A model generated the notes under the pieces. That model made no database searches. It was not told where the DNA came from and worked only from the letters and a program-made list of their open reading frames with translations. The translations under genes and the position numbers were made by a program. From positions 8,050 to 72,049 of IMG/VR virus record IMGVR_UViG_3300032307_000516: DNA of 64,000 nucleotides. One strand, written 5' to 3'. Below are positions 1 to 64,000 of the stretch, one piece after another (within the stretch, counting starts at the first letter, position 1; each line of letters starts with the position of its first letter). Origin of the DNA: a virus.

Positions 1-1
1 T

Positions 2-211
2 TTTCAAAATGCAGAAGGTGAAGATACAACAATAGAAATTGCTGGCGCTTCTGAGCCAGAATATGTTGGAAGTTCAATGGTAAGCAATATCGAGATGATC
101 GAAGATTCAAGCTCTGACGGAAAAAAATATTCAATCGTTGGATATTACGATGAAGTGCCTGGTCAAGACGGTGAATATGAGCTTAAAAAAGTACTAGTAG
201 AAGAAATATAA
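2..211 (+). CDS. 3' end of hypothetical protein (truncated by window)
   Basis: Open frame from base 2 to TAA at 209-211 (FQNAEGED...VLVEEI). Confidence 0.7.
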   Translation, partial: FQNAEGEDTTIEIAGASEPEYVGSSMVSNIEMIEDSSSDGKKYSIVGYYDEVPGQDGEYELKKVLVEEI

Positions 212-213
212 TC

Positions 214-495
214 ATGTCAATCAGAGTCTATTCAGGATACGATGAATTTAAGTTCGAGGAAGAAGAAATCTGCGAATATTTAGAATCCGATTTCTCAGAT
301 TCAAACGATGATGATGAATCAGATGATGTATTTTTTTATACTGAATCTAAAATAGATTTTAGAGACGATGCTGATTTTTATATAATCTGTGATACAGAGG
401 ACGAGGAGACAGCAGAGGATATAGCTTCTTATTTAGGTAAGGCTAAAAAAATAAATTTAGAAGATTTTAGGAAATCATTTTTTTATATAAGATAA
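214..495 (+). CDS. acidic hypothetical protein
   Basis: 93-aa ORF, D/E-rich, follows previous ORF by 2 nt. Confidence 0.7.
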   Translation: MSIRVYSGYDEFKFEEEEICEYLESDFSDSNDDDESDDVFFYTESKIDFRDDADFYIICDTEDEETAEDIASYLGKAKKINLEDFRKSFFYIR

Positions 496-501
496 AATAT
501 C

Positions 502-539
502 TATATTTGTGAAACAAAACAACAAATAAGATATATAAA
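502..539 (+). promoter_or_regulatory. promoter region of tRNA operon 1 (TATATTTG; GAAAC-N17-ATATA; GATATATA)
   Basis: Bacteroidota -7 box TAnnTTTG at 502-509 plus two motifs that recur upstream of many genes in the window. Confidence 0.55.
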
Positions 540-545
540 GTTTAA

Positions 546-605
546 ATGAAAACAATACTTAACATATTACCTTCAATATTAAGACCGTCGATAAGACGAT
601 CCTAA
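546..605 (+). CDS. leader peptide 1 (MKTILNILPSILRPSIRRS)
   Basis: 19-codon uORF rich in ATA/TTA/CCN/TCN/AGA, matching downstream tRNAs; stop overlaps antiterminator. Confidence 0.85.
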   Translation: MKTILNILPSILRPSIRRS

Positions 606-670
606 AGGTCCTGTGTTAATAAAAAATAATCATTAACTAAACCGGGACCTTTAAAAGTCTCGGTTTTTTT
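603..670 (+). terminator. attenuator 1: antiterminator 603-613 / terminator 639-670
   Basis: AAACCGGGAC/GTCTCGGTTT hairpin plus U-tract; TAAAGGTCCTG can alternatively pair with CGGGACCTTTA (643-653). Confidence 0.85.
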
Positions 671-671
671 A

Positions 672-684
672 TGTTCTTTGACAT
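672..684 (+). promoter_or_regulatory. boxA-like antitermination element
   Basis: TGTTCTTTGACAT resembles rrn boxA (TGCTCTTTAACA); recurs before each tRNA block. Confidence 0.7.
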
Positions 685-700
685 GTTGGATTATCAAATT

Positions 701-787
701 GGAGAGGTGGCAGAGCCTGGTTTATTGCACCGGTCTTGAAAACCGACGTAGTGAAAGCTACCGGGGGTTCGAATCCCTCCCTCTCCG
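701..787 (+). tRNA. tRNA-Ser(TGA)
   Basis: Cloverleaf with long variable arm, anticodon loop CTTGAAA. Confidence 0.95.
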
Positions 788-792
788 CATTT

Positions 793-866
793 GGTCCGCT
801 AGCTCAGCTGGATAGAGCAACTGCCTTCTAAGCAGTAGGTCTCAGGTTCGAATCCTGAGCGGATCA
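793..866 (+). tRNA. tRNA-Arg(TCT)
   Basis: Cloverleaf, loop CTTCTAA. Confidence 0.95.
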
Positions 867-1033
867 CACAAATCCCTCTGCCTAGCGCTGGGTATGGATC
901 GAAGATAGAATATGCCTCTACACCGTAGACAGGTAGGATACCTCGGTATTCTTTAATGATATGCACACTTATTCTCCAAATCGTTGGTTGGCACAGTTTG
1001 TATGTTCTGGTGATACTTAAAGACATACAATTT

Positions 1034-1106
1034 CGGGATGTAGATCAGTTGGTAGATCGCCTGGTTTGGGACCAGGAGGCCCCAGGTTCGAGTCCTGGTA
1101 TCCCGA
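1034..1106 (+). tRNA. tRNA-Pro(TGG)
   Basis: Cloverleaf, loop TTTGGGA. Confidence 0.95.
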
Positions 1107-1109
1107 CTA

Positions 1110-1172
1110 CGGAGGCTGTAAAGTCAAACAGTGAAGAATTTAAAGGATGACATCTTTAAATCCCTCCGACCA
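1110..1172 (+). ncRNA. small three-way-junction RNA ending in ACCA
   Basis: CGGAGG/CCTCCG closing stem followed by ACCA; two internal hairpins. Confidence 0.5.
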
Positions 1173-1173
1173 T

Positions 1174-1247
1174 AGAGGCGTAGCTCAATTGGTTAGAGCA
1201 CATGCCTTATACGCATGCGGTCACGAGTTCGACTCTCGTCGTCTCTA
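1174..1247 (+). tRNA. tRNA-Ile(TAT)
   Basis: Cloverleaf, stem CATGC/GCATG, loop CTTATAC. Confidence 0.9.
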
Positions 1248-1251
1248 CTTA

Positions 1252-1325
1252 GGTCCCTTAGCTCAGTAGGTTAGAGCAACTGACTCATAATCAGTAGGTC
1301 CACGGTTCGAGCCCGTGAGGGACCA
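1252..1325 (+). tRNA. tRNA-Ile2(CAT), lysidine type
   Basis: Loop CTCATAA; body (GGTCCCTTAGCTCAG...) resembles bacterial Ile2; separate fMet and Met genes exist. Confidence 0.85.
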
Positions 1326-1416
1326 CAAAGATACGGATGAGATTTCTAAATCTCCTACTTACTTATGAAAAGAAGGATTCCGTAACTAATACCATATAGT
1401 AGTGATGGTATTGTCT

Positions 1417-1499
1417 GCCCGGATGTTGAAATAGGTAGACAAGACGGACTTAAAATCCGTTGGCCATTGGTCGTGAGGGTTCAAGTCCCTCTCCGGGTA
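1417..1499 (+). tRNA. tRNA-Leu(TAA)
   Basis: Cloverleaf with variable arm, loop CTTAAAA. Confidence 0.95.
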
Positions 1500-1504
1500 C
1501 AAAT

Positions 1505-1611
1505 ATAATAGTGGCAGAGAGGCTTAATGCTGAGCATACATAGAGTCTGGGAATGTGGTATGTATGATACCTATACACGGGGACTCGCAGGTTCGAATCC
1601 TGTCTATTATA
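1505..1611 (+). ncRNA. tRNA-like RNA with replaced anticodon arm
   Basis: Acceptor ATAATAG/CTATTAT, D arm, T arm GCAGG-TTCGAAT-CCTGT, 56-nt non-canonical centre. Confidence 0.6.
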
Positions 1612-1614
1612 TAT

Positions 1615-1719
1615 ATAGGAGTGGCGGAAGCGTGATCTTTGCAAAGGTCCGATAGATAGACGACAGGGTGTCATACCCGAGAATGAAAGTTCATATTGGT
1701 GCAAGTCCAATCTCCTGTA
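1615..1719 (+). ncRNA. tRNA-like RNA with D-loop insertion and aberrant anticodon arm
   Basis: Acceptor ATAGGAG/CTCCTGT, Leu-like TGGCGGAA...TAGACG, T arm ATTGG-TGCAAGT-CCAAT. Confidence 0.55.
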
Positions 1720-1743
1720 CTTTTTTGATATATATAAAGAATC

Positions 1744-2115
1744 ATGAGTGAACATATTAAGATATCAGGAATGGGTATAGAAATATACAAAAATGATATA
1801 CCAGGTGTAAGATGGAATAAAGCTCAGTCTTTTGCTCAGATTCTTGGAGATGGATGGAGATTACCAACTTTAGAAGAACTTGCTTTAATAAGATCAATAA
1901 GAAATATAGGTGATATAGGAAGATTTCCTGTAGAATATTCGGATTTTTCCGATTCATATTACTGGAGTAACGAAGAACGCGAATTTACTACTAAAAAAAT
2001 GATGGGAAGTAGTCTTAAAAGTACCTATGCTTACTTTTTTGATATGGCTGAAGGAACTTCTTCACACAATAAAAAGTCATACGAGCTTAGGGCTAGATTT
2101 GTTAGAGATATATAA
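1744..2115 (+). CDS. DUF1566/Lcl-like domain protein
   Basis: GWRLPTLEEL, YYWS and C-terminal RARFVR motifs. Confidence 0.7.
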   Translation: MSEHIKISGMGIEIYKNDIPGVRWNKAQSFAQILGDGWRLPTLEELALIRSIRNIGDIGRFPVEYSDFSDSYYWSNEEREFTTKKMMGSSLKSTYAYFFDMAEGTSSHNKKSYELRARFVRDI

Positions 2116-2118
2116 ATC

Positions 2119-2895
2119 ATGCCAACAACAAGAGCATTTGCATATAATCCAGCACAAGCAACAATTTCTGGAACTACAAATATAGGTACATTATGTGTAG
2201 GTGTATCTGCTTTAAATTACGGAGGAAATCCTGGTGGATTAACTTGGTGGATGGGTCCGGACGAGGATAATTCTTATGTTATAGCTAAGGATGTGCCAAC
2301 AGCAGACTTCCCTACTCCAGTAGGTAATGTTGGTAATGTACAATTTTGGAGATGTTCTAACAACAGCTCAGAATTCACTAATCTTGTTACATTAATAAGT
2401 GGTACTACACAAGCATCTGCTTCTGCTGCTCAATCGTGGCTATCAACAAATAATTATTGGACTAATTACACTAGCGGAGTAACTTTCTCACAACCTTTTG
2501 TAAATGGTACTGCACCAACAAATGCAGTAGAAACTGCTTGGAATACATTTAGAGCATCTTTAACAGGTTCTTATACACAATTTGTTGTATCTAATTCATT
2601 AGGGTTTAGTTTAACAGTAAGTCATGCTACTTCAGTACAGACTTTGGCAAATGCACTAAGAAATGCAACAAATAATACCTCGGTAACTATAAACAGCGTA
2701 GTTTGGAGAGTAGGAACAGGATGTGGAACTCCTAAAATAGGTGGGGTTGCTGTTGAATTTTCCAACGTAGCAAGCTGTAGTTCATCAAGTACTATAGCAT
2801 TTAGACCTATGATTAATAACTTAAACTGGGGAGGTATGGGTACAGGATCTACTGTAGGACAGGCTTCACAAACAATGACACTAACATTTAGCTAA
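2119..2895 (+). CDS. hypothetical protein, probably virion-associated (T/S/G/N-rich)
   Basis: 258-aa ORF preceded by GATATATA motif. Confidence 0.7.
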   Translation: MPTTRAFAYNPAQATISGTTNIGTLCVGVSALNYGGNPGGLTWWMGPDEDNSYVIAKDVPTADFPTPVGNVGNVQFWRCSNNSSEFTNLVTLISGTTQASASAAQSWLSTNNYWTNYTSGVTFSQPFVNGTAPTNAVETAWNTFRASLTGSYTQFVVSNSLGFSLTVSHATSVQTLANALRNATNNTSVTINSVVWRVGTGCGTPKIGGVAVEFSNVASCSSSSTIAFRPMINNLNWGGMGTGSTVGQASQTMTLTFS

Positions 2896-3047
2896 TGGAA
2901 ACTTATAGAATAATAGACTTAAGAGTAACCCCAAATGAAATAGTACCAGGTAAGGAATCTGTTACTTTAGAAGAGGGACAATTATGGATAGACGAGAACG
3001 GAGGAGATTGTCCATTGTGCGACTATACGCTATTAATCAATGAATAA
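2895..3047 (+). CDS. small hypothetical protein (50 aa, CxxC)
   Basis: TAATG overlap with upstream gene; METYRIIDL...DCPLCDYTLLINE. Confidence 0.55.
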   Translation: METYRIIDLRVTPNEIVPGKESVTLEEGQLWIDENGGDCPLCDYTLLINE

Positions 3048-3153
3048 ATGTAGATTTTTTAAAATAATTTGAAAAAAATACAAAAAACATTTTTTTAAAC
3101 GGGAACTTTTCCGTACTTTTGGAGTATATAATAAAAAAGGAACAAAACTTTCA

Positions 3154-3243
3154 ATGAAACACTTTTTAAATATCGAAATGGATCTTCAGCTTCTAAAAGG
3201 AGACGAACGTCTTGAGGATACAAATAAGTGTCAGAGGAAATAA
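3154..3243 (+). CDS. leader peptide 2 (MKHFLNIEMDLQLLKGDERLEDTNKCQRK)
   Basis: 29-codon uORF rich in GAR, GAY and CTN codons, matching downstream Glu/Asp/Leu(TAG) tRNAs. Confidence 0.8.
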   Translation: MKHFLNIEMDLQLLKGDERLEDTNKCQRK

Positions 3244-3293
3244 ATTTATATAAAGATATAATTTAAACCTCTGATAACCTCAGAGGTTTTTTT
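3229..3293 (+). terminator. attenuator 2: antiterminator 3229-3237 / terminator 3265-3293
   Basis: AAACCTCTGA/TCAGAGGTTT hairpin plus U-tract; TGTCAGAGG pairs alternatively with CCTCTGATA. Confidence 0.85.
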
Positions 3294-3301
3294 GTTTTAT
3301 A

Positions 3302-3314
3302 CGCTCTTTGAAAT
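3302..3314 (+). promoter_or_regulatory. boxA-like element
   Basis: CGCTCTTTGAAAT. Confidence 0.65.
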
Positions 3315-3317
3315 TAT

Positions 3318-3392
3318 GGTCCCTTCGTCTATCGGTTAGGACGTTAGGTTTTCATCCTAGAAAGAGGGGTTCGATTCCCCTAGGGACTACCA
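3318..3392 (+). tRNA. tRNA-Glu(TTC)
   Basis: Cloverleaf, loop TTTTCAT, encoded CCA. Confidence 0.95.
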
Positions 3393-3397
3393 GAAAA

Positions 3398-3471
3398 GGT
3401 CCTACAGTCCAGTTGGAGTGGACGCCGCCCTGTCACGGCGGAGATCGCGGGTTCGAGTCCCGCTAGGACCG
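3398..3471 (+). tRNA. tRNA-Asp(GTC)
   Basis: Cloverleaf, loop CTGTCAC. Confidence 0.95.
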
Positions 3472-3569
3472 CTAAAACTTATGCTACATAGAGCAAAGCA
3501 GAAAGGTACGATCTGGTACACTATGAAGTACAAATAGAAAGTCAGATCATAAGTTTTAAAAAATTATAT

Positions 3570-3642
<73 letters not shown>

Positions 3643-3856
3643 CTAATAAGTTATTTGAAATATTTGCGAAAAGTTCGATGGAATCAATTATAGGTCCAGG
3701 GCACAAATCCGTGTGAGGAATCCAATTGATAGAAGAACCTTCTACTGAGTAATGCACGTACACGTGATATCCATAGAAAAGTCCTAATAAGTTAAAGGCA
3801 AAGGAGTTGATAATACCGGTTAAAAACAACTTTATCTCTTTAGATAGCAAATAAAT

Positions 3857-3936
3857 GCCCTCGTGGTGGAATTGGTAGACACGCTAGACTTAGGATCTAG
3901 TGCGAAAGCGTGAGAGTTCGAGTCTCTCCGAGGGTA
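3857..3936 (+). tRNA. tRNA-Leu(TAG)
   Basis: Cloverleaf with variable arm, loop CTTAGGA. Confidence 0.95.
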
Positions 3937-3938
3937 CT

Positions 3939-4436
3939 ATGAAAGTTATATTTTTAGATTTTGATGGTGTTCTTAATCTTATACCTCAAGGACATGACTA
4001 TTACGGAGGGATTTTTCACCCTGAATTTGTCGGCAACCTAGGTAGGATTATAGAGGAAACTGGAGCAAAACTTGTGATAAGCTCTTCGTGGAGAACTATG
4101 GGATTGGAAAGACTTAGAATGATGTGGGAACATCGTTTATATCCAGGAGACATCATAGGAGTTACCCCAGATCTTAGATGGAGGACAAAAAAAGATGCTA
4201 TGGAATTAAACGAAGTCGAGTACGTTAGAGGAGATGAAATAGAGTCATGGCTAAATCTACATCCGGAGGTAACTAATTATGTTATACTTGACGATGATGA
4301 TGATATGTTACAATCACAAAGAATAAACTTTGTAAGAACATCTGATAATATTAATCATCCTGATTGCATTGATATAGGATACGGATTAACTAATATTTGT
4401 TCTAACGATGCAATTAGAATTTTAAACAGAAAATAA
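3939..4436 (+). CDS. HAD-superfamily phosphatase (HAD_SAK_2-like)
   Basis: MKVIFLDFDGVL, SSSWR, RGDEI, YVILDD motifs; start corrected to the ATG after tRNA-Leu. Confidence 0.85.
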   Translation: MKVIFLDFDGVLNLIPQGHDYYGGIFHPEFVGNLGRIIEETGAKLVISSSWRTMGLERLRMMWEHRLYPGDIIGVTPDLRWRTKKDAMELNEVEYVRGDEIESWLNLHPEVTNYVILDDDDDMLQSQRINFVRTSDNINHPDCIDIGYGLTNICSNDAIRILNRK

Positions 4437-5005
4437 TGAAAGTTATATTTTTAGATCATGATGGAGTAATTTGTCTTTCCCAGCAATTTGGTGGGCGTTA
4501 CAAAAAGCAGACTAAAGCTAGAACTAAGCTTTCTCAAAACGTGATGGATTTTCCAGTCGATGCTAGATTTGATAACTTCGATAAGAAAGCTATTAAAGTT
4601 CTAAACCTAATCTTAGAAGATACTGGAGCTGAAATAGTTGTTTCTTCTGATTGGAAGAACTGGGCAAATGTTGAAGAAATGGGCGAATATTACGAACAAC
4701 AAGGTATAATTAAAAAGCCTATTGATTTTACACCTAGAGAATACACAATGCCAGAGAAACAAGAATGGCATCCAGACTGGGATTTAGAAGCATCAAGAAC
4801 TTTAGAAATCCAAGAATGGCTAAAAGATCATCCAGAGGTTACTCATTGGGTAGCAATAGATGATTTAGATATGAGCTTTAAAGAGGTATCAAATAATAGA
4901 AGCGGTACTGGCTGGGGCTTAAAAAACTTTGTACACACCCCAAGTATCACTGAAGGGATTAAAAAAATGGGTATAAAAGAAAAAGTTTTAAAATTTTTAA
5001 AATAA
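4436..5005 (+). CDS. HAD-superfamily phosphatase (HAD_SAK_2-like), paralog
   Basis: FLDHDGV, SSDWK, WVAIDD motifs. Confidence 0.85.
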   Translation: MKVIFLDHDGVICLSQQFGGRYKKQTKARTKLSQNVMDFPVDARFDNFDKKAIKVLNLILEDTGAEIVVSSDWKNWANVEEMGEYYEQQGIIKKPIDFTPREYTMPEKQEWHPDWDLEASRTLEIQEWLKDHPEVTHWVAIDDLDMSFKEVSNNRSGTGWGLKNFVHTPSITEGIKKMGIKEKVLKFLK

Positions 5006-5088
5006 TTTCAAAAAACATTTTTTTATTTAAAAAATATATTGTACTTTTACGAAACTATTCTGGAAACAGGATATATAATTAAGAAAAA

Positions 5089-5196
5089 ATGAAAAACTGT
5101 AGTAAACATAACATCAATCGCATGAACAGTCAAATTAATGGCTGCTATCAAACGGTGGCGTTTTGGGCTAAGGGGAAAGAACCCGATCGAAGCTAA
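5089..5196 (+). CDS. leader peptide 3 (MKNCSKHNINRMNSQINGCYQTVAFWAKGKEPDRS)
   Basis: 35-codon uORF; first 30 codons use exactly the 16 amino acids whose tRNAs lie downstream. Confidence 0.88.
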   Translation: MKNCSKHNINRMNSQINGCYQTVAFWAKGKEPDRS

Positions 5197-5255
5197 TACA
5201 GAAAATCATAATTAGATATTTTGGAAAAGGCTTCGATTTAATCGAAGCCTTTTTT
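5185..5255 (+). terminator. attenuator 3: antiterminator 5185-5194 / terminator 5225-5255
   Basis: AAAAGGCTTCGAT/ATCGAAGCCTTTT hairpin plus U-tract; GATCGAAGCT pairs alternatively with GGCTTCGATT. Confidence 0.85.
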
Positions 5256-5258
5256 ATT

Positions 5259-5271
5259 TGTTCTTTGACAT
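5259..5271 (+). promoter_or_regulatory. boxA-like element
   Basis: TGTTCTTTGACAT, identical to 672-684. Confidence 0.7.
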
Positions 5272-5283
5272 ACTGGAAAAAAT

Positions 5284-5356
5284 GGTACCGTAGCTCAGTT
5301 GGTAGAGCACTAGACTGAAAATCTAGGTGTCGCCGGTTCGATTCCGGCCGGTACCA
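5284..5356 (+). tRNA. tRNA-Phe(GAA)
   Basis: Cloverleaf, loop CTGAAAA. Confidence 0.95.
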
Positions 5357-5427
5357 CAATACTAAACAAGAAATTGTCTCACTAAACTAATCATGTTTAG
5401 TATTACAAAAACAAGTTTAGTAACAAT

Positions 5428-5501
5428 GATCTCGTAGCTCAGTTGGCTAGAGCACCTCACTTTTAATGAGGGAGTCGAGGGTTCGAGCCCCTCCGGGATC
5501 A
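5428..5501 (+). tRNA. tRNA-Lys(TTT)
   Basis: Cloverleaf, loop CTTTTAA. Confidence 0.95.
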
Positions 5502-5507
5502 CTACAC

Positions 5508-5580
5508 ACGTCAGTAGCTCAATTGGTAGAGCGTTGGTCTCCAAAACCAAAGGTCGTAGGTTCGATTCCTACCTGGCGTG
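5508..5580 (+). tRNA. tRNA-Trp(CCA)
   Basis: Cloverleaf, loop CTCCAAA. Confidence 0.95.
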
Positions 5581-5586
5581 CTAAAA

Positions 5587-5659
5587 GGCTCTGTAGTTCA
5601 AGGGATTAGAATGGATCACTACGGATGATCTGATCCTGGTTCGAATCCAGGTGGAGTCT
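5587..5659 (+). tRNA. tRNA-Arg(ACG)
   Basis: Cloverleaf, loop CTACGGA. Confidence 0.9.
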
Positions 5660-5670
5660 CAAACAAATAA

Positions 5671-5742
5671 GGTCGTGTGGTCGAGTGGTTTAGGCACTAG
5701 TCTGCAAAACTAGTTATACTGGTTCAATTCCAGTCACGGCCT
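5671..5742 (+). tRNA. tRNA-Cys(GCA)
   Basis: Cloverleaf, loop CTGCAAA, U73. Confidence 0.92.
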
Positions 5743-5759
5743 CAAAAAATGTAAGAAGT

Positions 5760-5885
5760 ATGAAAATAGTTATTGAAGGAAAAATGAAATCGTCGAATCA
5801 CAGATTAAATGCGATTCCAGTTAAAATTGAAAGAAAAAATTCTCTAATCAAAAGAATCAAAAGATTGATTAATAAAGGAAAGTAA
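5760..5885 (+). CDS. small basic hypothetical protein (41 aa)
   Basis: MKIVIEGKMKSS...RLINKGK fills the spacer; stop lies inside tRNA-Ser(GCT). Confidence 0.4.
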   Translation: MKIVIEGKMKSSNHRLNAIPVKIERKNSLIKRIKRLINKGK

Positions 5886-5962
5886 TCTCAGATGGTGACG
5901 GGGCTCGCCTGCTAAGCGAAGCGTACCTTAATTGGTATTTGGTTCGATTCCAATTCTTTCCG
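5877..5962 (+). tRNA. tRNA-Ser(GCT)
   Basis: Loop CTGCTAA, long variable arm; slightly imperfect stems. Confidence 0.85.
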
Positions 5963-5968
5963 CAACAT

Positions 5969-6042
5969 TGACATATAGCTCAGTTGGTTAGAGCGTTGAT
6001 CTGATACGTCAAAGGTCGAAGGTTCGAATCCTTCTATGTCAA
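5969..6042 (+). tRNA. tRNA-Ile(GAT)
   Basis: Cloverleaf, loop CTGATAC. Confidence 0.93.
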
Positions 6043-6058
6043 CTTAAAAATTATAAAA

Positions 6059-6085
6059 ATGAAAAAAGAATTTGACAACTTGTAG
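6059..6085 (+). CDS. 8-aa uORF MKKEFDNL whose TAG lies in a hairpin
   Basis: A-rich leader, ATG...TTG TAG; CTTGTAGG/CCTACAAG hairpin abuts the ATG at 6106. Confidence 0.45.
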   Translation: MKKEFDNL

Positions 6086-6105
6086 GTTTAATTAAACCCT
6101 ACAAG

Positions 6106-6297
6106 ATGAGTAAAAACACAAACAGAGCAAAACTGAACAAAGCAATGAATGGTAGAGAACACAGAAACATTTTAAATAATGCTCTTTATCCTCCATACAG
6201 TGAATATGATCACACATGGTGGCATGGAAATTTATCCAATCACAAATGGAGATCATACAAAACCTGGAAACACAACAGAAAAACAAAATGGAAGTAA
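6106..6297 (+). CDS. small basic Trp/Lys-rich hypothetical protein
   Basis: 63-aa ORF ending WRSYKTWKHNRKTKWK. Confidence 0.65.
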   Translation: MSKNTNRAKLNKAMNGREHRNILNNALYPPYSEYDHTWWHGNLSNHKWRSYKTWKHNRKTKWK

Positions 6298-6308
6298 TTC
6301 CATTTTAC

Positions 6309-6381
6309 AGTCTCTTAGCTCAGTTGGTAGAGCGCTTGGTTTACATCCAAGATGTCGGGGGTTCGAGCCCCTCAGGGACTA
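6309..6381 (+). tRNA. tRNA-Val(TAC)
   Basis: Cloverleaf, loop TTTACAT. Confidence 0.95.
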
Positions 6382-6384
6382 CAA

Positions 6385-6537
6385 GATTAGAAGCGGTAGA
6401 TTTGGTTACTTCGCACTTTTAATGCCCGTGTCGGGGGTTCGAATCCCTCATCTAGCTCCATAGCAGATCCTAGGATTTGTGCTAGATTAGCTCAGCGGTA
6501 GAGCAGGTTCCAAACCAAATCTAAATATTCTCTAATC
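6385..6537 (+). ncRNA. scaffold RNA copy 1 enclosing a circularly permuted tRNA-Lys(TTT)
   Basis: 3' tRNA half 6413-6460 precedes 5' half 6481-6507; flanks GATTAGA/TCTAATC and AGATTTGGTT/AACCAAATCT pair. Confidence 0.85.
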
Positions 6538-6545
6538 CTAATATT

Positions 6546-6629
6546 GATTAGAAGCGGTGAAAGGGGTTACTTCTCAAAACCTTGTAAATTTTTGACCAAA
6601 AAACCACCCCGATTAAATATTCTCTAATC
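6546..6629 (+). ncRNA. scaffold RNA copy 2 without tRNA cargo
   Basis: GATTAGAAGCGGT...GGTTACTTC...TAAATATTCTCTAATC repeated, with a different inner stem GGGGT/ACCCC. Confidence 0.75.
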
Positions 6630-6635
6630 AAAACT

Positions 6636-6707
6636 GGGGATGTAGCTCAGCGGTAGAGCTCCCGACTGTTAATCGGTAGGTCGCTGGTTCGAATCCAGCC
6701 TTCCCCG
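6636..6707 (+). tRNA. tRNA-Asn(GTT)
   Basis: Cloverleaf, loop CTGTTAA. Confidence 0.93.
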
Positions 6708-6743
6708 CAATTCAGAGTGTTGAGCAATTGGTTGCTCAGCTGA
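6687..6743 (+). repeat. direct repeat copy 1 (tRNA-Asn 3' end plus truncated tRNA-Tyr 5' part)
   Basis: Near-identical to 7870-7927. Confidence 0.85.
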
Positions 6744-6780
6744 TAAAAGAATATATTATATTTAGATTCAATTTTAAGTT

Positions 6781-7716
6781 ATGACAGGATACCATATATA
6801 CTACCAAACATCAGAAGATGGAGAATATGAGCAAATAAATTATTTAGTTCAATTAGCTTCAATTTTAAATTGGAAAAAGAATTATGGCCCCATCAAATTG
6901 TATTGTAACCAAAGATTTCTAGAGTCTATATCCAAATATGGAATTGATAAAGAATATGATTTTATTGATACTGAGTATTTAGAATCAGTTCCATATAAAG
7001 ATAGTATGTCGACATTTTGGAGCTTTTGCAAAATTTATGTCGCTAAAAAGATTGTCGAAACTGAATCGGAATTTTGTATTTTAGATACTGATTTATGGAT
7101 TCAAGCGCCTGACTTATTAAGTCAAGAACATGATTTAGTTTTACATCACGCTGAAGCTTATGATCTAAATTATGATCGCAACCCATATCCAGATCCTAGA
7201 AATTGGTTAATTGAGTCAGAGATAGAAGAATATGATTGGAATACCTCTCCCGCAAATTGCGCGATATTGTATTTTAAAAATAAAAGTAAAGAGTTAATAG
7301 ATGCTTGGTATGAATTTGCAATTAAAATAGTAGAGCGTCATAAAGATAATAATACAGAACCGAATTTGCGTTGCGGTACTATTTTTATCGAGCAACGTCT
7401 ATTACCTACAATAGCAAAGAAAATGGGTATATCAATGACGGTCGTGTCTCCTTGTACTTATTTAACTTGGATACCAGCTTCATTGGCTGATGGGCGGGAA
7501 TGGAGGCCTTCATTAGATTATTCAGAACGATCTTTATATATTGGTTCTAATATTAAACATGTATGGGGAGCAAAAAAGTTTTATTCTGAAAATTGGATTC
7601 GGGAGTTAATAATTGACAATGCTATGATAGGAATTAATTTAGTTCAGAATCAAGAAAGAAAGTATTTTAAGTTATACAGTGATGTGCATGAAGTGCATCC
7701 AAAAAAATATATTTAA
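6781..7716 (+). CDS. DUF6734-like / GT-A glycosyltransferase-like protein
   Basis: GPIKLY, FWSFCKIY, hydrophobic strand plus DTD (DxD), EQ motif. Confidence 0.6.
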   Translation: MTGYHIYYQTSEDGEYEQINYLVQLASILNWKKNYGPIKLYCNQRFLESISKYGIDKEYDFIDTEYLESVPYKDSMSTFWSFCKIYVAKKIVETESEFCILDTDLWIQAPDLLSQEHDLVLHHAEAYDLNYDRNPYPDPRNWLIESEIEEYDWNTSPANCAILYFKNKSKELIDAWYEFAIKIVERHKDNNTEPNLRCGTIFIEQRLLPTIAKKMGISMTVVSPCTYLTWIPASLADGREWRPSLDYSERSLYIGSNIKHVWGAKKFYSENWIRELIIDNAMIGINLVQNQERKYFKLYSDVHEVHPKKYI

Positions 7717-7785
7717 AATAAATTAAAAAATATTTGGTACTTACAAATGGTAACACCTTATATTTATATATAGTTAAAAAGAAAT

Positions 7786-7799
7786 AGTTCTTTAAAAAT
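7786..7799 (+). promoter_or_regulatory. boxA-like element
   Basis: AGTTCTTTAAAAAT directly upstream of tRNA block. Confidence 0.5.
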
Positions 7800-7802
7800 A
7801 TT

Positions 7803-7891
7803 GGAAGGGTGACAGAGTTGGTCTATCGCGCCGGTCTTGAAAACCGGTGAACTCGAAAGGGTTCAGTGAGTTCGAATCCAACCTTCCCTCG
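7803..7891 (+). pseudogene. chimeric pseudo-tRNA-Ser(TGA) with Asn-derived 3' end
   Basis: Ser-type 5' part and variable arm intact; T stem and acceptor mispair because sequence after GTTCGAATC matches tRNA-Asn. Confidence 0.75.
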
Positions 7892-7927
7892 CACTTCGGA
7901 GTGTTGAGCAATTGGCTGCTCAGCTGA
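7870..7927 (+). repeat. direct repeat copy 2
   Basis: Near-identical to 6687-6743. Confidence 0.85.
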
Positions 7928-7981
7928 CTGTAAATCAGCCGCCTTACGGCATTGGGGGTTCGAATCCCTCCGCTCCGACCA
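7897..7981 (+). tRNA. tRNA-Tyr(GTA), C1:G72
   Basis: Loop CTGTAAA, variable arm, encoded CCA. Confidence 0.93.
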
Positions 7982-7984
7982 AAT

Positions 7985-8059
7985 GCAGGTATCGTATAAC
8001 GGTCATTACTTCTGACTTCCAATCAGAAGATCTCGGTTCGATTCCGGGTACCTGCTCCA
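7985..8059 (+). tRNA. tRNA-Gly(TCC)
   Basis: Loop CTTCCAA, U73, CCA. Confidence 0.95.
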
Positions 8060-8062
8060 AAT

Positions 8063-8102
8063 GCCGGGTGATCCTCTCGTTGAATCACGAGAGCCGGCTC
8101 CA
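8063..8102 (+). ncRNA. 40-nt minihelix-like RNA ending TCCA
   Basis: GCCGG/CCGGC-T-CCA stacked on CTCTCGT/ACGAGAG hairpin. Confidence 0.5.
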
Positions 8103-8103
8103 C

Positions 8104-8177
8104 GGGGGATTAGCTCAGTTGGCTAGAGTACTTGCCTTGCACGCAAGGGGTCATCGGTTCGAATCCGATATCCTCCA
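8104..8177 (+). tRNA. tRNA-Ala(TGC)
   Basis: Loop CTTGCAC, G3:U70. Confidence 0.95.
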
Positions 8178-8186
8178 CTTTTATAT

Positions 8187-8259
8187 GGCGAGTTAGCTCA
8201 GTTGGTAGAGCGTCGGAATCATACCCCGAAGGTCGGCAGTTCGAACCTGCCACTCGCTA
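8187..8259 (+). tRNA. tRNA-Met(CAT), elongator
   Basis: Loop ATCATAC, paired 1:72. Confidence 0.9.
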
Positions 8260-8261
8260 CT

Positions 8262-8338
8262 GTGACGGTAGCTCAGTTGGTTAGAGCGTCTGATTGTGGT
8301 TCAGAAGGTCGGGGGTTCGATTCCCCTCTGTCACCCCA
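8262..8338 (+). tRNA. tRNA-His(GTG)
   Basis: Loop TTGTGGT, C73, CCA. Confidence 0.93.
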
Positions 8339-8339
8339 T

Positions 8340-8412
8340 GCCTTTGTAGCTCAGCTGGTAGAGCGCTTCACTTGTAATGAAGATGTCGCAGGTTCGATCC
8401 CTGTCAAAGGCT
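8340..8412 (+). tRNA. tRNA-Thr(TGT)
   Basis: Loop CTTGTAA. Confidence 0.95.
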
Positions 8413-8418
8413 CTATAA

Positions 8419-8491
8419 TGTCCTGTGGTGTAATTGGCAACACGTCTGATTTTGGTTCAGAAGAGTCCAGGTTCGAGCCCTGGCGGGACAT
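8419..8491 (+). tRNA. tRNA-Gln(TTG)
   Basis: Loop TTTTGGT, U1:A72. Confidence 0.95.
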
Positions 8492-8537
8492 CTAAAAAAT
8501 AAGATAAATACAATAACCAGTATGTAAAAATAGAGCT

Positions 8538-9026
8538 ATGAAAGTGCTAGTATTAAATAATGACTTTACGCCTATAAGCGTTACCGATTTTGCCCGGGGA
8601 TTTAAGCTTGTATATAAAGGTAAAGCAGAAATTTTAGAGCACGATGAACAAAACCCAATTGTTACTGATCAAAGCACCTACAAAAGACCATCAGTAATTC
8701 GACTTCTAAAGTATGTTGTTTTGCCTTTCAAAAAGCTAAAACCTACAAGGGAAAATATCTTTAAAAGAGATGAGATGAAATGTATCTATTGTGATACATC
8801 AAAAAATCTCACAATAGATCACGTTTTTCCCAGATCTAGAGGTGGTGGTAACACATGGGAAAATTTAGCTACATGCTGTTCAAAATGTAACGGTAGAAAA
8901 GGAGATAGAACCCCGGAAGAAGCCGGAATGAAAATGAGACAAAAGCCATTTAAACCCGGATATGGCTATTTCATAAGGAATTTTTCCAAAGGAATAGATG
9001 TGTGGACAGCATATCTTCCAGATTAA
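8538..9026 (+). CDS. HNH endonuclease (McrA-like)
   Basis: CxYC, TIDHVFPRSRGG, WENL, CxxCN motifs. Confidence 0.9.
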   Translation: MKVLVLNNDFTPISVTDFARGFKLVYKGKAEILEHDEQNPIVTDQSTYKRPSVIRLLKYVVLPFKKLKPTRENIFKRDEMKCIYCDTSKNLTIDHVFPRSRGGGNTWENLATCCSKCNGRKGDRTPEEAGMKMRQKPFKPGYGYFIRNFSKGIDVWTAYLPD

Positions 9027-9097
9027 TAATTTATAGGAATCGTTTTTTTTATTCTAGAAGTTTCTATATTTTTATCATAACCAAAAATGTAAAATAT

Positions 9098-9649
9098 ATG
9101 AAATACTATTTAATCATCCTATTATCAGCATTTATAGGTTTTAATTCTTTCTCACAAAGTGCTATAGAAAAAGAGTTATTAAATCAGCTTAATGTTTATC
9201 GTAAAAGCAAAGGTTTAGGACCTATGTCTATCGATGCAAAATTATACGATGTAGCATTATATCATTCTAGATACTTAGAACAATGCGCAATAGTAGGACA
9301 TAATACACATTATGATAAATTGCCTCACGATGAGCAGTTCGATATCAAAAACCACAAAGAAATGAATACAGATCTTCGTGCTGCGATGTATCCAGATGGA
9401 AATATGTACGGGGAAATATCAATGCAATCTTTTTTAATCGATTCGACTGCTAATGTTACTAAAATATGTAAATCAATAATCGATCAATTCGCAGGGTCTC
9501 CAAATCACAAAGAAATCATGGTTACAGATTTTGGTACGGATAAAAGATTAAAACCAATTGTGGGTATTTCAGTAATACAGGTAAAATGCGATATTCCAGG
9601 AAACTATAAGTATGTCGTAAATATAGATTTCGGGGTTATTACTTTTTAA
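9098..9649 (+). CDS. secreted CAP/SCP-domain protein
   Basis: Signal peptide MKYYLIILL..., LNVYRKSKGL, A..HS, SPNH motifs. Confidence 0.7.
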   Translation: MKYYLIILLSAFIGFNSFSQSAIEKELLNQLNVYRKSKGLGPMSIDAKLYDVALYHSRYLEQCAIVGHNTHYDKLPHDEQFDIKNHKEMNTDLRAAMYPDGNMYGEISMQSFLIDSTANVTKICKSIIDQFAGSPNHKEIMVTDFGTDKRLKPIVGISVIQVKCDIPGNYKYVVNIDFGVITF

Positions 9650-10934
9650 CATCTCCTCCACAGGTTGCAGCTAAACTAAAAGCTGTACCTGCACAAGGTG
9701 AAAATACCACCATATCTAATGAGTCTTTTACAAATGTTTTATTTACTTTTATAGTTATATCATCAATATCGACAACATTAGGCATTGGTAATTTTTTGGA
9801 CTTTATTAAACTTGATGTGGTCATACCCGCTTTATTATCCGAATATGTAGTATATTTGCTTATATCGTAAGTTGAGTATACCTCTATTTTTCCTTGAGCA
9901 TCAAAGAAATTAGGATTTAATGATTTAATATCGCCTTTAAGTCCTAATTTTTTAATTCTTGCATTAATTCCATTAACTAGAGCGTTTCCTTTGTTGTATA
10001 CTTCATTTAATGCTTTTTTGTAATCCTTGACCATATATGTTTTATTGTCTATGATTCTTTTTTCTGGCATTAATCCGTTTCCTTTTTCTGCTTCTGCTTT
10101 TGCTTTAGTGAAAACCGCCTCATCATAAGGCTCTACTACCACTCCTCCTAAAGATCCGCAGAAAGGAGAAAGCCTATGTTCGTCGTTATATTTATAGAGG
10201 AATGAATCTGGTACAGTTTGTGGGTTGAAATTAATATTCATTACGTCTCCTGCTTTTGCTATGATATAAACATTCTTATCGTATCCAGCAAAGAAGTTCT
10301 CTGACGTACCTTTACCACCTCTTCCTGTAGTTGTTTTGTTACAAGAGACCTTTCTATCCTCTTCTATTTTTTCTCCCTCTGCATCGATACCTGATGATAT
10401 CTTTTGATATTTTTTAAATTCCTCAGAATCCTTATCTGAGCCAGATTTATACTCTGGACCTTGATTAGGTTTTGGTGTTTTTGTTATCTTAACCTTATTT
10501 TTAACATTAGCAAGGAAAGTCTCCTTCTCTTCTGTTTTAAGAGCTAGATATTTAAAAAGTAAATCATTTATTATTCCCTCTAATGTTTCCAATCTTGCTT
10601 TAGCAAGTCCGGTATTTGATAGATCTGTATATCCGGATTCTTTTAAAGCAGCTTTCGCATTAGGTCCTAAAGGTACTTTACTTGTGGATGCTATTAGGTT
10701 AATATTAAGTCTTTGTCCTATATAGTCTTGTGATTTCATAATGGGCAATATACCTTTTCTGAAATCATTTTCTATTTTTTTTAAAGATTCCTCGCTAATA
10801 TCTTTTTTTAAGAATTTACCGGAATCGAAATTAAAATCCCAGTCAACTTCTTGATTTCCTGGTTTTTCTTCCTCATATACTTTATTGTATGATTCGTTAA
10901 TAAATTCTGTAAATGATAATACTGATCTTTTCAT
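9639..10934 (-). CDS. hypothetical protein, candidate internal head protein
   Basis: 431-aa ORF; N-terminal FTEFINES motif; GATATATA upstream. Confidence 0.7.
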   Translation of the reverse strand: MKRSVLSFTEFINESYNKVYEEEKPGNQEVDWDFNFDSGKFLKKDISEESLKKIENDFRKGILPIMKSQDYIGQRLNINLIASTSKVPLGPNAKAALKESGYTDLSNTGLAKARLETLEGIINDLLFKYLALKTEEKETFLANVKNKVKITKTPKPNQGPEYKSGSDKDSEEFKKYQKISSGIDAEGEKIEEDRKVSCNKTTTGRGGKGTSENFFAGYDKNVYIIAKAGDVMNINFNPQTVPDSFLYKYNDEHRLSPFCGSLGGVVVEPYDEAVFTKAKAEAEKGNGLMPEKRIIDNKTYMVKDYKKALNEVYNKGNALVNGINARIKKLGLKGDIKSLNPNFFDAQGKIEVYSTYDISKYTTYSDNKAGMTTSSLIKSKKLPMPNVVDIDDITIKVNKTFVKDSLDMVVFSPCAGTAFSLAATCGGDVKK

Positions 10935-11012
10935 CTTAATATATTTTTATATATATCCCTCATATTTTGGAATTTTTGGGATAATATTTAGTATAACAAT
11001 AAAAAGAAATAT

Positions 11013-12077
11013 ATGCTATTTGACTTTGACGATATTCTTATCGAACCAGAAATGCACACATCGATACTTTCTAGAAAAAAAGTAGACGTATTCGACGAGA
11101 AACAAATGCTCCCTCTTTTTACAGCTCCAATGGATACAGTAATTAGTATGGAAAATTGTGATTTTTTCAATTACGAAAGAATATACGGGATTATTCCAAG
11201 AAAGTTAAATTACGAATTAACAGACATCTCGACCGACTATAAAATGTGGTTTTCTTATGGTTTAGATGATTTTAAGAGACTTTTTATTGATAATAAGGCT
11301 AACATAGGTCTAGGAGAGAAAGCGTACGCCTTAATTGATATAGCGAACGGACATATGAAGATTGTAAAAGATCTAGTTGAACAATCTAAAGAGATCTATG
11401 GAAGAAGCTTAGTTATTATGGTTGGTAATTGTGCTAATCCTTTAACTTATCTTTCTTTAGCACAGGCAGGAGCTGATTATGTTAGAATGGGTATTGGAAA
11501 CGGAGCAGGATGTTTAACAACAGTACAAACTGGTGTTGGTTATCCTATGGCATCACTTATTCACGAAACAGCAAAGATTCAGCAAGAGAGAAATCTACAA
11601 ACTAAAATAGTTGCTGACGGGGGATTCAAAAAATATTCTGACGTTATAAAAGCTTTAGCTCTTGGAGCAGATTATGTAATGTTAGGTAGTATCCTTAATA
11701 AAGCTCTAGAAAGTTGTGGAGAGACGTATGAAGAGAATAGAAAATATGATTCTTGGACAGAGCCAGGAGAAAAAGTTGATCAGTACTCCAAAGATGTTTT
11801 TAACCAATTCGTTTCAGGTAAGAAATACTTTAAGAAGTTTAGAGGTATGTCTACGAAGGAGGTTCAGAAAAGCTTAGGTAAAACCGATCTAAAGACTTCC
11901 GAAGGAATCAGTAAGATGCAGCCTGTTGAATATACACTTAACGGATGGACAGAAAATTTCAAGGACTATCTTAAATCTGCAATGAGTTATACTGATTGTC
12001 TGACTCTAGGAGAATTTATTGGCAAAGTGAGGTTCAATAAAATCACTAAAAATTCTATGGAAAGATACCTAAAATAG
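11013..12077 (+). CDS. guaC: GMP reductase / IMPDH family oxidoreductase
   Basis: APMDTV, DIANGH, GIGNGAGCLT, IVADGG, GADYVMLG, FRGMS. Confidence 0.8.
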   Translation: MLFDFDDILIEPEMHTSILSRKKVDVFDEKQMLPLFTAPMDTVISMENCDFFNYERIYGIIPRKLNYELTDISTDYKMWFSYGLDDFKRLFIDNKANIGLGEKAYALIDIANGHMKIVKDLVEQSKEIYGRSLVIMVGNCANPLTYLSLAQAGADYVRMGIGNGAGCLTTVQTGVGYPMASLIHETAKIQQERNLQTKIVADGGFKKYSDVIKALALGADYVMLGSILNKALESCGETYEENRKYDSWTEPGEKVDQYSKDVFNQFVSGKKYFKKFRGMSTKEVQKSLGKTDLKTSEGISKMQPVEYTLNGWTENFKDYLKSAMSYTDCLTLGEFIGKVRFNKITKNSMERYLK

Positions 12078-12118
12078 GAAACTAGCTCAGGTTTTTTAGT
12101 ATAATAAGAAAAGATTTA

Positions 12119-12913
12119 ATGAAAAAGTTTGGAAGATTTAATGACGTGATCCGTTGGACCGCTCAGCAGATGTATGATTACTCATATATTGTTCATACTG
12201 AAAAATGGCAAGGAAAGGAAATCAAACACGATCCTAGATATGCTATGATCGAAACATTAAATCTTTCATTCTCTTGTCAGATGTCACCAGATATAAAAGT
12301 TATAGGTGAACAAATTAAACCTAATTTTGCATGGGCAGACGAACACTTCGAGGAAAGAGTTAGCGGTTCTCCTCTTAATCCACCTCCTTCTCATGTTCGT
12401 TGGCCTTATGCACAAAAAAATAATTCAGAATTTGGAGGAGAAGAAAAATTCTCACACACCTATCCTGAAAGAATCTGGCCTAAATATGGCGAATTAGATA
12501 GCAATAGTAAAGAGGAAAAGATCAAGGGTATCAGATATGATTATGGAGATTTTAGTGATGTTGTTGATTTAATGGTTAGAGAACCTTTCACCAGACAAGC
12601 ATTTCTTCCTATCTGGTTTCCTGAAGATACCGGATCCGTTCACGGAGAAAGAGTACCTTGTACTATCGGATATCATTTCATAAGAAGAGGAGATTGGGTT
12701 CATGTTGTTTATTACATCAGATCTTGCGATTTCTTTAGACATTTCAGAGACGATATTTATCTTTGTGCTAAAAAAGTATTTTGGTTAATTGAAGAATGTA
12801 AGAAAAAAGATCCAGAAAATTGGAAAGATGTAAAACCGGGAATGCTCACTATGCACATTACCTCTTTACATGCTTGGGCATCTGAAAAGCCTATGCTTAA
12901 GAATTTATTATAA
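12119..12913 (+). CDS. thymidylate synthase-like protein (possible dCMP (hydroxy)methylase)
   Basis: TRQA, VPC catalytic motif, RSCD, SLH. Confidence 0.8.
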   Translation: MKKFGRFNDVIRWTAQQMYDYSYIVHTEKWQGKEIKHDPRYAMIETLNLSFSCQMSPDIKVIGEQIKPNFAWADEHFEERVSGSPLNPPPSHVRWPYAQKNNSEFGGEEKFSHTYPERIWPKYGELDSNSKEEKIKGIRYDYGDFSDVVDLMVREPFTRQAFLPIWFPEDTGSVHGERVPCTIGYHFIRRGDWVHVVYYIRSCDFFRHFRDDIYLCAKKVFWLIEECKKKDPENWKDVKPGMLTMHITSLHAWASEKPMLKNLL

Positions 12914-12926
12914 GGATATATAATAG

Positions 12927-13736
12927 ATGCTAAAACATCTAAGAGACTTTAAAAACTTCCTAAACGAATCTATAAGAATAGAGAAAGTAGATCCTGCGTC
13001 ATATCAAGACGAGACTGTTACTGCTTTACCGTATTCAAAACTCATAGATGAAAATCGACAAGCGTTTCTTAAAAAAGTTGTAAGAATATCAGAGGATTTA
13101 GGAATAGATCCTTTATGGCTTATGCACACTATTTTTCATGAAAGCGAATTCGATCCAAAGAAAAAAGATAGGATGTCTGGAGCAGTTGGGCTTTTATCTT
13201 TTATGCCTTTAGTTATACAAAAATTTATAGATACAGAAAGCGGTAAAACTTTAACTCCCAATGATGTTCTACAGATGTCCAATATCGATCAACTAGATAT
13301 TATTAGATCTTTTTATAAGGCCTGGTTCGAAAGAATGAGACTAAAAAAACCTATAGTAGCTGGAGATTTTGCAGCAATTACTTTTTATCCTGCAGTAATA
13401 AAAAAAGATTGGGAGTGGGAATTTCCGGATTATATTGTAGAAAAGAATAACCAAATGTTTAAATCGTTCCCGTCAGGGGGTAGAACAAAGAAAGATTACT
13501 ATGAATATATCGATCAGGTTTTTAAAAACGATAAAGAATATAGTGATTTTAGCGATAGACTACTAGGTAATTTTACAGGAGCTATAGCTGAGCCTGGAGA
13601 ATATGAAAATAAAAAACCTTTAGAATATTATAGAGAACTTCTTACAAGTATAGAAGACCCGGTTCTTAGTCAACAATCTCAAGCACAACTACAGGACCAA
13701 CAAGAGACTGAAAAATTTAAACAATCAGACAAATAA
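12927..13736 (+). CDS. lytic transglycosylase (SLT-like) domain protein
   Basis: LGIDPLWLM..IFHES, GAVGLLSF, QLD motifs. Confidence 0.65.
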   Translation: MLKHLRDFKNFLNESIRIEKVDPASYQDETVTALPYSKLIDENRQAFLKKVVRISEDLGIDPLWLMHTIFHESEFDPKKKDRMSGAVGLLSFMPLVIQKFIDTESGKTLTPNDVLQMSNIDQLDIIRSFYKAWFERMRLKKPIVAGDFAAITFYPAVIKKDWEWEFPDYIVEKNNQMFKSFPSGGRTKKDYYEYIDQVFKNDKEYSDFSDRLLGNFTGAIAEPGEYENKKPLEYYRELLTSIEDPVLSQQSQAQLQDQQETEKFKQSDK

Positions 13737-13747
13737 AAAACGAAGCT

Positions 13748-14014
13748 ATGAAATTTATTACTAATTTTTTTAAAAAACTGTTTGGTAAAACAGAAAAAAA
13801 TATCGAAGATAAAGATATCGATATCAGAATAGAAATATGGGAGCCACCAAAGAATGTTGAGATCTATCAAGAAATAAGAGAAGATCACGAAAAATCCCAA
13901 GTAGAATTAAAACCAAAAAAGAAAAAACCTTCTAAGCCAAGAGCTAAAAAAGAGGATAATTCTAAACCAGTTGAAGCTCCTAAAAAAACCACAAGAAAGA
14001 AAAAATCGGAGTAA
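13748..14014 (+). CDS. Lys-rich hypothetical protein
   Basis: 88-aa ORF. Confidence 0.6.
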   Translation: MKFITNFFKKLFGKTEKNIEDKDIDIRIEIWEPPKNVEIYQEIREDHEKSQVELKPKKKKPSKPRAKKEDNSKPVEAPKKTTRKKKSE

Positions 14015-14141
14015 TTCTTGGAACTTTTTAAGTCTTAGTTATATAATAATAGAACTAGAGGTTTCTAGTCACTTCCCGGTCAACAAACCGTAGAGCTTTC
14101 AGAAATGGACGCAAAGGAAGGGGCCAAATAAAATAATCTTT

Positions 14142-14990
14142 ATGTATTATTCAACGCCAAGTGGGATGTCGCAGTGTACTGCTAGCATCACAAGAAACAG
14201 AAACAGAGCCAAAATTTATGGCGATTCCATCTATCTGAAAGATGGAGAGAACTTCGAGATTGAATTATTCAATCCAACCACAGCAAGGGTACTTGCGAAA
14301 ATCACTATCAACGGTAAGTCAATTTCAAATTCAGGAATTGTATTAAAGCCAGGGGAAAGAGTTTACCTTGAAAGATTTATTGATTCCAACAATAAATTTG
14401 TTTTTGAAACCTACGAGGTTGAAAAATCTAACGAGGCTTTAAATGCTATTGTAGACAATGGATTAATCAAGATTGAGTTTTTTAACGAGATCACATTAAA
14501 TTCTGGTTTTACCCTACAAGGATCAACAGGGTTTGGATCAACGATAACAACCCTTGGTACTAATTATCAGTATACCTCACAAGGTCCTATTGGTACTGTT
14601 GGTCCTAGTGGTACAATAGGATTAAATAGTATAACTAACGATTCTTATTTCAATAATTCAACACTTACTGCATCTTTTGGAGGAACAACATCGAATAATA
14701 TTTTCGTTACTACTTCAATGATAAATGAATCTATTAAGGGATCCAACGAAAGTAATTCTAAAGGAATTGAAACAGGAAGAATTGAGAAAGGTGAATCTAG
14801 CGAACAATCTTTCTCAACTACTAATGGTAATTTTAGCTATTTTCCTACAACAACTATTTCTTATCGATTGTTACCAACTTCAGCAAAACCAGTAGAGACT
14901 TCTGAAATTAGAAACTATTGTACTGGATGTGGATCTAGAATAAAGAAATCCAGCTGGAAATTCTGCCCTTCGTGCGGTGAAAAATTCTAA
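14142..14990 (+). CDS. hypothetical protein with C-terminal zinc ribbon
   Basis: YCTGCG...KFCPSCG. Confidence 0.75.
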   Translation: MYYSTPSGMSQCTASITRNRNRAKIYGDSIYLKDGENFEIELFNPTTARVLAKITINGKSISNSGIVLKPGERVYLERFIDSNNKFVFETYEVEKSNEALNAIVDNGLIKIEFFNEITLNSGFTLQGSTGFGSTITTLGTNYQYTSQGPIGTVGPSGTIGLNSITNDSYFNNSTLTASFGGTTSNNIFVTTSMINESIKGSNESNSKGIETGRIEKGESSEQSFSTTNGNFSYFPTTTISYRLLPTSAKPVETSEIRNYCTGCGSRIKKSSWKFCPSCGEKF

Positions 14991-15003
14991 ACCTTACTAC
15001 ACA

Positions 15004-15030
15004 AAAAACCCAGGAGAGATCCTGGGTTTG
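15004..15030. terminator. bidirectional intrinsic terminator
   Basis: AAACCCAGGA/TCCTGGGTTT hairpin between convergent genes. Confidence 0.75.
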
Positions 15031-15036
15031 TAGTTT

Positions 15037-15825
15037 TTATAGGTATTGTGACCAGTCGTTAGCCATTTCAGCTTGAGAAATCTCCATATCAGTATAAGGT
15101 CTAATATTTTGTAATGGAGTTCCTTGGTAAGACATATAAGCATCTTTAGGAACTGGGATTTGATATTGAGGTTCTCCTCCATATCCTCCGTACATACTAG
15201 CAGAAGCAGTAGATGGCATAGATCCAGTTTTAGGACCAAACATCCATTCAGTAAATTTAACACCAGTTTTTAAATTTCTTGCCTCTTTTTTAAGTGCTCT
15301 AATTTTTGAAGTATCTTTAGCTAGATTAGTAAGATGAGCACCTCCGTTAGTAACGAATTTTTTTAGAGATCCTAACATTTTACCAGTATAAGGCGCTATA
15401 CCAGCGAACTTTGAAGTAAATTTAGCACTTTTAAAAAAAGCTGCTATTTTCGGGAAGAATTTTGCTACTAGATTTACCAATGGTTTTAGGATTGATCCTC
15501 CGATTGCTGCACCTTTTCCTAAAGCTTTAACAAGTAATGTACCACCAGCTCCGATGTATTGTCCGAAAATTGGAATTAATCCTATAGCACAAAGTCCTGC
15601 TAGAAGATATTCTCCCTGTTTAGCGTAAGAAACTAAGTTAATTCCCTCTGCTACCGAACCAACACCTGGAATCAAAGCTGCGAAGTCTAATACTGTATTA
15701 TACCAATGCTCTAGTAATTGTGGATCCTCCGAATTGAGATAATCTAATGATTCTTTTATCTGTTGAGGAGAAAAATGTATTTTGTTCTCTGATATAAATT
15801 GGTCTATAGACAATAAATTCTCCAT
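15037..15825 (-). CDS. protein with pre-toxin TG-like hydrophobic hairpin
   Basis: LDFAALIPGVGSVAEGIN...GEYLLAGL..IGLIPIFG. Confidence 0.6.
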   Translation of the reverse strand: MENLLSIDQFISENKIHFSPQQIKESLDYLNSEDPQLLEHWYNTVLDFAALIPGVGSVAEGINLVSYAKQGEYLLAGLCAIGLIPIFGQYIGAGGTLLVKALGKGAAIGGSILKPLVNLVAKFFPKIAAFFKSAKFTSKFAGIAPYTGKMLGSLKKFVTNGGAHLTNLAKDTSKIRALKKEARNLKTGVKFTEWMFGPKTGSMPSTASASMYGGYGGEPQYQIPVPKDAYMSYQGTPLQNIRPYTDMEISQAEMANDWSQYL

Positions 15826-15887
15826 GAATTTTTTATTTTATATATCCCTGATTCGAATCTTTTACATTTAGATACACTATAAATATC

Positions 15888-16244
15888 ATGTTATACAGAT
15901 CAAATAAGATTTACGTCGACGATTCCTCAATACACGGGAGAGGAGTTTTTTGTTCCGATACAATAAAGCAAGGAGAAATTCTAGAGGAGTGCCACTTTTT
16001 CTTGGTTCCTCCTGGATTAGAATATCCAGCTATTTTACATGATCATTTTTTTAGCTGGCCAAAAAGGGGAGAGGGATTATGTATATGCCTTGGTTTTGGA
16101 AGCATATTTAATCATTCAGATTCGGGATTTAATGCAGACTGGGAAACAGACACACAGAAAAATAAAATAATATTTTTTGCTACACGAGAAATAAATCCAG
16201 GGGAAGAAATATTTACAAATTATCAAAAGCCTGGAAATATCTAA
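15888..16244 (+). CDS. SET-domain methyltransferase
   Basis: HGRGVF, IFNHS, ATREINPGEEIFTNY. Confidence 0.9.
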   Translation: MLYRSNKIYVDDSSIHGRGVFCSDTIKQGEILEECHFFLVPPGLEYPAILHDHFFSWPKRGEGLCICLGFGSIFNHSDSGFNADWETDTQKNKIIFFATREINPGEEIFTNYQKPGNI

Positions 16245-16302
16245 GGAAACATTTTTTTATAAACAAAATAATAGTTACATTTACACTAATAAAATAATCG
16301 AT

Positions 16303-16572
16303 ATGGACATGGATAACATAAAAAAACTCCAAGATTTAGAAGATCAAATCGATGAACTCTATGATGAACAATCGAGAAAACTCTATAATTATATAGAGAC
16401 GATGGGTGAAAAAGCTTTCGAAGAAGGAAGCCCTTTATATAAATTTAGAGACTCAGATCTTTTTGAGAGATTGATTAATCATTTTGAACAATTGGAGGAA
16501 TACGAGAAGTGTGCATTTTTAGTAAAGGCATCTTGGAATATTAAAAGATCTATAATAGAGAGCCTTCTCTAA
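16303..16572 (+). CDS. hypothetical protein (UVR-like EEYEKCA motif)
   Basis: 89-aa ORF. Confidence 0.65.
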   Translation: MDMDNIKKLQDLEDQIDELYDEQSRKLYNYIETMGEKAFEEGSPLYKFRDSDLFERLINHFEQLEEYEKCAFLVKASWNIKRSIIESLL

Positions 16573-16614
16573 AAACTTGGAAACTTATTTGCTACTTTCT
16601 ACTATAAATATAGT

Positions 16615-16893
16615 ATGGAAAGGGGCAAAAAATATATCAAAAGATCTGCTGATGGTAGATATTTTGTTTACATAGAAAAACCTGAATACATTATTGATAA
16701 GGAGAAGAAAACAAAGCTATGGCTTTCTTCTCCTTTTTTGTTTTCTGAGGCATTCGACGATAATCCAATCGAAGCAGAAAAAACCCTAAATGCTCTTATT
16801 GAATGGAACGAGGAATCTCAGGACTTTGAGTCTTGTTCTAAACTTCTTAATCTTAAGAGAAGTTTTCAAAATAATTCAAAACCGTTGAATTAA
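16615..16893 (+). CDS. hypothetical protein
   Basis: 92-aa ORF with similar C-terminal DFESCSKL motif. Confidence 0.65.
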   Translation: MERGKKYIKRSADGRYFVYIEKPEYIIDKEKKTKLWLSSPFLFSEAFDDNPIEAEKTLNALIEWNEESQDFESCSKLLNLKRSFQNNSKPLN

Positions 16894-16928
16894 AACGGTT
16901 TAATGAGGGTATAATAAAGAAAATACTT

Positions 16929-17234
16929 ATGGAAGAAATTTTTGAAAGTGAAAATTTGCTCTGTGGAAGAATGATTTCTTATTCAAAATCTTCTTACCGA
17001 AACCAGTTCCCCGAAAATGAGGTTTACTTCAATGCAAACATCTTTGTTTTAGGAGAGGGTAAAGTTTGGTATGGTGATATTGATGTTACTAAGGATAAGG
17101 AAAAATTGGAAAATATAGCAAGTGAAATTGGGAAAGACTTATACATCCTTAGAGAAATGGATGGAAGATTTGGAAATGAAGAATTAAAAGACTCTGAAAT
17201 TATTACTAGAGCAATGTGTAAAATAACTAAATAA
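16929..17234 (+). CDS. hypothetical protein
   Basis: 101-aa ORF with upstream promoter motif. Confidence 0.7.
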   Translation: MEEIFESENLLCGRMISYSKSSYRNQFPENEVYFNANIFVLGEGKVWYGDIDVTKDKEKLENIASEIGKDLYILREMDGRFGNEELKDSEIITRAMCKITK

Positions 17235-17244
17235 GAAAAATAAG

Positions 17245-18417
17245 ATGGCAAAAAAAGAATTTTCGTTTACAGAATTAGACAAAGCCCTTTCGAAGATCGA
17301 TGGATTTGAAATGGGGTCAATTTTAGAAAATAATGATTTCTCCGAAGTCGGAGATTGGATTCCTACAGGTAACTATTTATTAAATGCTCAATTATCTGGT
17401 ACTTTGTTCGGGGGTATTGCAAATAATAGATCAATGGGTATTGCAGGAGATCCACAGACTGGTAAATCATTCTTATGTATGAATATCGTAAGAGAAGCAC
17501 AGAAAAAAGGATACAACGTAATTTATTGTGATACCGAAGGTGCTATTGATAAGTCAGGAGCAAAAAAATTCGGTATCGATACTAATACAGTACGTTACCA
17601 ACCTATCAAGACTATCTCAGATTTTAAAGTATTTGTTGCTAACTTGGTAGACAAGGTTAAAGCATACAGAAAAGACGGAGCAGATCCTAAAATTGCTATC
17701 ATTCTAGATTCACTTGGTATGTTATCAACAGATAAAGAAACTGGTGATGCTTTAAAAGGAAAAAGCGTAATGGATATGGGTATTAGATCTAAGGAATTAA
17801 GATCATTATTCAGAGTTATTACATTAGATCTTACAGCTGTTAAGATTCCATTGATTTGTACAAACCACACGACTACAGGTAACATTGGAGGATTTATGCC
17901 AACGAAAGAAGCTGCTGGTGGTGACGGACCTATCTTCTCAATGAGTAATGTTATTATGCTTTCTAAAGCTCAGTTAAAAGAAGGAAGCGATAACACAAGA
18001 ACTGGTATCGTTGTTACATCTACTCCAAAGAAAGCAAGATTTACTAGACCTTATCCTGTTAAATTCCACATTTCATTTATGAATGGTATGAATGCTTACG
18101 TTGGATTACAAGATTTTGTTTCTTGGGACATTTGCGGTATTGAGAGAGGAAAACTTGAAGTTGATAAGAAGACCGGAGAAATGGAATTTACACCTAATGC
18201 TTCATCAACACGTTGGGCAATTAAACACTTAGGAAAAACAGTTACCTCCTCACAATTATTCTCCTCTGAAATATTTACTGATGAGGTTTTACATATGATT
18301 GACGAGAAAGCTATTAAGCCACATTTCTTATTACCAGATCTTTTCGATGATAACGAATTAGCAATATTAGCTAATCCAGAGAGTGAAGAAGAAATAGAAG
18401 AGAATGGAGAAGAGTAA
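17245..18417 (+). CDS. uvsX: RecA/UvsX recombinase
   Basis: IPTG, Walker A GDPQTGKS, DTE, IILDS, T4-like context. Confidence 0.9.
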   Translation: MAKKEFSFTELDKALSKIDGFEMGSILENNDFSEVGDWIPTGNYLLNAQLSGTLFGGIANNRSMGIAGDPQTGKSFLCMNIVREAQKKGYNVIYCDTEGAIDKSGAKKFGIDTNTVRYQPIKTISDFKVFVANLVDKVKAYRKDGADPKIAIILDSLGMLSTDKETGDALKGKSVMDMGIRSKELRSLFRVITLDLTAVKIPLICTNHTTTGNIGGFMPTKEAAGGDGPIFSMSNVIMLSKAQLKEGSDNTRTGIVVTSTPKKARFTRPYPVKFHISFMNGMNAYVGLQDFVSWDICGIERGKLEVDKKTGEMEFTPNASSTRWAIKHLGKTVTSSQLFSSEIFTDEVLHMIDEKAIKPHFLLPDLFDDNELAILANPESEEEIEENGEE

Positions 18418-18697
18418 ACTTAAAATGAAATATCTTCTGGGTATATGGAAGGATCTTCCAGAATACCCAACAAAGGAAGATGTTATCTATGAGCTTAATT
18501 CATATCTAATTAAAGATGGAAGACCTGATGGGGAATTTTCAGATCAGACTTTCAATTCGTTTTTACCTGAGAATTGGGAAAATGAAAAATTTGGGGATAT
18601 GGTAAAAGAATTAATAGAGACAGAGATTTTTGAGAAGACTGAAAAAACATTAGGAAATAAAAATTGGTACAAAATAAAGGATAACCCACACTATTAA
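18404..18697 (+). CDS. hypothetical protein
   Basis: 97-aa ORF coupled to uvsX. Confidence 0.7.
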   Translation: MEKSKLKMKYLLGIWKDLPEYPTKEDVIYELNSYLIKDGRPDGEFSDQTFNSFLPENWENEKFGDMVKELIETEIFEKTEKTLGNKNWYKIKDNPHY

Positions 18698-18700
18698 AAA

Positions 18701-20002
18701 ATGCAGAATCAACACTTAGAAAATATTTGGTTTAAAGCGGTAATTGATAATCCAGCTTATATTGAAGCAACTGAATCTAGCTACTTTAAGAATCCAGATT
18801 ATCAAGAGGCTTTTAAAGTTGTAAAATCATTCTGGAAAAAATATCAGCAAATTCCTAGCAAAAATCAAGTTAGGGAATCTGCTAAGCTTTTAAAGATTGA
18901 AGACAAACTTACTGATTCCCTATTGGAGTCTATGTGGTCTATATCATTAAGTGATTATGATCTAGATTGGTTACAACAAAACACTGAATCTTGGATAGAG
19001 TGGAAGACTCTCGAGAAAAGTGCGGTTGACTCTATTAATTACATTAAAAGTACCGATGTAACTCCTGACAACATTAAAGATGTAATTAACACTTACAAAT
19101 CCATCGTTGTTGACAGAAACAAGGTGGATTTCTCATTTGATATGGGATTAAACTTTAATGATCCGGAAGCTCATAAACAATATGCTAACAGTACATTCTC
19201 CAGTGGATATGAATATATCGATTTCTGTCTGGGAGGAGGATTTTCTGCTAAATCCCTGTATGTTCTATTAGGACAGCCAAAAGTTGGTAAAACATTATGG
19301 TTAGGTAATATTGCAACACAAGCAGTAAGGGCTTCTAATAATGTTGCTATCATTACTCTAGAGCTTGGTGACAGAAAATACATGAAAAGATTAGGGTCTA
19401 ATCTTTTAGGTATTAAAATGTCAGAATATAAGAACACAGCTGACAATGACGAGTTACTAAAGAAGAAAATTAGAAATATCGGATTTGACAATTTAGCAAC
19501 TCCTGGTCAGTTGGTAGTAAAAGAATTCCCAACATCACAGGCATCTGCAATTGACGTGGAAAACTGGCTTAGTAAAACTGAGCAGATAATGGGAATAAAA
19601 TTTAAGATCGTTATTATAGACTACATTAATATTATGAAGAACTGGAGAAATCCCAATTCAGAGAATACTTACATGAAGATCAAACAGATTGCAGAAGATC
19701 TTAGAGCTGCTGCACAAAGAAATGATTGGGCTATAGTAACTGCAACACAAACAAAACAAAGCGAATTTGATGCTACAGATTTAAGTATGAATTCAGCATC
19801 AGAATCATCTGGGCTAGTAGCTACTGTTGATGGTATGTTTGGTATTATCCAAGATCCGTTAATGTATACCGCAGGTGAATATAAATTAAAGCTACTAGCA
19901 AACAGGGACGAAGGTTATAAAAACTCATACAAGAAATTCTTGGTTGATTACAATTTTATGAGAATCTCAGAAGATCCCAATTCTCAAATAATGAATGATT
20001 GA
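18701..20002 (+). CDS. DnaB-like replicative helicase (T4 gp41-like)
   Basis: GQPKVGKT, ITLE, KEFPT, IIDY, TATQ. Confidence 0.92.
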   Translation: MQNQHLENIWFKAVIDNPAYIEATESSYFKNPDYQEAFKVVKSFWKKYQQIPSKNQVRESAKLLKIEDKLTDSLLESMWSISLSDYDLDWLQQNTESWIEWKTLEKSAVDSINYIKSTDVTPDNIKDVINTYKSIVVDRNKVDFSFDMGLNFNDPEAHKQYANSTFSSGYEYIDFCLGGGFSAKSLYVLLGQPKVGKTLWLGNIATQAVRASNNVAIITLELGDRKYMKRLGSNLLGIKMSEYKNTADNDELLKKKIRNIGFDNLATPGQLVVKEFPTSQASAIDVENWLSKTEQIMGIKFKIVIIDYINIMKNWRNPNSENTYMKIKQIAEDLRAAAQRNDWAIVTATQTKQSEFDATDLSMNSASESSGLVATVDGMFGIIQDPLMYTAGEYKLKLLANRDEGYKNSYKKFLVDYNFMRISEDPNSQIMND

Positions 20003-20475
20003 TGAAAAAACAAAAAAAACTGATTGAAGATGATGCGAACGATCTTGACTTAAATCCAGAGATTGAGGATATAGAATCCAAAAACGTAGAATTAGAAGAA
20101 TTCGAGGTTAACCCTAATCTAGACTATAGAAGTTTACAATCTACAGTCACTTACGAAGATGAGGAATATTTACATTCAGTTAAGCTGAATGATAAGATAG
20201 ATGAGATCTTTTTAAAATCAAGATGGACAGTTATTAGTCCGAGTAAAAAGATTCCTAAAGATCTTATTCCTTTAATATTCCAGGACATCCTTAAGGAATT
20301 AGAAGAAACTGAATTCACAATGGTAGAGAAATTTGTTGCAATATGTGACTATACAGCTATTAATTACCAGAAAGCTTATGAATCTATCCATATGAAATAT
20401 AAAGAGCTTATAGTTCAAGAAATGGACCAAAAATATGGGATTCTAGGCAAGAAAGGTATTAAAAAAATATTTTAA
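20002..20475 (+). CDS. hypothetical protein (C-terminus weakly like T4 gp33)
   Basis: ORF in replication operon; VEKFVAICDY...YKELI helix pattern. Confidence 0.55.
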   Translation: MKKQKKLIEDDANDLDLNPEIEDIESKNVELEEFEVNPNLDYRSLQSTVTYEDEEYLHSVKLNDKIDEIFLKSRWTVISPSKKIPKDLIPLIFQDILKELEETEFTMVEKFVAICDYTAINYQKAYESIHMKYKELIVQEMDQKYGILGKKGIKKIF

Positions 20476-21584
20476 TGTTAGATTTTCCAAAAATAAAGAG
20501 AGTAATTTTTATTACTGATACTCACTTAGGTGTAAGAAACAACTCTAACGACTGGATAGAGATACATGAGGATTATTTTAAAAATTGGTTCATTCCATTA
20601 TGTAAGAAGATTTATAGACCGGGAGACTGTTTAGTTCATCTCGGGGATGTTTATGATAGTAGGCAATCATTAAATCTTAGGGTACTTAATCTTGGAATAG
20701 ATATTTTCGAAGAATTATCTGGTATCTTTAAAGACGGTATTTTTATAATATGCGGAAACCATGACATTTATGGTAAAAATACCAACGAGGTTAACTCATT
20801 AAAATCTCTAAAATGGATCCCAAGAATTAAAATATTCGAAGAACCTGAAACGATCCAGATGGGTCCAAAGAAAGTTTTCTTGATGCCATGGAGAAAAGAT
20901 CACGAAGCAGAAAGAGAAACACTATCACAAGCAGAAAAACATGATTATATGTTCTGTCACACTGACGTAAAGGGACTTATGTTTAATAAGTTTGTTAGAA
21001 TTGAAGCAGGACTTGAATATTCTGATATGGATAAATTTGAAAGAGTTTATTCTGGACATATACATTACTCACAAACATTTGGAAAAATGAGAATGCTCGG
21101 ATCCCCGTATCAATTAACAAGATCTGATACAGATAATGCTAAAGGTATTACAGTTTTAGATCTAGAAACAGGATTTGAAGAATACTACGAAAATAAATAT
21201 TCTCCAAGATTTGTGAGAATGGCATTTGAACAAGTATTGAATTCTACGCCATTAGAGTTAAATCCTATTTTTAAAAACAATTTTATAGACATATTAGTAG
21301 ATCCTGAGGTTGCAGTTAAAGCACCACTGGGATTATTAACCGAATATGTTAATCCTCCACTCAAGATATCCTTTACTCCTATTACTAATAACGAACAGGA
21401 AGTAGTAGATGAAGGATTTCACGATTTGGAAGGTAAGAGCTTTTCCATATTAGACTTGACACAATTGTATCTAGATAAATGCAATTATGAGGATGATAAG
21501 AAAACTAAGATTTATAAAGCGATAGAAAAACTTTTACATAAGGTTTCAGTCAAAGTAGAAGAAGATGAAGATACAGAAGATTGA
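20475..21584 (+). CDS. Mre11/SbcD-like nuclease (T4 gp47-like)
   Basis: DTHLG, GDVYD, GNHD, SGHIH. Confidence 0.92.
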   Translation: MLDFPKIKRVIFITDTHLGVRNNSNDWIEIHEDYFKNWFIPLCKKIYRPGDCLVHLGDVYDSRQSLNLRVLNLGIDIFEELSGIFKDGIFIICGNHDIYGKNTNEVNSLKSLKWIPRIKIFEEPETIQMGPKKVFLMPWRKDHEAERETLSQAEKHDYMFCHTDVKGLMFNKFVRIEAGLEYSDMDKFERVYSGHIHYSQTFGKMRMLGSPYQLTRSDTDNAKGITVLDLETGFEEYYENKYSPRFVRMAFEQVLNSTPLELNPIFKNNFIDILVDPEVAVKAPLGLLTEYVNPPLKISFTPITNNEQEVVDEGFHDLEGKSFSILDLTQLYLDKCNYEDDKKTKIYKAIEKLLHKVSVKVEEDEDTED

Positions 21585-23232
21585 GTGGAGAAACGTTGCC
21601 TCTTACGGTAATAAGATACAAATTTTAGAGTTACCTGAAAAATCTGGCCTTATACAGGTTGTAGGTGAAAACGGAGTTGGTAAATCAACTATTTCGGATG
21701 TTATTACATTCGGCCTATACGGTAAATTGGAAGGAAAGAAACTAAAGGATATTCCTAATAGATCTAACAAATCTGCGTGGATGAAGATCACGTTCGAACA
21801 GGACGGGAGAATCTACGAGGTCGAGAGAGGATTAGATCCATCACTTTTTCAGTTATCTATAGATGGAAATATCTACGACCAGGCAGGTAAGGATAACGTA
21901 CAGGAATTTCTAACTAATGACATATTAAAGATTCCTTACTACGTTTTTAATAATACGATATCGTTATCGATTAATGATTTCAAAAGCTTCCTCAAAATGA
22001 GCACAGCTGATAAGAAATTAATCATTGATAAGATATTTGGATTTTATATCCTAAATGAAATGAGAGATATTCTTAAGGAAGAAACAAAGAATATTAAATC
22101 ATCAATAGACAGATTGTCAGGGGAGATATTTGCAACAGGAAGATCCATAGCAGCTTCTCAAAAGGAACTAGATGAATTACAACAGAAAATAGTAGAAAAT
22201 GCTGGATCTGAAATAGAAAGTGCAGAGGAAAATCTAGAAAATTATAAAGAGTTACTTAAGCTACATTCGGATAAGCTTAAGGATTTTAGATCTAAAGAAA
22301 ACGAAGCACAGAGAAACGTAACAAAATCATATGAGATTTTAAGTGATCTTTCTTCCAAAATAAAAGAGCTAGATTCTAAAATGAATCTATACAACAACGA
22401 AAAATGTCCAACTTGTGAATCTGATCTGTCTACGGATTTTCACAAAAATGTATTTGACGATCTATCAAAAGCAAGGGAAAAATATACGGACGATCTTAAA
22501 GAACTAAAAAATAATTACGAGGATGCTAAAAAAGTTCAATCAGATTTAGCAACTATTAAGAATGATCTGTTCACAAAAGGTGGTAAGATTGAGAGTGCAA
22601 TAAGAACTTTACATGATAAACTAAAAACTCTTAAGACTGCTAAGAACAATGACCAATTAAATTCCATACGTAAATTGTTAAATTCTGCTAATGATGATCT
22701 ATCGGATTTCAACCAGGAAAAAACAGTATGGGAAGAAAGACAAATATGGGTTAAGACACTGGACGAAGTATTAAGCGAGAAGGGCGTTAAACAGCTCGCT
22801 ATTAAGTCTATTCTTCCTTCCCTTAATAATGAGATACTCAATACACTTTTGTCTCTACATTTGCCTTATAAAGTAGTATTTAATGAAGAATTTAATGCAC
22901 AGATATTTCATATGGGCGAGGAGATATCTTCACAGACTTTATCTACTGGAGAAATGAAAAAAGTTGACTTTGCAGTACTTGTAGCAATAATTAAGTTGAT
23001 GAAGATTCGATTCTCTTCGGTTAACATCCTATTTCTAGATGAGATCTTTAGTTCTGTAGATCCCGACGGGGTTCACAGTATATTGAATACATTAAGAAAA
23101 TTGTCGGACGATTTAAGTATGAACATCTTTGTAATTAATCATGCCCCGATGCCGACAGAGATATTCGATTATAAAATAGAAATCTCAAAGAGAAATAATT
23201 TCTCTGATATTGCTTTTGAAAAGCTATCTTAA
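21565..23232 (+). CDS. Rad50/SbcC-like ATPase (T4 gp46-like)
   Basis: GENGVGKS, CPTC hook, LSTGE, LFLDE. Confidence 0.93.
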   Translation: MKIQKIEWRNVASYGNKIQILELPEKSGLIQVVGENGVGKSTISDVITFGLYGKLEGKKLKDIPNRSNKSAWMKITFEQDGRIYEVERGLDPSLFQLSIDGNIYDQAGKDNVQEFLTNDILKIPYYVFNNTISLSINDFKSFLKMSTADKKLIIDKIFGFYILNEMRDILKEETKNIKSSIDRLSGEIFATGRSIAASQKELDELQQKIVENAGSEIESAEENLENYKELLKLHSDKLKDFRSKENEAQRNVTKSYEILSDLSSKIKELDSKMNLYNNEKCPTCESDLSTDFHKNVFDDLSKAREKYTDDLKELKNNYEDAKKVQSDLATIKNDLFTKGGKIESAIRTLHDKLKTLKTAKNNDQLNSIRKLLNSANDDLSDFNQEKTVWEERQIWVKTLDEVLSEKGVKQLAIKSILPSLNNEILNTLLSLHLPYKVVFNEEFNAQIFHMGEEISSQTLSTGEMKKVDFAVLVAIIKLMKIRFSSVNILFLDEIFSSVDPDGVHSILNTLRKLSDDLSMNIFVINHAPMPTEIFDYKIEISKRNNFSDIAFEKLS

Positions 23233-23254
23233 ATCCCCTTCGGATATATAAAAC

Positions 23255-23674
23255 ATGGCAGAAGTATATCCAGCAGGTACCACAACAATTAGAAATCTTA
23301 CACCAAGATATTATTACTTCTTGGTAGTAAAACCTGATTCTTTAGTAGACGATATTCCACAGAAAGAATATTTTGTTTACCGATACAAGGTTTCAGTTTC
23401 TTCAAGTGATGGTATAGCATCGCTAAAAAATTATTTCACAGGAGAGGATCTAATAGAATGCAGATCTTTATCCGATGTTGAATATGCAACTGGTATTTTT
23501 CAGCATCCTGATTATACAAACAGCAATATGTCTCCTTTAACATTTAAGCTTAGGGATATTCCTATCTATTTACAATCAACCATAGGTACAATAGATCTTA
23601 ATAAGGATCCTTACCAATACGGAAGTAAACCTATTATTACCGATAGTACTTCCGTAATATTAGACAATAATTAA
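23255..23674 (+). CDS. hypothetical late protein
   Basis: 139-aa ORF after GATATATA. Confidence 0.7.
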   Translation: MAEVYPAGTTTIRNLTPRYYYFLVVKPDSLVDDIPQKEYFVYRYKVSVSSSDGIASLKNYFTGEDLIECRSLSDVEYATGIFQHPDYTNSNMSPLTFKLRDIPIYLQSTIGTIDLNKDPYQYGSKPIITDSTSVILDNN

Positions 23675-23675
23675 T

Positions 23676-24512
23676 ATGAATTTTTTAGAAAAATTTAATA
23701 CCGACGACGTATTCTTTAGAGGTGTTATACTAGGATTACTTAGTAAGCTGAACGAGACAATAACTTACACACAGGTTAATTCAGATCAATCCAAGAGCAC
23801 TATATACATTCCATTTTTCTACTCTATGGTAGGAGATGAGCCTTTCTTACAGGATTTCTATCTTTCATACGAAGATTGTGACGGTAATCCTGCTTTTGCT
23901 GAAGGTAACTATGACGTTGTTCCTAGAGGAATATTGGAAATGGGAGCAATAAGAATAGACACAGGAGGAGCAACTACTAAATATGTAAGAGCTTCTTATG
24001 TAAAAGAGGTAGAAAAAGAAACCGGAAGTGAAATGGTTACCTACTCATCTTACTTAAATCCTATACCTTTAGGGATACAAGTAACAGCAAAGATAAAAGC
24101 AGATACCACACTAGATGCTTTTAAAATTCAACAGAGTGTATTAGAAATACTTTATAAGAGGTTCCAATATTTCTTTTATTATAAAGGATTTAGAGTTCCC
24201 GTTCAAGTTAGTTTACAAGATTCACCCCCAGATAAGCAGCCTAACAATTTCCAGATGTCTTATGGGTCACAAAGAGGTGAAGCAATAACACTTAGTTTTT
24301 CTATGGATTTAGAGACATATTTGCCTCAATTGGATCTTTCAACTGAAAGATTTAGAGGAAATCTAATGCAAGGAGGAATAAAATTAAATGTAGAATTAGG
24401 TACTGCACCTACAGATAACAGTACGATCATAAGTGGATTAGGAATCTATGATATCAATAAGGATATTACAGGAGTGACTGGGGCAACCGGTCAAGCTCCT
24501 TATAATCCTTAA
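23676..24512 (+). CDS. tail completion / sheath stabilizer (gp15-like)
   Basis: VPR motif, size and structural-gene context. Confidence 0.55.
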   Translation: MNFLEKFNTDDVFFRGVILGLLSKLNETITYTQVNSDQSKSTIYIPFFYSMVGDEPFLQDFYLSYEDCDGNPAFAEGNYDVVPRGILEMGAIRIDTGGATTKYVRASYVKEVEKETGSEMVTYSSYLNPIPLGIQVTAKIKADTTLDAFKIQQSVLEILYKRFQYFFYYKGFRVPVQVSLQDSPPDKQPNNFQMSYGSQRGEAITLSFSMDLETYLPQLDLSTERFRGNLMQGGIKLNVELGTAPTDNSTIISGLGIYDINKDITGVTGATGQAPYNP

Positions 24513-24817
24513 GAATTTAACATCTGATCCTTATTAGAATCTTCTTTTTTTTCTGGCTCCATTTCTCCAATACCAGAATCCTTAGATTTTCTGTATCCTA
24601 AAAGTGCTGCCCCTATAGAGATAAAGATAATAGATTGAGTTAAAATATCTACACTCTTATCTAAGAACATTTTATCTATACATCCAAGAAAGAAACAAAT
24701 ACCCCCAATAAATACAATATAAAGTCCAGCTGTACCACTTCCTGAAGTTTTACCGTCGGAGTTTGAAGTAAGTTGACCGAAGCTAAACTTCTCCATTGCT
24801 GCTCTTAATTTTTTCAT
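24509..24817 (-). CDS. small two-TM membrane protein (holin-like)
   Basis: Two hydrophobic segments, charged C-terminus. Confidence 0.55.
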   Translation of the reverse strand: MKKLRAAMEKFSFGQLTSNSDGKTSGSGTAGLYIVFIGGICFFLGCIDKMFLDKSVDILTQSIIFISIGAALLGYRKSKDSGIGEMEPEKKEDSNKDQMLNS

Positions 24818-24856
24818 AACATTTTTACTGATATATATTACAAACAGAAAGCCAAA

Positions 24857-27049
24857 ATGGCAGAACTAATAGAATTTACATCAATAGGCAATTATAGGAT
24901 AATCTCCTACAACGATTCATTTAAGAACGTACAAAGTTTTAATGGATGGATTATAGATGCGACAGGTGAAAATCCACCTAGCATTTTTCTTTATCTTGAA
25001 TTTAGATGGAGTATTAATGGAGATAACTGGTCTTTGTGGAGTGAATTAACAGAGCCAGCAGTTCAAACTCTTCCTATATCACCGTCGAATCCTTTATGGG
25101 TGGAAATAAGATTAACAGCTGCTTCGGACGAGAATTCTAGTCCTTATTTCCCTCCAGGAACTCCCCTAAGTCCGCCTATAATATTAAACGACTTTGAGCT
25201 GGATTTAACTTATGTTACGGTAGATCCTAGGGATCTAATGACCGCACCTCCTGCACCTATTTGTAGTAAAGAATTAACTAACTACCCCATAGTTTTTACA
25301 GACTGTGATTTTACATTTAAACCTTATGATATAAACAGGGCAATAAATCTTTACCAGGATTTAAGTAAGGTTGTAAATAACGTTTTTGGACACGAAGTAG
25401 TATATTATTCAGTACAACCACAAGGTAGAGGAAAAGATGTAGTATTAAAAGAGTATACATTGTTTGATGTTGTTGACGAGAAATGCGTTAAGGTAATGGT
25501 ACCAAATAACCAATTTCCAGATGCAGCTTTAACATTCGATTCGTGGGGATTAAATTTTAATCAACCTTTTGAAATTCATATAGATAGAAAATATTTTGAA
25601 GGGATATTTGGTAAAGGATCCCAACCTAGAAAAAGAGATATTATCTATTTTCCAAGAACAAATAGGATCTATAGAATAGATTCAATGTATGTATTTAGGG
25701 ACATAAATAACTATCCAGTATATTTTAAGATACAGCTAGTAAAATACGATGTACAAAAAAATACAACATTTACTGATGCTGCAGTTGGTACAGCATTGCA
25801 CGATTACACAGTAAATACGCAGGATTTATTCGGAGCTGAGGTACAGAATCAGGAGACTGATGTAACTAAGCCTCAACAATATGCAGTTACTTCACAGAGA
25901 AGACTAGAAGATCCTATAAGATCTTACATAAATAAAGATCTTCCCATTATAGAATACGATTTAAACAATAACTGGACTATCGTATTTAACAATTATTATG
26001 ATCTAGATAAAATCTTTATAGATGATCCGAACACAATAGATCCAGTATCTCCCGATTCTGGATGGACAGACGAAGAAAGGGATGCTGTTAGATGGAAAGC
26101 AGATCCAGTTCTTACCGCAACAGAGGAAAGATCTTTTATGTGTTGGTTTAGAACTAGAAATTATCTTGATAGAAGCAAATTAGTACCTAAGCCTGCACCT
26201 AAATTACCTATTACAATAGATAACATAGGAACCGGTGAAATAACTTACACAACCTATCCTATACCACATAATTTCCATATTAGACCTAATCCTAACGGAT
26301 ATGTTTCAATTCTAGGCGATTCAACAAGATCTGGAGGATTTGAAATACTAAATATTGTGGATTCTTTCAGATTTACTGTTAAGGATGGAGGTGCATCAGC
26401 ACCTGTTAATACTGCTGGATGGAAAGCTCAGAAAGCTCAGTCTAGAATATTGTTCGATGGGTATTATAACGGACAAGGATTATATCTAGATTTCATCTGG
26501 AGCGGATCAAATCCAGTAGAAAGCCCAACAACTAATAACTATCTACAAACAGGTAGTTTTAGGATAAGGATAAATAACCTAGAGATCTCTTCTCCTTTTG
26601 GAGCGGGAATCGCAAGCACATTAGGTCCTTTTATACCTAGCGTTGACGATTGGTTTGGATTCGTTTTTAATTTCTCTAACGTTTTTAGACAATATTCAAT
26701 TAAGGTGTGGAAGTTAACTTATGATCCAGAGAATCCAACAACTCAAACCTCGGATTTGAGTTTAGTACATTCTTTGGATGGAGTGACAACTCAGGCATAT
26801 ACATTTAATGTACCGCCTGTTATAGAAGAAAATTATGATAGTCCTTTTTATGGAACTAATAATTATGCTTTTAAAACTAGATCTTGTCCTTTATGGGCAA
26901 CGAACTATAGATTTTTTAAATACATGGTAGAAGAGGAAAAACAATCAACGATTTTAAACCAAAATATAATAGATGATGCTCAGTTGGGTATTATTATAGA
27001 TAACGCTAAACCGATACTGAAACTTCCAAAAGTTGCCAGAAACAGATAG
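24857..27049 (+). CDS. neck protein gp14-like with extra domains
   Basis: FGHEVVYY, PRKRDIIYFP motifs. Confidence 0.6.
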   Translation: MAELIEFTSIGNYRIISYNDSFKNVQSFNGWIIDATGENPPSIFLYLEFRWSINGDNWSLWSELTEPAVQTLPISPSNPLWVEIRLTAASDENSSPYFPPGTPLSPPIILNDFELDLTYVTVDPRDLMTAPPAPICSKELTNYPIVFTDCDFTFKPYDINRAINLYQDLSKVVNNVFGHEVVYYSVQPQGRGKDVVLKEYTLFDVVDEKCVKVMVPNNQFPDAALTFDSWGLNFNQPFEIHIDRKYFEGIFGKGSQPRKRDIIYFPRTNRIYRIDSMYVFRDINNYPVYFKIQLVKYDVQKNTTFTDAAVGTALHDYTVNTQDLFGAEVQNQETDVTKPQQYAVTSQRRLEDPIRSYINKDLPIIEYDLNNNWTIVFNNYYDLDKIFIDDPNTIDPVSPDSGWTDEERDAVRWKADPVLTATEERSFMCWFRTRNYLDRSKLVPKPAPKLPITIDNIGTGEITYTTYPIPHNFHIRPNPNGYVSILGDSTRSGGFEILNIVDSFRFTVKDGGASAPVNTAGWKAQKAQSRILFDGYYNGQGLYLDFIWSGSNPVESPTTNNYLQTGSFRIRINNLEISSPFGAGIASTLGPFIPSVDDWFGFVFNFSNVFRQYSIKVWKLTYDPENPTTQTSDLSLVHSLDGVTTQAYTFNVPPVIEENYDSPFYGTNNYAFKTRSCPLWATNYRFFKYMVEEEKQSTILNQNIIDDAQLGIIIDNAKPILKLPKVARNR

Positions 27050-27063
27050 AATAAGATTGGTAT

Positions 27064-27627
27064 ATGAGAAACCATATAAAGAAGTTTACACATTTTATTA
27101 GTGAGAGCATTGATCAATCCTCTTATCAATCAAATTACGAGGATTGGGAAAAAGGATTAATAATGGCCTGGGGTCATCTTCTTTACCTTGGATATCATGA
27201 TCTGCCTTATAATATTAATAATATAGTATCCGAGGATGAAACGAGGGGATACTTTGAGGAGTATTACTGGAATGCAGAGGATGATGAGGATCTTCGAGAC
27301 TGGATGAGTAATAATCCGCCTACAGTAGGTAAAGGAGAAGCAATATTCGACAAAAATAGACTGAATATGATGATGAACGATATTGCAATGAAGACAAGAA
27401 CTTTAGATCCTATCACGATATATCGATACGAAGATCAGGACTACGAGGAGGGGTGGAACTCATACACTACTGATCCAGAATTAGATTATTCTAACGGAGG
27501 AAAGATAACTAAAAAGTCTTATATAATTCCTGCTGGATATCCAGTGATTTTTGCAGGTGGCATAGGAGATCGTGACGAAGTTATTATAAATCTTTCCAGT
27601 AGAGAAAAGAAAAAATTAATCAGATAA
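27064..27627 (+). CDS. hypothetical protein, possible ADP-ribosyltransferase fold
   Basis: TIYR, WNSYT, DEVII (R-S-E pattern); N-terminal FTHFISES. Confidence 0.5.
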   Translation: MRNHIKKFTHFISESIDQSSYQSNYEDWEKGLIMAWGHLLYLGYHDLPYNINNIVSEDETRGYFEEYYWNAEDDEDLRDWMSNNPPTVGKGEAIFDKNRLNMMMNDIAMKTRTLDPITIYRYEDQDYEEGWNSYTTDPELDYSNGGKITKKSYIIPAGYPVIFAGGIGDRDEVIINLSSREKKKLIR

Positions 27628-27675
27628 AGATATTTTATAAAAATCATCTATTTCAGTCCTTAATATATAGAACAT

Positions 27676-28437
27676 ATGCCAAGAAGAAAACCGAAAAAAC
27701 AAAATCTTTCGAAAGAGCAGGAACTTAATCTCAAGGATAAACTTGATGGGATTATTTTGGCGGACGAAATGCTTTCAGGATTAAGTGCTCCTGATATTCC
27801 CCCAATGAAACCACAAAGATTCATAAATGTAGATTCAGTTAAAACAGAGGTAGAAGTGGAAGCTAGAGCAATATTAGATTCACTATCAAGGTTTTATAAT
27901 GATATGGAAAATCTTCCTGCTGATAGTTATATCAAACACAAGCAAAAGATAGACGCATTAAGCATCTCTACAATGGCTTTTCAAATAAGAACTGCTCAGC
28001 ACGCTATCTCAAAATTAGTTGAGGAGATAGATTCAGGAAGAATGGAGCCAAGATTATTCGAGGTTCTAGCTCAACTACAGAATCAGATCATGCAAATGCC
28101 TAAGAACTTTTCCAATTATATGTCACAAATGGAAAAGAACTACAAGCAGTTAAGAAGTGAATCTGAGGAAATAAACAAAGAAAACATAGAATTCGATTCA
28201 GATGGAAATCTAATGCAATCCAAGGATAATATGGACGCTCTTAAAGTTAGAGGAAACAAATCTCTAATGGAAAACCTACAGAATATGATGAAAAATGGCA
28301 GTATGGTTAAGGAAGCAGAAATAGTAATGCCTGATGACAATCTGATAAACCCTAAGACTAAGGACGGAGGAACCTCCGATCTTTTGGGCGGCGACGATGA
28401 CGAGTACTTTGAAATAGAGGACGAAATCTTCGAATAA
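27676..28437 (+). CDS. terminase small subunit (gp16-like)
   Basis: PRLFEVLAQL motif, directly upstream of large terminase. Confidence 0.6.
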   Translation: MPRRKPKKQNLSKEQELNLKDKLDGIILADEMLSGLSAPDIPPMKPQRFINVDSVKTEVEVEARAILDSLSRFYNDMENLPADSYIKHKQKIDALSISTMAFQIRTAQHAISKLVEEIDSGRMEPRLFEVLAQLQNQIMQMPKNFSNYMSQMEKNYKQLRSESEEINKENIEFDSDGNLMQSKDNMDALKVRGNKSLMENLQNMMKNGSMVKEAEIVMPDDNLINPKTKDGGTSDLLGGDDDEYFEIEDEIFE

Positions 28438-28447
28438 ATAGAAAAAT

Positions 28448-30250
28448 ATGGCTGAAGATAAATCTGGTAATAATTATTGGTCGACTGCAAAAGTTGAAGC
28501 TCTAATTTACAATGCGGAGGAGCACGGGGTAGACTATAAAGATATGGATAACCCATTTCATGAAAACGACCCAGAGCTTAGAAAAGGTAACGTTCTTTTT
28601 GAATACACCGAATGGGAATTAGAGGAAATGCAAAAATGTGCCGCTGATGTGGTTTACTTTGCTAATAAGTATTGTCACGTTATGACCGACGAGGGAATTA
28701 GACAAATACAGCTAAGGGATTATCAGATACAAATTCTAAATCAGTACCAGTTCCATAGGAAAAATGTTTTCGTTTCTCCTAGACAATCTGGTAAAACCAT
28801 TACTTCATCTATATTTCTTCTTTGGTATCTACTATTTAACTACGAAAAAAATGCCATGATTATGGCGAACATTGGTGATACCGCTGCGGAATTAATGGAT
28901 AAGATCAAGGTTATTATGAAGGGTCTTCCTTTCTTCTTAAAGCCCGGTCTAATCGTTTATAACGTGATGACCATGAAATACGATAACGGATGTAGAATAA
29001 TGGCTAAGACGACAACTAAAACATCGTCTATCGGTTATACAATCCACATGTTATACATGGATGAGTTCGCTCACATTAACCCGAACTTTATCAATCAGTT
29101 CTTCAAATCTGTTTATCCTACCATATCATCATCACAAATTGCAAGGGTTATTATTACATCGACCCCAAATGGAATGAATAAATTCTGGGAGTTGTATAAA
29201 GGTGCAATCGACGGGGAAAATGAATTTAACCCAATTAGGGTAGAATGGTGGCAAATTCCAGGAAGAGATGAAGAATGGAGAAAGAAAGAAATAGCAGCAT
29301 TAGGATCCGAGGAAGATTTTAATCAGGAATACGGATGCCAGTTCTTATCATCTTCAAGGTTACTTTTAGATTCTCCTACACTTAAAAGATTAAAAACCAA
29401 CGAGGAGAACTTTGTTTTTCACGAACTATCTCCTTTTGAGATGAGTCCTATAGATTACACTCCTCTTTTATGGCACCCAAAATTTGATCCGACGTCAATA
29501 TTTGAAAAAGATGCACAGAAATTCTATATTTCTATTGATACTGCAGGTGGAGGTGGAGGTGACTTTTCGGTAGTAAATATTTTTAAAGTTACACCTATGC
29601 CTACGAATAGTATAAAGAATAAAAAATTCTTTGAGGATGAAAGTGATTTCTTCTGTTTACTGCAAGTTGGTATCTACAGATCAAACACTGTACAGATTGA
29701 AGAGCTCAAAGCATTTGTAGAAATTTTAGTACTTCACGTTTTGGGAGAAGAAAATACAAGAATTGTATTGGAGATGGATTACAAAGGTGAGTTACTGATG
29801 GATAAATTACTTGACGGTGATGATTTTTATGATGAGATGTTCGTTTACACTAGACATTCAGAGGCTACGTCTAAATTAAGGCCCGGTGTAAAGCTAACAG
29901 TAAGAAACAAAGAAAAATTCTGTTATGATCTTAAAATAAATACTAGATCATATAAAATAATCCCCTCTGAGAAGAATACGATCCACGAATTAACAAATTT
30001 TGGTATAAATTCTAATGGAAGTTTCTCTAGTCAAATAGGAAAGGATGATATAGCAATGACATTAGTTAATCTTAACTGTGTATTTGATAATGGAGATTTC
30101 CAAGAGACTGTATCAGAATTATATGATATTATTCCCGAAAAATTTAGAAATCTAATAGAAGAAAGACTAAACGATTCAGTAGAAGCGACGCAAAATAGAA
30201 ATAATGAGATGTCAAACTATACTTTCTTGAATGGCCTCCTTGATTCCTAA
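28448..30250 (+). CDS. terL: terminase large subunit (gp17)
   Basis: LRDYQ, RQSGKT, YMDEFA, STPNG, FNQEY, KDD. Confidence 0.95.
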   Translation: MAEDKSGNNYWSTAKVEALIYNAEEHGVDYKDMDNPFHENDPELRKGNVLFEYTEWELEEMQKCAADVVYFANKYCHVMTDEGIRQIQLRDYQIQILNQYQFHRKNVFVSPRQSGKTITSSIFLLWYLLFNYEKNAMIMANIGDTAAELMDKIKVIMKGLPFFLKPGLIVYNVMTMKYDNGCRIMAKTTTKTSSIGYTIHMLYMDEFAHINPNFINQFFKSVYPTISSSQIARVIITSTPNGMNKFWELYKGAIDGENEFNPIRVEWWQIPGRDEEWRKKEIAALGSEEDFNQEYGCQFLSSSRLLLDSPTLKRLKTNEENFVFHELSPFEMSPIDYTPLLWHPKFDPTSIFEKDAQKFYISIDTAGGGGGDFSVVNIFKVTPMPTNSIKNKKFFEDESDFFCLLQVGIYRSNTVQIEELKAFVEILVLHVLGEENTRIVLEMDYKGELLMDKLLDGDDFYDEMFVYTRHSEATSKLRPGVKLTVRNKEKFCYDLKINTRSYKIIPSEKNTIHELTNFGINSNGSFSSQIGKDDIAMTLVNLNCVFDNGDFQETVSELYDIIPEKFRNLIEERLNDSVEATQNRNNEMSNYTFLNGLLDS

Positions 30251-30329
30251 GGAAAGAATGATATATACATAGAAAAAGAAGTCTAAAGAAGCGAACTTCT
30301 TCGATATATAAAAAAAATAAAAATTAGAG

Positions 30330-33300
30330 ATGGCCAAACAAGTTAAACTTGACTTATCACAATTCAAAGCATCTGGTGTTTACACTTTGGAGTTTGATGC
30401 TTCGGAAAATATTATAATCAACCCACAGACGATTCGTTTGGTAGTTGGTTATTCTAATATTGGACCTTTTAATACTCCAGTATACTGCCCGGACATCACA
30501 ACTTTTCAAGCAGTTTTTGGAGGAATTGATAAAACTCTAGAGAAAAAAGGATCTTTTTTCCATAGATCTGTACTAACATGTTTAGGCAGCGGACCGGTAT
30601 TTGCATTAAATCTTAGAATACTTAACAATACAGTAGATGTAAACGGAGATCCTGATTTTGCTGCTGGTGCTGATGTTGCTAGATATCGTGCTTTCTCTGT
30701 CGATACAGAAGAGCAAAATGGTAACAATGCAACAGGAGGATATTCAGACCCGTTAACAAAACAAGACAAATTAGTATCTTCTTACTATAATAAAGAGAAA
30801 TTCTGGTTCCCAGATACTGATTATTTCTTAGCAACCGAGGATACATCAGGTTCAAAACCAGATTCTAGAAAACTATTCAGCTTAGTTAACATAGGACAAA
30901 ATCCGGTAAGTATAATTGTTAGAAAATCTCTTGACTCGCCATTCCCTTTAAAAGGATTCGATATTACAGCTAGAGAATATTTTGGAGCTGATAACGTTCC
31001 TTCGTTCATGAATCAATATGATTACCTTTCAGATTGGTTTATTGATGTAATTGCAATTAGCGGTAACTGGACAGATTATCAAGCTTTAGCAAATGATCCA
31101 GTTTACAGTACATATTTTACATCTAAAGGATTCATCAAGGCACAAATTGACAATTTCTTAGCTCAAGACGGAATTAACATCGTTACAACTGTAACTGGTA
31201 CACTTATTCCTAACTTTGTAGACCAAAACGGTACACTTAGATACATCCAGACTTTGATTAATAACCAAGCCCAAACAACTGGTATCTTCTGTGCAGTTAA
31301 CGAAGAAGCTTTAGATGATATAGAAAATAACTCTTCAGTAATTGACTTAGTGGGTCACCACTTAGTTGATGAACTTGGCGTAGATTCGGACATTTCAAAT
31401 CCTAAAAATCTTAACTTCTTATCATACAGCCAAAATCTATTCGCAGATTTCACTTATTATAAAAACGTTGCAGGGTCTACTGGAGGTACAGAAATTACAG
31501 ATACCGGTATTTCACCTTCAACTGGATTTGATATCTTACCAGAAACCGGTACTTTAGTGGAGGATACATTATTTAACGTAAGTGGAGACGCGGGTATACC
31601 TACAACTTTATGGGCTACTTTCGATGCTGCTGATAGAGATGGTGGAGCTAACAATAATGCGTACATCTATCTGGAGACATTATTTACTAACCCGGTAGAT
31701 CACGACGATCAAATTACAACATTAGAAGGATTTGTTACAACTAATAATAATTCACCAGCTTCTAGATGGGTACTTGGTAAAGTTAAAAACCTACCAATAC
31801 CAGGATATTTAGGATTTTATAATGGGGATCTTGTTAAATTAAAAATTGTAGAAGCTAAAACAATAACTAATTCAACCTTACCTGTAGGTCAAAGAACACA
31901 AATAAGACTATTATTATCGCACCCACTTGTTGGTTCAGGTGCTTCTACAACATATGTTGAGCCTTGGTACGAAACAAACAAGAGTACAGCTGATGCTTAC
32001 CAAATCGGTAACCCAGATTACTTCGATAATGATGACGTTTTCTTCTCACCAGATATTCCAGTAGGAACTGATAGTTACTTAGCTTACGAGAACTCTGCAA
32101 TGTATAGAGATTGGGTAAAAGGTAACATTAGTGATGGCGATATAGACTGGAAAGATAATACAGGATCATTGCTTCAATATCTTAAATTTGAGAATAACGT
32201 TGATAGAGATGGATTCAATATCTTAGTATGTAGAGCATATGCGGATGATACATTCACAACACCTGAAGTTATTGCAACTTGGGACACAACTTATGTTAGC
32301 TCACTTCCTGTAGGTACAAACGAAACAACAGGCGAAAGTTTCAATATCGTTTCAACTAACGGTAACCTTAGCGATTATGTTGACATTATTACTCAGCTAG
32401 CACCTAACATTATTGAAATGTCTGTTGCTGAGGCTAATTCATCAGGTATTAAAGTAGGTGATCTATTAGTTTCTACAGACACTCAAACTTATGATAATCC
32501 TTTAACTGAAAATTTACAGTCAAGATTAACAAGAGTACTTGAAGTTAAAACAGTAGCTTCTGCTTCTTCACCTGGAGTTTATACAATCCAAGTTAAGACT
32601 GAAAGACCTATCCAACTTTACCCTGGTACAACTACTAGAGTATGGAAGTTTAAATCTATCCAAGAGTTTGTTACTTCATTCAACTTCACATATCTACCAG
32701 GAGCAGCTATTAAAGCAGCTTCAGTTCCAAACGGAACAGATACAAGAATGAATGCTATCTTGGATGTACTTTACAATACTAACTTAGCTAGAACTCTTGC
32801 AGATACTGACGTTATTACATTCAGATACGTAGTAGATACATTTGATGGAGGTATTCAGCCAAACTGTAAATACCAACTTACAAGACTTGCTAAGAACAGA
32901 CAAAAATGTATGGCAATCTGTAACGTACCTTCAATGCAGAAATTCTCAGAATCAGTAGATCCTAGATTTACTTCTGCACCTACTGCAACAGATCCAGCTC
33001 CAATTTTACAAGCTAGATACATTGCAGATGGAGGTAATTTAAGTTTAAATCCTTCATTTACATTCTCTCTTCCTGACGAGGATCAAGGAGCTAAATTCTC
33101 TGGATTCTTTGCTCCATTCTTAACAATTAGAGATAATGGTAAGAACTTAAACGTTCCACCAGCACCATACGTATCTAATAACTTCATCCGTAAGTTTATC
33201 ACAGGTGAACCTTATTCAATCGTAGCAGGTGTTAAAAGAGGTATTATTTCAGCTGGTAACTTAGTTGGTCTAGAGTATGACTTCGATCTTCAAGATAGAG

Positions 33301-33740
33301 AATATCTAGAGCCTTTCGGTATCAACCCAATCATTCGTAAAAGAGGAGTTGGTGTAGTTATCTACGGTAACCAAACAAGCTACCAAAGAACTAACTCAGC
33401 ATTTAATAACTTACACGTTAGAGATCTATTAATCACAGTAGAATCTGCAATTGAAGAAATCTTAGCAAACTACGTTTTCGATTTCAACGAGGATTCAGTA
33501 AGACTTGAGATTAAAACTTTAGTAGATAACTACTTAACTGGAGTAAGATCAGTAGGAGGTATTTATAACTACTTAACTATTATGGACTCTTCTAACAATA
33601 CTCCTGCAATCATCGATCAAAACATCGGTATCATAGACGTTATTATCGAACCTGCAAGAGGAATTCACAAGTTTATTAATAGAATGACAGTTACTAGAAC
33701 AGGTGGTATTGCTTCTGGAGGATTTATCCAATTTAGCTAA
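30330..33740 (+). CDS. tail sheath protein (gp18)
   Basis: SGVYTLEFD, GPFNTPV, GINPI, LHVRDLL. Confidence 0.92.
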   Translation: MAKQVKLDLSQFKASGVYTLEFDASENIIINPQTIRLVVGYSNIGPFNTPVYCPDITTFQAVFGGIDKTLEKKGSFFHRSVLTCLGSGPVFALNLRILNNTVDVNGDPDFAAGADVARYRAFSVDTEEQNGNNATGGYSDPLTKQDKLVSSYYNKEKFWFPDTDYFLATEDTSGSKPDSRKLFSLVNIGQNPVSIIVRKSLDSPFPLKGFDITAREYFGADNVPSFMNQYDYLSDWFIDVIAISGNWTDYQALANDPVYSTYFTSKGFIKAQIDNFLAQDGINIVTTVTGTLIPNFVDQNGTLRYIQTLINNQAQTTGIFCAVNEEALDDIENNSSVIDLVGHHLVDELGVDSDISNPKNLNFLSYSQNLFADFTYYKNVAGSTGGTEITDTGISPSTGFDILPETGTLVEDTLFNVSGDAGIPTTLWATFDAADRDGGANNNAYIYLETLFTNPVDHDDQITTLEGFVTTNNNSPASRWVLGKVKNLPIPGYLGFYNGDLVKLKIVEAKTITNSTLPVGQRTQIRLLLSHPLVGSGASTTYVEPWYETNKSTADAYQIGNPDYFDNDDVFFSPDIPVGTDSYLAYENSAMYRDWVKGNISDGDIDWKDNTGSLLQYLKFENNVDRDGFNILVCRAYADDTFTTPEVIATWDTTYVSSLPVGTNETTGESFNIVSTNGNLSDYVDIITQLAPNIIEMSVAEANSSGIKVGDLLVSTDTQTYDNPLTENLQSRLTRVLEVKTVASASSPGVYTIQVKTERPIQLYPGTTTRVWKFKSIQEFVTSFNFTYLPGAAIKAASVPNGTDTRMNAILDVLYNTNLARTLADTDVITFRYVVDTFDGGIQPNCKYQLTRLAKNRQKCMAICNVPSMQKFSESVDPRFTSAPTATDPAPILQARYIADGGNLSLNPSFTFSLPDEDQGAKFSGFFAPFLTIRDNGKNLNVPPAPYVSNNFIRKFITGEPYSIVAGVKRGIISAGNLVGLEYDFDLQDREYLEPFGINPIIRKRGVGVVIYGNQTSYQRTNSAFNNLHVRDLLITVESAIEEILANYVFDFNEDSVRLEIKTLVDNYLTGVRSVGGIYNYLTIMDSSNNTPAIIDQNIGIIDVIIEPARGIHKFINRMTVTRTGGIASGGFIQFS

Positions 33741-33785
33741 TAAATTTGATGATCAAAAAGAATGTTAAATATATAAAATAAAAAC

Positions 33786-34358
33786 ATGGCAGGATTACCA
33801 CATTATTCAAGTTCGAAGGCTTCTATTAACAAGTTCGAACCAGTTTTCCTCAACCAGTTTGAGGTTACTATAAGTCCACCTGCGGGTGTGGCTATTCCGC
33901 AAGGAAATCCTGGAAGTAATAATATACTTCTAGAGCAAGTAACTAGAGTTTCTGGATTACAGGTAGATCAAAACCCAGGGGAGATCACACAGCAATATAA
34001 ATTTGCTAAAAGATATTACGCTGGAGCAGCTCCACAAAGAACTGGTTTAGATTGTGATATAGAGTTTGAAGTCAACTTAAATGATGACAATTCAATGTAT
34101 GTTTTTAAAGTACTTCGTCAGTGGTCAGATTTAATTTACAATCCCCTAACAGGTGCAATGGGATTAAAAGCAGATTATGCTGGTAACATTTTAATAAATG
34201 TCTTTAATAAACAAGGAGATGTTTATAGAAAAATTAACCTTAGAGATTGCTTCCCTAGTACACCTATTACTGAAATGGCTTTAAATTACACTCAAACGTC
34301 TATTTACAAATTAAATGTTACTTGGGCAGTTGATTACTTTGATGACGTATTTATATAA
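33786..34358 (+). CDS. tail tube protein (gp19-like) 1
   Basis: NQFEV, CFP motifs; follows sheath. Confidence 0.8.
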   Translation: MAGLPHYSSSKASINKFEPVFLNQFEVTISPPAGVAIPQGNPGSNNILLEQVTRVSGLQVDQNPGEITQQYKFAKRYYAGAAPQRTGLDCDIEFEVNLNDDNSMYVFKVLRQWSDLIYNPLTGAMGLKADYAGNILINVFNKQGDVYRKINLRDCFPSTPITEMALNYTQTSIYKLNVTWAVDYFDDVFI

Positions 34359-34368
34359 TTAAAAAGAA

Positions 34369-34947
34369 ATGGCAGGATTACCACATTTTAGCTCCTCAAA
34401 GGCAGCGGTTCAATTATACGAACCAGTTTATCTTAACCAGTTCGAGGTTATTATTCAACCTCCAGTTGGTGTAGGAAATCCTCAAGGAAACGGGGGAAGA
34501 ACACTATTAGTAGAAAACGTTCTATCAGTAGCTGGTCTTGCAGTTGATAAAAACCCAGGATTAGCAGAACAAAGATACAAATTCTCTAGAAGAAGATATG
34601 CAGCAGCAGCTGTTGACGATACTGGTGTAAAAGTTAGAATCGATTTTGAGACCAACTTAGACGACAATAACAGTAACTATGTTTTCAAAACATTACGTGA
34701 ATGGTCAGATTTAATCTATAACCCATTAACTGGTGCTACTGGTATCAAATCAACATATGCAGGAGGAACTTATATTCTTATCTCCATCTTCAATAAACAA
34801 GGAGATGTATTCAGAAGAGTTAAGTTAGTTAACTGCTTCCCTGTAGATCAGATCAAGGCAATGGACTTAGATTATACAAACGGAACAACTCCTTATAAAA
34901 TATCTTTATCTTTTAGAGCAGACTATTTTGAAGATGTATTCAACTAA
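34369..34947 (+). CDS. tail tube protein (gp19-like) 2
   Basis: Clear paralog of preceding gene (MAGLPH, WSDLIYNPLTGA). Confidence 0.8.
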   Translation: MAGLPHFSSSKAAVQLYEPVYLNQFEVIIQPPVGVGNPQGNGGRTLLVENVLSVAGLAVDKNPGLAEQRYKFSRRRYAAAAVDDTGVKVRIDFETNLDDNNSNYVFKTLREWSDLIYNPLTGATGIKSTYAGGTYILISIFNKQGDVFRRVKLVNCFPVDQIKAMDLDYTNGTTPYKISLSFRADYFEDVFN

Positions 34948-35074
34948 TTTGTAGATATTTCTTACAATAAATATATAAATGGAGACCTTAGAGTCTCCAT
35001 TTTTATTTTAAAATGTTTTTGTTAATCTGGAAACTTAAACATAAAAATAGGTAAAAGAAATATAAGCAAATGAC

Positions 35075-36142
35075 ATGGTTGACCATTTAGACGACGAACT
35101 ATTAAACGAACTGAGCAAGAAAGAGCAAGGTTCAAGATTTGAGTACGATCAATTACAACAACAGGAATCTACTCCAGATCCAGATGTAGATGATGTAAAT
35201 ATTCCATCTTGGATCCCACAAGATTATCAAAAGCCTTCTGCTGAGGAGTTAATACAAAGATCTGAACAAAATAACTCTCCTAATCTTGGAAAATCTACTA
35301 GAGTTCCTATGGGAATGGAGAGTGAGTGGAAGAATCTTCCACCTGAAACTTTACCATCCAAAGGATTTGGATATCCCGAAGGATTTGAAATTGCTATTAA
35401 ACCAGCATCTGTTAAGGAAATTCGTCACTTTTCCACAGTAGATGATGACGACAGAATAGATTTGGATGACAAATTAAACACAATCCTATCTAAATGTATG
35501 AAGATAAGATGGGACGGTGGATTTTTAGAAAATTATGATCTTTGGTACGAGGATAGATTCTTTATCATAATGTCAATCAGGGATTTAACATTCATCAAAG
35601 GTGAAAATAGGATTCTTCTTCCAGTCACTAAAAACTGTACAAAACCTGATTGTAATATAGCAGATCAGATAGAATTAAAAGCTAATCTTCTAGATAGTTT
35701 TGTAATCGATCCAGAGTTACTAAAAAGATACAGTAAAGACACATATTCTTTTAGATTTGTTCCCAAAGACGGAAGTCCAGATATGGATCTTTACATCCCT
35801 ACAGTAGGTGTTACTACTTTATGTAGAAAAATACTTTCTGAAAAAAGGAGGAAAGGAAAGAAATTCGACGAGAGCTTCTCTAAAGTTGCAAGTTTTATTA
35901 TTCCGGATTGGAGAAATCTAGACGAAAGACTTTATGACCAATACGAAAGGGCATCCAACGAATGGACTCCCTTACAATTTTCAATTGCAGATCAGATTAG
36001 TGAAAAAATAAATTTTGCAACTAAATCGAGAATCTATAGTAAATGTTCTAGCTGTGATGGGGAGGTCACAGCAGAAATATCATTTCCCGGAGGGTACAGA
36101 TCCCTTTTCGTTATTTCAGATATCCTTAGCCAATTACTTTGA
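35075..36142 (+). CDS. baseplate hub / tail assembly protein (gp26-like)
   Basis: LPSKG, DRFFI..IR, two Cys pairs. Confidence 0.6.
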   Translation: MVDHLDDELLNELSKKEQGSRFEYDQLQQQESTPDPDVDDVNIPSWIPQDYQKPSAEELIQRSEQNNSPNLGKSTRVPMGMESEWKNLPPETLPSKGFGYPEGFEIAIKPASVKEIRHFSTVDDDDRIDLDDKLNTILSKCMKIRWDGGFLENYDLWYEDRFFIIMSIRDLTFIKGENRILLPVTKNCTKPDCNIADQIELKANLLDSFVIDPELLKRYSKDTYSFRFVPKDGSPDMDLYIPTVGVTTLCRKILSEKRRKGKKFDESFSKVASFIIPDWRNLDERLYDQYERASNEWTPLQFSIADQISEKINFATKSRIYSKCSSCDGEVTAEISFPGGYRSLFVISDILSQLL

Positions 36143-36320
36143 TATTAAATTTAGGTTGTGGGAAGAATTTAAAGTATCTCTAGATTCTTTAGAAGCACTT
36201 CCTTTCTATGAATATCAGATCTATATAGATAAGCTAAACGAAAAGATAGAGAAAGAGAACAAAAAATCCGAACAAGGAGATTTAGTTGAAGCATTTTCAT
36301 TTTCAAAGCCAAAAAGTTAA
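36057..36320 (+). CDS. gp51-like small protein, start uncertain (possibly reached by frameshift)
   Basis: LANYF...SLDSLEALPFYEYQIYIDKL pattern, overlaps gp26-like gene in +1 frame. Confidence 0.5.
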   Translation: MGRSQQKYHFPEGTDPFSLFQISLANYFDIKFRLWEEFKVSLDSLEALPFYEYQIYIDKLNEKIEKENKKSEQGDLVEAFSFSKPKS

Positions 36321-36335
36321 ACTTTTTGGCTTTTT
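36305..36335. terminator. intrinsic terminator
   Basis: AAAGCCAAAAAGTT/AACTTTTTGGCTTT inverted repeat plus T-run. Confidence 0.7.
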
Positions 36336-36358
36336 AGGTATATAAATAAAAAAACATT

Positions 36359-38023
36359 TTGGCAGGAGAAACAGGATCAGAATTCCCAGTTTTTAAAACT
36401 GAAGGCGGTGCTTTTGACAGAGCTAAGTTCAACGAGTCACTTTCCACTAGCGGAGGAGCTATAGGGGTAGACAGTAGCGTTCTTGATGCTTTAAAAGAAG
36501 CAAATAGTGTAGGGGATGCAGCAAAGAAATTTTTCAAGGGTGCTTTTGAACAGAATTTAAAAGCATTAGATCCTGCTTATGATCCTCGAAGTGTATTTTA
36601 TAGAGAAGCACGTTCACCTTCAGGATTATATCAGAAATCCATACAGAATAAAATAGATAACGGGGAAGCAATAGACGGAAAAGAAATTTTCGAAATGTCT
36701 AAGAAAGCTGCAGAGAAAAAGATTGCTAATGTGGCAATACTTAAAACAGGTAAAGTTACTGAGATTTTAGAAAATGTCGGATTTGACGACTTTAAGAGTT
36801 TTGATGCTTACGAAGATGTAAAAAGCGATTTTGATAGTAAGATCAAAGAGGATAAGTTTAAGTTCGATTCAGTATTGGATGGATTTTGGCTTCTTCTGGA
36901 TGATTTGAATAGCAAAGAGCCAATTCCAACACAAACATTACAATATTTAAACAACCCCGAGAATAGCGCAATTCTGTCCGCTGTAGCTAAAGTGCTAGAA
37001 TCAGAAGGATTCAATAGCGAAAGTGTTTTAGCTATGTCTAAAAGATACGAAGAAAGTTTAGCTAAACTTGTAGAAATATCTGAAAAGGGATCTGTTGAAG
37101 GAGCTAAAACCCCTGCAGAAGAAAAAAAGATTGAAACATCCTCTACTGCAACAACAGAGGAACAAAAAGTAGGAGAAAAAAAAGAGGAAACTAAAGGTGG
37201 TGAAACAGGATCAACCCCTGTAGAATCTGCTAAAACCGAAACAACTGCGACAACTACAGGAACAACAGGTACAGAAGCAAAAGGTACTACCCAAGAAAAT
37301 ACACTTGCTAACAAAACCGGAGAAGAGCCTAAGAAATTAGATGGAGTATCAGGTACTGGAGGTACAGAAAATAAAAGCCAGCCAGCATCAGCCGAAGTAT
37401 CATCTAAGATAGACAATTTAATATCGAATCTTTTCGGCGTTAAAGGTGGTGCAGGGGGAACAGGAGCAGGAGCAGGTGGAACAGGAGCAGGTGGAACAGG
37501 AGCAGGAACAACTGGAGGAGCACAATCTCTAGAAAATAAATTGACAACAGCTGCTAGTAATACATCACAGGAAGTAAGATCTGCTATAGATAAAAATTTA
37601 GAATCATTGGGATTTAAAGCTAAATCGTCACCAAGTGGAAATTCTACTAGTACTGTAGAAAATTTATCACCTAAGAATGAAACTTCTTCCACCCCTAAGG
37701 GTATAAAAGAAACAGAGACACAAAAGTTAAGTAGTGTGGCTCCTCCTGCGGAAAATAAGCCAACAGAGGAAACTACCACATCTACTACAACGCCAGTGAA
37801 TTCTGAGACAGTAACTAATAAGGTATCGGCAGAAACGGCAAGTGTCAATTCCACCACAGGAAACGAGCAAACAAAGGGCGAAACTCCGAAAGAAACCGTT
37901 AGTTCTACAGGCAATGAAGACTTAAGTAAAAAAATGGAAACTATGGTTACACTACTGACTCAATTGAATAATACACTCCAAGGACCTCTATTAGTAACCT
38001 CAACTTCAAAAAAAATTGACTAA
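36359..38023 (+). CDS. hypothetical tail/baseplate protein with T/S/G/E low-complexity region
   Basis: 554-aa ORF, TTG start after TATAAATA. Confidence 0.7.
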   Translation: MAGETGSEFPVFKTEGGAFDRAKFNESLSTSGGAIGVDSSVLDALKEANSVGDAAKKFFKGAFEQNLKALDPAYDPRSVFYREARSPSGLYQKSIQNKIDNGEAIDGKEIFEMSKKAAEKKIANVAILKTGKVTEILENVGFDDFKSFDAYEDVKSDFDSKIKEDKFKFDSVLDGFWLLLDDLNSKEPIPTQTLQYLNNPENSAILSAVAKVLESEGFNSESVLAMSKRYEESLAKLVEISEKGSVEGAKTPAEEKKIETSSTATTEEQKVGEKKEETKGGETGSTPVESAKTETTATTTGTTGTEAKGTTQENTLANKTGEEPKKLDGVSGTGGTENKSQPASAEVSSKIDNLISNLFGVKGGAGGTGAGAGGTGAGGTGAGTTGGAQSLENKLTTAASNTSQEVRSAIDKNLESLGFKAKSSPSGNSTSTVENLSPKNETSSTPKGIKETETQKLSSVAPPAENKPTEETTTSTTTPVNSETVTNKVSAETASVNSTTGNEQTKGETPKETVSSTGNEDLSKKMETMVTLLTQLNNTLQGPLLVTSTSKKID

Positions 38024-38080
38024 GGGGGTTTACTTTTTGAAAACAATCTACTATATTTGTAAAAATAAAATCTAAATAAA

Positions 38081-38353
38081 ATGAGTAAAAATTACGAGAT
38101 CACTAAGGAGCTAAGGCAGGCTTCATTAGAATTCCTAAAGGAGTTTGGGAATTACCAAAAATGCCTAGAAATTTTAAGCGATGAAGAAAAATTAGAATTT
38201 ACCGAAGAAGAAGTTAATGAAATATTGAATCTATTGGGCTCATTCAGATTAAGGGATGTCTTCAACATCGTAGAAAGATATAAAGTTGAAGTTACACCTT
38301 TAAAATCTCAAACTGATGAGCAATCAGAGCCTATCACAGGACAAGCAGAATAA
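38081..38353 (+). CDS. hypothetical protein
   Basis: 90-aa ORF after TATATTTG promoter (38052-38059). Confidence 0.7.
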   Translation: MSKNYEITKELRQASLEFLKEFGNYQKCLEILSDEEKLEFTEEEVNEILNLLGSFRLRDVFNIVERYKVEVTPLKSQTDEQSEPITGQAE

Positions 38354-38753
38354 AGTCGATCGTTTATACTTAAAAATGGCTAAGGTATGGGCCGAGAATT
38401 CTCACTGTAAGAGAAGTCAGGTCGGGTGTCTTATTGTCAATAATCGACAAATTATATCTGATGGATACAACGGAACACCTTCCGGATTTCCTAACAATTG
38501 TGAAGATTGCGACAACAACACATTACACACAGTATTACACGCTGAAGCCAATGCTATTACTAAAATAGCTAAAAGTACGAACAGCGCAGAAGGTTCAACA
38601 CTTTATGTGACTCTCTCACCATGTTTCGATTGTGCTAAACTTATAATTCAGGCAGGAATTAAAAGAATAGTATACTCTGAAGTTTATAGAAAGACAGATT
38701 CTTTTAAACTTTTCGAAGAAGCAGGTATAGAAATAAAACAAATGGATATTTAA
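38316..38753 (+). CDS. dCMP deaminase
   Basis: GYNG, HAEANAI, PCFDC. Confidence 0.93.
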   Translation: MSNQSLSQDKQNKVDRLYLKMAKVWAENSHCKRSQVGCLIVNNRQIISDGYNGTPSGFPNNCEDCDNNTLHTVLHAEANAITKIAKSTNSAEGSTLYVTLSPCFDCAKLIIQAGIKRIVYSEVYRKTDSFKLFEEAGIEIKQMDI

Positions 38754-38767
38754 AAAAATTAGAAAAA

Positions 38768-39385
38768 ATGGCAGTAAAAAACATTCAGGAATTAGCAGAA
38801 AGCTTTATGCGAACGTCGTCAGATAAAGACTTCGTAGAATTATATAAAAGAATCAAACCAGGATTATTGAATCATTGTAAATCTATATTAATAGATACAG
38901 ATGCAGCAGAGGATGCGGTATCGAATACAATGGCAAAGATCTGGACAAAAATATCACAATACGATCCGCAGAGAGGTAATTTTTCTACATGGGTATACAA
39001 TATAGCAAGAAACGAATCCTTAGTAATAAAAAAGAGTGAAGACCGTTATATGCCAATAATACAGGAGATAGTTAAAAATAATGATGACGGAGAAGATACA
39101 GTTCAAAGAGTAAGTCATTATCAGGATAATATCTACAACTGTGATTATATTAGTAGTGAGGCAAATGAAATGGAGGATCTATACGAAAATGTATTAGAGA
39201 GAATGAAAGATCTTCCAGATATCTACAAAGATATTCTTTTCGACCGAGAGATCTTAAGAATGAAATATCAAGAGATAGCTGATAAGCACGGAATGAAAAA
39301 AAGAGCTATTGCTACTAGAATACGTAGAGCTAGATTAAAAGTTAGAGAGATGTTTCCTGGAGTTAATTTGACTTTCAACGATTGA
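38768..39385 (+). CDS. ECF-type sigma-70 factor
   Basis: AEDAV, FSTWVYNIARN (region 2), YQEIA..RIRRAR (region 4). Confidence 0.9.
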   Translation: MAVKNIQELAESFMRTSSDKDFVELYKRIKPGLLNHCKSILIDTDAAEDAVSNTMAKIWTKISQYDPQRGNFSTWVYNIARNESLVIKKSEDRYMPIIQEIVKNNDDGEDTVQRVSHYQDNIYNCDYISSEANEMEDLYENVLERMKDLPDIYKDILFDREILRMKYQEIADKHGMKKRAIATRIRRARLKVREMFPGVNLTFND

Positions 39386-39443
39386 TCCCAATAAATCAGA
39401 TTGTAACTTTTTCTTTCGTTTAATCTAAAAATAGAAAAGATTT

Positions 39444-39905
39444 ATGAATTATCCTTTCAAAAGAGTTGTAATAGATATCAAAAATTATCTTTATATCCGT
39501 AGGATCATAAAGAAAAATCGAGATACTATTGAATGGCAAAAGTTTAAATTAAGAGTGGATTGGATCGGAAGAATCTATACGGTAATAAATCTTCCACCTG
39601 AGGTTTTATATTCACCGGATACACCCGAGGAAATTAGACCGGCTTATGTACTTGAAGAATCCAAGCCTTTAAATGAATATTTAACAAGCTTAAATCTACA
39701 GGAAATAATACTTCCAAGTATTAATCCCATACCATCTTCTACTTCTTACCTATTAACATATACCCCATATTTTCAAAGATTGTCGTTAAGATGGATCCTA
39801 TACCGAACTATATTACTTCTAGTTCTTATTTGGACTCAAGTAAAATTTGGATTTTTGGGATGGGTAGGATCACAACTAATTAATCTATATGAGTTTATCT
39901 TCTGA
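39444..39905 (+). CDS. hypothetical membrane protein
   Basis: C-terminal hydrophobic helix. Confidence 0.7.
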   Translation: MNYPFKRVVIDIKNYLYIRRIIKKNRDTIEWQKFKLRVDWIGRIYTVINLPPEVLYSPDTPEEIRPAYVLEESKPLNEYLTSLNLQEIILPSINPIPSSTSYLLTYTPYFQRLSLRWILYRTILLLVLIWTQVKFGFLGWVGSQLINLYEFIF

Positions 39906-40647
39906 TATAAACATAACAAGACAAGCATATCCTTGGGGTAGAGCTTACATAATAGAAGGAGCCGATGAGGCTCCTTTAATTTTACCATCTGTTACTACTA
40001 TATTAAAACTAGTAGAAAATAAAAAATACGAAAAGCTCAGGAAAGAATTCGGTGAGAAAAGGTGGGAGAAGATACTTCACGATGCTGCGGAAAGGGGAAC
40101 TGTCATGCACACCATGCTGGAGCTTTTTCTTTTGGAATGGGCAAAAGAAAAGAATGTTGACAGATCTTTAAAAAAAGCACAGATATTTGCAATCGAAGAA
40201 TCTAGAAGAGATAACGGTAAATACCTAAAATATGTTGAGAAAGGTAGGAATCTATTCTGGAATTTCTATCATGCTAAGTTCTGGGAAAATATCTCGGAAG
40301 TTGTAGACAATGAAGCATTTCTTTACACCACATTCAAAGGAGGATGGGCAGGAGCTTGCGATTTTGTTTATAGAGATTTAGAAATGAATCTAATAGTAGA
40401 TGATTTTAAATCTTCAACCTCTCCTAAAGACGAGGAAGACATATTAAATTACAAATTACAGATAGCTGCTTATATGTTTATGTGTGCTGAAAAATATGGT
40501 GAGGTTCCAAAGGTTGGAAAGATAAGGATAGCAAATGAACAGACCCCGGATTTGCAAATATTTGAAGTCCACGATTATGAGCTAAAAGAATATCTTTCAC
40601 AGTTTATTGAATTGGCTCAAAAATTTAGAAAAATACACTCCATATAA
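39889..40647 (+). CDS. PD-(D/E)xK exonuclease
   Basis: PSVTTIL, RGTVMH, GACD, DFKSS, QIAAY. Confidence 0.85.
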   Translation: MSLSSDINITRQAYPWGRAYIIEGADEAPLILPSVTTILKLVENKKYEKLRKEFGEKRWEKILHDAAERGTVMHTMLELFLLEWAKEKNVDRSLKKAQIFAIEESRRDNGKYLKYVEKGRNLFWNFYHAKFWENISEVVDNEAFLYTTFKGGWAGACDFVYRDLEMNLIVDDFKSSTSPKDEEDILNYKLQIAAYMFMCAEKYGEVPKVGKIRIANEQTPDLQIFEVHDYELKEYLSQFIELAQKFRKIHSI

Positions 40648-40695
40648 GAAACTTCTTATTATTTCCAAGTATAACAAACATAAAAAATATTTAAA

Positions 40696-41205
40696 ATGGC
40701 AAAGACTAAAATTAAAGAAGCAGCACCAGCTATTACTGAAGAACAAAACGAAGCAATCCTTGATAAGTTCATCACTAATGTAGATCAAGAAAAAGTTGCT
40801 TCAATCAGAAAAGATTTAGAGGACTTTAAAAAAAGTCTTACTGATAAGGAGTATGCAGTTTCAATGGATGCTAACTTATTAAAAAGATTTGACACATTCA
40901 TGAACGAGGAAGTGGAATGGAGATCTAAAGAAGCATTAGGTGTTACTGAAATTATTAAAAGAATCGAAGCCATTAAAAAAGAAGGAATTAAAGATGGTGT
41001 AGCATACTTAACAAATCTTGAAGTTGAGGCTTCTCACTATTTTCTTATGAAATGGTCAGGAAAGGGATCTTCAGAAGTTAAGGATTTCATTTCTTTATGG
41101 AAAACTTTCGAAGAAACACTAGCTCTTATCCAACAAGATAACGCTGTAGTTAAAGACTTAGAACAACAATTAGCTGCTGCAGAACAAGGAGTAGAGATTG
41201 AATAA
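40696..41205 (+). CDS. hypothetical protein
   Basis: 169-aa ORF with promoter and terminator. Confidence 0.75.
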   Translation: MAKTKIKEAAPAITEEQNEAILDKFITNVDQEKVASIRKDLEDFKKSLTDKEYAVSMDANLLKRFDTFMNEEVEWRSKEALGVTEIIKRIEAIKKEGIKDGVAYLTNLEVEASHYFLMKWSGKGSSEVKDFISLWKTFEETLALIQQDNAVVKDLEQQLAAAEQGVEIE

Positions 41206-41228
41206 TTAATAACCTGCTACTATAATAC

Positions 41229-41259
41229 TAAAGACTGGATTTAACTCCAGTCTTTTTTT
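41229..41259 (+). terminator. intrinsic terminator
   Basis: AAAGACTGGA/TCCAGTCTTT plus T-run. Confidence 0.75.
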
Positions 41260-41277
41260 TGTGGATATATAGAGAGT

Positions 41278-42432
41278 ATGAAAAAGAAATTGTTTCCTTG
41301 GATAATAGCACTCTCGGCTTTAGCTGTCTCCGGATCTGCTGCATTCTATTCAGTATCAGGATTAGGTAAAATGTTTGCTGGAGCTTCTTTGCAAGTTATG
41401 GTTCTTGCAGGCAGTCTAGAATTTGCAAAACTTGTAACGGCTTCACTTTTGTACCAATATTGGACTTCTCTTAATAGATTGCTCAAAGTTTACCTATCTA
41501 TAGCCACTCTTATTTTGATTTTAATAACGTCTGCTGGGATTTACGGGTTCTTGTCAGCTGCTTATCAAGAAACAGCTTTTAAAGTCCAGAATCAGGACAA
41601 AAACATCGAAATATTGGATAAGAATATTTCCATAATCAAAACTGAAATAGCCAATTACGAATCACAGGTTAAGCAGAAAAATGATAGGGTATCACAATTA
41701 ACTACGATTAGAACAAATCTTCAATCCACACAGGATGTATTAATAGAAAAGGGGAAATCTACCAACGCTGTTAGACAGCAAATTAAAGATGTTGATTCAG
41801 AGATCAAAAGAGTAGATTCCGAGGTATCAGCACTTAATGATTCAATATCTTCTAAAAATAGTAAAATATCTTTAATCGAAACCAATAAACTAGACGTATC
41901 CTCCGACTCAGATCTTGCTAAAGAAGTTGGACCACTTAAATATATTGCCGAATTAACTGGAAAGGGATTGGGTGAGATTGTGAATTGGTATATTATAGTA
42001 CTGATGCTAGTTTTTGATCCACTAGCAATAGCTTTAGTTATTGCTGCAAACTTTGCATTTCAGAAATCCAAAGATGACGAGGGAGTAGATACAAAAAATA
42101 AAATAACAGAAGAAAACAAAAAAGATGATATGAAAGATGTAGCTAAAAAATTATGGGGGACTTTAACCAAATTTACAAGAAGAAAAAACAAATCCTCTAA
42201 TGAAGATACCAAGGATCCAATTATAGAAGAAGCACTTACTCCGAAAAAGGAATCACCTTTCATATCTGTTTCTGATATAGTCAAAGAAGATTTGGTAGAT
42301 AATAAGAATGAGGAGGAGATTCAAGAGAGTGAAGAGGATAAATACAATAGGGAAATGGAAGAATATAAGAGAAGAAGGGATAGATTCAGAAACAATCCTG
42401 GAAACCAAGGCCCATTAAGAAGAACGAGATGA
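41278..42432 (+). CDS. membrane-anchored coiled-coil protein
   Basis: 3 N-terminal TMs, coiled coil, VFDPLA TM. Confidence 0.75.
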   Translation: MKKKLFPWIIALSALAVSGSAAFYSVSGLGKMFAGASLQVMVLAGSLEFAKLVTASLLYQYWTSLNRLLKVYLSIATLILILITSAGIYGFLSAAYQETAFKVQNQDKNIEILDKNISIIKTEIANYESQVKQKNDRVSQLTTIRTNLQSTQDVLIEKGKSTNAVRQQIKDVDSEIKRVDSEVSALNDSISSKNSKISLIETNKLDVSSDSDLAKEVGPLKYIAELTGKGLGEIVNWYIIVLMLVFDPLAIALVIAANFAFQKSKDDEGVDTKNKITEENKKDDMKDVAKKLWGTLTKFTRRKNKSSNEDTKDPIIEEALTPKKESPFISVSDIVKEDLVDNKNEEEIQESEEDKYNREMEEYKRRRDRFRNNPGNQGPLRRTR

Positions 42433-43013
42433 TAAAACCAATTTATACAACAAATCCGGAGTACATAAAGTTCTTAGATTGTAATCCTGCGGTCTATAGA
42501 AGAGTAGCATTCCAATCTTGTAATTTAGATATAAAAGAAGGATCAAAGGTTTTGTCTACTATATCATTATGTGACTTTAAATTGGAATCATTAGGAAGCG
42601 GGGATCTTGGAGGATGTGGAGGATCTTTAAAAAGAAATATAACTTTAAAAGCTTCTTCTAATTATGTACTAACAGCGCCGGAAGTAGGTCAAGAGCAAGG
42701 GGAGGTTCAGCTGATTGTAATAAAGGTTAAGTACGATAGTAAAATAGATCCAGCGGATAGGTATTTGACTTGGGAATATAAGGGAAATGCTTATCCTATA
42801 AATTCTCTTATGGTTTTAACCGGTAGAACAGAACCAGGGATACCTTGGCAAGGATGGGATTTAAGTTATTACTCTAACAATCCTCCTTCTCCAGACTTTT
42901 CACCCCATATATTTCCACCGATTACTTCTCCGGATTTAACTTTCGGAGGTATTATGTTTACCAACCCTAATCAGTCTTATGATGCTGAACTAGAAATATT
43001 TGTTTTTAACTAA
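42429..43013 (+). CDS. hypothetical structural protein
   Basis: Paralog of next gene (FQxCNL, ISLCD, GWDL). Confidence 0.75.
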   Translation: MIKPIYTTNPEYIKFLDCNPAVYRRVAFQSCNLDIKEGSKVLSTISLCDFKLESLGSGDLGGCGGSLKRNITLKASSNYVLTAPEVGQEQGEVQLIVIKVKYDSKIDPADRYLTWEYKGNAYPINSLMVLTGRTEPGIPWQGWDLSYYSNNPPSPDFSPHIFPPITSPDLTFGGIMFTNPNQSYDAELEIFVFN

Positions 43014-43567
43014 TGGCTACACCACCTCTAGTATGTAATACTATTCCTTTCGAAGGAGCTATCTTCCAAAGATGTAACCTACAGGTTATTAACGGAACAA
43101 CTGTAATTAGAGAAATCTCTTTATGTGACACAGACATAACGATAAACAATTTTTCGAGCTTTTCTGGATGCGTCTATGGTAACTCGACACTTCTATTAAA
43201 CTCTGAAGGACTTGGAGAGCTTTCTTTTATAATGATAAAAGCAACATATCCTACTACTTTACCAGTAGCTAGTAGATTTATAAATATAATCTATGATGGA
43301 GCTTATTTGCCGATGTCAAATTTAACTATATTAACAGGCAATCCTAGTGATTATTCACCAAATTTTCCAGGTAGAGGATGGGATTTAGATCCTAATGGAA
43401 GCGATATCGAATCTCCTTTCTTCAGCCAAGGAGGTATGTTACTCTATAATCCTCATAGTGTTAGGGTAAACGTTGAGGTGATATTAGCTGGAGGATTTTC
43501 AACTTCCAACGGATCATCAAACGATTTTATCGTTTCGGAAGATGGAGATTTTATAATGTCCGAATAA
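43013..43567 (+). CDS. hypothetical structural protein
   Basis: Paralog of previous gene. Confidence 0.75.
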   Translation: MATPPLVCNTIPFEGAIFQRCNLQVINGTTVIREISLCDTDITINNFSSFSGCVYGNSTLLLNSEGLGELSFIMIKATYPTTLPVASRFINIIYDGAYLPMSNLTILTGNPSDYSPNFPGRGWDLDPNGSDIESPFFSQGGMLLYNPHSVRVNVEVILAGGFSTSNGSSNDFIVSEDGDFIMSE

Positions 43568-43580
43568 AAAAAATTATAAA

Positions 43581-44816
43581 ATGTCGAATAGAAAAAGACC
43601 TATATCTAATTATCCAACCGCTGAACAATTTACAGATGGTGATTTTTTATTGGGGCTGCACGAGGGAAAAACATCCAAATTTCCTCAAACAATAATAACT
43701 TCAGCAGGTCCTACAGGTGATAGCGGAACCAGTGGAACATCAGGATTATCTGCTTTAGGCTTACCATCAAAAGTTATTTTTACTGATAATACAGGATGGA
43801 CATATGATGGAACTGCGGGAACTAATACTAAAACTTTCACATTCTCAACTCCATTTCAAAATACCAACTATTCTGCGGATTTAATTTGGCAACTTGCGGA
43901 CTTTGATGCTACCGCTCATAGTAATAGTTTTAGTGATAATTTTGGGTCAGTAATATTCCTAAATAAAACAGCATCTTCAATAGATGTTGAATTTGATTAT
44001 GTTTCATCCGATATATCGGGATTACCAGGTTTTAATGCCCGTTTAGTTTTGATTGCAGAAGGGGAAAGTAATGGGTCAGGTATAAATGGTACATCGGGCA
44101 CTAGCGGAACATCAGGATCAAGTGGAGCCAGTGGTTCTTCAGGTACTTCAGGAACATCAGGAATAAATGGAACTAGCGGATCTTCTGGAACATCAGGATC
44201 TTCTGGAACATCAGGAACTAGTGGATCTTCTGGAACATCAGGAACTAGTGGATCTTCTGGAACATCAGGTTCATCGGGTACTTCTGGAACATCAGGAACT
44301 AGTGGATCTTCGGGAACATCAGGATCTTCGGGAACATCAGGATCTTCGGGAACATCAGGAACTAGTGGATCTTCTGGAACATCAGGTTCATCGGGTACTT
44401 CTGGAACATCAGGATCTAGTGGCACAGCAGGAACTTCAGGATCTAGCGGAACTTCTTTTTCGTCACCCTATACTGGAAACATACAAATAAACGGACAGGC
44501 GTGGATTACTGCTGACGCAAACGGAAACACCACATCAACAACAGCTGTTGATTGGAATAATGGAAATATACAGACCTTCACACTAAACGCTAACCCAACA
44601 ACTTTTACTTTTAGCAACGGACAAGCAGGAGCTACTTACATTTTAATAATAAGACAAAATTCCTCAGGTTCATATACAGTGAGCTGGCCTGGAACAGTAG
44701 CTTGGTCTGGAGCTTCAACTCCAACTATGACTCCAACCGCTAATAGATATGATGTTTATACATTTATTTATGATGGTACTAAATACTTTGGATCGTATGT
44801 ACAAAACTTTACGTAA
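43581..44816 (+). CDS. fibre-like protein with Gly-Thr-Ser/Gly-Ser-Ser repeats
   Basis: (GTS/GSS)n tract ~44085-44455. Confidence 0.8.
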   Translation: MSNRKRPISNYPTAEQFTDGDFLLGLHEGKTSKFPQTIITSAGPTGDSGTSGTSGLSALGLPSKVIFTDNTGWTYDGTAGTNTKTFTFSTPFQNTNYSADLIWQLADFDATAHSNSFSDNFGSVIFLNKTASSIDVEFDYVSSDISGLPGFNARLVLIAEGESNGSGINGTSGTSGTSGSSGASGSSGTSGTSGINGTSGSSGTSGSSGTSGTSGSSGTSGTSGSSGTSGSSGTSGTSGTSGSSGTSGSSGTSGSSGTSGTSGSSGTSGSSGTSGTSGSSGTAGTSGSSGTSFSSPYTGNIQINGQAWITADANGNTTSTTAVDWNNGNIQTFTLNANPTTFTFSNGQAGATYILIIRQNSSGSYTVSWPGTVAWSGASTPTMTPTANRYDVYTFIYDGTKYFGSYVQNFT

Positions 44817-46216
44817 TGATAGTATTTCCGTTTTCTTTTCTATCTGTTCAGAATAGTTTAATACTGGACTGGGACATACAAAATCAATCATCATATTCAG
44901 GAAGCGGATCAACTATAACGGATCTAAGAGGAAATTCTAACGGGACATTAGTTGGAACAATAGACTACACCTCAGGATACCCTAGTTATTTAACTATTCA
45001 GGGTAGCAGCAGTGAGTATATTGTTTCGTCTGTTAATCTAAACTCCAAATTATCCCCTACCAATACAGGAACTTCAATATCATATTTTCTTTGGGTTTAC
45101 CCTACAGGAAACGGTGTTATATTAAACGAACAAGGAACAACGACACCCGCTAGTAGCTGGCACGATACACAAATTGAAATTGTATCTGGATCATTGAAAT
45201 TTAGGCTCTGGCAATTAGCTTCTCCTTTTTTAACCTCCAGTACTAGTATAACTTTAAATACATGGAATCACATAGGATTAACCTATGATGGTACTAATTT
45301 AATCGCATACCTAAACGGGTCGCAAGTAGCTTCCACAACTTCTTTTTCGAGGCTTACGCCTTACAACGATGGCAGTGGAGTAGGCTTATATTATTCCCTA
45401 GGAGCAACTGACAACGCTACAAATATGGGTGACGGCAACGGTGCTACATTTAGATTCGGCTCATTTCGTGTATATAACACAGGATTAACAGGAACTCAAG
45501 TTTTGAATCTTTACAACGACACTAAATCTAGCTACAGCATAGTTACTGATAGTCTTTTCATGAAATTAGATGCGTCTAATTACACTAGGGGAACTTGGAT
45601 TGATGAAACAGGTAACGGAAATAATGCAACAATCAACGGAGCTACTTGGCTGTCATCAGACGGAGGAATATTTGATTTAGATGGTTCTAGTAATACTATT
45701 AGTATACCTAATAACTCGTCATTATCCTTATCTGCATCAGTACAAAAAACAATACAGGTTTGGGTTAAATTTGACACTTTACCTGCATTGAATGTACAGA
45801 TTCCAGTCTTTGGTAAGCTTTCTTCTAATTATGGATTTGATGGATATTGGGGCGGTTTATATTCTAATAGCGGTTTAGTAAGATGTGTTACCAATGGAAC
45901 AGGTGCACAGAAAATATCTAATTCATCTCTAACAGTTAACTCTAATACATGGTACCTATTTACTTTTGTTTCACAAATATCATCAACTAGCAATACAACT
46001 AAGGTTTATATTAATACTACTGAATACATTACTACTGCTCACGGATCTGATTCATATTCGGAATCTAACCCGCTTTATTTGGGATGGATCGGATCTGGTG
46101 TTGGATCTGCATACCTTAACGGAAAGATAGGAGCCTGTTATTTCTACACAAAAGGATTAAGCGTATCGGAGATTACTACAAACTACAATGCTACAAAATC
46201 TAAATACGGTTTATAA
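44816..46216 (+). CDS. tandem LamG/ConA-like lectin domain protein
   Basis: WNHIGLTYDG, YLNG, NGKIG motifs. Confidence 0.8.
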   Translation: MIVFPFSFLSVQNSLILDWDIQNQSSYSGSGSTITDLRGNSNGTLVGTIDYTSGYPSYLTIQGSSSEYIVSSVNLNSKLSPTNTGTSISYFLWVYPTGNGVILNEQGTTTPASSWHDTQIEIVSGSLKFRLWQLASPFLTSSTSITLNTWNHIGLTYDGTNLIAYLNGSQVASTTSFSRLTPYNDGSGVGLYYSLGATDNATNMGDGNGATFRFGSFRVYNTGLTGTQVLNLYNDTKSSYSIVTDSLFMKLDASNYTRGTWIDETGNGNNATINGATWLSSDGGIFDLDGSSNTISIPNNSSLSLSASVQKTIQVWVKFDTLPALNVQIPVFGKLSSNYGFDGYWGGLYSNSGLVRCVTNGTGAQKISNSSLTVNSNTWYLFTFVSQISSTSNTTKVYINTTEYITTAHGSDSYSESNPLYLGWIGSGVGSAYLNGKIGACYFYTKGLSVSEITTNYNATKSKYGL

Positions 46217-46218
46217 AA

Positions 46219-47568
46219 ATGATAGTATTTCCGTTTTCTTTTACTAAATCTACCTCAACTTTAGCCGAGGGTTTAATAATTAAGCTAGATGCTAATGATA
46301 CATCTAGTTATCCAGGTACAGGAACTAGCGTATTTAATTTACAAAGCGGATCTTATAACCACACTTTATCTGGAGCTACATACACTATTCTTGATGGTAT
46401 TAAATGCTTTGATTGTACAACAGGAACTAATAGAGTTGTGGTAGATAGCACAGGTCCCACTTTACCAACCACTGGATACACATACATTACTTGGGCGAGA
46501 GTGATATCGAGCAATTCTTCTTTTAGAACCTTACTCTACACGAACTCTCCAAAATATACACCAATCACCGTACCTAGTGGTACAGATACACTCGGATATT
46601 GGGATACGCAGTTCAGAACTTCTGGATATAATCTGACTTCCTCCGAAGAAACCTGGGTTCAATTCTCTGTAGTAGGTGATAACTCATCGCAAACATTTTA
46701 TATCAACGGTGGTCAGGTAGGAAGTACAATTGCTTACGGTTCAGGAGGAACTACTCACTGGGGATGGGGTAATAATGATAATACAGTACAGCCTTGGGGT
46801 CATGTTGCTAATTTATATTATTACAATAGAAAACTAAGCCTATCTGAAATAGTAGATCAGTATAATACATTATCCCCAACTTTCTATAACTATGTAAGAT
46901 CAAATTTAGTTTTATATTTTGATCCGAATAATCCATCTAGCTACGTTTCAGGATCTACTGTAAATGATCTTTCCGGTAATTCATTAAACGGAACTTTAAG
47001 TAGTGTTACATATACAACGCCATCATTCAATTTCGATGGAGCATCATCTCAAATATCAATCGCAGATAATTCTTTATTAGAGCCAGGAAGTGGTAGCTTC
47101 ACAGTGGAGGTTTGGGTCAATCAATCTGTATCCGGTAATGATGTTGTACTTGGTAAATTTAATAACGGAGGCCTTGCACAAAATGTAAGTTACAGTATAA
47201 GAACAACAGGTACAACATTTTATGCACAAATAGGATCAGGAAGTGGCAGTGGTTCGACATTATATATTAATAGCACAAACTTCACTGGAACACTAAACAC
47301 GTGGTACCAAATTGTTTATGTATTTAAAAACGGAGGAACTAAAACATTAGAAACTTTCGTAAATGGTTCAAGCATCGGTACTGTAAGCCATAATTTATCA
47401 AGCATACTAAATTCAACTAATCCTCTTTATATTGGAAGTTACAATGGAGGTGAATATTCTCAATGGTTTGCTGGTAAAATAGGAATTACAAGAATCTATA
47501 ATAAAGCTCTAGATAGTTCAGAAATAGTACAGAATTTTGAAAATGATGCCTCTAGATATGGACTTTAG
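46219..47568 (+). CDS. tandem LamG/ConA-like lectin domain protein
   Basis: Shares MIVFPFSF N-terminus; FTVEVWV, YNKAL. Confidence 0.8.
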   Translation: MIVFPFSFTKSTSTLAEGLIIKLDANDTSSYPGTGTSVFNLQSGSYNHTLSGATYTILDGIKCFDCTTGTNRVVVDSTGPTLPTTGYTYITWARVISSNSSFRTLLYTNSPKYTPITVPSGTDTLGYWDTQFRTSGYNLTSSEETWVQFSVVGDNSSQTFYINGGQVGSTIAYGSGGTTHWGWGNNDNTVQPWGHVANLYYYNRKLSLSEIVDQYNTLSPTFYNYVRSNLVLYFDPNNPSSYVSGSTVNDLSGNSLNGTLSSVTYTTPSFNFDGASSQISIADNSLLEPGSGSFTVEVWVNQSVSGNDVVLGKFNNGGLAQNVSYSIRTTGTTFYAQIGSGSGSGSTLYINSTNFTGTLNTWYQIVYVFKNGGTKTLETFVNGSSIGTVSHNLSSILNSTNPLYIGSYNGGEYSQWFAGKIGITRIYNKALDSSEIVQNFENDASRYGL

Positions 47569-47720
47569 GCTATAAATTAAATAAATCTTAGTAAATTATA
47601 TGATACATACAATAGTATCAACAATAAATAATCTAATAATACCTTAGATGCAATTTCCGATAAAGCTAATCTAGGAAAATCTTTCTAGATGATGATATAT
47701 ACTAAAAAAGCAAATTAAAA

Positions 47721-50051
47721 ATGGAAAAAAATATTAATCCAGAGATCAACAGATTAAACATGGAAACATCTAAGCAAGCAGCGGATTCTCTTAGAGAGTG
47801 GGCAGGTCTAGGTGCTTCTAAAGCTCCTGTTGCTTCTTCTTTCCTTAATGGATCGACTTCTCAAATGCTTAAAGAATCAAATAACAATGATTTTTCACCA
47901 AAATCAAAAGGAAATACATCTTTTAGTTTCGGACTTACTAACACAGTTTCAGCACTTAAAAATTCGAGTATTTATGAATTACCAGCAGGTAAAATTCTTC
48001 TTGAAAAATACGAATTCCTTCTTTTTAATAAGGGTATCTCTGAAGCTTTCTTAATCGAAGGATTAATTGAAGACCTTAGATCTTTTTCTTGGGAAAATTC
48101 AGTTGCACCGGTTTTAGAAAACTTATCTGACACTTATGAAAAAAATAGAAGAGAGGTTGAGGTTTTAAAAACATATGAAACTATCAAAGGAACTTCTGGG
48201 AAAGAATTATTCTCTGATGCAACTTCTCAAATGAAAAATTGGTTAGTATCTGAAAGAAGAACATCAGATACTTTAATCCATGGTCTTAAAAGATTTGGGT
48301 TTAATCCAATGGTTAGAAATTTAGTTAGTTTCCTTTCCATTTATGAAAATAATGAAACTGGTAAATTTAACGTAGGATATGATAATGATGTTTGTGAAGT
48401 TACTAACATTTATTCACCAGTTCACGTAAACGAGAACGAATCTATATTCTATGCTTCTGGTAAATTCTTCAAATTAGATGGAGATACTAATAGCATCTTC
48501 GAATGCGAAATGGACGATGTTCCTGCTGAACTTTCTGACAAAGCTCAAGTATTAGCTGATAGAGATATTAAAATTGGTAACAATAAGATCTCTTTAAATC
48601 TTGGAAATAATAGAATAGAGATCGTATTTGAAAACGAGTCTAAAAACATTTACTTTGACGGTAAACAAATAAATGAGGAAGATCTTCCAGCAGTAGTTAG
48701 TGTTTCAACCAATAATCTATTAGAAGGATCAAATCACAAGATTGCAAAAGCGGTATTTGTTTCTAATGTAGCTGAAGAATTAGTTGATCTTGACTTCGGT
48801 AAGAAGATCAAATCTAAAATCTACGAAGGAGTAGAAGCTAACATCTTCAAAATCGAAGGTAAAATATACGTACAAACTGTTAATCCTTCAATGAGACTTA
48901 ACAAAATGTATGAAGCAAATGCAACTCAAGCTATTAACATCGTACAAGATTTCCTTAAATATGATATCTCTGAATCTCTTACAGAATTCTTAGACGGAGA
49001 AAAAGCTTTCTTAAGCATCATGAAAAATGATAAGAAAGAGATCGTTAATAATATTGAAATCTTAGAAAGTGAATTAAGAAAAATAGACCAAGCTAAGGAA
49101 CAAAATCCTTTACTCGCAAATTCTCAAGAATTAAATTCTTTACAAGAGGGAATCGAAAACGAAATTGAATCTCTTAAAGATAGATGGAATCAAATTAATG
49201 TCGAGATTTCTAGATTCGAGAATAAAGCTAAAGTGGTTGATTCAGTTAATGAAGATATGGGATATCCAATTGACACTGAAGTTAGAGTAAAAAGAAATGG
49301 TGTTAAAGGTAAAGTAATAGGTGTTGACGGAAGCTCAAAAACTTATACAGTGCTTTTTAAGGAGGGTAAGACCGGAGAATATTTTTTCTCTGACGTAGAG
49401 GATCTTACCGACGAAGTAGAAAACTATGATATTAAAGCACCTGAATTAGATCTTGAATTTAGCGCGGATCTTACAAACGAGTCAGAGGAAAACTTTGCAG
49501 CTGCTCCAGATAAAGCATCTGCTAGCCACTACGATAAAGTTTTTATGAGTATGTACAAAAAACATTTATCTGCTGCTCCTGATAAAAAAACTGGAGCATC
49601 TCCTAAATTTGTTGAAGATTCAAAGAATGCTAATTTAGCTTCTGTTTCGAATTCAGGAAAAAAATCACCTTTAACTGGAAGAGGAGTTAAAAACGTTTCT
49701 GGAATGGCTACTTCACCTAAAGGAAGTGCAGGAAAGGGTAAAAACTTTATAGATAATCCTTCAAATGCAGATTTAGCTGATGCACCTGGATCTAAAATTA
49801 AAACTCCAGGTAAATTCATTCAGGATCTTAAAAATATGAATTTGTCTTTAAAAGAAAGCCAAAAAAATTCACACATCGAAAAGGCTCCTAAAGCAAAAGT
49901 TGAGAAGCCAAAAAAATTCATAGAAAACGAAGATGATGCTAATTTAGCTGATGCTCACGGTAACAGCAAAAAAAATGGTAAAAAATTCGTAGAAGATATG
50001 AATAGAGCAGGACTTTCTAAAGCACCTGCTTCGAAATCAAAAAAAAAGTAA
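47721..50051 (+). CDS. large hypothetical late protein (possible head/core component)
   Basis: 776-aa ORF, repeated KFxE..NA.LA units, GATATATA upstream. Confidence 0.75.
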   Translation: MEKNINPEINRLNMETSKQAADSLREWAGLGASKAPVASSFLNGSTSQMLKESNNNDFSPKSKGNTSFSFGLTNTVSALKNSSIYELPAGKILLEKYEFLLFNKGISEAFLIEGLIEDLRSFSWENSVAPVLENLSDTYEKNRREVEVLKTYETIKGTSGKELFSDATSQMKNWLVSERRTSDTLIHGLKRFGFNPMVRNLVSFLSIYENNETGKFNVGYDNDVCEVTNIYSPVHVNENESIFYASGKFFKLDGDTNSIFECEMDDVPAELSDKAQVLADRDIKIGNNKISLNLGNNRIEIVFENESKNIYFDGKQINEEDLPAVVSVSTNNLLEGSNHKIAKAVFVSNVAEELVDLDFGKKIKSKIYEGVEANIFKIEGKIYVQTVNPSMRLNKMYEANATQAINIVQDFLKYDISESLTEFLDGEKAFLSIMKNDKKEIVNNIEILESELRKIDQAKEQNPLLANSQELNSLQEGIENEIESLKDRWNQINVEISRFENKAKVVDSVNEDMGYPIDTEVRVKRNGVKGKVIGVDGSSKTYTVLFKEGKTGEYFFSDVEDLTDEVENYDIKAPELDLEFSADLTNESEENFAAAPDKASASHYDKVFMSMYKKHLSAAPDKKTGASPKFVEDSKNANLASVSNSGKKSPLTGRGVKNVSGMATSPKGSAGKGKNFIDNPSNADLADAPGSKIKTPGKFIQDLKNMNLSLKESQKNSHIEKAPKAKVEKPKKFIENEDDANLADAHGNSKKNGKKFVEDMNRAGLSKAPASKSKKK

Positions 50052-50299
50052 ATACACAAAAAATAATTGAGTCTGTTACCGGCAATCCTGAAGAGGGGCT
50101 TGGTAACAGACTCAATTTTATTTTAGACGATTTGAAAGATTGTCTAATAAAAATAGAAGAATTGGAAACTTCTAGTAAGGAACACGGTAAGATAGGAATA
50201 GAAACAATTAGAAATTCTAGGAAAGATTTGGAACAATTAAGGGTAAATTTAGAAAAACAACTGCAAAAGCTCCAAAATAATCTCCCAGAAGAACAATGA
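50048..50299 (+). CDS. -1 frame extension of 47721..50051 (83 codons, no ATG)
   Basis: A AAA AAG slippery site at 50042-50048, 16-bp hairpin, open frame to TGA overlapping next ATG. Confidence 0.6.
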   Translation, partial: VNTQKIIESVTGNPEEGLGNRLNFILDDLKDCLIKIEELETSSKEHGKIGIETIRNSRKDLEQLRVNLEKQLQKLQNNLPEEQ

Positions 50300-50652
50300 T
50301 CTACGTAAAAAACAAAGAACTAAAAAGAGCACTTTTAGAAAGCAAAGAAAAAGGCCAGCTCACAGGAGAAACCGTTGAAATGTTTACACTTATAGTAAAC
50401 GGTATGTCCAAAACCCATTCCTATAGAGATAACGAAGACAGAGAAGACTGTATATCCTCAGGATTAGAGGATTTAGTTAAATACTGGAATCGTTACGATC
50501 CAGCAAAATCGGATAATCCATTTGCATTCATATCTCAAATAGCACACAACGGGATGAAAAAAGGATGGAAAAAAATTCACCCACCAAAATCAATTAAAAC
50601 TATTCCTTTCTCGAGAATAGTAAGAGAAGAGAACTCCGTCTATAACGTTTAA
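50296..50652 (+). CDS. late sigma factor (T4 gp55-like)
   Basis: YVKNKEL, YDPAKSDNPFAFISQI. Confidence 0.8.
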   Translation: MIYVKNKELKRALLESKEKGQLTGETVEMFTLIVNGMSKTHSYRDNEDREDCISSGLEDLVKYWNRYDPAKSDNPFAFISQIAHNGMKKGWKKIHPPKSIKTIPFSRIVREENSVYNV

Positions 50653-50654
50653 TT

Positions 50655-51143
50655 GTGGATATTAAAAAGTTAAAACCGAATGGAAAGTGGAAGTCTGGTA
50701 AATATTTTCCAAACAACCCAGAAAAGTACATCGGTGATATCCATAATATAATATACAGAAGCTCTTGGGAAAGAAAATTTTGTCAATATTGTGACATAAA
50801 TCCTAACATATTAAAATGGAGTTCTGAACCTCTTTCAATACCTTATTGGAGTCCTATCGATAAGAAAGAGCATAAATATTTTGTTGATTACTATATACAA
50901 GTAAAAAAAGCAGATCAAACAATAGAAAATTGGTTTATAGAGATCAAACCTGAAAATCAATACGACATAACAAAGCGTCCACAAGAACCTACCGGTAATT
51001 TAACTGAAAAGAAAATCAGAAATTATAATGAGAAGCTTAAGACGTGGATAATAAATAGAGCAAAGTTTGAAGCTGCAACAAGATTTGCCGAAGCAAGAGG
51101 TTATAAATTTGGAGCTATCAACGAAAGCTTTATAATGAGATGA
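50655..51143 (+). CDS. head completion nuclease (gp4-like)
   Basis: PEKYIGD, YRSSWE, WSSE, IEIKP. Confidence 0.88.
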   Translation: MDIKKLKPNGKWKSGKYFPNNPEKYIGDIHNIIYRSSWERKFCQYCDINPNILKWSSEPLSIPYWSPIDKKEHKYFVDYYIQVKKADQTIENWFIEIKPENQYDITKRPQEPTGNLTEKKIRNYNEKLKTWIINRAKFEAATRFAEARGYKFGAINESFIMR

Positions 51144-51733
51144 AACCTTTTAAAGATCAATTTGAAGATTATCAATTAAGCATTTCTGGATTATCCTCGT
51201 TAGCAGAGGAATCTTTTATGTTTTGGTTTAAAAATTTTGTAAACCAGAAGAGCCAATTTAATCCCCTTGACTTTTTACCTGGTAAATTTTATTCTTTTGA
51301 ATACAACGATGTATTGGAAAAGAATAAAAAATTCATAAATAAAAGACCAGTTATATTCTTTACTGGATTTATGAACTACGAGAATAAGCAAGCTTTTAGT
51401 GGTATAGATATAATATTGATGCCACCTATTTTTAGGTTAGCATTTTTTTCAAGAATACAATCTGTTTACCAGGATATAATAGAATCTAACATAAGAAAGG
51501 TAGAGAATGGAGAGAATCTCGGGCAAATGCCTCTTAAGACTGATTACGAAACTCTAGATATCATTATGAAAGGCATACCATATAAAAATACATATAGGGC
51601 ATGGGATTTAAAAAAAGTTCGTGATGTAATGGAAATTCCCTACGAAGATTGGACTAGAATAGTATATCTACATACTAGGTCAATTCAAGGGACCCCGATA
51701 GAAGAGATATATACTAAAAACTCAAAGATCTAA
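51140..51733 (+). CDS. DNA end protector (gp2-like)
   Basis: PGKFYSFEY, context next to gp4. Confidence 0.55.
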   Translation: MKPFKDQFEDYQLSISGLSSLAEESFMFWFKNFVNQKSQFNPLDFLPGKFYSFEYNDVLEKNKKFINKRPVIFFTGFMNYENKQAFSGIDIILMPPIFRLAFFSRIQSVYQDIIESNIRKVENGENLGQMPLKTDYETLDIIMKGIPYKNTYRAWDLKKVRDVMEIPYEDWTRIVYLHTRSIQGTPIEEIYTKNSKI

Positions 51734-53355
51734 TGGCTGGATTTACAGACGGAAATAAAACTTTTTTTAGCTCTATCGTTGATAGTATTAAAAAGGTTAG
51801 TAGCTTCGGGATGGCTTATGAGGATCTTGTTATAAAGAATTCGCAAGCTGTAGGTGTTACTGAAGCACAATTCTTACAAAAAGGAGGTATCAAAGATGAG
51901 GCTTTCCTTTTTGGATTAAGAAGAGCTGATACCTCAACAAAACAGTATATAGCTTATTTCGATAAGGATTATAAAAACAAAAGACATTACCTACAAGGAT
52001 TTGCACAGAATCCCGAGATTGAATTTATCTTGGATACCATATGTGACGAATCTATTGTATATGACGAAAAGAACTTCTGGGCTTATTTCTCTTTCATGCA
52101 GCACGAAGATGTTGATGAAGAGACATACAAGAAAGTACAAAAGAGATACAGAGAGATTTACAATCTATTTGGATTCAATCAAGATATTTTAGCTTGGCAC
52201 CTTTACAGAAAATTCTTAGTAGAAGGTATCTTATCATTCGAAATTGTTTTCGATAAAAAAGGTAAGAACATCGTAGGATTTAAAGAATTGGATCCAGCAT
52301 CTCTGGTACCAACTGTAGAGCAACAACCAGATGGAAGCTATATTGATATTTGGATTCAATATCCAGACAATCCGTCTTTGACAAGAAAACTTTACGATTC
52401 TCAGATAATTTATATAAGTTACGCAAAAGGAGGTGGTACATCATCTAGAGTAAGTTATGTTGAAAGAATGATTAGATCTTTTAACCTCCTGAGAATCATG
52501 GAACACACAAGAATCATATGGAACGTGATGAATTCATCATATCGTATGGCAATGACAGTTCCTATCGGTACTAAATCACCACAAAAAGCTAAGCAAACTC
52601 TCGGAGAACTTATGTCTATCTATAAAGAAGATATAAGATTAAATACAGACAGTGGAGAATTAACAGTAGACGGAAGACCTAAAATACAATTCTTTAAAAA
52701 CTATTTAATGCCTTCATCACCTAACGGAACTCCTGATATACAACCTTTAGCAGGAGCTGGTGATGCAACAGCATTTAGTGATACAACAGCATTAAAATAT
52801 TTTGCTAATAAACTTCGAATGGATTCAAAAATTCCGGTAACACGATTTGGAAGGGAAGAATCAGGATCCGAAGGTACAATTACATTCGCAGCAGAGGGGG
52901 TTGATCAAGAAGAAATCAGATTTGGTAAATTCATTAACAGATTAAGATCTATTTACCAGGACATACTTATGAAGCCTTTATGGGTTCAGTTCTGTTTAGA
53001 TTTTCCTGAATTAAAGAAAGATTATATCCTTAAATCGGAATTTGGTCTAGATTATGTTAAGGAGAACATGTTTAGAGAATCTAAAGATATGGAAGTAATG
53101 ACCGCAAGAAAGGATCAGGTGATTAAAATATCTGCTCTTAAAAATTCAGAAGGCAAAAATTACTTCAGTATGGATTTCCTTATAGATCGATTCCTAGGAA
53201 TGACCAATCAGGATTTATTAGATAATAAAAAAGCTAAAGAAAAAGCTGCCGAAGCAAAAAAAGAGGCTGAAGGAGCAACAGGAGCTGAAGGAGCTACTGG
53301 TGCTGAAGGAGCTACCGGAGGCGAAGAAGGCGGAGGCGAAGAATTCAAATTATAA
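51733..53355 (+). CDS. portal protein (gp20-like) 1
   Basis: PEIE, ELDP, SYVER, EEIRFGKFINRLR. Confidence 0.88.
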   Translation: MAGFTDGNKTFFSSIVDSIKKVSSFGMAYEDLVIKNSQAVGVTEAQFLQKGGIKDEAFLFGLRRADTSTKQYIAYFDKDYKNKRHYLQGFAQNPEIEFILDTICDESIVYDEKNFWAYFSFMQHEDVDEETYKKVQKRYREIYNLFGFNQDILAWHLYRKFLVEGILSFEIVFDKKGKNIVGFKELDPASLVPTVEQQPDGSYIDIWIQYPDNPSLTRKLYDSQIIYISYAKGGGTSSRVSYVERMIRSFNLLRIMEHTRIIWNVMNSSYRMAMTVPIGTKSPQKAKQTLGELMSIYKEDIRLNTDSGELTVDGRPKIQFFKNYLMPSSPNGTPDIQPLAGAGDATAFSDTTALKYFANKLRMDSKIPVTRFGREESGSEGTITFAAEGVDQEEIRFGKFINRLRSIYQDILMKPLWVQFCLDFPELKKDYILKSEFGLDYVKENMFRESKDMEVMTARKDQVIKISALKNSEGKNYFSMDFLIDRFLGMTNQDLLDNKKAKEKAAEAKKEAEGATGAEGATGAEGATGGEEGGGEEFKL

Positions 53356-53358
53356 GAG

Positions 53359-55008
53359 ATGGCTGGATTTTTAGATAACATAGGTAAATTTAACCCAAAC
53401 GTATCAAGGATACTAAAAACTATTAGTGGACTTGGATCTTTTGGTATGGATTACAAGGACATGGTAATTCAAGACTCTATGGCTATCGGTATATCCGAAG
53501 CAGATCTTAGAGAAAGATTTGGATTTAGCGGGGATGATGAGGACTTCATCTACAGTATTGCTGCACAAGATACTACGAACAGAAAGTATATTGCATATTT
53601 CGATAAGGATTATCCTTTTAAAAGAGACTTCTTAAGAACATTTGCTCTGAATGCTGAAATAGAATACATCTTAGACACTATTTGTGATGAGGGTATAGTA
53701 TATGATGAAAAGAACTTCTTTTGTCACAATGCGATGCTTAGTATGGATTTACAGGACGAAGTAATAAAAGCTCTTAGAAAGAATTTCAGAAAGCTATACG
53801 TACTTCATAATTTTGCAAACGGATTAACTGCATGGCAATACTTCAGACAGTTATTAGTAGAAGGATTCTTAGCATTTGAAATAATATATTCTAGTGATGG
53901 TAAAGAAATCGTAGGATTTAAAGAATTGGATGCTATAAGTCTTACACCTGCAGTAGAGAAAAAAGCTGACGGGACTAGAGAAACCATATGGTGGCAGTAC
54001 TACGGAGAAACGACTAGACAAAGAAGATTGTTAGATGCGCAAGTTATTTATATCTCTTATGCTAAAGCAAATACTGTTTCTAGAACTTCTTATGTTGAAC
54101 GTCTTATCAGATCTTATAACTTATTAAAGATTATGGAGCATTCCAGAATTATATGGAATGTGATGAACGCTCAGTATAGAATTAAAATGACGGTTCCTAT
54201 TGGAAGTAAGTCACCACAAAAGGCAAAAGAGACTTTAGGTGAACTTATGTCAGTTTACAAAGAGGATATTAAATTAGATACAACTTCGGGGGAACTTGCT
54301 ATTAATGGCAGGCCTGATCTTCAATTTTACAAAAATTACTTATTTCCTCAGCAAGGAGGAGATTCAGTTAAAGTTGAAACAATAAATGCACAAGGACCAA
54401 ACCTAAACGTAATGGATTCTGTTCTTTATTTCTATAACAAACTAAGACAGGATTCAAAAATTCCTTACAACAGGTTCTCATCACGATTTGGGGTAGGAGC
54501 TAACAACGTATTTCATACCGCTGCAGATGGTGCAGAAAGGGATGAGGTTAGATTCTCTAAGTTTATCACTAGATTAAGATCGATATTTCAGGAAATAGTT
54601 GTTAAGCCATTATGGATTCAAATGTGTCTTGAATTCCCACATTTAAAAAACGATACAGAATTTAGAAGCCAAATAGGTATTAAATTTGAAAGTGATAACA
54701 CATTCGGGGAATCTAGAGAGATAGAACAATTACTCAAAAAGATAGATTTTGTAACAGCCCTTGGGGAGATAAAAGAAACTGTTAACGATGAGGAAATACA
54801 ATACTTTAATCAAGACTTCCTTATTGAAAGATGGCTAGGTCTTCCTAATGACGATATACAAATGAATAAAACATATCTGGAAAAAGATAAGGAAGAAGGA
54901 CAAGGAGCAGCTACTGGAGCAGCACCAGCAGAAGGTGGAGAAGCAGCTACCGGAGCAGCACCAGCAGAGGGTGAAGCACCAGCAGAAACACCAGCAGAAG
55001 GAGCATAA
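53359..55008 (+). CDS. portal protein (gp20-like) 2
   Basis: Paralog; RDEVRFSKFITRLR. Confidence 0.88.
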   Translation: MAGFLDNIGKFNPNVSRILKTISGLGSFGMDYKDMVIQDSMAIGISEADLRERFGFSGDDEDFIYSIAAQDTTNRKYIAYFDKDYPFKRDFLRTFALNAEIEYILDTICDEGIVYDEKNFFCHNAMLSMDLQDEVIKALRKNFRKLYVLHNFANGLTAWQYFRQLLVEGFLAFEIIYSSDGKEIVGFKELDAISLTPAVEKKADGTRETIWWQYYGETTRQRRLLDAQVIYISYAKANTVSRTSYVERLIRSYNLLKIMEHSRIIWNVMNAQYRIKMTVPIGSKSPQKAKETLGELMSVYKEDIKLDTTSGELAINGRPDLQFYKNYLFPQQGGDSVKVETINAQGPNLNVMDSVLYFYNKLRQDSKIPYNRFSSRFGVGANNVFHTAADGAERDEVRFSKFITRLRSIFQEIVVKPLWIQMCLEFPHLKNDTEFRSQIGIKFESDNTFGESREIEQLLKKIDFVTALGEIKETVNDEEIQYFNQDFLIERWLGLPNDDIQMNKTYLEKDKEEGQGAATGAAPAEGGEAATGAAPAEGEAPAETPAEGA

Positions 55009-55098
55009 TATCGGAACTTAGTATTTTAAGCAGAGTATAATAATAGAATACTTTTTATTATTAAGTAGGAATTTCTACATTTGCTTAAAATTTGTCCA

Positions 55099-56427
55099 AT
55101 GAAAAAAGAACTCAGAATATTACTAGAGATTGAATCGTCGACCGGAAATGGATCTCAAAAAATTAAACAGGATCTTATAAAGAATAACTATTCACCAATC
55201 CTTGAATATTTTCTAAAAGTTGCATTAGATCCATTCCTTACTACGAAGTTACATAAACTAGAAGTAATAGAGGAATCACCATATTTAGTTGGAGATGATT
55301 ATAATCCATTCGATAAATTCAAAGATCTAACATCTAGGCTTTTTATAGCCCCAGCTCCCAACGATAAGTTTAGGGAAGAAGCATTCGAATTAGTAAATTG
55401 TGTAGATCTTTCGTTTGATGAAAGAAAGATCCTAGGAAAAATCCTAACTAAAAGATTAAATATTGGTATAGGTGCTAAGCTAATCAATAAGGCTTTTGGT
55501 AAAGAAGTTATACCAGATCCTAGTCTAATGCTAGCACAGGATGACGAAGACGAAATAAAAAAATGGAGTTCAATCGTGTGTGAAGAAAAATATGATGGAG
55601 TTAGAGTTATCGCATTTGTTTCTGGTAAAGAAGTTAAGTTCTACACAAGAGCATTTAACGAGATTCCTAATCACTATTTAGAAAAAATAGCAGGTGAATG
55701 TTTAGGAATGATCAAAAATTCTCAATTACAAGGAGATTGGTTTTTTGATGGAGAACTTACTGATCTAGATAGAAAGAGTGTATCTGGAAAAGTTAATCAG
55801 ATGCTAAAAGGGAAACCTATGAATTCCATAGGTGACGAACTTATATTTAATGTATTTGATCTGGAAGATGCAGATACTCTTAAAACAGGCAAGGGTATAA
55901 TTCCGTTTGATATTAGAAGACAATCCCTAGAGGGTGTTTTTAGCACGTATACGACATCTTCGGTCACATTGGCAGATTCTTTCTTAACAAAAGAAAAAGA
56001 AGACATATACGCTTATTATAATAAAATAGTAGCAAATGGAGGAGAGGGAGTTATTCTTAAAAATCCCGATCACATTTACGAATGTAAAAGATCTAAGAAT
56101 TGGATTAAATTAAAAGAAGTAAACGAGTGTGATCTTATAATTACTGGTTGGTATCCAGGTGAGGGAAAGAGAGAAGGATTTATAGGTGGATTTATTTGTG
56201 AAGATAGATCGGGAACCCTTAAAGTTAAAATTGGATCTGGGTTTACCGACCAAGATTTAAAAGAATTAAGTGAAACCCCAGATTCACACGTGAATAAAAT
56301 ATGTTCAGTACAGTATAATGTAATAATCAGTGACAAGAACGGAAACTGGTCACTATTTTTACCTAGATTTGTAGAGATAAGAAACGATAAAGATTTTGCA
56401 GACGATTTAAAAGAAAAATGTAAATGA
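55099..56427 (+). CDS. ATP-dependent DNA ligase
   Basis: KYDGVR, DGEL, EGVILK, WIKLK, LFLPRF. Confidence 0.93.
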   Translation: MKKELRILLEIESSTGNGSQKIKQDLIKNNYSPILEYFLKVALDPFLTTKLHKLEVIEESPYLVGDDYNPFDKFKDLTSRLFIAPAPNDKFREEAFELVNCVDLSFDERKILGKILTKRLNIGIGAKLINKAFGKEVIPDPSLMLAQDDEDEIKKWSSIVCEEKYDGVRVIAFVSGKEVKFYTRAFNEIPNHYLEKIAGECLGMIKNSQLQGDWFFDGELTDLDRKSVSGKVNQMLKGKPMNSIGDELIFNVFDLEDADTLKTGKGIIPFDIRRQSLEGVFSTYTTSSVTLADSFLTKEKEDIYAYYNKIVANGGEGVILKNPDHIYECKRSKNWIKLKEVNECDLIITGWYPGEGKREGFIGGFICEDRSGTLKVKIGSGFTDQDLKELSETPDSHVNKICSVQYNVIISDKNGNWSLFLPRFVEIRNDKDFADDLKEKCK

Positions 56428-57371
56428 TACAAGAATTATTAACAGAAAAATTAAGACCGAAAGAATTAAAGCATATGATCCTTCCAAAAAGGATCAAGGG
56501 ATCTTTCGAAAATGGATTACAACAAAATGTTTTACTTGCGGGATCACCAGGTTCTGGTAAAACTAGTATGGCTAAAATTCTAATAAAGAATCACCCGTAC
56601 ATTTTTATAAACGTGTCTGATGAAAGTTCAGTAGAAACAATCAGGACTAAAGTTCACGACTTCTGTTCTACAGTTTCCATTCTAGACGGAGAAAATCAAA
56701 TTAAGATTGTAGTACTAGATGAGTTCGATGGAGCATCTGAGCAGTTCTACAAAGCTTTAAGAGGAACAATTGAGAAGTATGCTAAAACAACAAGATTTGT
56801 TGCAACTTGTAATTATTTAAGTAAGATACCAGATGCAATTAAATCAAGATTTGAGGTTTACGATTTCGACCCAGCAAATAAAGAAGAGGAAAACGAAATA
56901 AAAGTTGAATGGCAAGAAAGAGTTTCTAAAATACTCTCTCTAATGGAAATAAATCACGACGAAAAGAGTTTAGAGCTTTTTACAAAGAAATATTTCCCAG
57001 ATATGAGATCTGCGCTGAATACAATTCAAAGATGGCAGATTGACGGAGTAACAGATTTAACAGAAAGTAAAATCAACGAAATAACATTCGACCACGAAGC
57101 TATTTTCCATATGATTCTTTCTCAACCTGACAGCATCGGGAATTACCAATACATTGTTGGCCAATATTCAGGTAGAGTAGATGAAGTTATGGCTTCTTTA
57201 AGCTCCGACTTTATTAAATGGCTAGAGGAGAAGAATCCGTCTAAATTAAATCTTATCCCTGTAACTATAATTACTGTTGCTAAGTATCAATCTCAAAGAA
57301 GTCAGGTAATCGATCCTATAGTCAGTCTTCTGGCTTTGATTTTTGAATTACAGCAGATGTTCAATAAATGA
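56424..57371 (+). CDS. clamp loader large subunit (gp44-like)
   Basis: EKLRP, GSPGSGKT, LDEFD, PDMR. Confidence 0.9.
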   Translation: MIQELLTEKLRPKELKHMILPKRIKGSFENGLQQNVLLAGSPGSGKTSMAKILIKNHPYIFINVSDESSVETIRTKVHDFCSTVSILDGENQIKIVVLDEFDGASEQFYKALRGTIEKYAKTTRFVATCNYLSKIPDAIKSRFEVYDFDPANKEEENEIKVEWQERVSKILSLMEINHDEKSLELFTKKYFPDMRSALNTIQRWQIDGVTDLTESKINEITFDHEAIFHMILSQPDSIGNYQYIVGQYSGRVDEVMASLSSDFIKWLEEKNPSKLNLIPVTIITVAKYQSQRSQVIDPIVSLLALIFELQQMFNK

Positions 57372-57437
57372 TCAGTATACTAGGCATTATGTCAGAATTA
57401 CATCCGTAATGCTTAGTATAATATACAAAAATAAATT

Positions 57438-57908
57438 ATGAGTGGTAAAATTATAATAGTTGGTCCCGGGGGATCAGGAAAAGATTTCTTGAGAAAGAAA
57501 ATGGTAAATCGTGGATTTGAATACGGGGTTTCTTTTACAAGTAGGCCCCCTAGAGAAGGCGAAGAAGAAGGAGTTGACTATTATTATCGGGACGAGAATT
57601 TTTTTATATCTAATACTGATATATTTTTAGAATTGCAAGAATTTAACGGATGGAAGTATGGAATATCCAAAGAAGAATTTTTAGCAAAAAATCTTTTTAT
57701 TCTTAGTCCTGCTGGTCTTAGAAGTTTACCTGAAGATTTTAGAAAAGATTCTTTTGTTATTTATTTAAACCCGTCAGAGGATATTAGGCTCAAAAGATTA
57801 CAAGAAAGAAATGATGCTGACAGCGTAGAGAGAAGATTAATTGCCGACAGGAAGGATTTTTTTGATTTTTCTGACTATGATATAATGATAACAAATGAAA
57901 ATTTTTAA
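57438..57908 (+). CDS. gmk: guanylate kinase
   Basis: GPGGSGK, TSRPPREGEEEGVDYYY. Confidence 0.85.
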   Translation: MSGKIIIVGPGGSGKDFLRKKMVNRGFEYGVSFTSRPPREGEEEGVDYYYRDENFFISNTDIFLELQEFNGWKYGISKEEFLAKNLFILSPAGLRSLPEDFRKDSFVIYLNPSEDIRLKRLQERNDADSVERRLIADRKDFFDFSDYDIMITNENF

Positions 57909-59039
57909 ATGATAACAGTTTGTATAGACGGTAATTATGTATTTCACAAAACCTTTGGTATATTTTCAGGGTTTGGAAGTAAAAATCCGGGTGATGTATT
58001 ATCATCAGAGGCTGAGAGAAATATGTTTATAAGAAAGGTGATAACCGATTTATGTTATTCACTAAACCAAATACCGGAAATTAATAGAATAATCTTCTGT
58101 AAAGATTCTAGATCTTGGAGAAAAGATTATAAAATAACACGTAGTGTCTATAAAGAGAGCAGAGTTAAAAGCGAAGGAGTTGACTGGGGATCTTTTTTTA
58201 AGCTCATGGATGAGTTTGGAGATTTCTTAGAAGAAAACGGTTTTATCTATAGCTCATATCAGGGGGCAGAAGGCGATGACTTAATATGGGCTTGGTGTGA
58301 TTATTTAAAAGATTCTGATGATTGTGTTATAGTTCTTAGTGGTGATAAGGATATGCACCAGCTAGTTGAATATAACGGTAAGACATGGACGGGAATATGG
58401 AATAGCAATTCAAAAAACAATAAACTCGTAGTACATAACGATTGGAGTATAGAGGATAAAAAAGAACCTACTATATTTGATGTTACCCCTGTATCAGGAT
58501 CTAATGATTCAAAAATAGAAAAACTGGTATCCTCATGTATTGTTGAAAAAATAGATACGAAAGAATTTATTTTTAAGAAAATACTAATGGGAGATAAAAA
58601 AGACGATGTTCCTGGTGTTTTTCCTTACCAAACTAAAAATGGAAAGAATTCTAATATTGCAGAAGGTAAATCTCAGAAAATATGGGATTTATATCAACAG
58701 TCTCCATGGGCAGAATATAAATTAGAAGATATCTGGCAGAATGAAGATTTTCTAGGATGGCTAGCAGGTCTTTCTCTTAGACTTATATCTCAAACAGATA
58801 ATAAAGAAAACAGAGATAAATTCAAGCAATTCTACGAAGAGAATGCAAGATTAGTTTGGCTTAATTCTGAATCTATACCACATAATATGGTAGAAGGATT
58901 AAGAAATCATGTTATAGAACTTGATGCTAAAGAAAAATCTCCTGTTTTGATTGATAAAAAAATAATGATCGAAAAATCACCATGGTACAAGGAGTCTACT
59001 CCGCCTAGAGGATTCGATCCCTTTGATCTTTTTAAATAA
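57909..59039 (+). CDS. 5'-3' exonuclease / T4 RNase H-like
   Basis: IDGN, WRK, YK, EGDD, SGDKDMHQL, GDKKDDVPG. Confidence 0.88.
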   Translation: MITVCIDGNYVFHKTFGIFSGFGSKNPGDVLSSEAERNMFIRKVITDLCYSLNQIPEINRIIFCKDSRSWRKDYKITRSVYKESRVKSEGVDWGSFFKLMDEFGDFLEENGFIYSSYQGAEGDDLIWAWCDYLKDSDDCVIVLSGDKDMHQLVEYNGKTWTGIWNSNSKNNKLVVHNDWSIEDKKEPTIFDVTPVSGSNDSKIEKLVSSCIVEKIDTKEFIFKKILMGDKKDDVPGVFPYQTKNGKNSNIAEGKSQKIWDLYQQSPWAEYKLEDIWQNEDFLGWLAGLSLRLISQTDNKENRDKFKQFYEENARLVWLNSESIPHNMVEGLRNHVIELDAKEKSPVLIDKKIMIEKSPWYKESTPPRGFDPFDLFK

Positions 59040-59440
59040 TGGATAATCCTTTCGAAATAATTAAATCATTCCATACAAAAAGCTGGGAGAAGGTAAGTGA
59101 TAGAGATAAAGCTAGAAATCTTTTCATGATCAATAGAACATGCTCTATTGCATATCCACTTCAAGCTAATTCTTTCAATAATATTAAAATTCAGCCTGAA
59201 AAGGTAGTGGATTTCTGGAAAGTATTTGTGACCCATAAACACAAAACTACTCCTTCGTGGATTTGGACTAAAACTGTAAAAAAGACGAAGGAAAAATCAC
59301 AAGATAACTACAAGGAAGAAATTATAAATTTCATCAAAGAAAAGTACCAAATATCTAATAGGGAAATCCAAGAAATGAAAGAATTTTTCCCCTCTAAATT
59401 TAAGCAATTCTATAAAGATATAGAAACTCTGCTCAGTTAG
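59039..59440 (+). CDS. hypothetical protein, possibly clamp loader small subunit (gp62-like)
   Basis: FMINR motif, YQIS..E. Confidence 0.55.
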   Translation: MDNPFEIIKSFHTKSWEKVSDRDKARNLFMINRTCSIAYPLQANSFNNIKIQPEKVVDFWKVFVTHKHKTTPSWIWTKTVKKTKEKSQDNYKEEIINFIKEKYQISNREIQEMKEFFPSKFKQFYKDIETLLS

Positions 59441-59488
59441 GATTCATATTCCTAAGTCCGGATATATAAATAAACAAAATAGTCCGGA

Positions 59489-62005
<2,517 letters not shown>

Positions 62006-62067
62006 TTTCCGATTAGTTGATAATATTTTTTGAGATAAATACTAATGACAAAATAATATAAAATTAA

Positions 62068-64000
62068 ATGGCCCAGATACCAAAACTACCTATAACGATG
62101 ATCGCCTCGGTAAGGCCCGGATCAGTTATAGTTAGTAGCTTATATGAAAATTCTTCAAGCGTATGGGATAATTATCCTTCATCTTTTGATTGTATTTTAG
62201 ATATAATTGCTACACCAACTTCACAGGAGCCAAATTTTAATATAAACGGAAACGATCTTAAAGTTGGTATGTGGCTTTTACAGCCAAACGGGAATGCTTA
62301 TCTAATTACTGAGATCTCATCATCTAGCGATTTTGAAGCAACTGTATCATTAAAAGATATAGATCTTTATAATCTAGTAAGCGATTATACAGCAACAGGA
62401 AATAATTACCCAATAGAAGGAATAAATGGTATAACTTTTGAAGTTTCAGAGGACGGAGCTCCAGTTACAGCTTTAATTGCAACCGCCTTATCTCCCAATT
62501 TAGACGAGTCTGGATATTGGATAGACGATGCTTTAGCAAGATTTCAATATAGAAATATAGTTAAAGCTAGTTATACCACATTTTATTCCCCTAATCCATC
62601 ATATAATATTAATTCGGTAGGAGAAGTAGTTTATTTAGATTCTTATGGAGTTTTTACGTTAGTTGATACAACAAACTCTGTACAAGTAGAGAAAGCATTC
62701 GGTGTTATTACTTCATTAAATGAACCGGAACAGGGTAATATAACTGTCAGACCATTTGGTAGAATAGTAACAACAGATTTTCAGCTACCAGGAGCAATAG
62801 GAGATGTCCTATATTTTGATTCTACCGCGTCTCCGTCATTTGTAACGAACGTTAAACCTGCAATTGGAGTTATACCTGTCTATATTAAAATAAGTGATTA
62901 TACGGCTTCCTATTTGTATCCTGCACAGGGAACAGGAGGAGGAACAACTAGTGGATCATCTGGAACTAGTGGAATAGATGGATCTTCTGGGACATCCGGT
63001 GTAGACGGAACTAGTGGTACTTCGGGTATAGATGGAACTAGCGGTACATCAGGTATAGACGGAACTAGTGGAACCGACGGTACTTCAGGAACTAGCGGTA
63101 TTGATGGTACATCAGGTACAGATGGAACTTCTGGAACTTCAGGTATTGACGGAACTAGTGGAACATCGGGAATAGACGGAACTAGTGGTACATCTGGAAT
63201 AGATGGGACTAGCGGAAGCTCAGGAACATCAGGATTAAGTGGAGTAGACGGGTCTTCAGGAACTAGTGGTATCTCAGGAAGTAGTGGTAGCTCCGGAAGT
63301 AGTGGGACTTCAGGAACAAGTGGAATTAACGGATCATCAGGAACAAGCGGAAGCTCCGGTACCTCAGGAACAAGTGGAAGCTCCGGTATATCTGGTTCAA
63401 GCGGTACTTCAGGATCTAGTGGATCTAGTGGTTCATCGGGTTCATCAGGTTCATCAGGTTCAAGTGGTAGTTCTGGAACAAGCGGAACTTCTGGAACAAG
63501 CGGAATATCGGGTGTTGACGGTGATGACGGAACTTCTGGAACAAGTGGATCTTCTGGAACAAGTGGATCTTCTGGAACAAGTGGATCTTCTGGAACAAGT
63601 GGTATAGATGGGACTTCTGGATCTTCGGGGACAAGTGGTATAGATGGGACTTCAGGAACAGACGGAACTTCTGGATCTTCTGGAACAAGTGGCATTGATG
63701 GTACAAGTGGATCTTCAGGAACAAGTGGTAGTTCAGGAACAAGTGGTAGTTCAGGAACAAGCGGTATCGATGGTACAAGTGGAACATCAGGATCAAGTGG
63801 ATCTTCAGGAACAGCAGGAACCTCAGGTTCTTCAGGAACATCAGGAACATCAGGATCAAGTGGATCTTCAGGAACAGCAGGATCAAGTGGATCTTCAGGA
63901 TCAAGTGGATCTTCAGGATCAAGTGGTAGTTCAGGAACAAGCGGTAGTTCAGGAACAAGTGGTAGTTCAGGAACAAGCGGTATCGATGGTACAAGTGGAA
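62068..64000 (+). CDS. large GTS/GSS/GID-repeat fibre protein (runs off window)
   Basis: ATG at 62068 (MAQIPKLP...); repeat tract from ~62930 to the end. Confidence 0.8.

What the first reader, a model, noticed from the sequence alone, without database searches (positions are those of the whole stretch)
5089..5271. Leader 3 is a codon checklist for its 16-tRNA operon
The first 30 codons encode only K,N,C,S(AGT),H,I(ATC/ATT),R(CGC),M,Q,G,Y,T,V,A,F,W. This is exactly the set of 16 tRNAs from 5284 to 8491, including rare Trp, Cys and His. The non-matching E, P, D occur only in the last five codons, at or next to the antiterminator GATCGAAGCT, where a stall would mask it. It reads as a multi-input OR gate. 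It also implies 5284-8491 was one operon before the 6744-7869 insertion.
Basis: partly seen in the sequence, partly recalled or inferred. Interest (0 to 1): 0.9.

Follow-up and report, generated by a model that had tools for sequence, protein, structure and literature searches.

The report
Codon-matched attenuator gating phage tRNA genes
A large phage places a tiny test gene, written in the codons that its own tRNAs read, plus a switchable transcription stop in front of a block of tRNA genes, so it probably makes those tRNAs only when ribosomes read those codons slowly.

Summary
Window 5089-5196 is a 35-codon ORF. Its first 30 codons use exactly the 16 amino acids of the 16 tRNAs that ARAGORN calls at 5284-8492. 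E, P and D come only in codons 31-33. From the phage's own codon usage the chance is 2.5e-6, or 6e-9 by codon family.

The last codons (5185-5194) can pair with the 5' arm of a strong terminator (5224-5254). A box follows that Bacteroidota carry in their 16S-23S spacers. The two other tRNA clusters have the same layout with their own codon sets.

The pattern is general. I collected 40 leader families by rule from 196 phage loci. Their leaders cover 380 of 410 downstream tRNA families (288.5 expected). None of 20,000 re-pairings reaches this.

My reading is a trp/his-style leader-peptide attenuator that regulates tRNA genes, with confidence 0.7. Nothing is experimental.

Six literature searches found no such control in print. 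The nearest case is the Anabaena tRNA array, which is repressor-controlled.

This scan has noted the same kind of element before on other phage DNA.

The parts
5042..5049 (+). Promoter-like box TACTTTTA. It matches 7 of 8 positions of the TAnnTTTG motif, which I recall as the Bacteroidota -7 element.
   Evidence: Read. Relatives L006/L007 have TACTTTTG and L004 has TACATTTG at the same place. An exact TAnnTTTG ends 20-60 nt before the leader ATG in 17 of 39 families, against 85 of 2000 random windows. That it is a promoter is inferred.
5089..5196 (+). Leader ORF 3: 35 codons plus TAA. The 16-family codon list is complete by codon 26.
   Evidence: 30 of 33 non-Met codons belong to families read by cluster-3 tRNAs.
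5160..5166 (+). Region 1 (in codons GCG TTT TGG). It pairs with 5187-5193 in the full-length fold.
   Evidence: fold of 5120-5262. Prediction only.
5185..5194 (+). Region 2, the antiterminator strand GATCGAAGCT. It covers the last codons of the leader and the first base of the stop.
   Evidence: with the terminator's 3' arm left out, 5185-5194 pairs with 5229-5238 (10 bp; 73-nt fold -22 kcal/mol, z -5.6, 0 of 200 shuffles as good).
5224..5259 (+). Intrinsic terminator. The 5' arm is 5224-5237, the loop 5238-5240 and the 3' arm 5241-5254, followed by a T-run.
   Evidence: (16 pairs, strongest of 8 terminator-like sites in 1-10000).
5260..5271 (+). boxA-like box GTTCTTTGACAT.
   Evidence: the only 3 exact TCTTTGAMAT sites in 64 kb are at the heads of the three tRNA clusters; the same 17-mer lies in Bacteroidota 16S-23S spacers.
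5284..8492 (+). tRNA operon 3: Phe Lys Trp Arg(ACG) Cys [Ser(GCU)] Ile(GAU) Val Asn [insertion with Ser(UGA)] Tyr Gly Ala Met His Thr Gln.
5877..5963 (+). tRNA-Ser(GCU), below ARAGORN's default threshold. It is the cognate of the leader's AGT/AGC codons.
   Evidence: Rfam tRNA-Sec model 38.3 bits at 5876-5962. (ARAGORN -ps80 calls Ser gct; 58 of 95 and 59 of 97 columns identical to the Ser(gct) of L010 and L011).
6709..7896 (+). Insertion relative to relatives: ORF 6781-7716 (311 aa) plus tRNA-Ser(UGA) 7802-7890.
   Evidence: Asn and Tyr are 4 nt apart in 5 of 5 relatives. (weak DUF6734, 20.9 bits, below cut-off).
502..684 (+). Attenuator unit 1. Box TATATTTG 502-509; leader ORF 546-605 (MKTILNILPSILRPSIRRS); antiterminator 604-617; terminator 639-666; boxA-like 673-684. 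It stands ahead of tRNAs 701-1500.
   Evidence: 13 of 18 codons belong to its own families (background 0.209; P 4e-6).
3114..3314 (+). Attenuator unit 2. Box TACTTTTG 3114-3121; leader ORF 3154-3243; antiterminator 3232-3237; terminator 3265-3289; boxA-like 3303-3314. It stands ahead of tRNAs 3318-3937.
   Evidence: 10 of 27 non-Met codons belong to its own families (background 0.168; P 0.0095).

Best explanation
Window 5042-5271 is a ribosome-mediated transcription attenuator of the trp/his kind. It controls a phage tRNA operon rather than biosynthetic genes.

Proposed sequence of events (inferred):
1. Transcription starts at a host-type promoter about 35 nt before the leader ATG.
2. A ribosome translates the 35-codon leader. 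Its first 26 codons contain at least one codon for each of the 16 tRNA families encoded downstream.
3. If all these codons are decoded promptly, the ribosome reaches the last codons or the stop. There it covers 5185-5194, so the terminator 5224-5254 forms and transcription ends before the tRNAs.
4. If decoding stalls at any listed codon, the ribosome sits upstream and covers region 1. Then 5185-5194 is free to pair with 5229-5238, the terminator cannot form and the polymerase reads on.
5. The polymerase next transcribes a boxA-like site. This probably loads the host Nus antitermination factors for the long, structured tRNA array.

Because the products are the tRNAs that speed up the leader's own translation, the circuit is a negative feedback. 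It would switch the operon on when the pool for any of its codons runs short, and off again when it is refilled.

Shown here: the sequence anatomy, the alternative folds, and the statistical link between leaders, tRNA sets and terminators across many phages. Inferred: translation of the leader, termination and readthrough, and the nature of the signal.
For: Anatomy:
- Searches show the ORF, the terminator and the two alternative structures for all three units of the window.

Codon match in the window:
- P 2.5e-6 (amino-acid level) and 6e-9 (family level) for leader 3, and 4e-6 for leader 1.
- codons per cluster (own shown by position): leader 1 13/1/4, leader 2 2/10/15, leader 3 1/2/30. Backgrounds are 0.209/0.168/0.623.

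Close relatives:
- 8 loci keep leader 3. Amino-acid replacements (N>F, K>T, M>T, I>N, N>K and others) stay inside the 16-residue set.
- A C>T change in the terminator's 5' arm is compensated by G>A in the 3' arm. It still pairs (G-U) with the unchanged antiterminator.

Wider survey:
- 93 units were found in 196 loci plus the window. They fall into 40 families at 50% peptide identity, picked by a fixed rule with none dropped.
- 35 of the 40 come from loci found through the box alone.
- Against same-locus codon usage, 793 of 1261 codons match (622 expected). 380 of 410 tRNA families are covered (288.5 expected). 25 of 40 units have p_match < 0.05 and 21 of 40 have p_cov < 0.05. Fisher combined P is 2e-23 and 7e-21.
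- Re-pairing leaders and clusters reaches the observed value in 0 of 20,000 trials, also when blocked by set size.
- The same DNA read in frames +1 and +2 gives 535 of 1193 and 536 of 1141 matches, with coverage 270 and 273. The reverse complement gives 609 of 1207 and 293.
- Within loci that hold 2-3 units, 290 codons belong to own-exclusive families and 108 to other-exclusive families.
- For Leu, Ser, Arg and Ile, the isoacceptor split follows the tRNA actually present in 126 of 180 codons (96 expected, z 4.9). This favours sensing at the tRNA level.
- Variant codons within families stay in the set in 50 of 67 cases (40.4 expected).

Antiterminator:
- In 22 of 40 families the best 12-mer against the family's own terminator 5' arm beats at least 95 of 100 shuffles. 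The mean energy trough lies -30 to -9 nt from the stop.
- The family's own arm is the best of 40 in 16 of 40 families. 0 of 20,000 permutations reach the observed mean.
- The matched fraction is 17-19 of 40 in the last six codons and 28-33 of 40 at codons 9-17 from the stop.

Box:
- 63 of 122 occurrences in bacterial genomes lie within 500 nt after tRNA-Ala(UGC).
- In 4 of 4 contigs checked with Rfam the box lies between that tRNA and 23S rRNA.

Weak RNA hint:
- A 401-nt contig of an RNA-Seq run (X18, record 3; about 94% alike) lies on 5182-5502. It therefore bridges the terminator into tRNA-Phe and tRNA-Lys.
Against: - No experiment exists. Translation of the leader, termination at 5250-5259 and regulated readthrough are all inferred.
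- Contigs cannot show ends or strand, and RNA libraries can hold DNA.
- Most listed codons occur once or twice and not in runs, unlike hisL or pheL. Sensitivity to a single short tRNA is therefore uncertain.
- Leader 2 is a much weaker match: 10 of 27 own codons, with 15 codons of cluster-3 families.
- 15 of 40 families are not individually significant for match, and 19 of 40 are not for coverage. Some rule-picked ORFs (for example L151, L098, L152, L179) are probably not leaders.
- The families are not phylogenetically independent, since several share an MK-x-x-x-K/R-H start. The permutation P values are therefore overstated.
- There is no coding-type substitution pattern. Variable sites by codon position are 10/12/15 in the 9-sequence family, and most variable codon columns change the residue. 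Conservation thus gives no independent proof of translation.
- GGC would need more than standard wobble from Gly(UCC).
- The window's own promoter box has one mismatch.
- TCN codons are absent from leader 3 although a Ser(UGA) gene now lies in the operon. I explain this by the insertion.
- The box could in principle be a promoter element rather than boxA.
Confidence: 0.7

Rival explanations
1. The structure is the same attenuator, but the signal is amino-acid supply (uncharged tRNA during starvation) or general translation stress. It is not the abundance of particular tRNAs.
For: Any cause of slow decoding stalls a ribosome, and sequence cannot tell charged from absent tRNA. In Anabaena an extra tRNA array is induced by general translational stress (passages read).
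Against: Making more tRNA does not relieve amino-acid starvation. Leaders follow the isoacceptor family actually encoded downstream in 126 of 180 codons (96 expected, z 4.9). In the window, ATA goes with Ile(UAU) and ATY with Ile(GAU), TTA with Leu(UAA) and CTN with Leu(UAG), AGA with Arg(UCU) and CGC with Arg(ACG).
Confidence: 0.15
2. The short ORF and its terminator form an independent small transcription unit, or simply an insulator after the upstream HAD genes. The tRNAs are transcribed from their own promoter, the conserved box being that promoter. The codon resemblance then has no regulatory meaning.
For: The box contains TTTG, the core of the Bacteroidota -7 motif as I recall it. It lies 12-25 nt before the first tRNA. 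In some phages it also occurs inside tRNA arrays and after terminators of protein genes.
Against: In bacteria the same 17-mer sits inside rRNA operons between tRNA-Ala and 23S. That is a boxA position, not a promoter position. This rival also leaves unexplained the leader-to-tRNA match and the leader-end-to-terminator complementarity specific to each family.
Confidence: 0.08
3. The ORF encodes a functional micro-protein, and its composition merely reflects the phage's codon and tRNA preferences.
For: The ORF is conserved in 8 close loci. Many leaders share an MK...H start.
Against: The comparison is already made against same-locus codon usage, and shifted frames lose the signal. Leaders in one genome match their own cluster and not the other (290 against 108 codons). 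The peptide sequence evolves freely. Pfam gives no hit for the neighbouring small ORFs; the leaders themselves were not searched.
Confidence: 0.04
4. It is a direct RNA-tRNA sensor of the T-box kind. Codon-like triplets of the leader RNA would pair with anticodons without a ribosome.
For: The regulated signal would again be tRNA, and a terminator/antiterminator pair is present.
Against: There is no T-box or other riboswitch match at gathering or at E up to 5. Sixteen specifiers in 78 nt leave no room for specifier loops. The signal is frame-specific.
Confidence: 0.02

Closest known systems
Leader-peptide transcription attenuators of amino-acid operons (trpL, hisL, pheL, leuL; multivalent thrL and ilvL), named from established knowledge
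   Same: A short translated leader is followed by an intrinsic terminator. An alternative antiterminator has its 5' strand at the leader's end. A predicted 1:2 hairpin lies upstream. The regulatory codons are cognate to the operon's end product. The multivalent leaders also respond to several amino acids.
   Different: The regulated genes are tRNA genes, so the product is the decoding tRNA itself and not an amino acid. The leader lists up to 16 codon families, mostly once or twice each, instead of runs of one to three kinds. The element is phage-borne and is followed by a boxA-like site. No Rfam leader family matches at gathering. The best is Thr_leader at 22.9 bits against a cut-off of 55, on unit 1.
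pheST (pheM) attenuator of phenylalanyl-tRNA synthetase (recalled, not looked up here)
   Same: A leader-peptide attenuator that controls a component of the translation apparatus rather than a biosynthetic pathway.
   Different: It has one amino acid, a protein product and a cellular gene.
Anabaena sp. PCC 7120 trn operon (long tRNA array), PMC8421152 (passages read) and PMC10272220 (abstract read)
   Same: An extra, normally silent array of tRNA genes is switched on when translation is impaired. RNA-repair genes lie nearby in both cases (rtcB there; HAD_SAK_2 phosphatases here).
   Different: Control there is at the promoter, through direct repeats bound by the repressor TrcR. The words attenuat-, leader peptide and terminator occur 0 times in the main text of PMC8421152. 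That array is cellular and plasmid-borne, not phage-borne.
rrn boxA / Nus-factor antitermination of rRNA operons (PMC4807359, passages and reference list seen)
   Same: The box after each attenuator is letter-identical to a 17-mer found in Bacteroidota 16S-23S spacers ahead of 23S. That is the position of the spacer boxA in E. coli.
   Different: Here it heads phage tRNA arrays and lies downstream of a regulated terminator. Binding of NusB/S10 is not tested.

Membership tests
Ribosome-mediated leader-peptide attenuator (trp/his class) | Short ORF with start and stop in the 5' leader of the regulated genes | tested here: met
   ORF 5089-5196. The units at 546-605 and 3154-3243 are alike.
Ribosome-mediated leader-peptide attenuator (trp/his class) | Intrinsic terminator between the leader ORF and the regulated genes | tested here: met
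   Hairpin 5224-5254 plus T-run. The three strongest terminator-like sites in 1-10000 each precede a tRNA cluster.
Ribosome-mediated leader-peptide attenuator (trp/his class) | Mutually exclusive antiterminator whose 5' strand lies at the ORF's end, where a terminating ribosome masks it | tested here: met
   5185-5194 pairs with 5229-5238. Across 40 families the own arm is best in 16. 0 of 20,000 permutations reach the observed value. The energy trough lies -30 to -9 nt from the stop.
Ribosome-mediated leader-peptide attenuator (trp/his class) | Leader enriched in codons cognate to the operon's product | tested here: met
   The product here is the tRNA set itself.
Ribosome-mediated leader-peptide attenuator (trp/his class) | Upstream 1:2 (pause/anti-antiterminator) hairpin | tested here: inconclusive
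   5160-5166 pairs with 5187-5193 in one MFE fold. No comparative test was made.
Ribosome-mediated leader-peptide attenuator (trp/his class) | Readthrough rises when the cognate charged tRNA is limiting | not testable with these tools
   Only a bridging contig from an RNA library is available, which shows no regulation.
Ribosome-mediated leader-peptide attenuator (trp/his class) | Regulated genes are amino-acid biosynthesis or aminoacyl-tRNA synthetase genes; sequence membership in an Rfam leader family | tested here: not met
   Downstream are tRNA genes. There is no Rfam leader hit at gathering. It therefore works like this class but belongs to none of its described families.
rrn-type boxA antitermination site | Conserved box shared with the host's rRNA operons, placed ahead of structured RNA genes | tested here: met
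rrn-type boxA antitermination site | Bound by NusB/S10 and makes RNA polymerase resistant to termination | not testable with these tools
   Inferred from position only.
T-box riboswitch | Specifier loop and T-box sequence; match to the Rfam T-box model | tested here: not met
   No match at gathering or at E up to 5 in 400-8600.

The most novel reading that the evidence does not exclude
These leaders may be multi-input sensors of the host tRNA pool. A stall at any one of up to 16 listed codons would open the whole operon. The cause could be loss of a host tRNA to an anticodon nuclease, or host tRNA decay during infection. The phage would then resupply exactly the tRNAs that it monitors and shut off again. 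On this reading the three units of the window split the code into three independently monitored sets. The design is common in phages of Bacteroidota, including a 735-kb GenBank genome. It would be the first known case of tRNA genes controlled by translation of their own codons.
Probability: 0.45. Interest if true: 0.92.

Novelty: new variant of a known kind. Interest (0 to 1): 0.85.

Why it matters
Why phages carry tRNA genes, and when they use them, is an open question. Codon-usage matching and escape from tRNA-cleaving host defences are the current ideas.

A leader that lists the operon's own codons in front of a switchable terminator would mean that expression is conditional on a measured shortage. 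That turns the question into a testable circuit.

It would also extend leader-peptide attenuation, a textbook mechanism for amino-acid operons, to genes whose product is the decoding tRNA. And it offers a compact natural sensor of decoding speed for many codons at once.

The same layout in 40 leader families from 196 phage loci, and in the GenBank record LR756501.1, shows that this is a class and not a curiosity of one contig.

Tried and rejected
**Known RNA families.** The Rfam gathering scan of the whole window found only tRNAs. The E-value scan of 400-8600 gave no credible leader or riboswitch hit.

**Chance.** Rejected.

**Codon usage as the cause.** Rejected by same-locus backgrounds, shifted frames and within-locus swaps.

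**Box as a general phage promoter.** Rejected. Only 3 exact sites occur in 64 kb, all at tRNA cluster heads. One-mismatch sites number 32, against 25.5 expected.

**Coding signature in leader alignments.** No third-position excess was found. This test therefore gave no support for translation.

**Cultured relatives for experiments.**
- DNA and protein searches of GenBank phages found only tRNA-level matches or distant relatives.
- Tenacibaculum phages PTm1 and pT24 and Flavobacterium phage MaF61 have 12 box-like sites at control frequency. None is near a tRNA: 0 tRNAs in the 12 loci.
- Only the uncultured huge phage LR756501.1 showed a unit. LR745206.1 showed none in the 12 kb examined.

**Bacterial genomes.** Of 122 box occurrences, only 2 have a tRNA starting within 60 nt downstream. 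Both lie on small MAG contigs.

**RNA runs.** All four runs are contigs. They show no ends, strand or levels. Stretches without cover (the protein-coding parts between the clusters in X18/X19) cannot be used as evidence.

**Literature.** Searches found no paper describing leader-peptide control of tRNA genes. PMC3082878's single mention of a tRNA operon is unrelated. The huge-phage paper PMC7162821 has 0 occurrences of attenuat-, leader or terminator. Supplementary files were not seen and could hold annotations of such ORFs.
Full report
**What is there**

The window is part of a 72-kb viral contig that CheckV puts at 25% complete. It has 35% G+C. It encodes a terminase, tail sheath, portal and helicase, so it is a large tailed phage.

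ARAGORN finds 26 tRNA genes in three clusters: 701-1500, 3318-3937 and 5284-8492.

The finding's ORF is real. It runs 5089-5196 and has 35 codons. Its first 30 codons use 16 amino acids, exactly those of the 16 tRNAs called in 5284-8492. The list is complete by codon 26 (TGG). Glu, Pro and Asp appear only at codons 31-33.

**Anatomy**

The three strongest terminator-like sites in 1-10000 each lie about 30 nt before the first tRNA of a cluster: 639-666, 3265-3289 and 5222-5256.

Each is preceded by a short ORF that starts ATGAAA: 546-605, 3154-3243 and 5089-5196. Each is followed by a conserved box, GTTCTTTGACAT or GCTCTTTGAAAT. These boxes are the only 3 exact matches to TCTTTGAMAT in 64 kb.

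Folding gives two alternative structures:
- With the whole leader 3 RNA, the terminator (5224-5237 with 5241-5254) forms, together with a hairpin joining 5160-5166 to 5187-5193.
- With the 3' arm left out, 5185-5194 pairs with 5229-5238. This is 10 bp, z -5.6, and 0 of 200 shuffles fold as well.
- Units 1 and 2 behave alike: 604-617 pairs with 640-652, and 3232-3237 pairs with 3268-3273.

This is the four-region layout of the classical attenuators. The stop codon lies in region 2.

**Is the match more than chance?**

I used the usage of 16,714 codons of the window's long ORFs.
- The chance that all 15 non-Met residues appear before the first out-of-set codon within 34 codons is 2.5e-6.
- With isoacceptor families (AGY, CGN, ATY) it is 6e-9.
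- Leader 1 has 13 of 18 codons in its own families (ATA x4, TTA x2, AGA x2, CCN x2, TCN x3), against a background of 0.209 (P 4e-6).
- Leader 2 has 10 of 27 (P 0.0095).
- The table of leaders by clusters is 13/1/4, 2/10/15 and 1/2/30.

First, AGT and AGC are not read by the Ser(UGA) tRNA at 7802-7890. A class-II tRNA with anticodon loop CTGCTAA lies at about 5877-5963. Rfam scores it 38.3 bits on the tRNA-Sec model (E 6e-5). ARAGORN at a relaxed threshold calls it Ser(gct). The more distant relatives L010 and L011 have an ARAGORN-called Ser(gct) at the same place. So the match holds at the codon level as well.

Second, the Ser(UGA) gene came in with an insertion. Asn and Tyr are 4 nt apart in 5 of 5 relatives, and 1188 nt apart here.

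**Relatives**

The protein gene just upstream (a HAD_SAK_2 domain protein) has 356 confirmed relatives in IMG/VR, of which 80 were fetched.

Eight close loci keep leader 3. Synonymous and replacement changes both stay inside the 16-family set. They also carry a compensated change in the terminator stem.

A more distant group has a leader reading MKQNSTHNVSNLPTNVGQSWFTIKGQDCRKFRVLNKM, in front of Asn Lys Trp Thr Ile Pro Phe Gly Asp Gln (with Ser Leu His Cys further on). It contains the Leu, Pro and Asp codons that the window's leader 3 avoids. Its last codons copy the 3' arm of its own, different terminator.

**Wider survey**

It added further loci, for 196 loci in all together with those.

I applied a fixed rule:
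- a T-run with a hairpin within 260 nt upstream of a tRNA;
- the longest ATG ORF of at least 12 codons ending 15-40 nt before the hairpin;
- the tRNA set taken up to the next unit or a gap of 2.5 kb.

This gave 93 units in 40 families at 50% peptide identity, and none was dropped. 35 of the 40 representatives come from the box scan.

Results:
- Against each locus's own ORF codon usage, 793 of 1261 codons match (622 expected).
- Coverage is 380 of 410 tRNA families (288.5 expected).
- 25 of 40 and 21 of 40 units are individually below 0.05.
- Re-pairing leaders with clusters never reaches the observed values in 20,000 trials, also within blocks of equal set size.
- Frames +1 and +2 and the reverse complement fall to background.
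- In loci with several units, leaders hold 290 codons of own-exclusive families against 108 of other-exclusive families.
- For Leu, Ser, Arg and Ile, the codon sub-family follows the isoacceptor present in 126 of 180 codons (96 expected, z 4.9).

Examples:
- MKKMLDILVIALANVLLWAVVEDALYTVG stands before Asp Asp Glu Val Leu Leu Ala.
- MRTTGTTYQPKQYTQGGKPSVTGVSYQVGSEEII stands before Pro Pro Gln Tyr Thr Gly Gly Lys Lys Lys.
- GenBank LR756501.1 (735 kb) has MKNMVRKYNDYCINDKLKMLIG before Ile Cys Ile Asp Asn Asn Asn Ile Tyr Asp Asp.

**Geometry**

The segment complementary to the terminator's 5' arm lies mostly 30 to 9 nt before the stop. It is better than 95 of 100 shuffles in 22 of 40 families. 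It is specific to the family's own terminator: best of 40 in 16 families, with 0 of 20,000 permutations as good.

Codons that match the tRNA set are depleted in the last six codons (17-19 of 40). They peak at codons 9-17 from the stop (28-33 of 40). This is what attenuation predicts, because a ribosome stalled in the last codons would cover the antiterminator.

**The box**

63 of 122 occurrences lie within 500 nt after tRNA-Ala(UGC). In 4 of 4 rRNA-operon contigs checked, it lies between that tRNA and 23S rRNA. That is the place of the spacer boxA of E. coli rRNA operons, whose existence is cited in the reference list of PMC4807359.

I therefore read it as a host-type boxA and the host as a member of the Bacteroidota. 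An exact TAnnTTTG ends 20-60 nt before the ATG in 17 of 39 families, against 85 of 2000 random windows. That this motif is the Bacteroidota promoter element is recalled, not looked up.

**RNA**

One RNA-Seq run (X18) holds a 401-nt contig, about 94% alike, on 5182-5502. It bridges terminator 3 into tRNA-Phe and tRNA-Lys. X19 holds a 151-nt contig on 3196-3314. These are contigs of a relative. They show no ends or strand, and RNA libraries can hold DNA, so this is a weak hint only.

**Mechanism and rivals**

The best reading is a leader-peptide attenuator whose regulatory codons are those of the operon's own tRNAs. It works as a negative feedback on the decoding capacity for those codons, with OR-gate behaviour across the list.

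The isoacceptor-level match favours tRNA supply over amino-acid supply as the signal.

Rivals considered:
- an amino-acid or general stress signal;
- an independent small unit with a separate promoter;
- a micro-protein;
- a T-box-like sensor.
Each is weighed in its own section.

**Weak points**
- There is no experiment.
- Listed codons are single, not in runs.
- Leader 2 is weak.
- The families are not independent.
- Leader alignments show no coding-type substitution bias.

**Known systems**

It works like trpL, hisL, thrL and ilvL, but it is a member of no described leader family, and it regulates tRNA genes.

The nearest published biology that I found is the Anabaena trn array, which is induced by translational stress. 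That array is controlled by the repressor TrcR at the promoter (PMC8421152, passages; PMC10272220, abstract).

Six searches found no paper on leader-peptide control of tRNA genes.

Earlier notes of this scan describe the same kind of element in other phage genomes and in this one. I used them as leads only. The Anabaena paper came from one of them.

Noticed in passing
window 5760-5963: A 41-aa Lys/Arg-rich ORF (5760-5885) ends inside the 5' end of the tRNA-Ser(GCU) gene that default ARAGORN misses. The ORF and the tRNA are conserved together in relatives L004-L012.
   Followed up: partly
window 6383-6630: Two copies of a GATTAGAAGCGGT-headed element with tRNA-like pieces lie between tRNA-Val and tRNA-Asn. 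Rfam gives weak hits: YrlA (Y RNA-like) 28.3 bits at 6425-6509 and tRNA 22 bits at 6395-6457. Relatives L004-L012 have only a short Val-Asn spacer (about 90 nt in L008, L004 and L012). First-reader notes call this a permuted tRNA in a Y-RNA-like scaffold. I did not test that.
   Followed up: no
window 3939-5005: Two tandem paralogous HAD_SAK_2 (RNA-repair type phosphatase) genes lie between tRNA clusters 2 and 3, with E 6.5e-27 and 9.3e-23. The first ORF overlaps the end of tRNA-Leu(UAG).
   Followed up: partly
window 6106-6297: A 63-aa Trp/Lys/Asn-rich ORF sits between tRNA-Ile and tRNA-Val. These two tRNAs are adjacent in L004-L012. Pfam gives no hit.
   Followed up: no
window 51733-55008: Two adjacent portal-like paralogues (540 and 549 aa) both match phrog_213, with E 7e-55 and 4e-58.
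   Followed up: no
L010 about 4767; L089, L166; L113, L122: ARAGORN calls tRNAs with stop-codon anticodons in related and other box-bearing phages: tta in L010, cta in L089 and L166, tca in L113 and L122. These are possible suppressor tRNAs.
   Followed up: no
L336 (GenBank LR756501.1, about 184.2-184.5 kb of the record): A public 735-kb phage genome carries a unit of the same design. A 22-codon leader rich in Tyr, Asn, Asp, Cys and Ile stands before tRNAs for exactly those five. It has a terminator and a GTTCTTTGAAAT box.
   Followed up: partly
window 8538-9026: An HNH endonuclease gene lies directly after the last tRNA of operon 3 (HNH_5, E 1.4e-17). Homing-endonuclease-like ORFs also interrupt tRNA arrays in many relatives.
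   Followed up: no

What the first reader, a model, noticed from the sequence alone, without database searches (positions are those of the whole stretch)
6385..6629. Duplicated cargo-carrying RNA motif GATTAGAAGCGGT...GGTTACTTC-[cargo]-...TAAATATTCTCTAATC
Two tandem copies share three invariant blocks, while the inner stem differs but still pairs (AGATTTGGTT/AACCAAATCT vs GGGGT/ACCCC). This is covariation-like evidence for structure. GAAG in the internal loop can pair with CTTC next to the cargo (pseudoknot). Copy 1 holds the permuted tRNA, copy 2 only a short A/T-rich insert. Conserved unpaired nucleotides suggest a catalytic core or a protein-binding site.
Basis: partly seen in the sequence, partly recalled or inferred. 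Interest (0 to 1): 0.78.

Follow-up and report, generated by a model that had tools for sequence, protein, structure and literature searches.

The report
Tandem phage Y RNAs with tRNA-mimic
The repeated motif is the shared "handle" of two small RNAs that a large phage most likely makes as partners for its own Ro60 protein; one handle carries a back-to-front lysine tRNA, a new variant of a known kind of RNA-protein particle.

Summary
Two tandem units (6385-6537, 6546-6629) share three exact blocks and fold as outer stem P1, conserved internal loop, inner stem P2, then a variable insert.

They belong to a large RNA family. My covariance model finds 130 sites (107 distinct) in 46 of 51 sources that encode relatives of one protein, a Ro60/TROVE homologue. 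All 130 lie on that gene's strand and 98 lie within about 0.5-0.7 kb of it. The window's own phage encodes this Ro60 7.1 kb upstream, preceded by three more family members. All 16 modelled pairs of P1 and P2 covary.

Best reading: Y-RNA-like partners of phage Ro60. Copy 1 resembles YrlA, a permuted tRNA-Lys(UUU) mimic that keeps its anticodon arm. Copy 2 resembles YrlB. The handle differs from the published GNCGAA motif and is not in Rfam.

The proposed GAAG:CUUC pseudoknot shows no covariation, and nothing supports a ribozyme.

Bacillus phage G carries the same family, so it is testable in an isolate. Ro60 binding is inferred, not shown.

This scan has already reported the same kind of Ro60 "handle plus tRNA-mimic" arrays on other DNA. 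Verdict: new variant of a known kind.

The parts
6385..6537 (+). Copy 1: Y-RNA-like gene with a permuted tRNA-Lys(UUU)-like cargo (YrlA-like)
   Evidence: Model R2: 53 bits, E about 5e-10 to 6e-9. Fold z = -3.05. Rfam YrlA matches 6425-6509 at 28.3 bits, below the gathering score of 69.
6385..6391 (+). P1 5' strand of copy 1; pairs with 6531-6537
   Evidence: 7 of 7 pairs. P1 covaries across the family, 7 of 7 pairs with changes on both sides.
6392..6397 (+). Conserved 5' internal-loop block AGCGG(U) of copy 1
   Evidence: G9 and C10 are invariant in 107 of 107 distinct members; G12 in 103 of 107.
6398..6407 (+). P2 5' strand of copy 1; pairs with 6513-6522
   Evidence: Perfect inverted repeat I9. 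P2 covaries, 9 of 9 pairs with changes on both sides.
6408..6412 (+). ACUUC linker, part of the conserved UACUUC block, between P2 and the cargo
   Evidence: U25, C27 and C30 are invariant in 107 of 107.
6413..6460 (+). tRNA 3' part: nt 29-31, anticodon loop CUUUUAA, nt 39-43, variable loop, T arm, acceptor 3' strand, then UCCA
   Evidence: Parsed. T arm pairs 5 of 5; U33 and A37 are present.
6461..6480 (+). Hairpin loop that closes the acceptor stem
   Evidence: palindrome I18.
6481..6507 (+). tRNA 5' part: acceptor 5' strand, U8 A9, D arm, A26, G27 G28
   Evidence: Acceptor pairs 7 of 7. G27 and G28 pair with C43 and C42. The acceptor shows compensatory changes in relative L022/L007.
6513..6537 (+). 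P2 3' strand, conserved AAAUAUUC loop block and P1 3' strand of copy 1
   Evidence: C308 is invariant in 107 of 107.
6538..6545 (+). 8-nt spacer between the two copies
6546..6629 (+). Copy 2: short Y-RNA-like gene (YrlB-like) with an A/U-rich hairpin cargo (6574-6595)
   Evidence: R1 104.7 bits and R2 77 bits. It is the only copy in 6 of 7 related loci, always between tRNA-Val and tRNA-Asn.
6309..6382 (+). tRNA-Val, ends 2 nt before copy 1; its 3' processing would set the 5' end of the Y-RNA precursor (inferred)
6636..6708 (+). tRNA-Asn, starts 6 nt after copy 2; RNase P cleavage would set the 3' end of the precursor (inferred)
5803..5849 (+). Possible decayed third copy: 3' block kept, AGCGG and UACUUC lost
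   Evidence: R1 only 14.5 bits, E = 4.9. Its 3' block plus 4 flanking nt is 95% identical to that of copy 2 (D4).

Best explanation
The two repeats are tandem genes for Y-RNA-like non-coding RNAs of a large T4-like freshwater phage that encodes its own Ro60 (TROVE) protein.

Each RNA has a constant handle. Its order is P1 (7 bp, ending G-C, A-U), a 5' loop AGCGG, P2 (about 9-10 bp), UACUUC, the cargo, the P2 return strand, a 3' loop (N)AAUAUUC, and the P1 return strand. I infer that this handle is the docking site for the phage Ro60. The interior is an exchangeable effector module.

Copy 1 carries a complete cloverleaf tRNA-Lys(UUU) look-alike. It is wired as a circular permutation: the acceptor stem is closed by a hairpin and the chain is opened between nt 28 and 29 of the anticodon stem, where the handle attaches. 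Copy 2 carries only a small A/U-rich hairpin.

Both are probably transcribed with the surrounding tRNA operon and released by tRNA processing (inferred). With Ro60 they would form particles in which the cargo tethers or baits tRNA-recognising proteins, as known Y RNAs tether Ro60 to PNPase (inferred).

Shown: the structure, the family, and the linkage to the Ro60 gene. Inferred: Ro60 binding, processing and function.
For: 1. The phage's own record encodes a 548-aa TROVE protein at G000:C1:5721-7367, 7.1 kb upstream on the same strand. Pfam TROVE scores 38.3 bits against a cut-off of 23. The best solved relative is Thermus phage phiLo Ro60 (9KOP, 9L5Y), E about 9e-11.

2. A model built only from copy-2-type sequences (R1) hit sites directly beside the Ro60 gene in related phages. 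The refined model R2 gives 130 hits at E <= 0.001 in 46 of 51 sources. All 130 are on the Ro60 strand. 68 lie within 500 nt upstream and 30 within 700 nt downstream of the gene. In the window's own record three members precede Ro60: L009 324-547, 567-636 and 647-720.

3. A scan that did not preselect on Ro60 gave 14 true-motif loci among 79 screened. Ro60 is on the same record for 10 of these 14. The other 4 are fragments rated 3-22% complete. The only record at least 90% complete has Ro60.

4. Covariation: 16 of 16 pairs change on both sides, 93.4% of cells are paired, and the score is 0.850 against 0.202 in shuffles (0 of 500) and at most 0.19 with slid partners.

5. The stem, internal loop, stem layout, tandem arrays, and one tRNA-like member per genome all match published Y RNAs (PMC4201824, Results read; PMC12135203, passages).

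6. Rfam YrlA aligns the T arm, closed acceptor and D arm of copy 1.

7. Seven permuted-cargo members share the same break at nt 28/29. Pairs 27:43 and 28:42 covary (GG:CC, CU:AG, CG:CG, CA:UG, CC:GG).

8. The handle is missing beside distant Ro60 genes of 23-35% identity: 0 of 4 isolates hit at E <= 0.01. This fits protein-RNA co-evolution.

9. Contigs from RNA libraries of three studies cover the stretch: X1 6377-6699, X10 6416-6542, X7 6546-6582.
Against: No binding, transcript-end or processing data exist. The RNA-library evidence is contigs only, and DNA carry-over is not excluded.

The published Ro-binding motif GNCGAAN0-1G is absent from both window copies and present in only 5 of 107 distinct members. 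CGAAGCR occurs in 26 of 107.

The window copies lie 7.1 kb from Ro60, beyond the 4-kb neighbourhood used by Chen et al. 2014.

Rfam YrlA scores 28.3 bits, well under its gathering score of 69, and matches only the tRNA-like part.

Alignments A2 and A3 were fitted to the model, so the pair counts lean towards the structure.

Copy 2's fold alone is not better than shuffles.

No RtcB or RNA ligase was found on the 72-kb fragment, which is rated 25% complete.
Confidence: 0.8

Rival explanations
1. Copy 1 is a true circularly permuted tRNA-Lys gene. The handle acts as an intron-like element: it is excised, nt 28 and 29 are ligated, and RNase P plus 3' trimming then open the acceptor to yield a working tRNA.
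For: The cargo is a full cloverleaf with U8, A14, GG, G15:C48, G53:C61, a U33-UUU-A37 loop, a 7-bp acceptor and an encoded UCCA. CCA follows the acceptor in 3 of 7 permuted members. M. smegmatis YrlA is cut by RNase P and gains CCA (PMC4201824, Results read). Wang et al. raise possible further processing of YrlA (10.1101/312249, passage).
Against: The two would-be cut sites face each other at one junction. There is no bulge-helix-bulge (inspection). No RNA ligase or RtcB is on the fragment. 84 of 107 distinct members carry no T arm at all, and 54 are 100 nt or shorter. In many members the handle replaces the acceptor stem, so they cannot mature into a tRNA. 4 of 7 permuted members lack CCA. 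The phage already has a canonical tRNA-Lys(UUU) at 5428-5502.
Confidence: 0.05
2. The handle is a Ro60-independent processing or stability cassette of phage stable-RNA operons, such as a leader-trailer helix cut by a host RNase. Its nearness to Ro60 would only reflect shared placement in tRNA regions.
For: The window copies and some others lie inside tRNA arrays: phage G 11305-11369, L025, L053, L037, L051. No terminator separates them from the tRNAs.
Against: 98 of 130 sites hug the Ro60 gene rather than tRNAs, and all are on its strand. L052 has members but no tRNA genes in 21.6 kb. The near-invariant unpaired nucleotides argue for a specific ligand. The handle tracks one Ro60 clade and is missing beside distant Ro60 genes that also sit near tRNAs, such as csAssE-Sib and crAss001.
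Confidence: 0.07
3. The conserved core is a small self-cleaving or self-ligating ribozyme that carries cargo.
For: Near-invariant unpaired nucleotides lie in an internal loop flanked by covarying helices. The 3' loop AAUAUUC faintly recalls loop B of the hairpin ribozyme; that comparison is recalled, not tested.
Against: No ribozyme family appears in Rfam 15 at E up to 10 on 5740-6720 or 6383-6632. The proposed pseudoknot fails. The tight linkage to a known RNA-binding protein explains the conservation more simply.
Confidence: 0.03
4. It is a DNA-level mobile element (MITE-like) with terminal inverted repeats that has inserted in the tRNA array.
For: The ends are inverted repeats. Copy 1 is present or absent between close relatives, and an RNA-library contig of a relative joins 6384 to 6546 across 13 shared letters.
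Against: P1 sequences differ between members and covary rather than being conserved. Orientation is fixed relative to Ro60 in 130 of 130 sites. No target duplications or transposase are seen. The indel is explained by recombination between the repeated 5' blocks.
Confidence: 0.03

Closest known systems
YrlA / YrlB Y RNAs bound by bacterial Ro60 (Rsr) in Salmonella Typhimurium and Mycobacterium smegmatis; Rfam RF02553 (Chen et al. 2014, PMC4201824; Wang et al. 2018, 10.1101/312249)
   Same: Small RNAs sit in tandem on the Ro60 strand. The 5' and 3' ends pair into a stem with a conserved internal loop. One RNA per genome carries a circularly permuted tRNA-like domain (T arm, closed acceptor, D arm), and a second is a short hairpin RNA. 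As in M. smegmatis YrlA, the acceptor has 7 bp.
   Different: The handle sequence (AGCGG / UACUUC / AAUAUUC) is not the GNCGAAN0-1G motif, which occurs in 5 of 107 members. The Rfam score is 28.3 against a gathering score of 69. The hairpin before the T arm is a canonical anticodon arm with U33, a real anticodon and a purine at 37. Published YrlA is said to lack an anticodon loop, and the hairpin in that position is labelled a variable arm. In other members the handle takes the acceptor's place. The window copies lie 7 kb from Ro60 inside a tRNA operon.
Thermus phage phiLo Ro60 with Yrl1 and Yrl2 (PMC12135203; PDB 9KOP, 9L5Y)
   Same: A phage-encoded Ro60 has Y-like RNAs just upstream, with a stem, bulge, stem design. 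It is the best solved relative of this phage's Ro60 (E about 9e-11). Binding was shown there by EMSA and cryo-EM.
   Different: phiLo RNAs use a CGAA bulge and, in the passages I read, are not described as carrying tRNA-like cargo. The proteins are only distantly related.
Deinococcus radiodurans Yrn1 / Yrn2 (PMC4201824)
   Same: [quoted passage not shown] Yrn1 has a T arm and a possible anticodon-like arm.
   Different: Yrn1's loop has 6 nt and it lacks a full D arm. The handle sequence differs.
Circularly permuted tRNA genes of the red alga Cyanidioschyzon merolae (Soma et al. 2007, as cited in 10.1101/312249; details recalled)
   Same: The 3' half lies upstream of the 5' half, and the acceptor is closed in the precursor.
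   Different: Those genes mature through bulge-helix-bulge splicing into working tRNAs. Here no such motif or enzyme is evident, and most family members carry no tRNA.

Membership tests
Y RNA (Ro60 partner RNA) | Encoded next to a Ro60/TROVE gene on the same strand (within 4 kb in Chen et al. 2014) | tested here: met
   For the family, 98 of 130 sites lie within about 0.5-0.7 kb of Ro60 and 130 of 130 are on its strand. The two window copies are on the same strand but 7.1 kb away. Three siblings lie directly upstream of the phage's Ro60.
Y RNA (Ro60 partner RNA) | The 5' and 3' ends pair into a stem interrupted by a conserved internal loop or bulge (stem, bulge, stem) | tested here: met
   P1, a 6x8-nt conserved loop and P2. 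16 of 16 pairs covary.
Y RNA (Ro60 partner RNA) | Ro-binding sequence GNCGAAN0-1G (bacterial) or CGAA in the loop | tested here: not met
   Both window copies read AGAAGCGG. GNCGAAN0-1G occurs in 5 of 107 distinct members, CGAAGCR in 26 of 107 and GAAGCR in 76 of 107.
Y RNA (Ro60 partner RNA) | Physical binding by Ro60 | not testable with these tools
   No RNA-protein prediction or binding data are available.
YrlA (Rfam RF02553) | Score at or above the gathering threshold of 69 bits | tested here: not met
   28.3 bits on model positions 23-86 only. The phage G member scores 36.2 bits.
YrlA (Rfam RF02553) | Permuted tRNA-like module: T arm, closed acceptor stem, D arm | tested here: met
   Alignment; parse.
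YrlA (Rfam RF02553) | No anticodon loop (Wang et al. 2018) | tested here: not met
   A 7-nt loop CUUUUAA sits on a 5-bp split stem in copy 1. 14 of 23 T-arm members have a 5 of 5 stem plus a U33/R37 loop, against 0.83 expected from shuffles.
Circularly permuted / split tRNA genes | Bulge-helix-bulge motif at the junction, for the splicing endonuclease | tested here: not met
   By inspection, the two chain ends leave the anticodon stem at the same point (28|29) with 5-nt linkers. There is no 4-bp helix between 3-nt bulges.
Small self-cleaving ribozymes (Rfam families) | Match to a known ribozyme model | tested here: not met
   None at E up to 10.
Ro60 / TROVE protein (the presumed partner) | TROVE domain above the Pfam cut-off; similarity to a solved Ro60 | tested here: met
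   38.3 bits against a cut-off of 23. 9KOP and 9L5Y at E about 9e-11. 53.5% identity to phage G gp540, annotated as a TROVE ribonucleoprotein. The vWA/MIDAS part was not tested.

The most novel reading that the evidence does not exclude
The handle is a display platform. This Ro60 clade's phages graft authentic tRNA bodies onto one Ro60-binding handle. The anticodons seen are Lys UUU (most often), Asn GUU, Ser UGA and GCU, Phe GAA, Tyr GUA, Leu CAA, Thr GGU and Ile UAU. Some bodies are attached at the acceptor end and some through a nick in the anticodon stem. The resulting Ro60 particles would bait or decoy host proteins that read anticodon arms, such as the anticodon nucleases of anti-phage defence, or hand damaged tRNAs to repair or decay. 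Ro60/Y RNA would then be a counter-defence module. A preprint reports that a Ro60-like protein of coliphage Bas63 counters the ppl defence system (10.1101/2024.10.10.617714, passage read).
Probability: 0.2. Interest if true: 0.85.

Novelty: new variant of a known kind. Interest (0 to 1): 0.55.

Why it matters
Ro60 and Y RNAs are conserved from bacteria to humans, yet the role of the tRNA-like module of bacterial Y RNAs is still open.

This family shows one conserved handle carrying many interchangeable tRNA bodies with real anticodon arms. That points to anticodon-reading partners.

The family also occurs in a cultured phage, Bacillus phage G. It has five copies upstream of gp540, one permuted tRNA-Ile mimic, and one copy in the tRNA array. 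Binding, processing and phenotype can therefore be tested directly.

The result also explains "scrambled tRNA" signals in phage tRNA arrays that gene finders miss.

Tried and rejected
Pseudoknot GAAG:CUUC. Counted on 54 distinct sequences. There is no change on both sides at any of the 4 pairs, and 18 of 54 are unpaired at one pair. Shuffles do as well, and the pairing conflicts with P1. Rejected.

Ribozyme and other known RNA families. The Rfam gathering search of the window gives only 25 tRNA hits. E-value searches of 5740-6720 and 6383-6632 give YrlA at 28.3 bits plus noise. The Ro60-proximal copies give nothing relevant, and so does the phage G array.

Cellular genomes. 0 of those 80 pass R1 at E <= 1. 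They are chance matches. This says nothing about absence from bacteria.

L002 from the first viral scan is a chance match with no 3' block.

Distant Ro60 phages: a Desulfovibrio phage, csAssE-Sib, crAss001 and HGTV-1. 0 of 4 hit at E <= 0.01. L062 and L063 (26% identity) are borderline at E about 0.03.

TROVE is absent on three records rated 9-12% complete and Ro60 is absent on four rated 3-22% complete. These are fragments and not informative.

RNA repair partners. RtcB was not found. The PF09414 hit is an ATP-dependent DNA ligase. The record is only 25% complete.

Expression. Stretches of the window without cover in the RNA-library contigs (5700-5945, 6069-6314, beyond 6725) are not used as evidence. 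Contigs cannot show ends, strand or level.

The resemblance of the cargo's T arm to tRNA-Val and of its D arm to tRNA-Asn (D1 and D8) was considered as a trace of recombination. I left it open, because such arms are common to many tRNAs.

Supplementary tables of Chen et al. 2014, which list the phage YrlA hits and reportedly include phage G, could not be seen. They may already list the phage G tRNA-like member.

Literature searches found no description of this handle or of anticodon-bearing phage Y RNAs.

Scripts failed or mis-parsed through my own bugs. The parse was redone. Only one search is used.

Full report
**What is there.** Window 6385-6629 lies in a phage tRNA array of 26 ARAGORN tRNAs. 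It sits between tRNA-Val (6309-6382) and tRNA-Asn (6636-6708). It holds two units, 6385-6537 and 6546-6629, separated by 8 nt.

Both units begin with the same 13 nt, contain GGTTACTTC, and end with the same 16 nt. These blocks match exactly nowhere else in the 64-kb window. The repeat finder reports the 31-nt direct repeat at 161-nt spacing and the perfect 11-bp inner stem of copy 1.

Each unit folds in the same way: P1 (7 bp), an internal loop (AGCGGU on one strand, AAAUAUUC on the other), P2, ACUUC, then the insert. Copy 1 folds better than all 200 shuffles (z = -3.05). Copy 2 alone does not (z = -1.52).

**The cargo of copy 1.** It is a complete tRNA in permuted order. Reading 5' to 3' it runs: nt 29-31, anticodon loop CUUUUAA, nt 39-43, variable loop, T arm, acceptor 3' strand, UCCA, a closing hairpin, acceptor 5' strand, U8 A9, D arm, A26 and G27 G28. 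G27 and G28 pair with C43 and C42. The anticodon stem is therefore whole but nicked at 28/29, and the handle leaves from that nick.

Rfam's YrlA model aligns the T arm, closed acceptor and D arm at 28.3 bits, below its gathering score of 69.

**The decisive context.** The window is G000:C1:8050-72049 of a 72-kb virus record. That record encodes a 548-aa TROVE/Ro60 protein at 5721-7367, 7.1 kb upstream on the same strand. Its best solved relative is the Ro60 of Thermus phage phiLo.

48 IMG/VR loci encode relatives of this protein at 26-91% identity. A covariance model built only from six copy-2-type sequences (A1, R1) hit sites immediately beside those Ro60 genes.

The refined model R2 finds 130 sites at E <= 0.001, of which 107 are distinct, in 46 of 51 sources. 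All 130 are on the Ro60 strand. 68 lie within 500 nt upstream and 30 within 700 nt downstream.

The five sources without a hit are these:
- Two loci where Ro60 touches the locus edge.
- L047, which has hits at E 0.001-0.01.
- Two loci whose Ro60 is only 26% identical.

The window's own record has five members: three directly before Ro60 and the two in the window.

**An unbiased check.** A pattern scan that did not select on Ro60 gave 14 true members among 79 loci screened. Ro60 is on the same record for 10 of the 14. The other four records are rated 3-22% complete.

**Structure support.** On 107 distinct sequences all 16 modelled pairs show changes on both sides. 93.4% of cells pair. The covariation score is 0.850, against 0.202 for shuffles (0 of 500 reach it) and at most 0.19 for slid partners (one search gives the same picture on 54 sequences). 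The alignments were fitted to the model, which favours the structure, but the slide control and the number of pair types are hard to explain otherwise.

The unpaired core is nearly invariant. G9, C10, U25, C27, C30 and C308 are the same in 107 of 107.

**Cargo diversity.**
- 54 of 107 distinct members are 100 nt or shorter with no T arm, like copy 2.
- 23 carry a UUCRA T arm.
- The remaining 30 are longer with other cargo, including a conserved insert of about 170 nt with a covarying hairpin.

Among the 23 T-arm members, 14 have a 5 of 5 stem plus a 7-nt loop with U33 and a purine at 37, at the tRNA distance from the T arm. Shuffles give 0.83 on average and at most 5.

The anticodons read Lys UUU (seven distinct members counting the two split ones), Asn GUU (3), Ser UGA (2), Phe GAA (2), and Tyr GUA, Ser GCU, Thr GGU, Leu CAA and Ile UAU (1 each). 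A Ser UGA cargo and the Leu CAA cargo keep long variable arms.

There are two wirings. In one, the handle replaces the acceptor stem and the D, anticodon and T arms keep their normal order. In the other, as in copy 1, the cargo is permuted. Seven permuted members all break at 28/29. Nt 29 lies within -1 to +2 nt of the end of UACUUC, and pairs 27:43 and 28:42 covary. Two of these seven (L045:12084, L047:5364) scored above E = 0.001 in the large search and come.

**An isolate.** Bacillus phage G gp540 is annotated as a TROVE ribonucleoprotein and is 53.5% identical to this Ro60. R2 finds seven members there at E <= 0.001. Five lie in the unannotated 1-kb gap before gp540. One has a permuted tRNA-Ile(UAU) cargo followed by ACCA (3723-3878; YrlA 36.2 bits, below the gathering score). 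One lies in the downstream tRNA array.

The handle was not found beside Ro60 genes of 23-35% identity in four other phages.

**Comparison with print.** Chen et al. 2014 (PMC4201824; I read Results and Discussion parts 1-2 and searched passages) describe YrlA and YrlB beside Ro60 in more than 250 bacteria and 22 phages. [quoted passage not shown]

Wang et al. 2018 (passages read) state that YrlA lacks an anticodon loop and a free CCA.

The phiLo paper (passages read) shows a phage Ro60 binding two upstream stem, bulge, stem RNAs through CGAA.

Here the architecture and gene linkage match. The handle sequence does not: GNCGAAN0-1G occurs in 5 of 107. The "V" position holds genuine anticodon arms.

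My five literature searches found no description of this handle.

**Mechanism.** Shown: a conserved, covarying two-helix handle with exchangeable cargo, genetically linked to one Ro60 clade.

Inferred:
- The RNAs are co-transcribed with the tRNA operon. No terminator-like site lies between 5256 and 7900.
- They are released by the processing of tRNA-Val and tRNA-Asn and bound by Ro60 at the handle.
- The cargo recruits tRNA-recognising proteins.

Contigs from RNA libraries of three studies cover the stretch. One of them, from a relative, joins 6384 to 6546 and so lacks copy 1. This is presence in RNA libraries, not proof of transcription.

The neighbourhood fits RNA repair and tRNA biology. 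Two HAD_SAK_2 genes lie at 3939-5005.

**Earlier notes of this scan.** After I had found the Ro60 gene, look-ups showed that readers and agents had reported the same kind of system on this genome and on many other phages. One note describes the same AGCGG / arm / TACTTC unit between tRNA-Val and tRNA-Asn in another genome. I tested the claims I reuse myself.

**Verdict.** The element is a new variant of a known kind, phage Y RNAs. An open and testable question remains: what do the anticodon-bearing cargos do?

Noticed in passing
window 5876-5962: A type-II tRNA-like gene with a Ser(GCU)-type anticodon loop that ARAGORN did not call. The Rfam tRNA-Sec model scores 38.3 bits, below its gathering score of 47; the sequence was read.
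   Followed up: no
window about 1500-1730: Two long tRNA-like stretches with T arms and acceptor-like ends that neither ARAGORN nor Rfam called (read). They could be intron-bearing or scaffolded tRNAs.
   Followed up: no
window 6712-6750 and 6781-7716: After tRNA-Asn comes only the 5' part of a tRNA-Tyr. Relatives have the whole gene there. In the window an ORF with a weak DUF6734 match follows, and a complete tRNA-Tyr lies at 7897-7981. This looks like an insertion that split or duplicated the gene.
   Followed up: partly
window 3939-4436 and 4436-5005: Two adjacent HAD_SAK_2 genes (HAD domain of Swiss-Army-Knife RNA repair proteins; 95 and 81.6 bits) lie inside the tRNA array.
   Followed up: partly
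L009 324-547 (G000:C1:5255-5478, upstream of the window): A third class of family member carries an insert of about 170 nt that is conserved in 15 relatives. It contains a covarying 5-bp hairpin and conserved single-stranded blocks. It has no Rfam match.
   Followed up: partly
window 6044-6308: The small ORF region between tRNA-Ile and tRNA-Val is missing in relatives. Contigs of four runs join 6035 to 6316 with other letters between, and related loci put the two tRNAs about 12 nt apart.
   Followed up: no
L046 1802-1924: A family member whose cargo has an anticodon-type loop reading UUA, which would match the UAA stop codon, on a 4 of 5 stem.
   Followed up: no
window 8538-9026: An HNH endonuclease gene lies directly after the last tRNA block. 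crAss001 and HGTV-1 also have HNH genes near their TROVE genes.
   Followed up: no
L051 2454-2524 and 21060-21145: ARAGORN calls tRNA-Asn and tRNA-Cys inside two handle units. One of these calls uses P2 as the acceptor stem. Gene finders may therefore annotate some Y-RNA cargos as ordinary tRNAs.
   Followed up: partly

What the first reader, a model, noticed from the sequence alone, without database searches (positions are those of the whole stretch)
6385..6537. Circularly permuted tRNA-Lys(UUU) enclosed in a paired RNA scaffold
Seen: 6413-6460 (GCA-CTTTTAA-TGCCC, T arm, ATCTAGC-T-CCA) lies upstream of 6481-6507 (GCTAGAT, D arm, GG), separated by a 20-nt hairpin linker. Joining 6507 to 6413 gives a canonical 75-nt tRNA with a perfect 7-bp acceptor and GGGCA/TGCCC anticodon stem (break at 28/29). 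The flanks pair and bring the break ends together. Known: permuted tRNA genes occur in Cyanidioschyzon and Thermofilum. Bacterial YrlA Y RNAs carry a permuted tRNA-like domain on a Ro60-binding stem but replace the anticodon arm. Here anticodon and CCA are retained. Inference: a ligation/splicing-dependent backup tRNA, a two-piece tRNA, or a Y-RNA-like decoy for tRNA-Lys nucleases. A normal Lys(TTT) gene exists at 5428.
Basis: partly seen in the sequence, partly recalled or inferred. Interest (0 to 1): 0.9.

Follow-up and report, generated by a model that had tools for sequence, protein, structure and literature searches.

The report
Phage Y RNA mimicking a whole tRNA
This is a small phage RNA of the Y-RNA type, built like a cut-and-rejoined tRNA on a stem that should bind the phage's own Ro60 protein; unusually it keeps a lysine-type anticodon arm, which hints at a role in conflicts over tRNA.

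Summary
Window 6385-6537 holds, in permuted order, a T arm, a perfect 7-bp acceptor stem closed by a hairpin, a D arm and a small hairpin with loop CUUUUAA, all enclosed by two outer stems.

It is most likely not a tRNA gene. It is best read as a YrlA-class Y RNA, a kind published as resembling circularly permuted tRNAs.
- The record encodes a TROVE/Ro60 protein 7 kb upstream on the same strand.
- The same outer scaffold lies directly upstream of that gene. It lies within 700 nt of the TROVE gene in 38 of 46 related phage loci (120 copies on the TROVE strand, 2 opposite).
- Bacillus phage G has it too.
- Window 6546-6629 is a short sister RNA, YrlB-like.

The unusual part is the small hairpin. 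Together with a covarying 2-bp helix it forms a canonical anticodon arm: 5 bp, a 7-nt loop with U at loop position 2 and a purine at position 6, then a 5-nt variable loop. Thirteen of 24 relatives show this, against 0.7 in shuffles.

The encoded CCA recurs in a minority of relatives and is lost in the nearest ones. No 6507-to-6413 junction was seen. Ro60 binding, RNase P cutting and a decoy role are inferred.

The parts
6385..6391 (+). Outer closing stem, 5' arm. It pairs with 6531-6537. Its last two bases, GA, begin the conserved GA|AGCGG motif.
   Evidence: pair probabilities 0.80-0.98. helix 1: 7 of 7 pairs change on both sides and 93.9% of cells pair.
6392..6397 (+). 5' side of the conserved internal loop (AGCGGU). 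Proposed Ro60-binding motif, related to the published GNCGAAN0-1G.
   Evidence: the consensus of 104 scaffolds is nnnnnGA|AGCGG. NGAAG occurs in 65 of 104 and CGAAG in 22 of 104. The motif as published is in Chen 2014, section 6.
6398..6407 (+). Second stem, 5' arm. It pairs with 6513-6522.
   Evidence: probabilities 0.89-1.0. helix 2: 9 of 9 pairs change on both sides and 92.5% of cells pair.
6405..6412 (+). Conserved GUUACUUC motif, which contains the YUAY of YrlA RNAs. Its last 5 nt form the single-stranded 5' linker of the three-way junction.
   Evidence: G 98 of 104 and T 85 of 104 at positions the scan did not impose.. YUAY is described in Chen 2014, section 6.
6413..6425 (+). Anticodon-arm mimic: 3-bp hairpin with the 7-nt loop CUUUUAA (6416-6422).
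   Evidence: helix 4: 3 of 3 pairs change on both sides and 95.7% of cells pair. Not predicted by RNAfold.
6426..6427 (+). Junction helix, 5' side (CC). It pairs with GG at 6506-6507, which corresponds to tRNA positions 42-43 pairing with 27-28.
   Evidence: helix 5: 96.3% of cells pair, with pair types CG 11, AU 8, GC 4, UA 2, GU 1 and GC 18, CG 5, UA 2, UG 1.
6428..6432 (+). 5-nt variable loop ending in C, the possible partner of G6495 in the Levitt pair.
   Evidence: The grid peaks only at a variable-loop length of 5.
6433..6449 (+). T arm: 5 bp with loop UUCGAAU.
   Evidence: (aligned to the YrlA model). helix 6: 100% of cells pair.
6450..6456 (+). Acceptor stem, 3' strand. It pairs 7 of 7 with 6481-6487.
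   Evidence: helix 7: 7 of 7 pairs change on both sides and 96.8% of cells pair.
6457..6460 (+). Encoded U-CCA directly after the acceptor 3' strand.
   Evidence: Found in 4 of 24 relatives and also in phage G and CcrColossus. Absent in L007/L015. C6459 reads T in contigs of X14 and X20.
6461..6480 (+). Linker that closes the acceptor stem. It holds a 6-bp hairpin at 6464-6479.
   Evidence: Its length and sequence vary among relatives.
6481..6487 (+). Acceptor stem, 5' strand. The predicted RNase P site lies between 6480 and 6481.
   Evidence: The cleavage is inferred from M. smegmatis YrlA (Chen 2014, section 8 passages).
6488..6505 (+). U8-A9, the D arm (6490-6504, loop AGCGGUA) and N26.
   Evidence: helix 8: 100% of cells pair.
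6506..6507 (+). Junction helix, 3' side (GG).
   Evidence: As for 6426-6427.
6508..6512 (+). Single-stranded 3' linker of the three-way junction.
   Evidence: It varies among relatives.
6513..6522 (+). Second stem, 3' arm.
6523..6530 (+). 3' side of the conserved internal loop (AAAUAUUC).
   Evidence: the consensus is AnTATTC|TC. A is seen in 78 of 104, T in 99 of 104 and T in 96 of 104 at positions the scan did not impose.
6531..6537 (+). Outer closing stem, 3' arm.
6546..6629 (+). Sister Y RNA (YrlB-like). It has the same scaffold, with the first 13 and last 16 nt identical to those of 6385-6537, but a plain hairpin in place of the tRNA-like module.
   Evidence: It is conserved between tRNA-Val and tRNA-Asn in L002-L008. 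Model R1 scores it 32.4 bits.

Best explanation
Window 6385-6537 encodes a Y RNA of the YrlA class. A YrlA RNA is a non-coding RNA whose paired 5' and 3' ends form the binding module for a Ro60 (TROVE) protein. Its middle is a tRNA-like module in circularly permuted order.

**What is shown**
- The phage, a large freshwater myovirus, encodes its own Ro60 homologue 7,067 nt upstream on the same strand.
- Two RNAs with the same scaffold lie 70-470 nt upstream of that gene.
- A short sister RNA follows at 6546-6629.
- The scaffold consists of a closing stem, a conserved internal loop (GA|AGCGG opposite AUAUUC|UC), a second stem, and the motif GUUACUUC.
- The tRNA-like module has every tRNA element. 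These are a T arm, a 7-bp acceptor stem closed by a loop, a D arm, a 5-nt variable loop, and an anticodon-arm mimic.
- The anticodon-arm mimic has 2 bp formed between the two strands plus a 3-bp hairpin with a 7-nt loop CUUUUAA. The Ro60-binding stem therefore leaves through a three-way junction at tRNA position 28/29.

**How it most likely works (inferred)**
1. It is transcribed with the tRNA array.
2. The scaffold binds phage Ro60.
3. The module folds into the tRNA L-shape and is recognised by enzymes that recognise tRNA.
4. Because the acceptor stem has 7 bp, RNase P probably cuts between 6480 and 6481, as in M. smegmatis YrlA. That would leave two base-paired halves, one ending near the encoded CCA.
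5. The RNP then presents a tRNA-Lys(UUU)-like body and anticodon arm to a tRNA-binding partner. It would act as a tether (as in Ro60-Y RNA-PNPase complexes), or as a decoy or competitive inhibitor for nucleases or enzymes that aim at the anticodon loop.

My confidence that it is a YrlA-class Y RNA is about 0.8. My confidence in the decoy role in particular is about 0.3.
For: **1. A Ro60 gene is present.**
- A 548-aa ORF lies at G000:C1:5721-7367.
- Pfam TROVE scores 38.3 bits against a cut-off of 23, E 1.2e-9.
- It matches the solved Ro60 of Thermus phage phiLo (9KOP and 9L5Y), E 8.6e-11 over residues 115-397.

**2. The scaffold goes with the TROVE gene.**
- A strict motif-plus-stem scan of 49 TROVE loci (896 kb) finds 120 scaffolds on the TROVE strand and 2 on the opposite strand. 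Shuffled loci give 11 on both strands together.
- Of 46 loci with at least 700 nt of upstream sequence, 32 have a scaffold within 700 nt upstream. Six more have one within 700 nt downstream.
- The own genome has two, at L057:5255-5478 and 5578-5651.
- Loci with distant TROVE proteins (23-37% identity) also have adjacent scaffolds.
- Bacillus phage G (TROVE 53.5% identical) has 6 scaffolds on the TROVE strand and none opposite. Four of them lie in the gap just upstream of the gene.

**3. YrlA features.**
- The Rfam YrlA model aligns the junction helix, T arm, closed acceptor and D arm, at 28.3 bits.
- YUAY and a GAAG-type 5' motif are present.
- Both flank stems are predicted.

**4. The structure covaries.**
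- Twenty-eight relatives are found at E <= 1e-6, among them phage G (88.8 bits), CcrColossus, Atuin and Rabbitrun.
- 95.1% of cells pair, against 57.3% in shuffles and 35-45% with slid partners.
- Every helix has pairs that change on both sides.

**5. The anticodon-arm geometry is specific.**
- With fixed offsets from the T and D arms, 13 of 24 distinct relatives form a perfect 5-bp composite stem. This happens only at loop length 7 and variable-loop length 5. Other grid cells give 0-4.
- 2000 shuffles give a mean of 0.73 and a maximum of 5.
- All 13 have U at loop position 2 and a purine at position 6.
- Among the relatives found by the model, 18 of the 25 that my parser could read are canonical.

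**6. Contigs of two RNA libraries from different studies hold the RNA in genomic order.** X14 covers 6377-6699 and X20 covers 6416-6542.

**7. The surroundings point to tRNA and RNA repair.** The RNA sits in an array of 26 tRNA genes, with two ORFs carrying the RNA-repair HAD_SAK_2 domain.
Against: - The Rfam YrlA score is far below the gathering score (28.3 against 69), and only the tRNA-like core aligns. The same is true of phage G (36.2 bits). No YrlA match reaches the gathering score in the CcrColossus, Rabbitrun, Atuin or GiJojo loci.
- The RNA lies 7 kb from the TROVE gene, beyond the 4 kb that Chen 2014 used as a criterion.
- Its 5' motif reads UUAGAAG, not GNCGAAG.
- RNAfold does not predict the hairpin plus junction. 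That structure scores -38.4 against an MFE of -46.4 kcal/mol, with pair probabilities of 0.16 or less.
- The alignment used was fitted to the model's own structure, so its counts lean towards that structure.
- The RNA is missing from most close relatives: L002-L006, L008, L017 and a contig of X19. It is therefore dispensable.
- Only contigs were laid. They cannot show RNA ends, strand or level, and DNA may be present in RNA libraries.
- A TROVE gene was found in only 1 of 16 further records that carry scaffold-like matches. Of those 16, 11 are at most 25% complete, several matches are probably chance, and one 93%-complete record lacks TROVE.
- Nothing here shows binding to Ro60, cleavage by RNase P, or any effect on a nuclease.
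Confidence: 0.78

Rival explanations
1. A true circularly permuted tRNA-Lys gene. The transcript would be cut at the flank stem, ligated 6507 to 6413 into a circle, and opened at the acceptor stem to give a decoding tRNA, as in Cyanidioschyzon merolae.
For: The in-silico join is called a 75-nt tRNA-Lys(ttt) with a perfect acceptor stem. CCA is encoded. [quoted passage not shown]
Against: - No junction contig appeared in 4 runs. The joints from 6504-6507 to 6430-6432 carry 19-20 other letters between the two sides, so they are ordinary tRNAs of other organisms. Contigs cannot prove absence.
- The nearest homologue lacks CCA, and two RNA-run contigs read CTA.
- The break lies inside the anticodon stem and has conserved single-stranded linkers, not a bulge-helix-bulge.
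- No RtcB was found in the record. [quoted passage not shown]
- The same scaffold carries non-tRNA cargo in 73 of 102 distinct copies.
- A normal tRNA-Lys(ttt) exists.
- The joined form is no closer to that gene (52 of 75 identical) than to the other tRNAs.
Confidence: 0.03
2. A two-piece tRNA that takes part in translation. After RNase P cutting and 3' trimming, the nicked molecule would be charged by LysRS and used on the ribosome.
For: It has a 7-bp acceptor stem with encoded U-CCA. NCCA recurs in 4 of 24 relatives, and also in phage G and CcrColossus, where about 1 in 64 is expected by chance. M. smegmatis YrlA is cut by RNase P and gains CCA.
Against: - The Ro60-binding stem of about 17 bp projects from the middle of the anticodon stem. 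I infer that this does not fit the ribosomal decoding sites.
- The discriminator base is U. As I recall, bacterial tRNA-Lys has A73.
- The CCA is lost in the closest relatives.
- Several relatives have loops that give no sensible anticodon, such as AUC.
Confidence: 0.05
3. The scaffold is a processing or stabilising structure of the tRNA-array transcript, such as an RNase III or RNase E site or a protective clamp. It would not be a Ro60 ligand, and the tRNA-like inside would be incidental.
For: The RNA lies between tRNA genes. Twelve of 102 distinct scaffolds enclose an ordinary tRNA. No binding data exist.
Against: - The scaffold lies next to TROVE genes, on their strand, in 38 of 46 loci. 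This holds across TROVE proteins down to 23-37% identity.
- The conserved loop motif resembles the published Ro60-binding motif.
- The architecture matches YrlA and YrlB.
Confidence: 0.08
4. A non-functional relic of rearrangement in a fluid tRNA array.
For: The array is being rearranged. There is a partial copy of tRNA-Tyr at 6711-6743 and inserts that relatives lack. This RNA is absent from most close relatives.
Against: All eight helices covary in 28 relatives from several phage groups. The anticodon-arm geometry is conserved. The strand bias is 120 to 2.
Confidence: 0.03

Closest known systems
YrlA Y RNAs of bacteria (Rfam RF02553; S. Typhimurium YrlA, whose tRNA-like domain has been solved)
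   Same: - The 5' and 3' ends pair into a Ro60-binding module.
- The inside has a T arm, an acceptor stem closed by a loop, and a D arm, in permuted order.
- The YUAY motif is present.
- It is encoded on the strand of a Ro60 gene.
- These RNAs are described in print as resembling circularly permuted tRNAs.
   Different: - It scores 28.3 bits against the gathering score of 69.
- The 5' motif is UUAGAAG rather than GNCGAAG.
- Salmonella YrlA is stated to lack an anticodon loop, and its anticodon stem runs straight into the Ro60 module with a kink at U23-A24. Here a hairpin sits at that spot and completes a 5-bp, 7-nt anticodon arm.
- It lies in a tRNA array 7 kb from the Ro60 gene.
M. smegmatis YrlA (cut by RNase P, CCA added)
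   Same: It has a 7-bp acceptor stem, which Chen 2014 name as the feature that allows RNase P cleavage. The expected products are two halves held together by base pairing, one with a CCA end.
   Different: Here the whole CCA is encoded. Cleavage was not tested. The M. smegmatis RNA is encoded directly upstream of rsr.
Bacillus phage G RNA at NC_023719 405193-405348 (L169:3723-3878), with the RNAs upstream of gp540
   Same: It has the same scaffold motifs. It has the same 3 + 2 bp, 7-nt-loop anticodon-arm mimic and an encoded A-CCA. Model R1 scores it 88.8 bits. The TROVE protein is 53.5% identical.
   Different: The loop is AUUAUGA rather than the Lys type. It is a cultured jumbo phage of Bacillus megaterium. 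A passage of PMC12135203 says Chen 2014 reported Y-RNA-like RNAs in phage G. Which RNA they meant is in supplements I could not open.
Thermus phage phiLo Yrl1/Yrl2 with phiRo60 (PDB 9KOP, 9L5Y)
   Same: A phage Ro60 with Y-like RNAs encoded upstream of its gene. The RNAs have a 5'-3' stem flanking an internal loop that holds a CGAA-type motif. The protein here matches phiRo60 at E 8.6e-11.
   Different: In the passages I read, no tRNA-like module is described for Yrl1 or Yrl2.
D. radiodurans Yrn1
   Same: A Y RNA with a T arm and a possible anticodon arm.
   Different: The orientation is opposite: the stem-loop between the D and T elements takes the anticodon position. The loop has 6 nt, not 7, and the D arm is incomplete.
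Circularly permuted tRNA genes (Cyanidioschyzon merolae, Thermofilum)
   Same: The 3' half precedes the 5' half. The acceptor stem starts as a closed loop, and the ends pair.
   Different: Those transcripts are processed by a splicing endonuclease and a ligase through a circle into decoding tRNAs. No such enzymes or junction are seen here, and the flank is a conserved Ro60-type scaffold.

Membership tests
YrlA-class Y RNA | Encoded near a Ro60/TROVE gene on the same strand (Chen 2014: nearly all best matches within 4 kb) | tested here: inconclusive
   The strand is the same, but the RNA lies 7,067 nt downstream of the TROVE stop. Two RNAs with the same scaffold lie 70-470 nt upstream of the gene.
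YrlA-class Y RNA | Reaches the Rfam RF02553 gathering score (69 bits) | tested here: not met
   It scores 28.3 bits over model positions 23-86 only. Phage G's RNA scores 36.2 bits. No YrlA match reaches the gathering score in the CcrColossus, Rabbitrun, Atuin and GiJojo loci, so the curated threshold seems to miss phage members in general.
YrlA-class Y RNA | T arm, then an acceptor-like stem closed by a loop, then a D arm, with the tRNA elbow nucleotides | tested here: met
   U8, A14, GG in the D loop, UUCGA in the T loop and a final C in the variable loop can be read directly.
YrlA-class Y RNA | The 5' and 3' ends pair into a stem that carries the Ro60-binding motif GNCGAAN0-1G | tested here: inconclusive
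   The stems are present and covary. The motif here is UUAGAAG. Across 104 scaffolds, CGAAG occurs in 22 and NGAAG in 65.
YrlA-class Y RNA | Conserved YUAY 5' of the T arm | tested here: met
   UUAC at 6406-6409 within GUUACUUC.
YrlA-class Y RNA | Bound by Ro60/Rsr, and carrying tRNA modifications (pseudouridine 55, dihydrouridine) | not testable with these tools
   This needs RIP or EMSA and mapping of modifications.
tRNA (RF00005) in genomic order | Cloverleaf in the order acceptor, D, anticodon, T, acceptor | tested here: not met
   ARAGORN finds 0 genes on 6385-6537. There is no tRNA match over it at E <= 10.
Circularly permuted tRNA gene (C. merolae type) | Processed through a circular intermediate to a mature decoding tRNA, which needs a junction, a bulge-helix-bulge or equivalent, and a ligase | tested here: inconclusive
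   No 6507-to-6413 junction appeared in the contigs of 4 runs, but contigs cannot show absence. No RtcB was found in the 72-kb fragment. A weak RNA_ligase domain lies at window 55573-56115.
RNase P-processed two-piece YrlA (M. smegmatis type) | A 7-bp acceptor stem and a CCA 3' end after cleavage | tested here: met
   The sequence features are met: 7 of 7 pairs and an encoded U-CCA. The cleavage itself cannot be tested here.

The most novel reading that the evidence does not exclude
Y RNAs of this phage clade, and of phage G, CcrColossus and some actinophages, are complete tRNA mimics. The stem-loop that Chen 2014 called 'V' would in fact be an anticodon arm displayed from a three-way junction. 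Its loops are tRNA-specific, for example Lys UUU, Asn GUU, Ser UGA and Tyr GUA. In some paralogues an ordinary tRNA sits whole inside the Ro60 scaffold. Each phage would then carry a panel of Ro60-tethered, anticodon-specific tRNA look-alikes. Some of these would be opened by RNase P to expose CCA. They would serve as decoys, competitive inhibitors or sensors for host nucleases that cut anticodon loops, or for other anticodon-reading enzymes.
Probability: 0.25. Interest if true: 0.8.

Novelty: new variant of a known kind. Interest (0 to 1): 0.6.

Why it matters
What bacterial and phage Ro60-Y RNA particles do is still largely open. [quoted passage not shown]

A family in which the mimic also keeps a canonical anticodon arm, with different tRNA-type loops in different paralogues, narrows the search. 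The partner should be a factor that reads the anticodon arm.

It also gives a testable panel in a cultured system, Bacillus phage G.

It further suggests two practical points:
- Some genes annotated as phage tRNAs are cargo of Y-RNA scaffolds.
- The curated YrlA model misses the phage members tested here.

Tried and rejected
**Tests that did not discriminate**
- ARAGORN on the in-silico permuted forms of all 24 relatives called a tRNA in 24 of 24. It did the same in 21-24 of 24 deliberately mis-joined controls, so the test is worthless.
- RNAfold does not recover the hairpin or the junction. This is reported as evidence against.

**Alignments**
- MAFFT alignments A1, A2 and A3 mis-aligned the variable parts. 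I replaced them with counts made at fixed offsets from the T and D arms, and with a single-sequence covariance model.

**Wider scans**
I examined 79 of them (L058-L136). Of these, 24 hold a strict scaffold, and 9 of the 24 have a TROVE gene in the held stretch.
- A TROVE search of 16 whole records found it in 1. Eleven of the 16 are at most 25% complete.

**Signals and reads**
- The promoter and terminator scan of 5000-7000 found nothing telling beside the RNA.
- In the laid reads, 6037-6297 and 6704-6800 had no cover in the RNA runs. Joints from 6504-6507 to 6430-6432 are ordinary tRNAs of other organisms. The joint from 6384 to 6546 in X19 is a relative that lacks this RNA, not splicing.

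**Rfam and gene searches**
- Rfam found nothing for the RNAs directly upstream of the TROVE gene.
- No RtcB and no CCA-adding enzyme were found in the 72-kb record, which is about 25% complete.

**Sources I could not use**
- Two reviews, PMC10870794 and PMC6047535, are not held.
- The supplements of Chen 2014, which list the phage hits and show all predicted structures, could not be opened. They may already show this hairpin in phage RNAs.

**Readings considered and dropped**
- A group I or permuted intron, a self-cleaving ribozyme, GOLLD/ROOL-type RNAs and a tmRNA piece. None has Rfam support.
Full report
**1.

Read directly, window 6385-6537 holds the following, in this order:
- an outer stem arm at 6385-6391;
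- a 6-nt loop strand;
- a second stem arm at 6398-6407;
- five unpaired bases;
- a 3-bp hairpin with the 7-nt loop CTTTTAA (6413-6425);
- CC (6426-6427);
- a 5-nt loop;
- a T arm (6433-6449);
- a 7-nt acceptor strand followed by T-CCA (6450-6460);
- a 20-nt linker with its own hairpin;
- the complementary 7-nt acceptor strand (6481-6487);
- TA, a D arm (6490-6504), A, and GG (6506-6507);
- five unpaired bases;
- the two partner stem arms (6513-6522 and 6531-6537).

ARAGORN finds nothing in this order. It calls the in-silico join 6481-6507 + 6413-6460 a 75-nt tRNA-Lys(ttt). An ordinary tRNA-Lys(ttt) is at 5428-5502, one of 26 tRNA genes in the first 8.5 kb of the window. RNAfold predicts both flank stems and the T, acceptor and D arms (MFE -47.4 kcal/mol, z = -3.05, 0 of 200 shuffles as good).

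**2. What it is: a Y RNA next to a phage Ro60.**

The window is bases 8050-72049 of a 72-kb virus record that is about 25% complete. PHROGs matches to a tail sheath, large terminase, UvsX-like recombinase and DnaB-like helicase mark it as a large myovirus. Runs that hold the stretch are mostly freshwater metagenomes.

A 548-aa ORF at G000:C1:5721-7367 lies on the same strand, 7,067 nt upstream of the RNA.
- It matches Pfam TROVE at 38.3 bits against a cut-off of 23.
- It matches the solved Ro60 of Thermus phage phiLo at E 8.6e-11 (9KOP/9L5Y).

Rfam's best non-tRNA match to the finding is YrlA, the bacterial Y RNA. The score is 28.3 bits against a gathering score of 69. It covers the short helix, T arm, closed acceptor and D arm.

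**3. The "paired scaffold" is the shared Y-RNA module.**

The stretch right after the finding, 6546-6629, has the same first 13 and last 16 bases but only a plain hairpin inside.

I searched for the scaffold as three features together:
- a 5' motif followed by NWTACWTC;
- a 7-nt closing stem;
- [TA]C just before the 3' arm.

Results:
- The scaffold occurs twice directly upstream of the TROVE gene in the window's own genome, at L057:5255-5478 and 5578-5651.
- Over 49 TROVE loci (896 kb), 120 copies lie on the TROVE strand and 2 on the other. Shuffled loci give 11 on both strands.
- Of 46 loci with at least 700 nt upstream, 32 have a copy within 700 nt upstream and 6 more within 700 nt downstream. 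Eight have none by the strict rule.
- Some loci are near-duplicates, so these are not 46 independent cases.

Positions that the scan did not impose are conserved. The consensus is GA|AGCGG on the 5' side, G before TTAC, and A-TATTC|TC on the 3' side. NGAAG occurs in 65 of 104 distinct copies and CGAAG in 22. This resembles the GNCGAAN0-1G motif that Chen 2014 place in the Ro60-binding part of YrlA and YrlB. The conserved YUAY of YrlA sits inside GUUACUUC (PMC4201824; I read sections 5 and 6 in full and other passages).

Loci with distant TROVE proteins (23-37% identical) also have adjacent scaffolds.

The nearest cultured relative is Bacillus phage G, whose gp540 is 53.5% identical over 95% of the protein. 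It has six scaffolds on the TROVE strand and none opposite. Four of them lie in the unannotated 1 kb upstream of gp540.

Among 102 distinct scaffolds the cargo varies:

| Cargo | Copies |
|---|---|
| Permuted tRNA-like | 14 |
| An ARAGORN-callable tRNA in normal order | 12 |
| Another T arm | 3 |
| Short, no T arm | 52 |
| Long, no T arm | 21 |

**4. The structure covaries.**

A covariance model built from the window sequence alone, with the structure I wrote by hand, finds 108 matches at E <= 1 in 55 sources (957 kb). All lie on the TROVE strand of their locus.

At E <= 1e-6 it finds 28 full-length relatives in 19 sources. These include phage G (88.8 bits), Caulobacter phage CcrColossus, Arthrobacter phage Atuin and Gordonia phage Rabbitrun.

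On their alignment:
- 95.1% of cells pair, against 57.3% in shuffles (0 of 500 reach the observed value) and 35-45% with slid partners.
- All eight helices have pairs changed on both sides.
- The 3-bp hairpin pairs in 95.7% of cells and the 2-bp junction helix in 96.3%, with 4-5 pair types each.

This alignment is fitted to the model's structure and so leans towards it.

**5. The hairpin is an anticodon-arm mimic, not a stray stem.**

To avoid alignment bias I used fixed offsets from the T arm and the D arm in 24 distinct relatives. I asked for a perfect 5-bp stem built from two parts: the bases after position 26, and a hairpin strand lying L bases upstream of the five bases that precede a variable loop of V bases.
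- Only V = 5 and L = 7 stands out, with 14 of 24. It is 13 of 24 when at least 2 bp must come from the hairpin. Every other cell of the 5 x 8 grid gives 0-4.
- 2000 shuffles give a mean of 0.73 and a maximum of 5.
- All 13 have U at loop position 2 and a purine at position 6, the marks of anticodon loops (that rule is recalled). Eight of 13 have a pyrimidine at position 1.
- The loops include CUUUUAA (3), CUGUUAA (3), CUUGAAA, AUUGAAA, AUUAUAA and AUGUAAA.
- Of the 28 model-defined relatives, my simple parser read 25, a few of them wrongly. Eighteen are canonical, among them phage G, CcrColossus and Rabbitrun.
- Two further relatives carry a 5-bp, 7-nt arm after the D arm instead, so the break falls in the variable loop.
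- Others have a continuous stem, as in Salmonella.

Against this, RNAfold gives the three-way-junction structure -38.4 kcal/mol against an MFE of -46.4, and low pair probabilities.

In print:
- Chen 2014 call the stem-loop upstream of the T arm 'V' and liken it to the variable arm.
- The Wang 2018 preprint states that YrlA lacks the anticodon loop, and that its anticodon stem is kinked at U23-A24 (10.1101/312249, passages).
- In the Rfam consensus the bulge CUA directly precedes the 4-bp helix. Here the hairpin is inserted at that place.

In three literature searches I found no paper that describes an anticodon-arm mimic in YrlA-type RNAs. The library lacks most subscription journals, two reviews were not held, and supplements were closed.

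**6. CCA and processing.**
- NCCA directly after a 7-bp acceptor stem occurs in the window and in three other relatives, 4 of 24 in all. It also occurs in phage G and CcrColossus. About 1 in 64 is expected by chance.
- It is not conserved. The closest homologue (L007/L015) lacks it, and contigs of X14 and X20 read T at 6459.
- Chen 2014 showed that M. smegmatis YrlA is cut by RNase P in vivo and in vitro and gains CCA, and they attribute this to its 7-bp stem. The same fate is a reasonable inference here. It has not been shown.

**7. Expression.**
- Only contigs could be laid.
- In an RNA library (X14) a 319-nt contig covers 6377-6699 in genomic order. In a metatranscriptome of another study (X20) a 161-nt contig covers 6416-6542.
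- No contig joins 6507 to 6413.
- Contigs can show neither ends nor absence, and DNA may be present in such libraries.

**8. Origin.**
- The joined 75-mer is 52 of 75 identical to the phage's own tRNA-Lys. It is as close or closer to the other tRNAs (Thr, 53 of 75), so it is not a recent copy.
- The RNA is present in the window, in one IMG/VR contig (L007 = L015), and in contigs of X14, X20 and X16.
- Relatives L002-L006, L008, L017 and a contig of X19 hold only the short sister RNA between tRNA-Val and tRNA-Asn.

**9. Function.**

Published frames, all read as passages only:
- Ro60-Y RNA tethers PNPase (Chen 2014; phiLo, PMC12135203).
- YrlA may competitively inhibit an anticodon nuclease (Hughes 2020, PMC7790460).
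- Jumbo-phage TROVE proteins are listed among RNA-repair systems (Iyer 2021, PMC7824862).
- The Ro60-like gp130 of phage Bas63 counters the Ppl defence and lies upstream of tRNA genes, some of which the authors suspect are Y RNAs (PMC11482910).
- A Listeria phage has abundant RNAs, possibly Y RNAs, within 2 kb upstream of a gene for an Rsr-like protein (PMC12282133).

Here the RNA lies in a tRNA array together with two ORFs carrying the RNA-repair HAD_SAK_2 domain (E 8e-27 and 9e-23).

I commit to a Ro60-bound tRNA mimic that engages a factor reading the tRNA body and anticodon arm. The most likely role is as a tether or decoy in conflict over tRNA. The decoy step is inference.

That nucleases such as PrrC and PARIS AriB target tRNA-Lys is recalled and comes from no call.

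**10. Verdict.**

This is a real, conserved, structured RNA. Its kind is known: a phage YrlA-type Y RNA, already described as resembling a permuted tRNA. This lineage is not captured by Rfam. It occurs as arrays with exchangeable cargo, and it keeps a canonical anticodon arm, which appears not to have been described.

Noticed in passing
window 5876-5962: A class-II tRNA-like gene that ARAGORN missed. Its anticodon loop reads GCU (Ser) and it has a long variable arm. The Rfam tRNA-Sec model scores it 38.3 bits, below the gathering score of 47.
   Followed up: partly
window 3900-4436 and 4436-5005: Two tandem ORFs inside the tRNA array match PF18143, the HAD domain of 'Swiss Army Knife' RNA repair proteins, at E 8e-27 and 9e-23.
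   Followed up: no
window 6711-6743 and 6781-7981: A 31-of-33 copy of the 5' half of tRNA-Tyr sits right after tRNA-Asn. It lies at the edge of an insert of about 1.15 kb. The insert carries ORF 6781-7716 (weak DUF6734 match) and a second tRNA-Ser(tga), ahead of the full tRNA-Tyr at 7897-7981.
   Followed up: partly
window 6044-6308: The stretch holding ORF 6106-6297 (63 aa, rich in K, N, W and H, no Pfam match) is missing from relatives' contigs in four runs. They show a joint from 6035 to 6316 with 29-37 other letters between.
   Followed up: no
L018:15935-16067, L036:11673-11803, L039:1802-1924 and nine others: Twelve of 102 distinct Y-RNA scaffolds enclose a complete tRNA in normal order. 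One example is a tRNA-Pro that scores 66.2 bits on Rfam tRNA. Another has anticodon tta. Some annotated phage tRNAs may therefore be cargo of Y-RNA scaffolds.
   Followed up: partly
L057:5255-5478 (own genome, upstream of the window) and its counterparts in L012-L018: A long RNA of 210-240 nt with the same scaffold lies directly upstream of the TROVE gene. It has no Rfam match, and its interior was not analysed.
   Followed up: no
L018:15688-15829 and L046:18045-18185: Permuted tRNA-like Y RNAs in which a 5-bp, 7-nt arm (loop CUCAUAA) follows the D arm. The break therefore falls in the variable loop rather than in the anticodon stem.
   Followed up: partly
window 8538-9026 and 55081-56427: An HNH endonuclease ORF lies right after the tRNA array. 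An ORF with a weak PF09414 RNA_ligase match, 27.9 bits against a cut-off of 27, lies at window 55573-56115.
   Followed up: no
L172, L173, L175, L169 (cultured phages Atuin, Rabbitrun, GiJojo, G): In all four the annotated Ro-like or TROVE gene lies inside or at the edge of the phage's tRNA array. Unannotated gaps beside it hold matches to model R1.
   Followed up: partly
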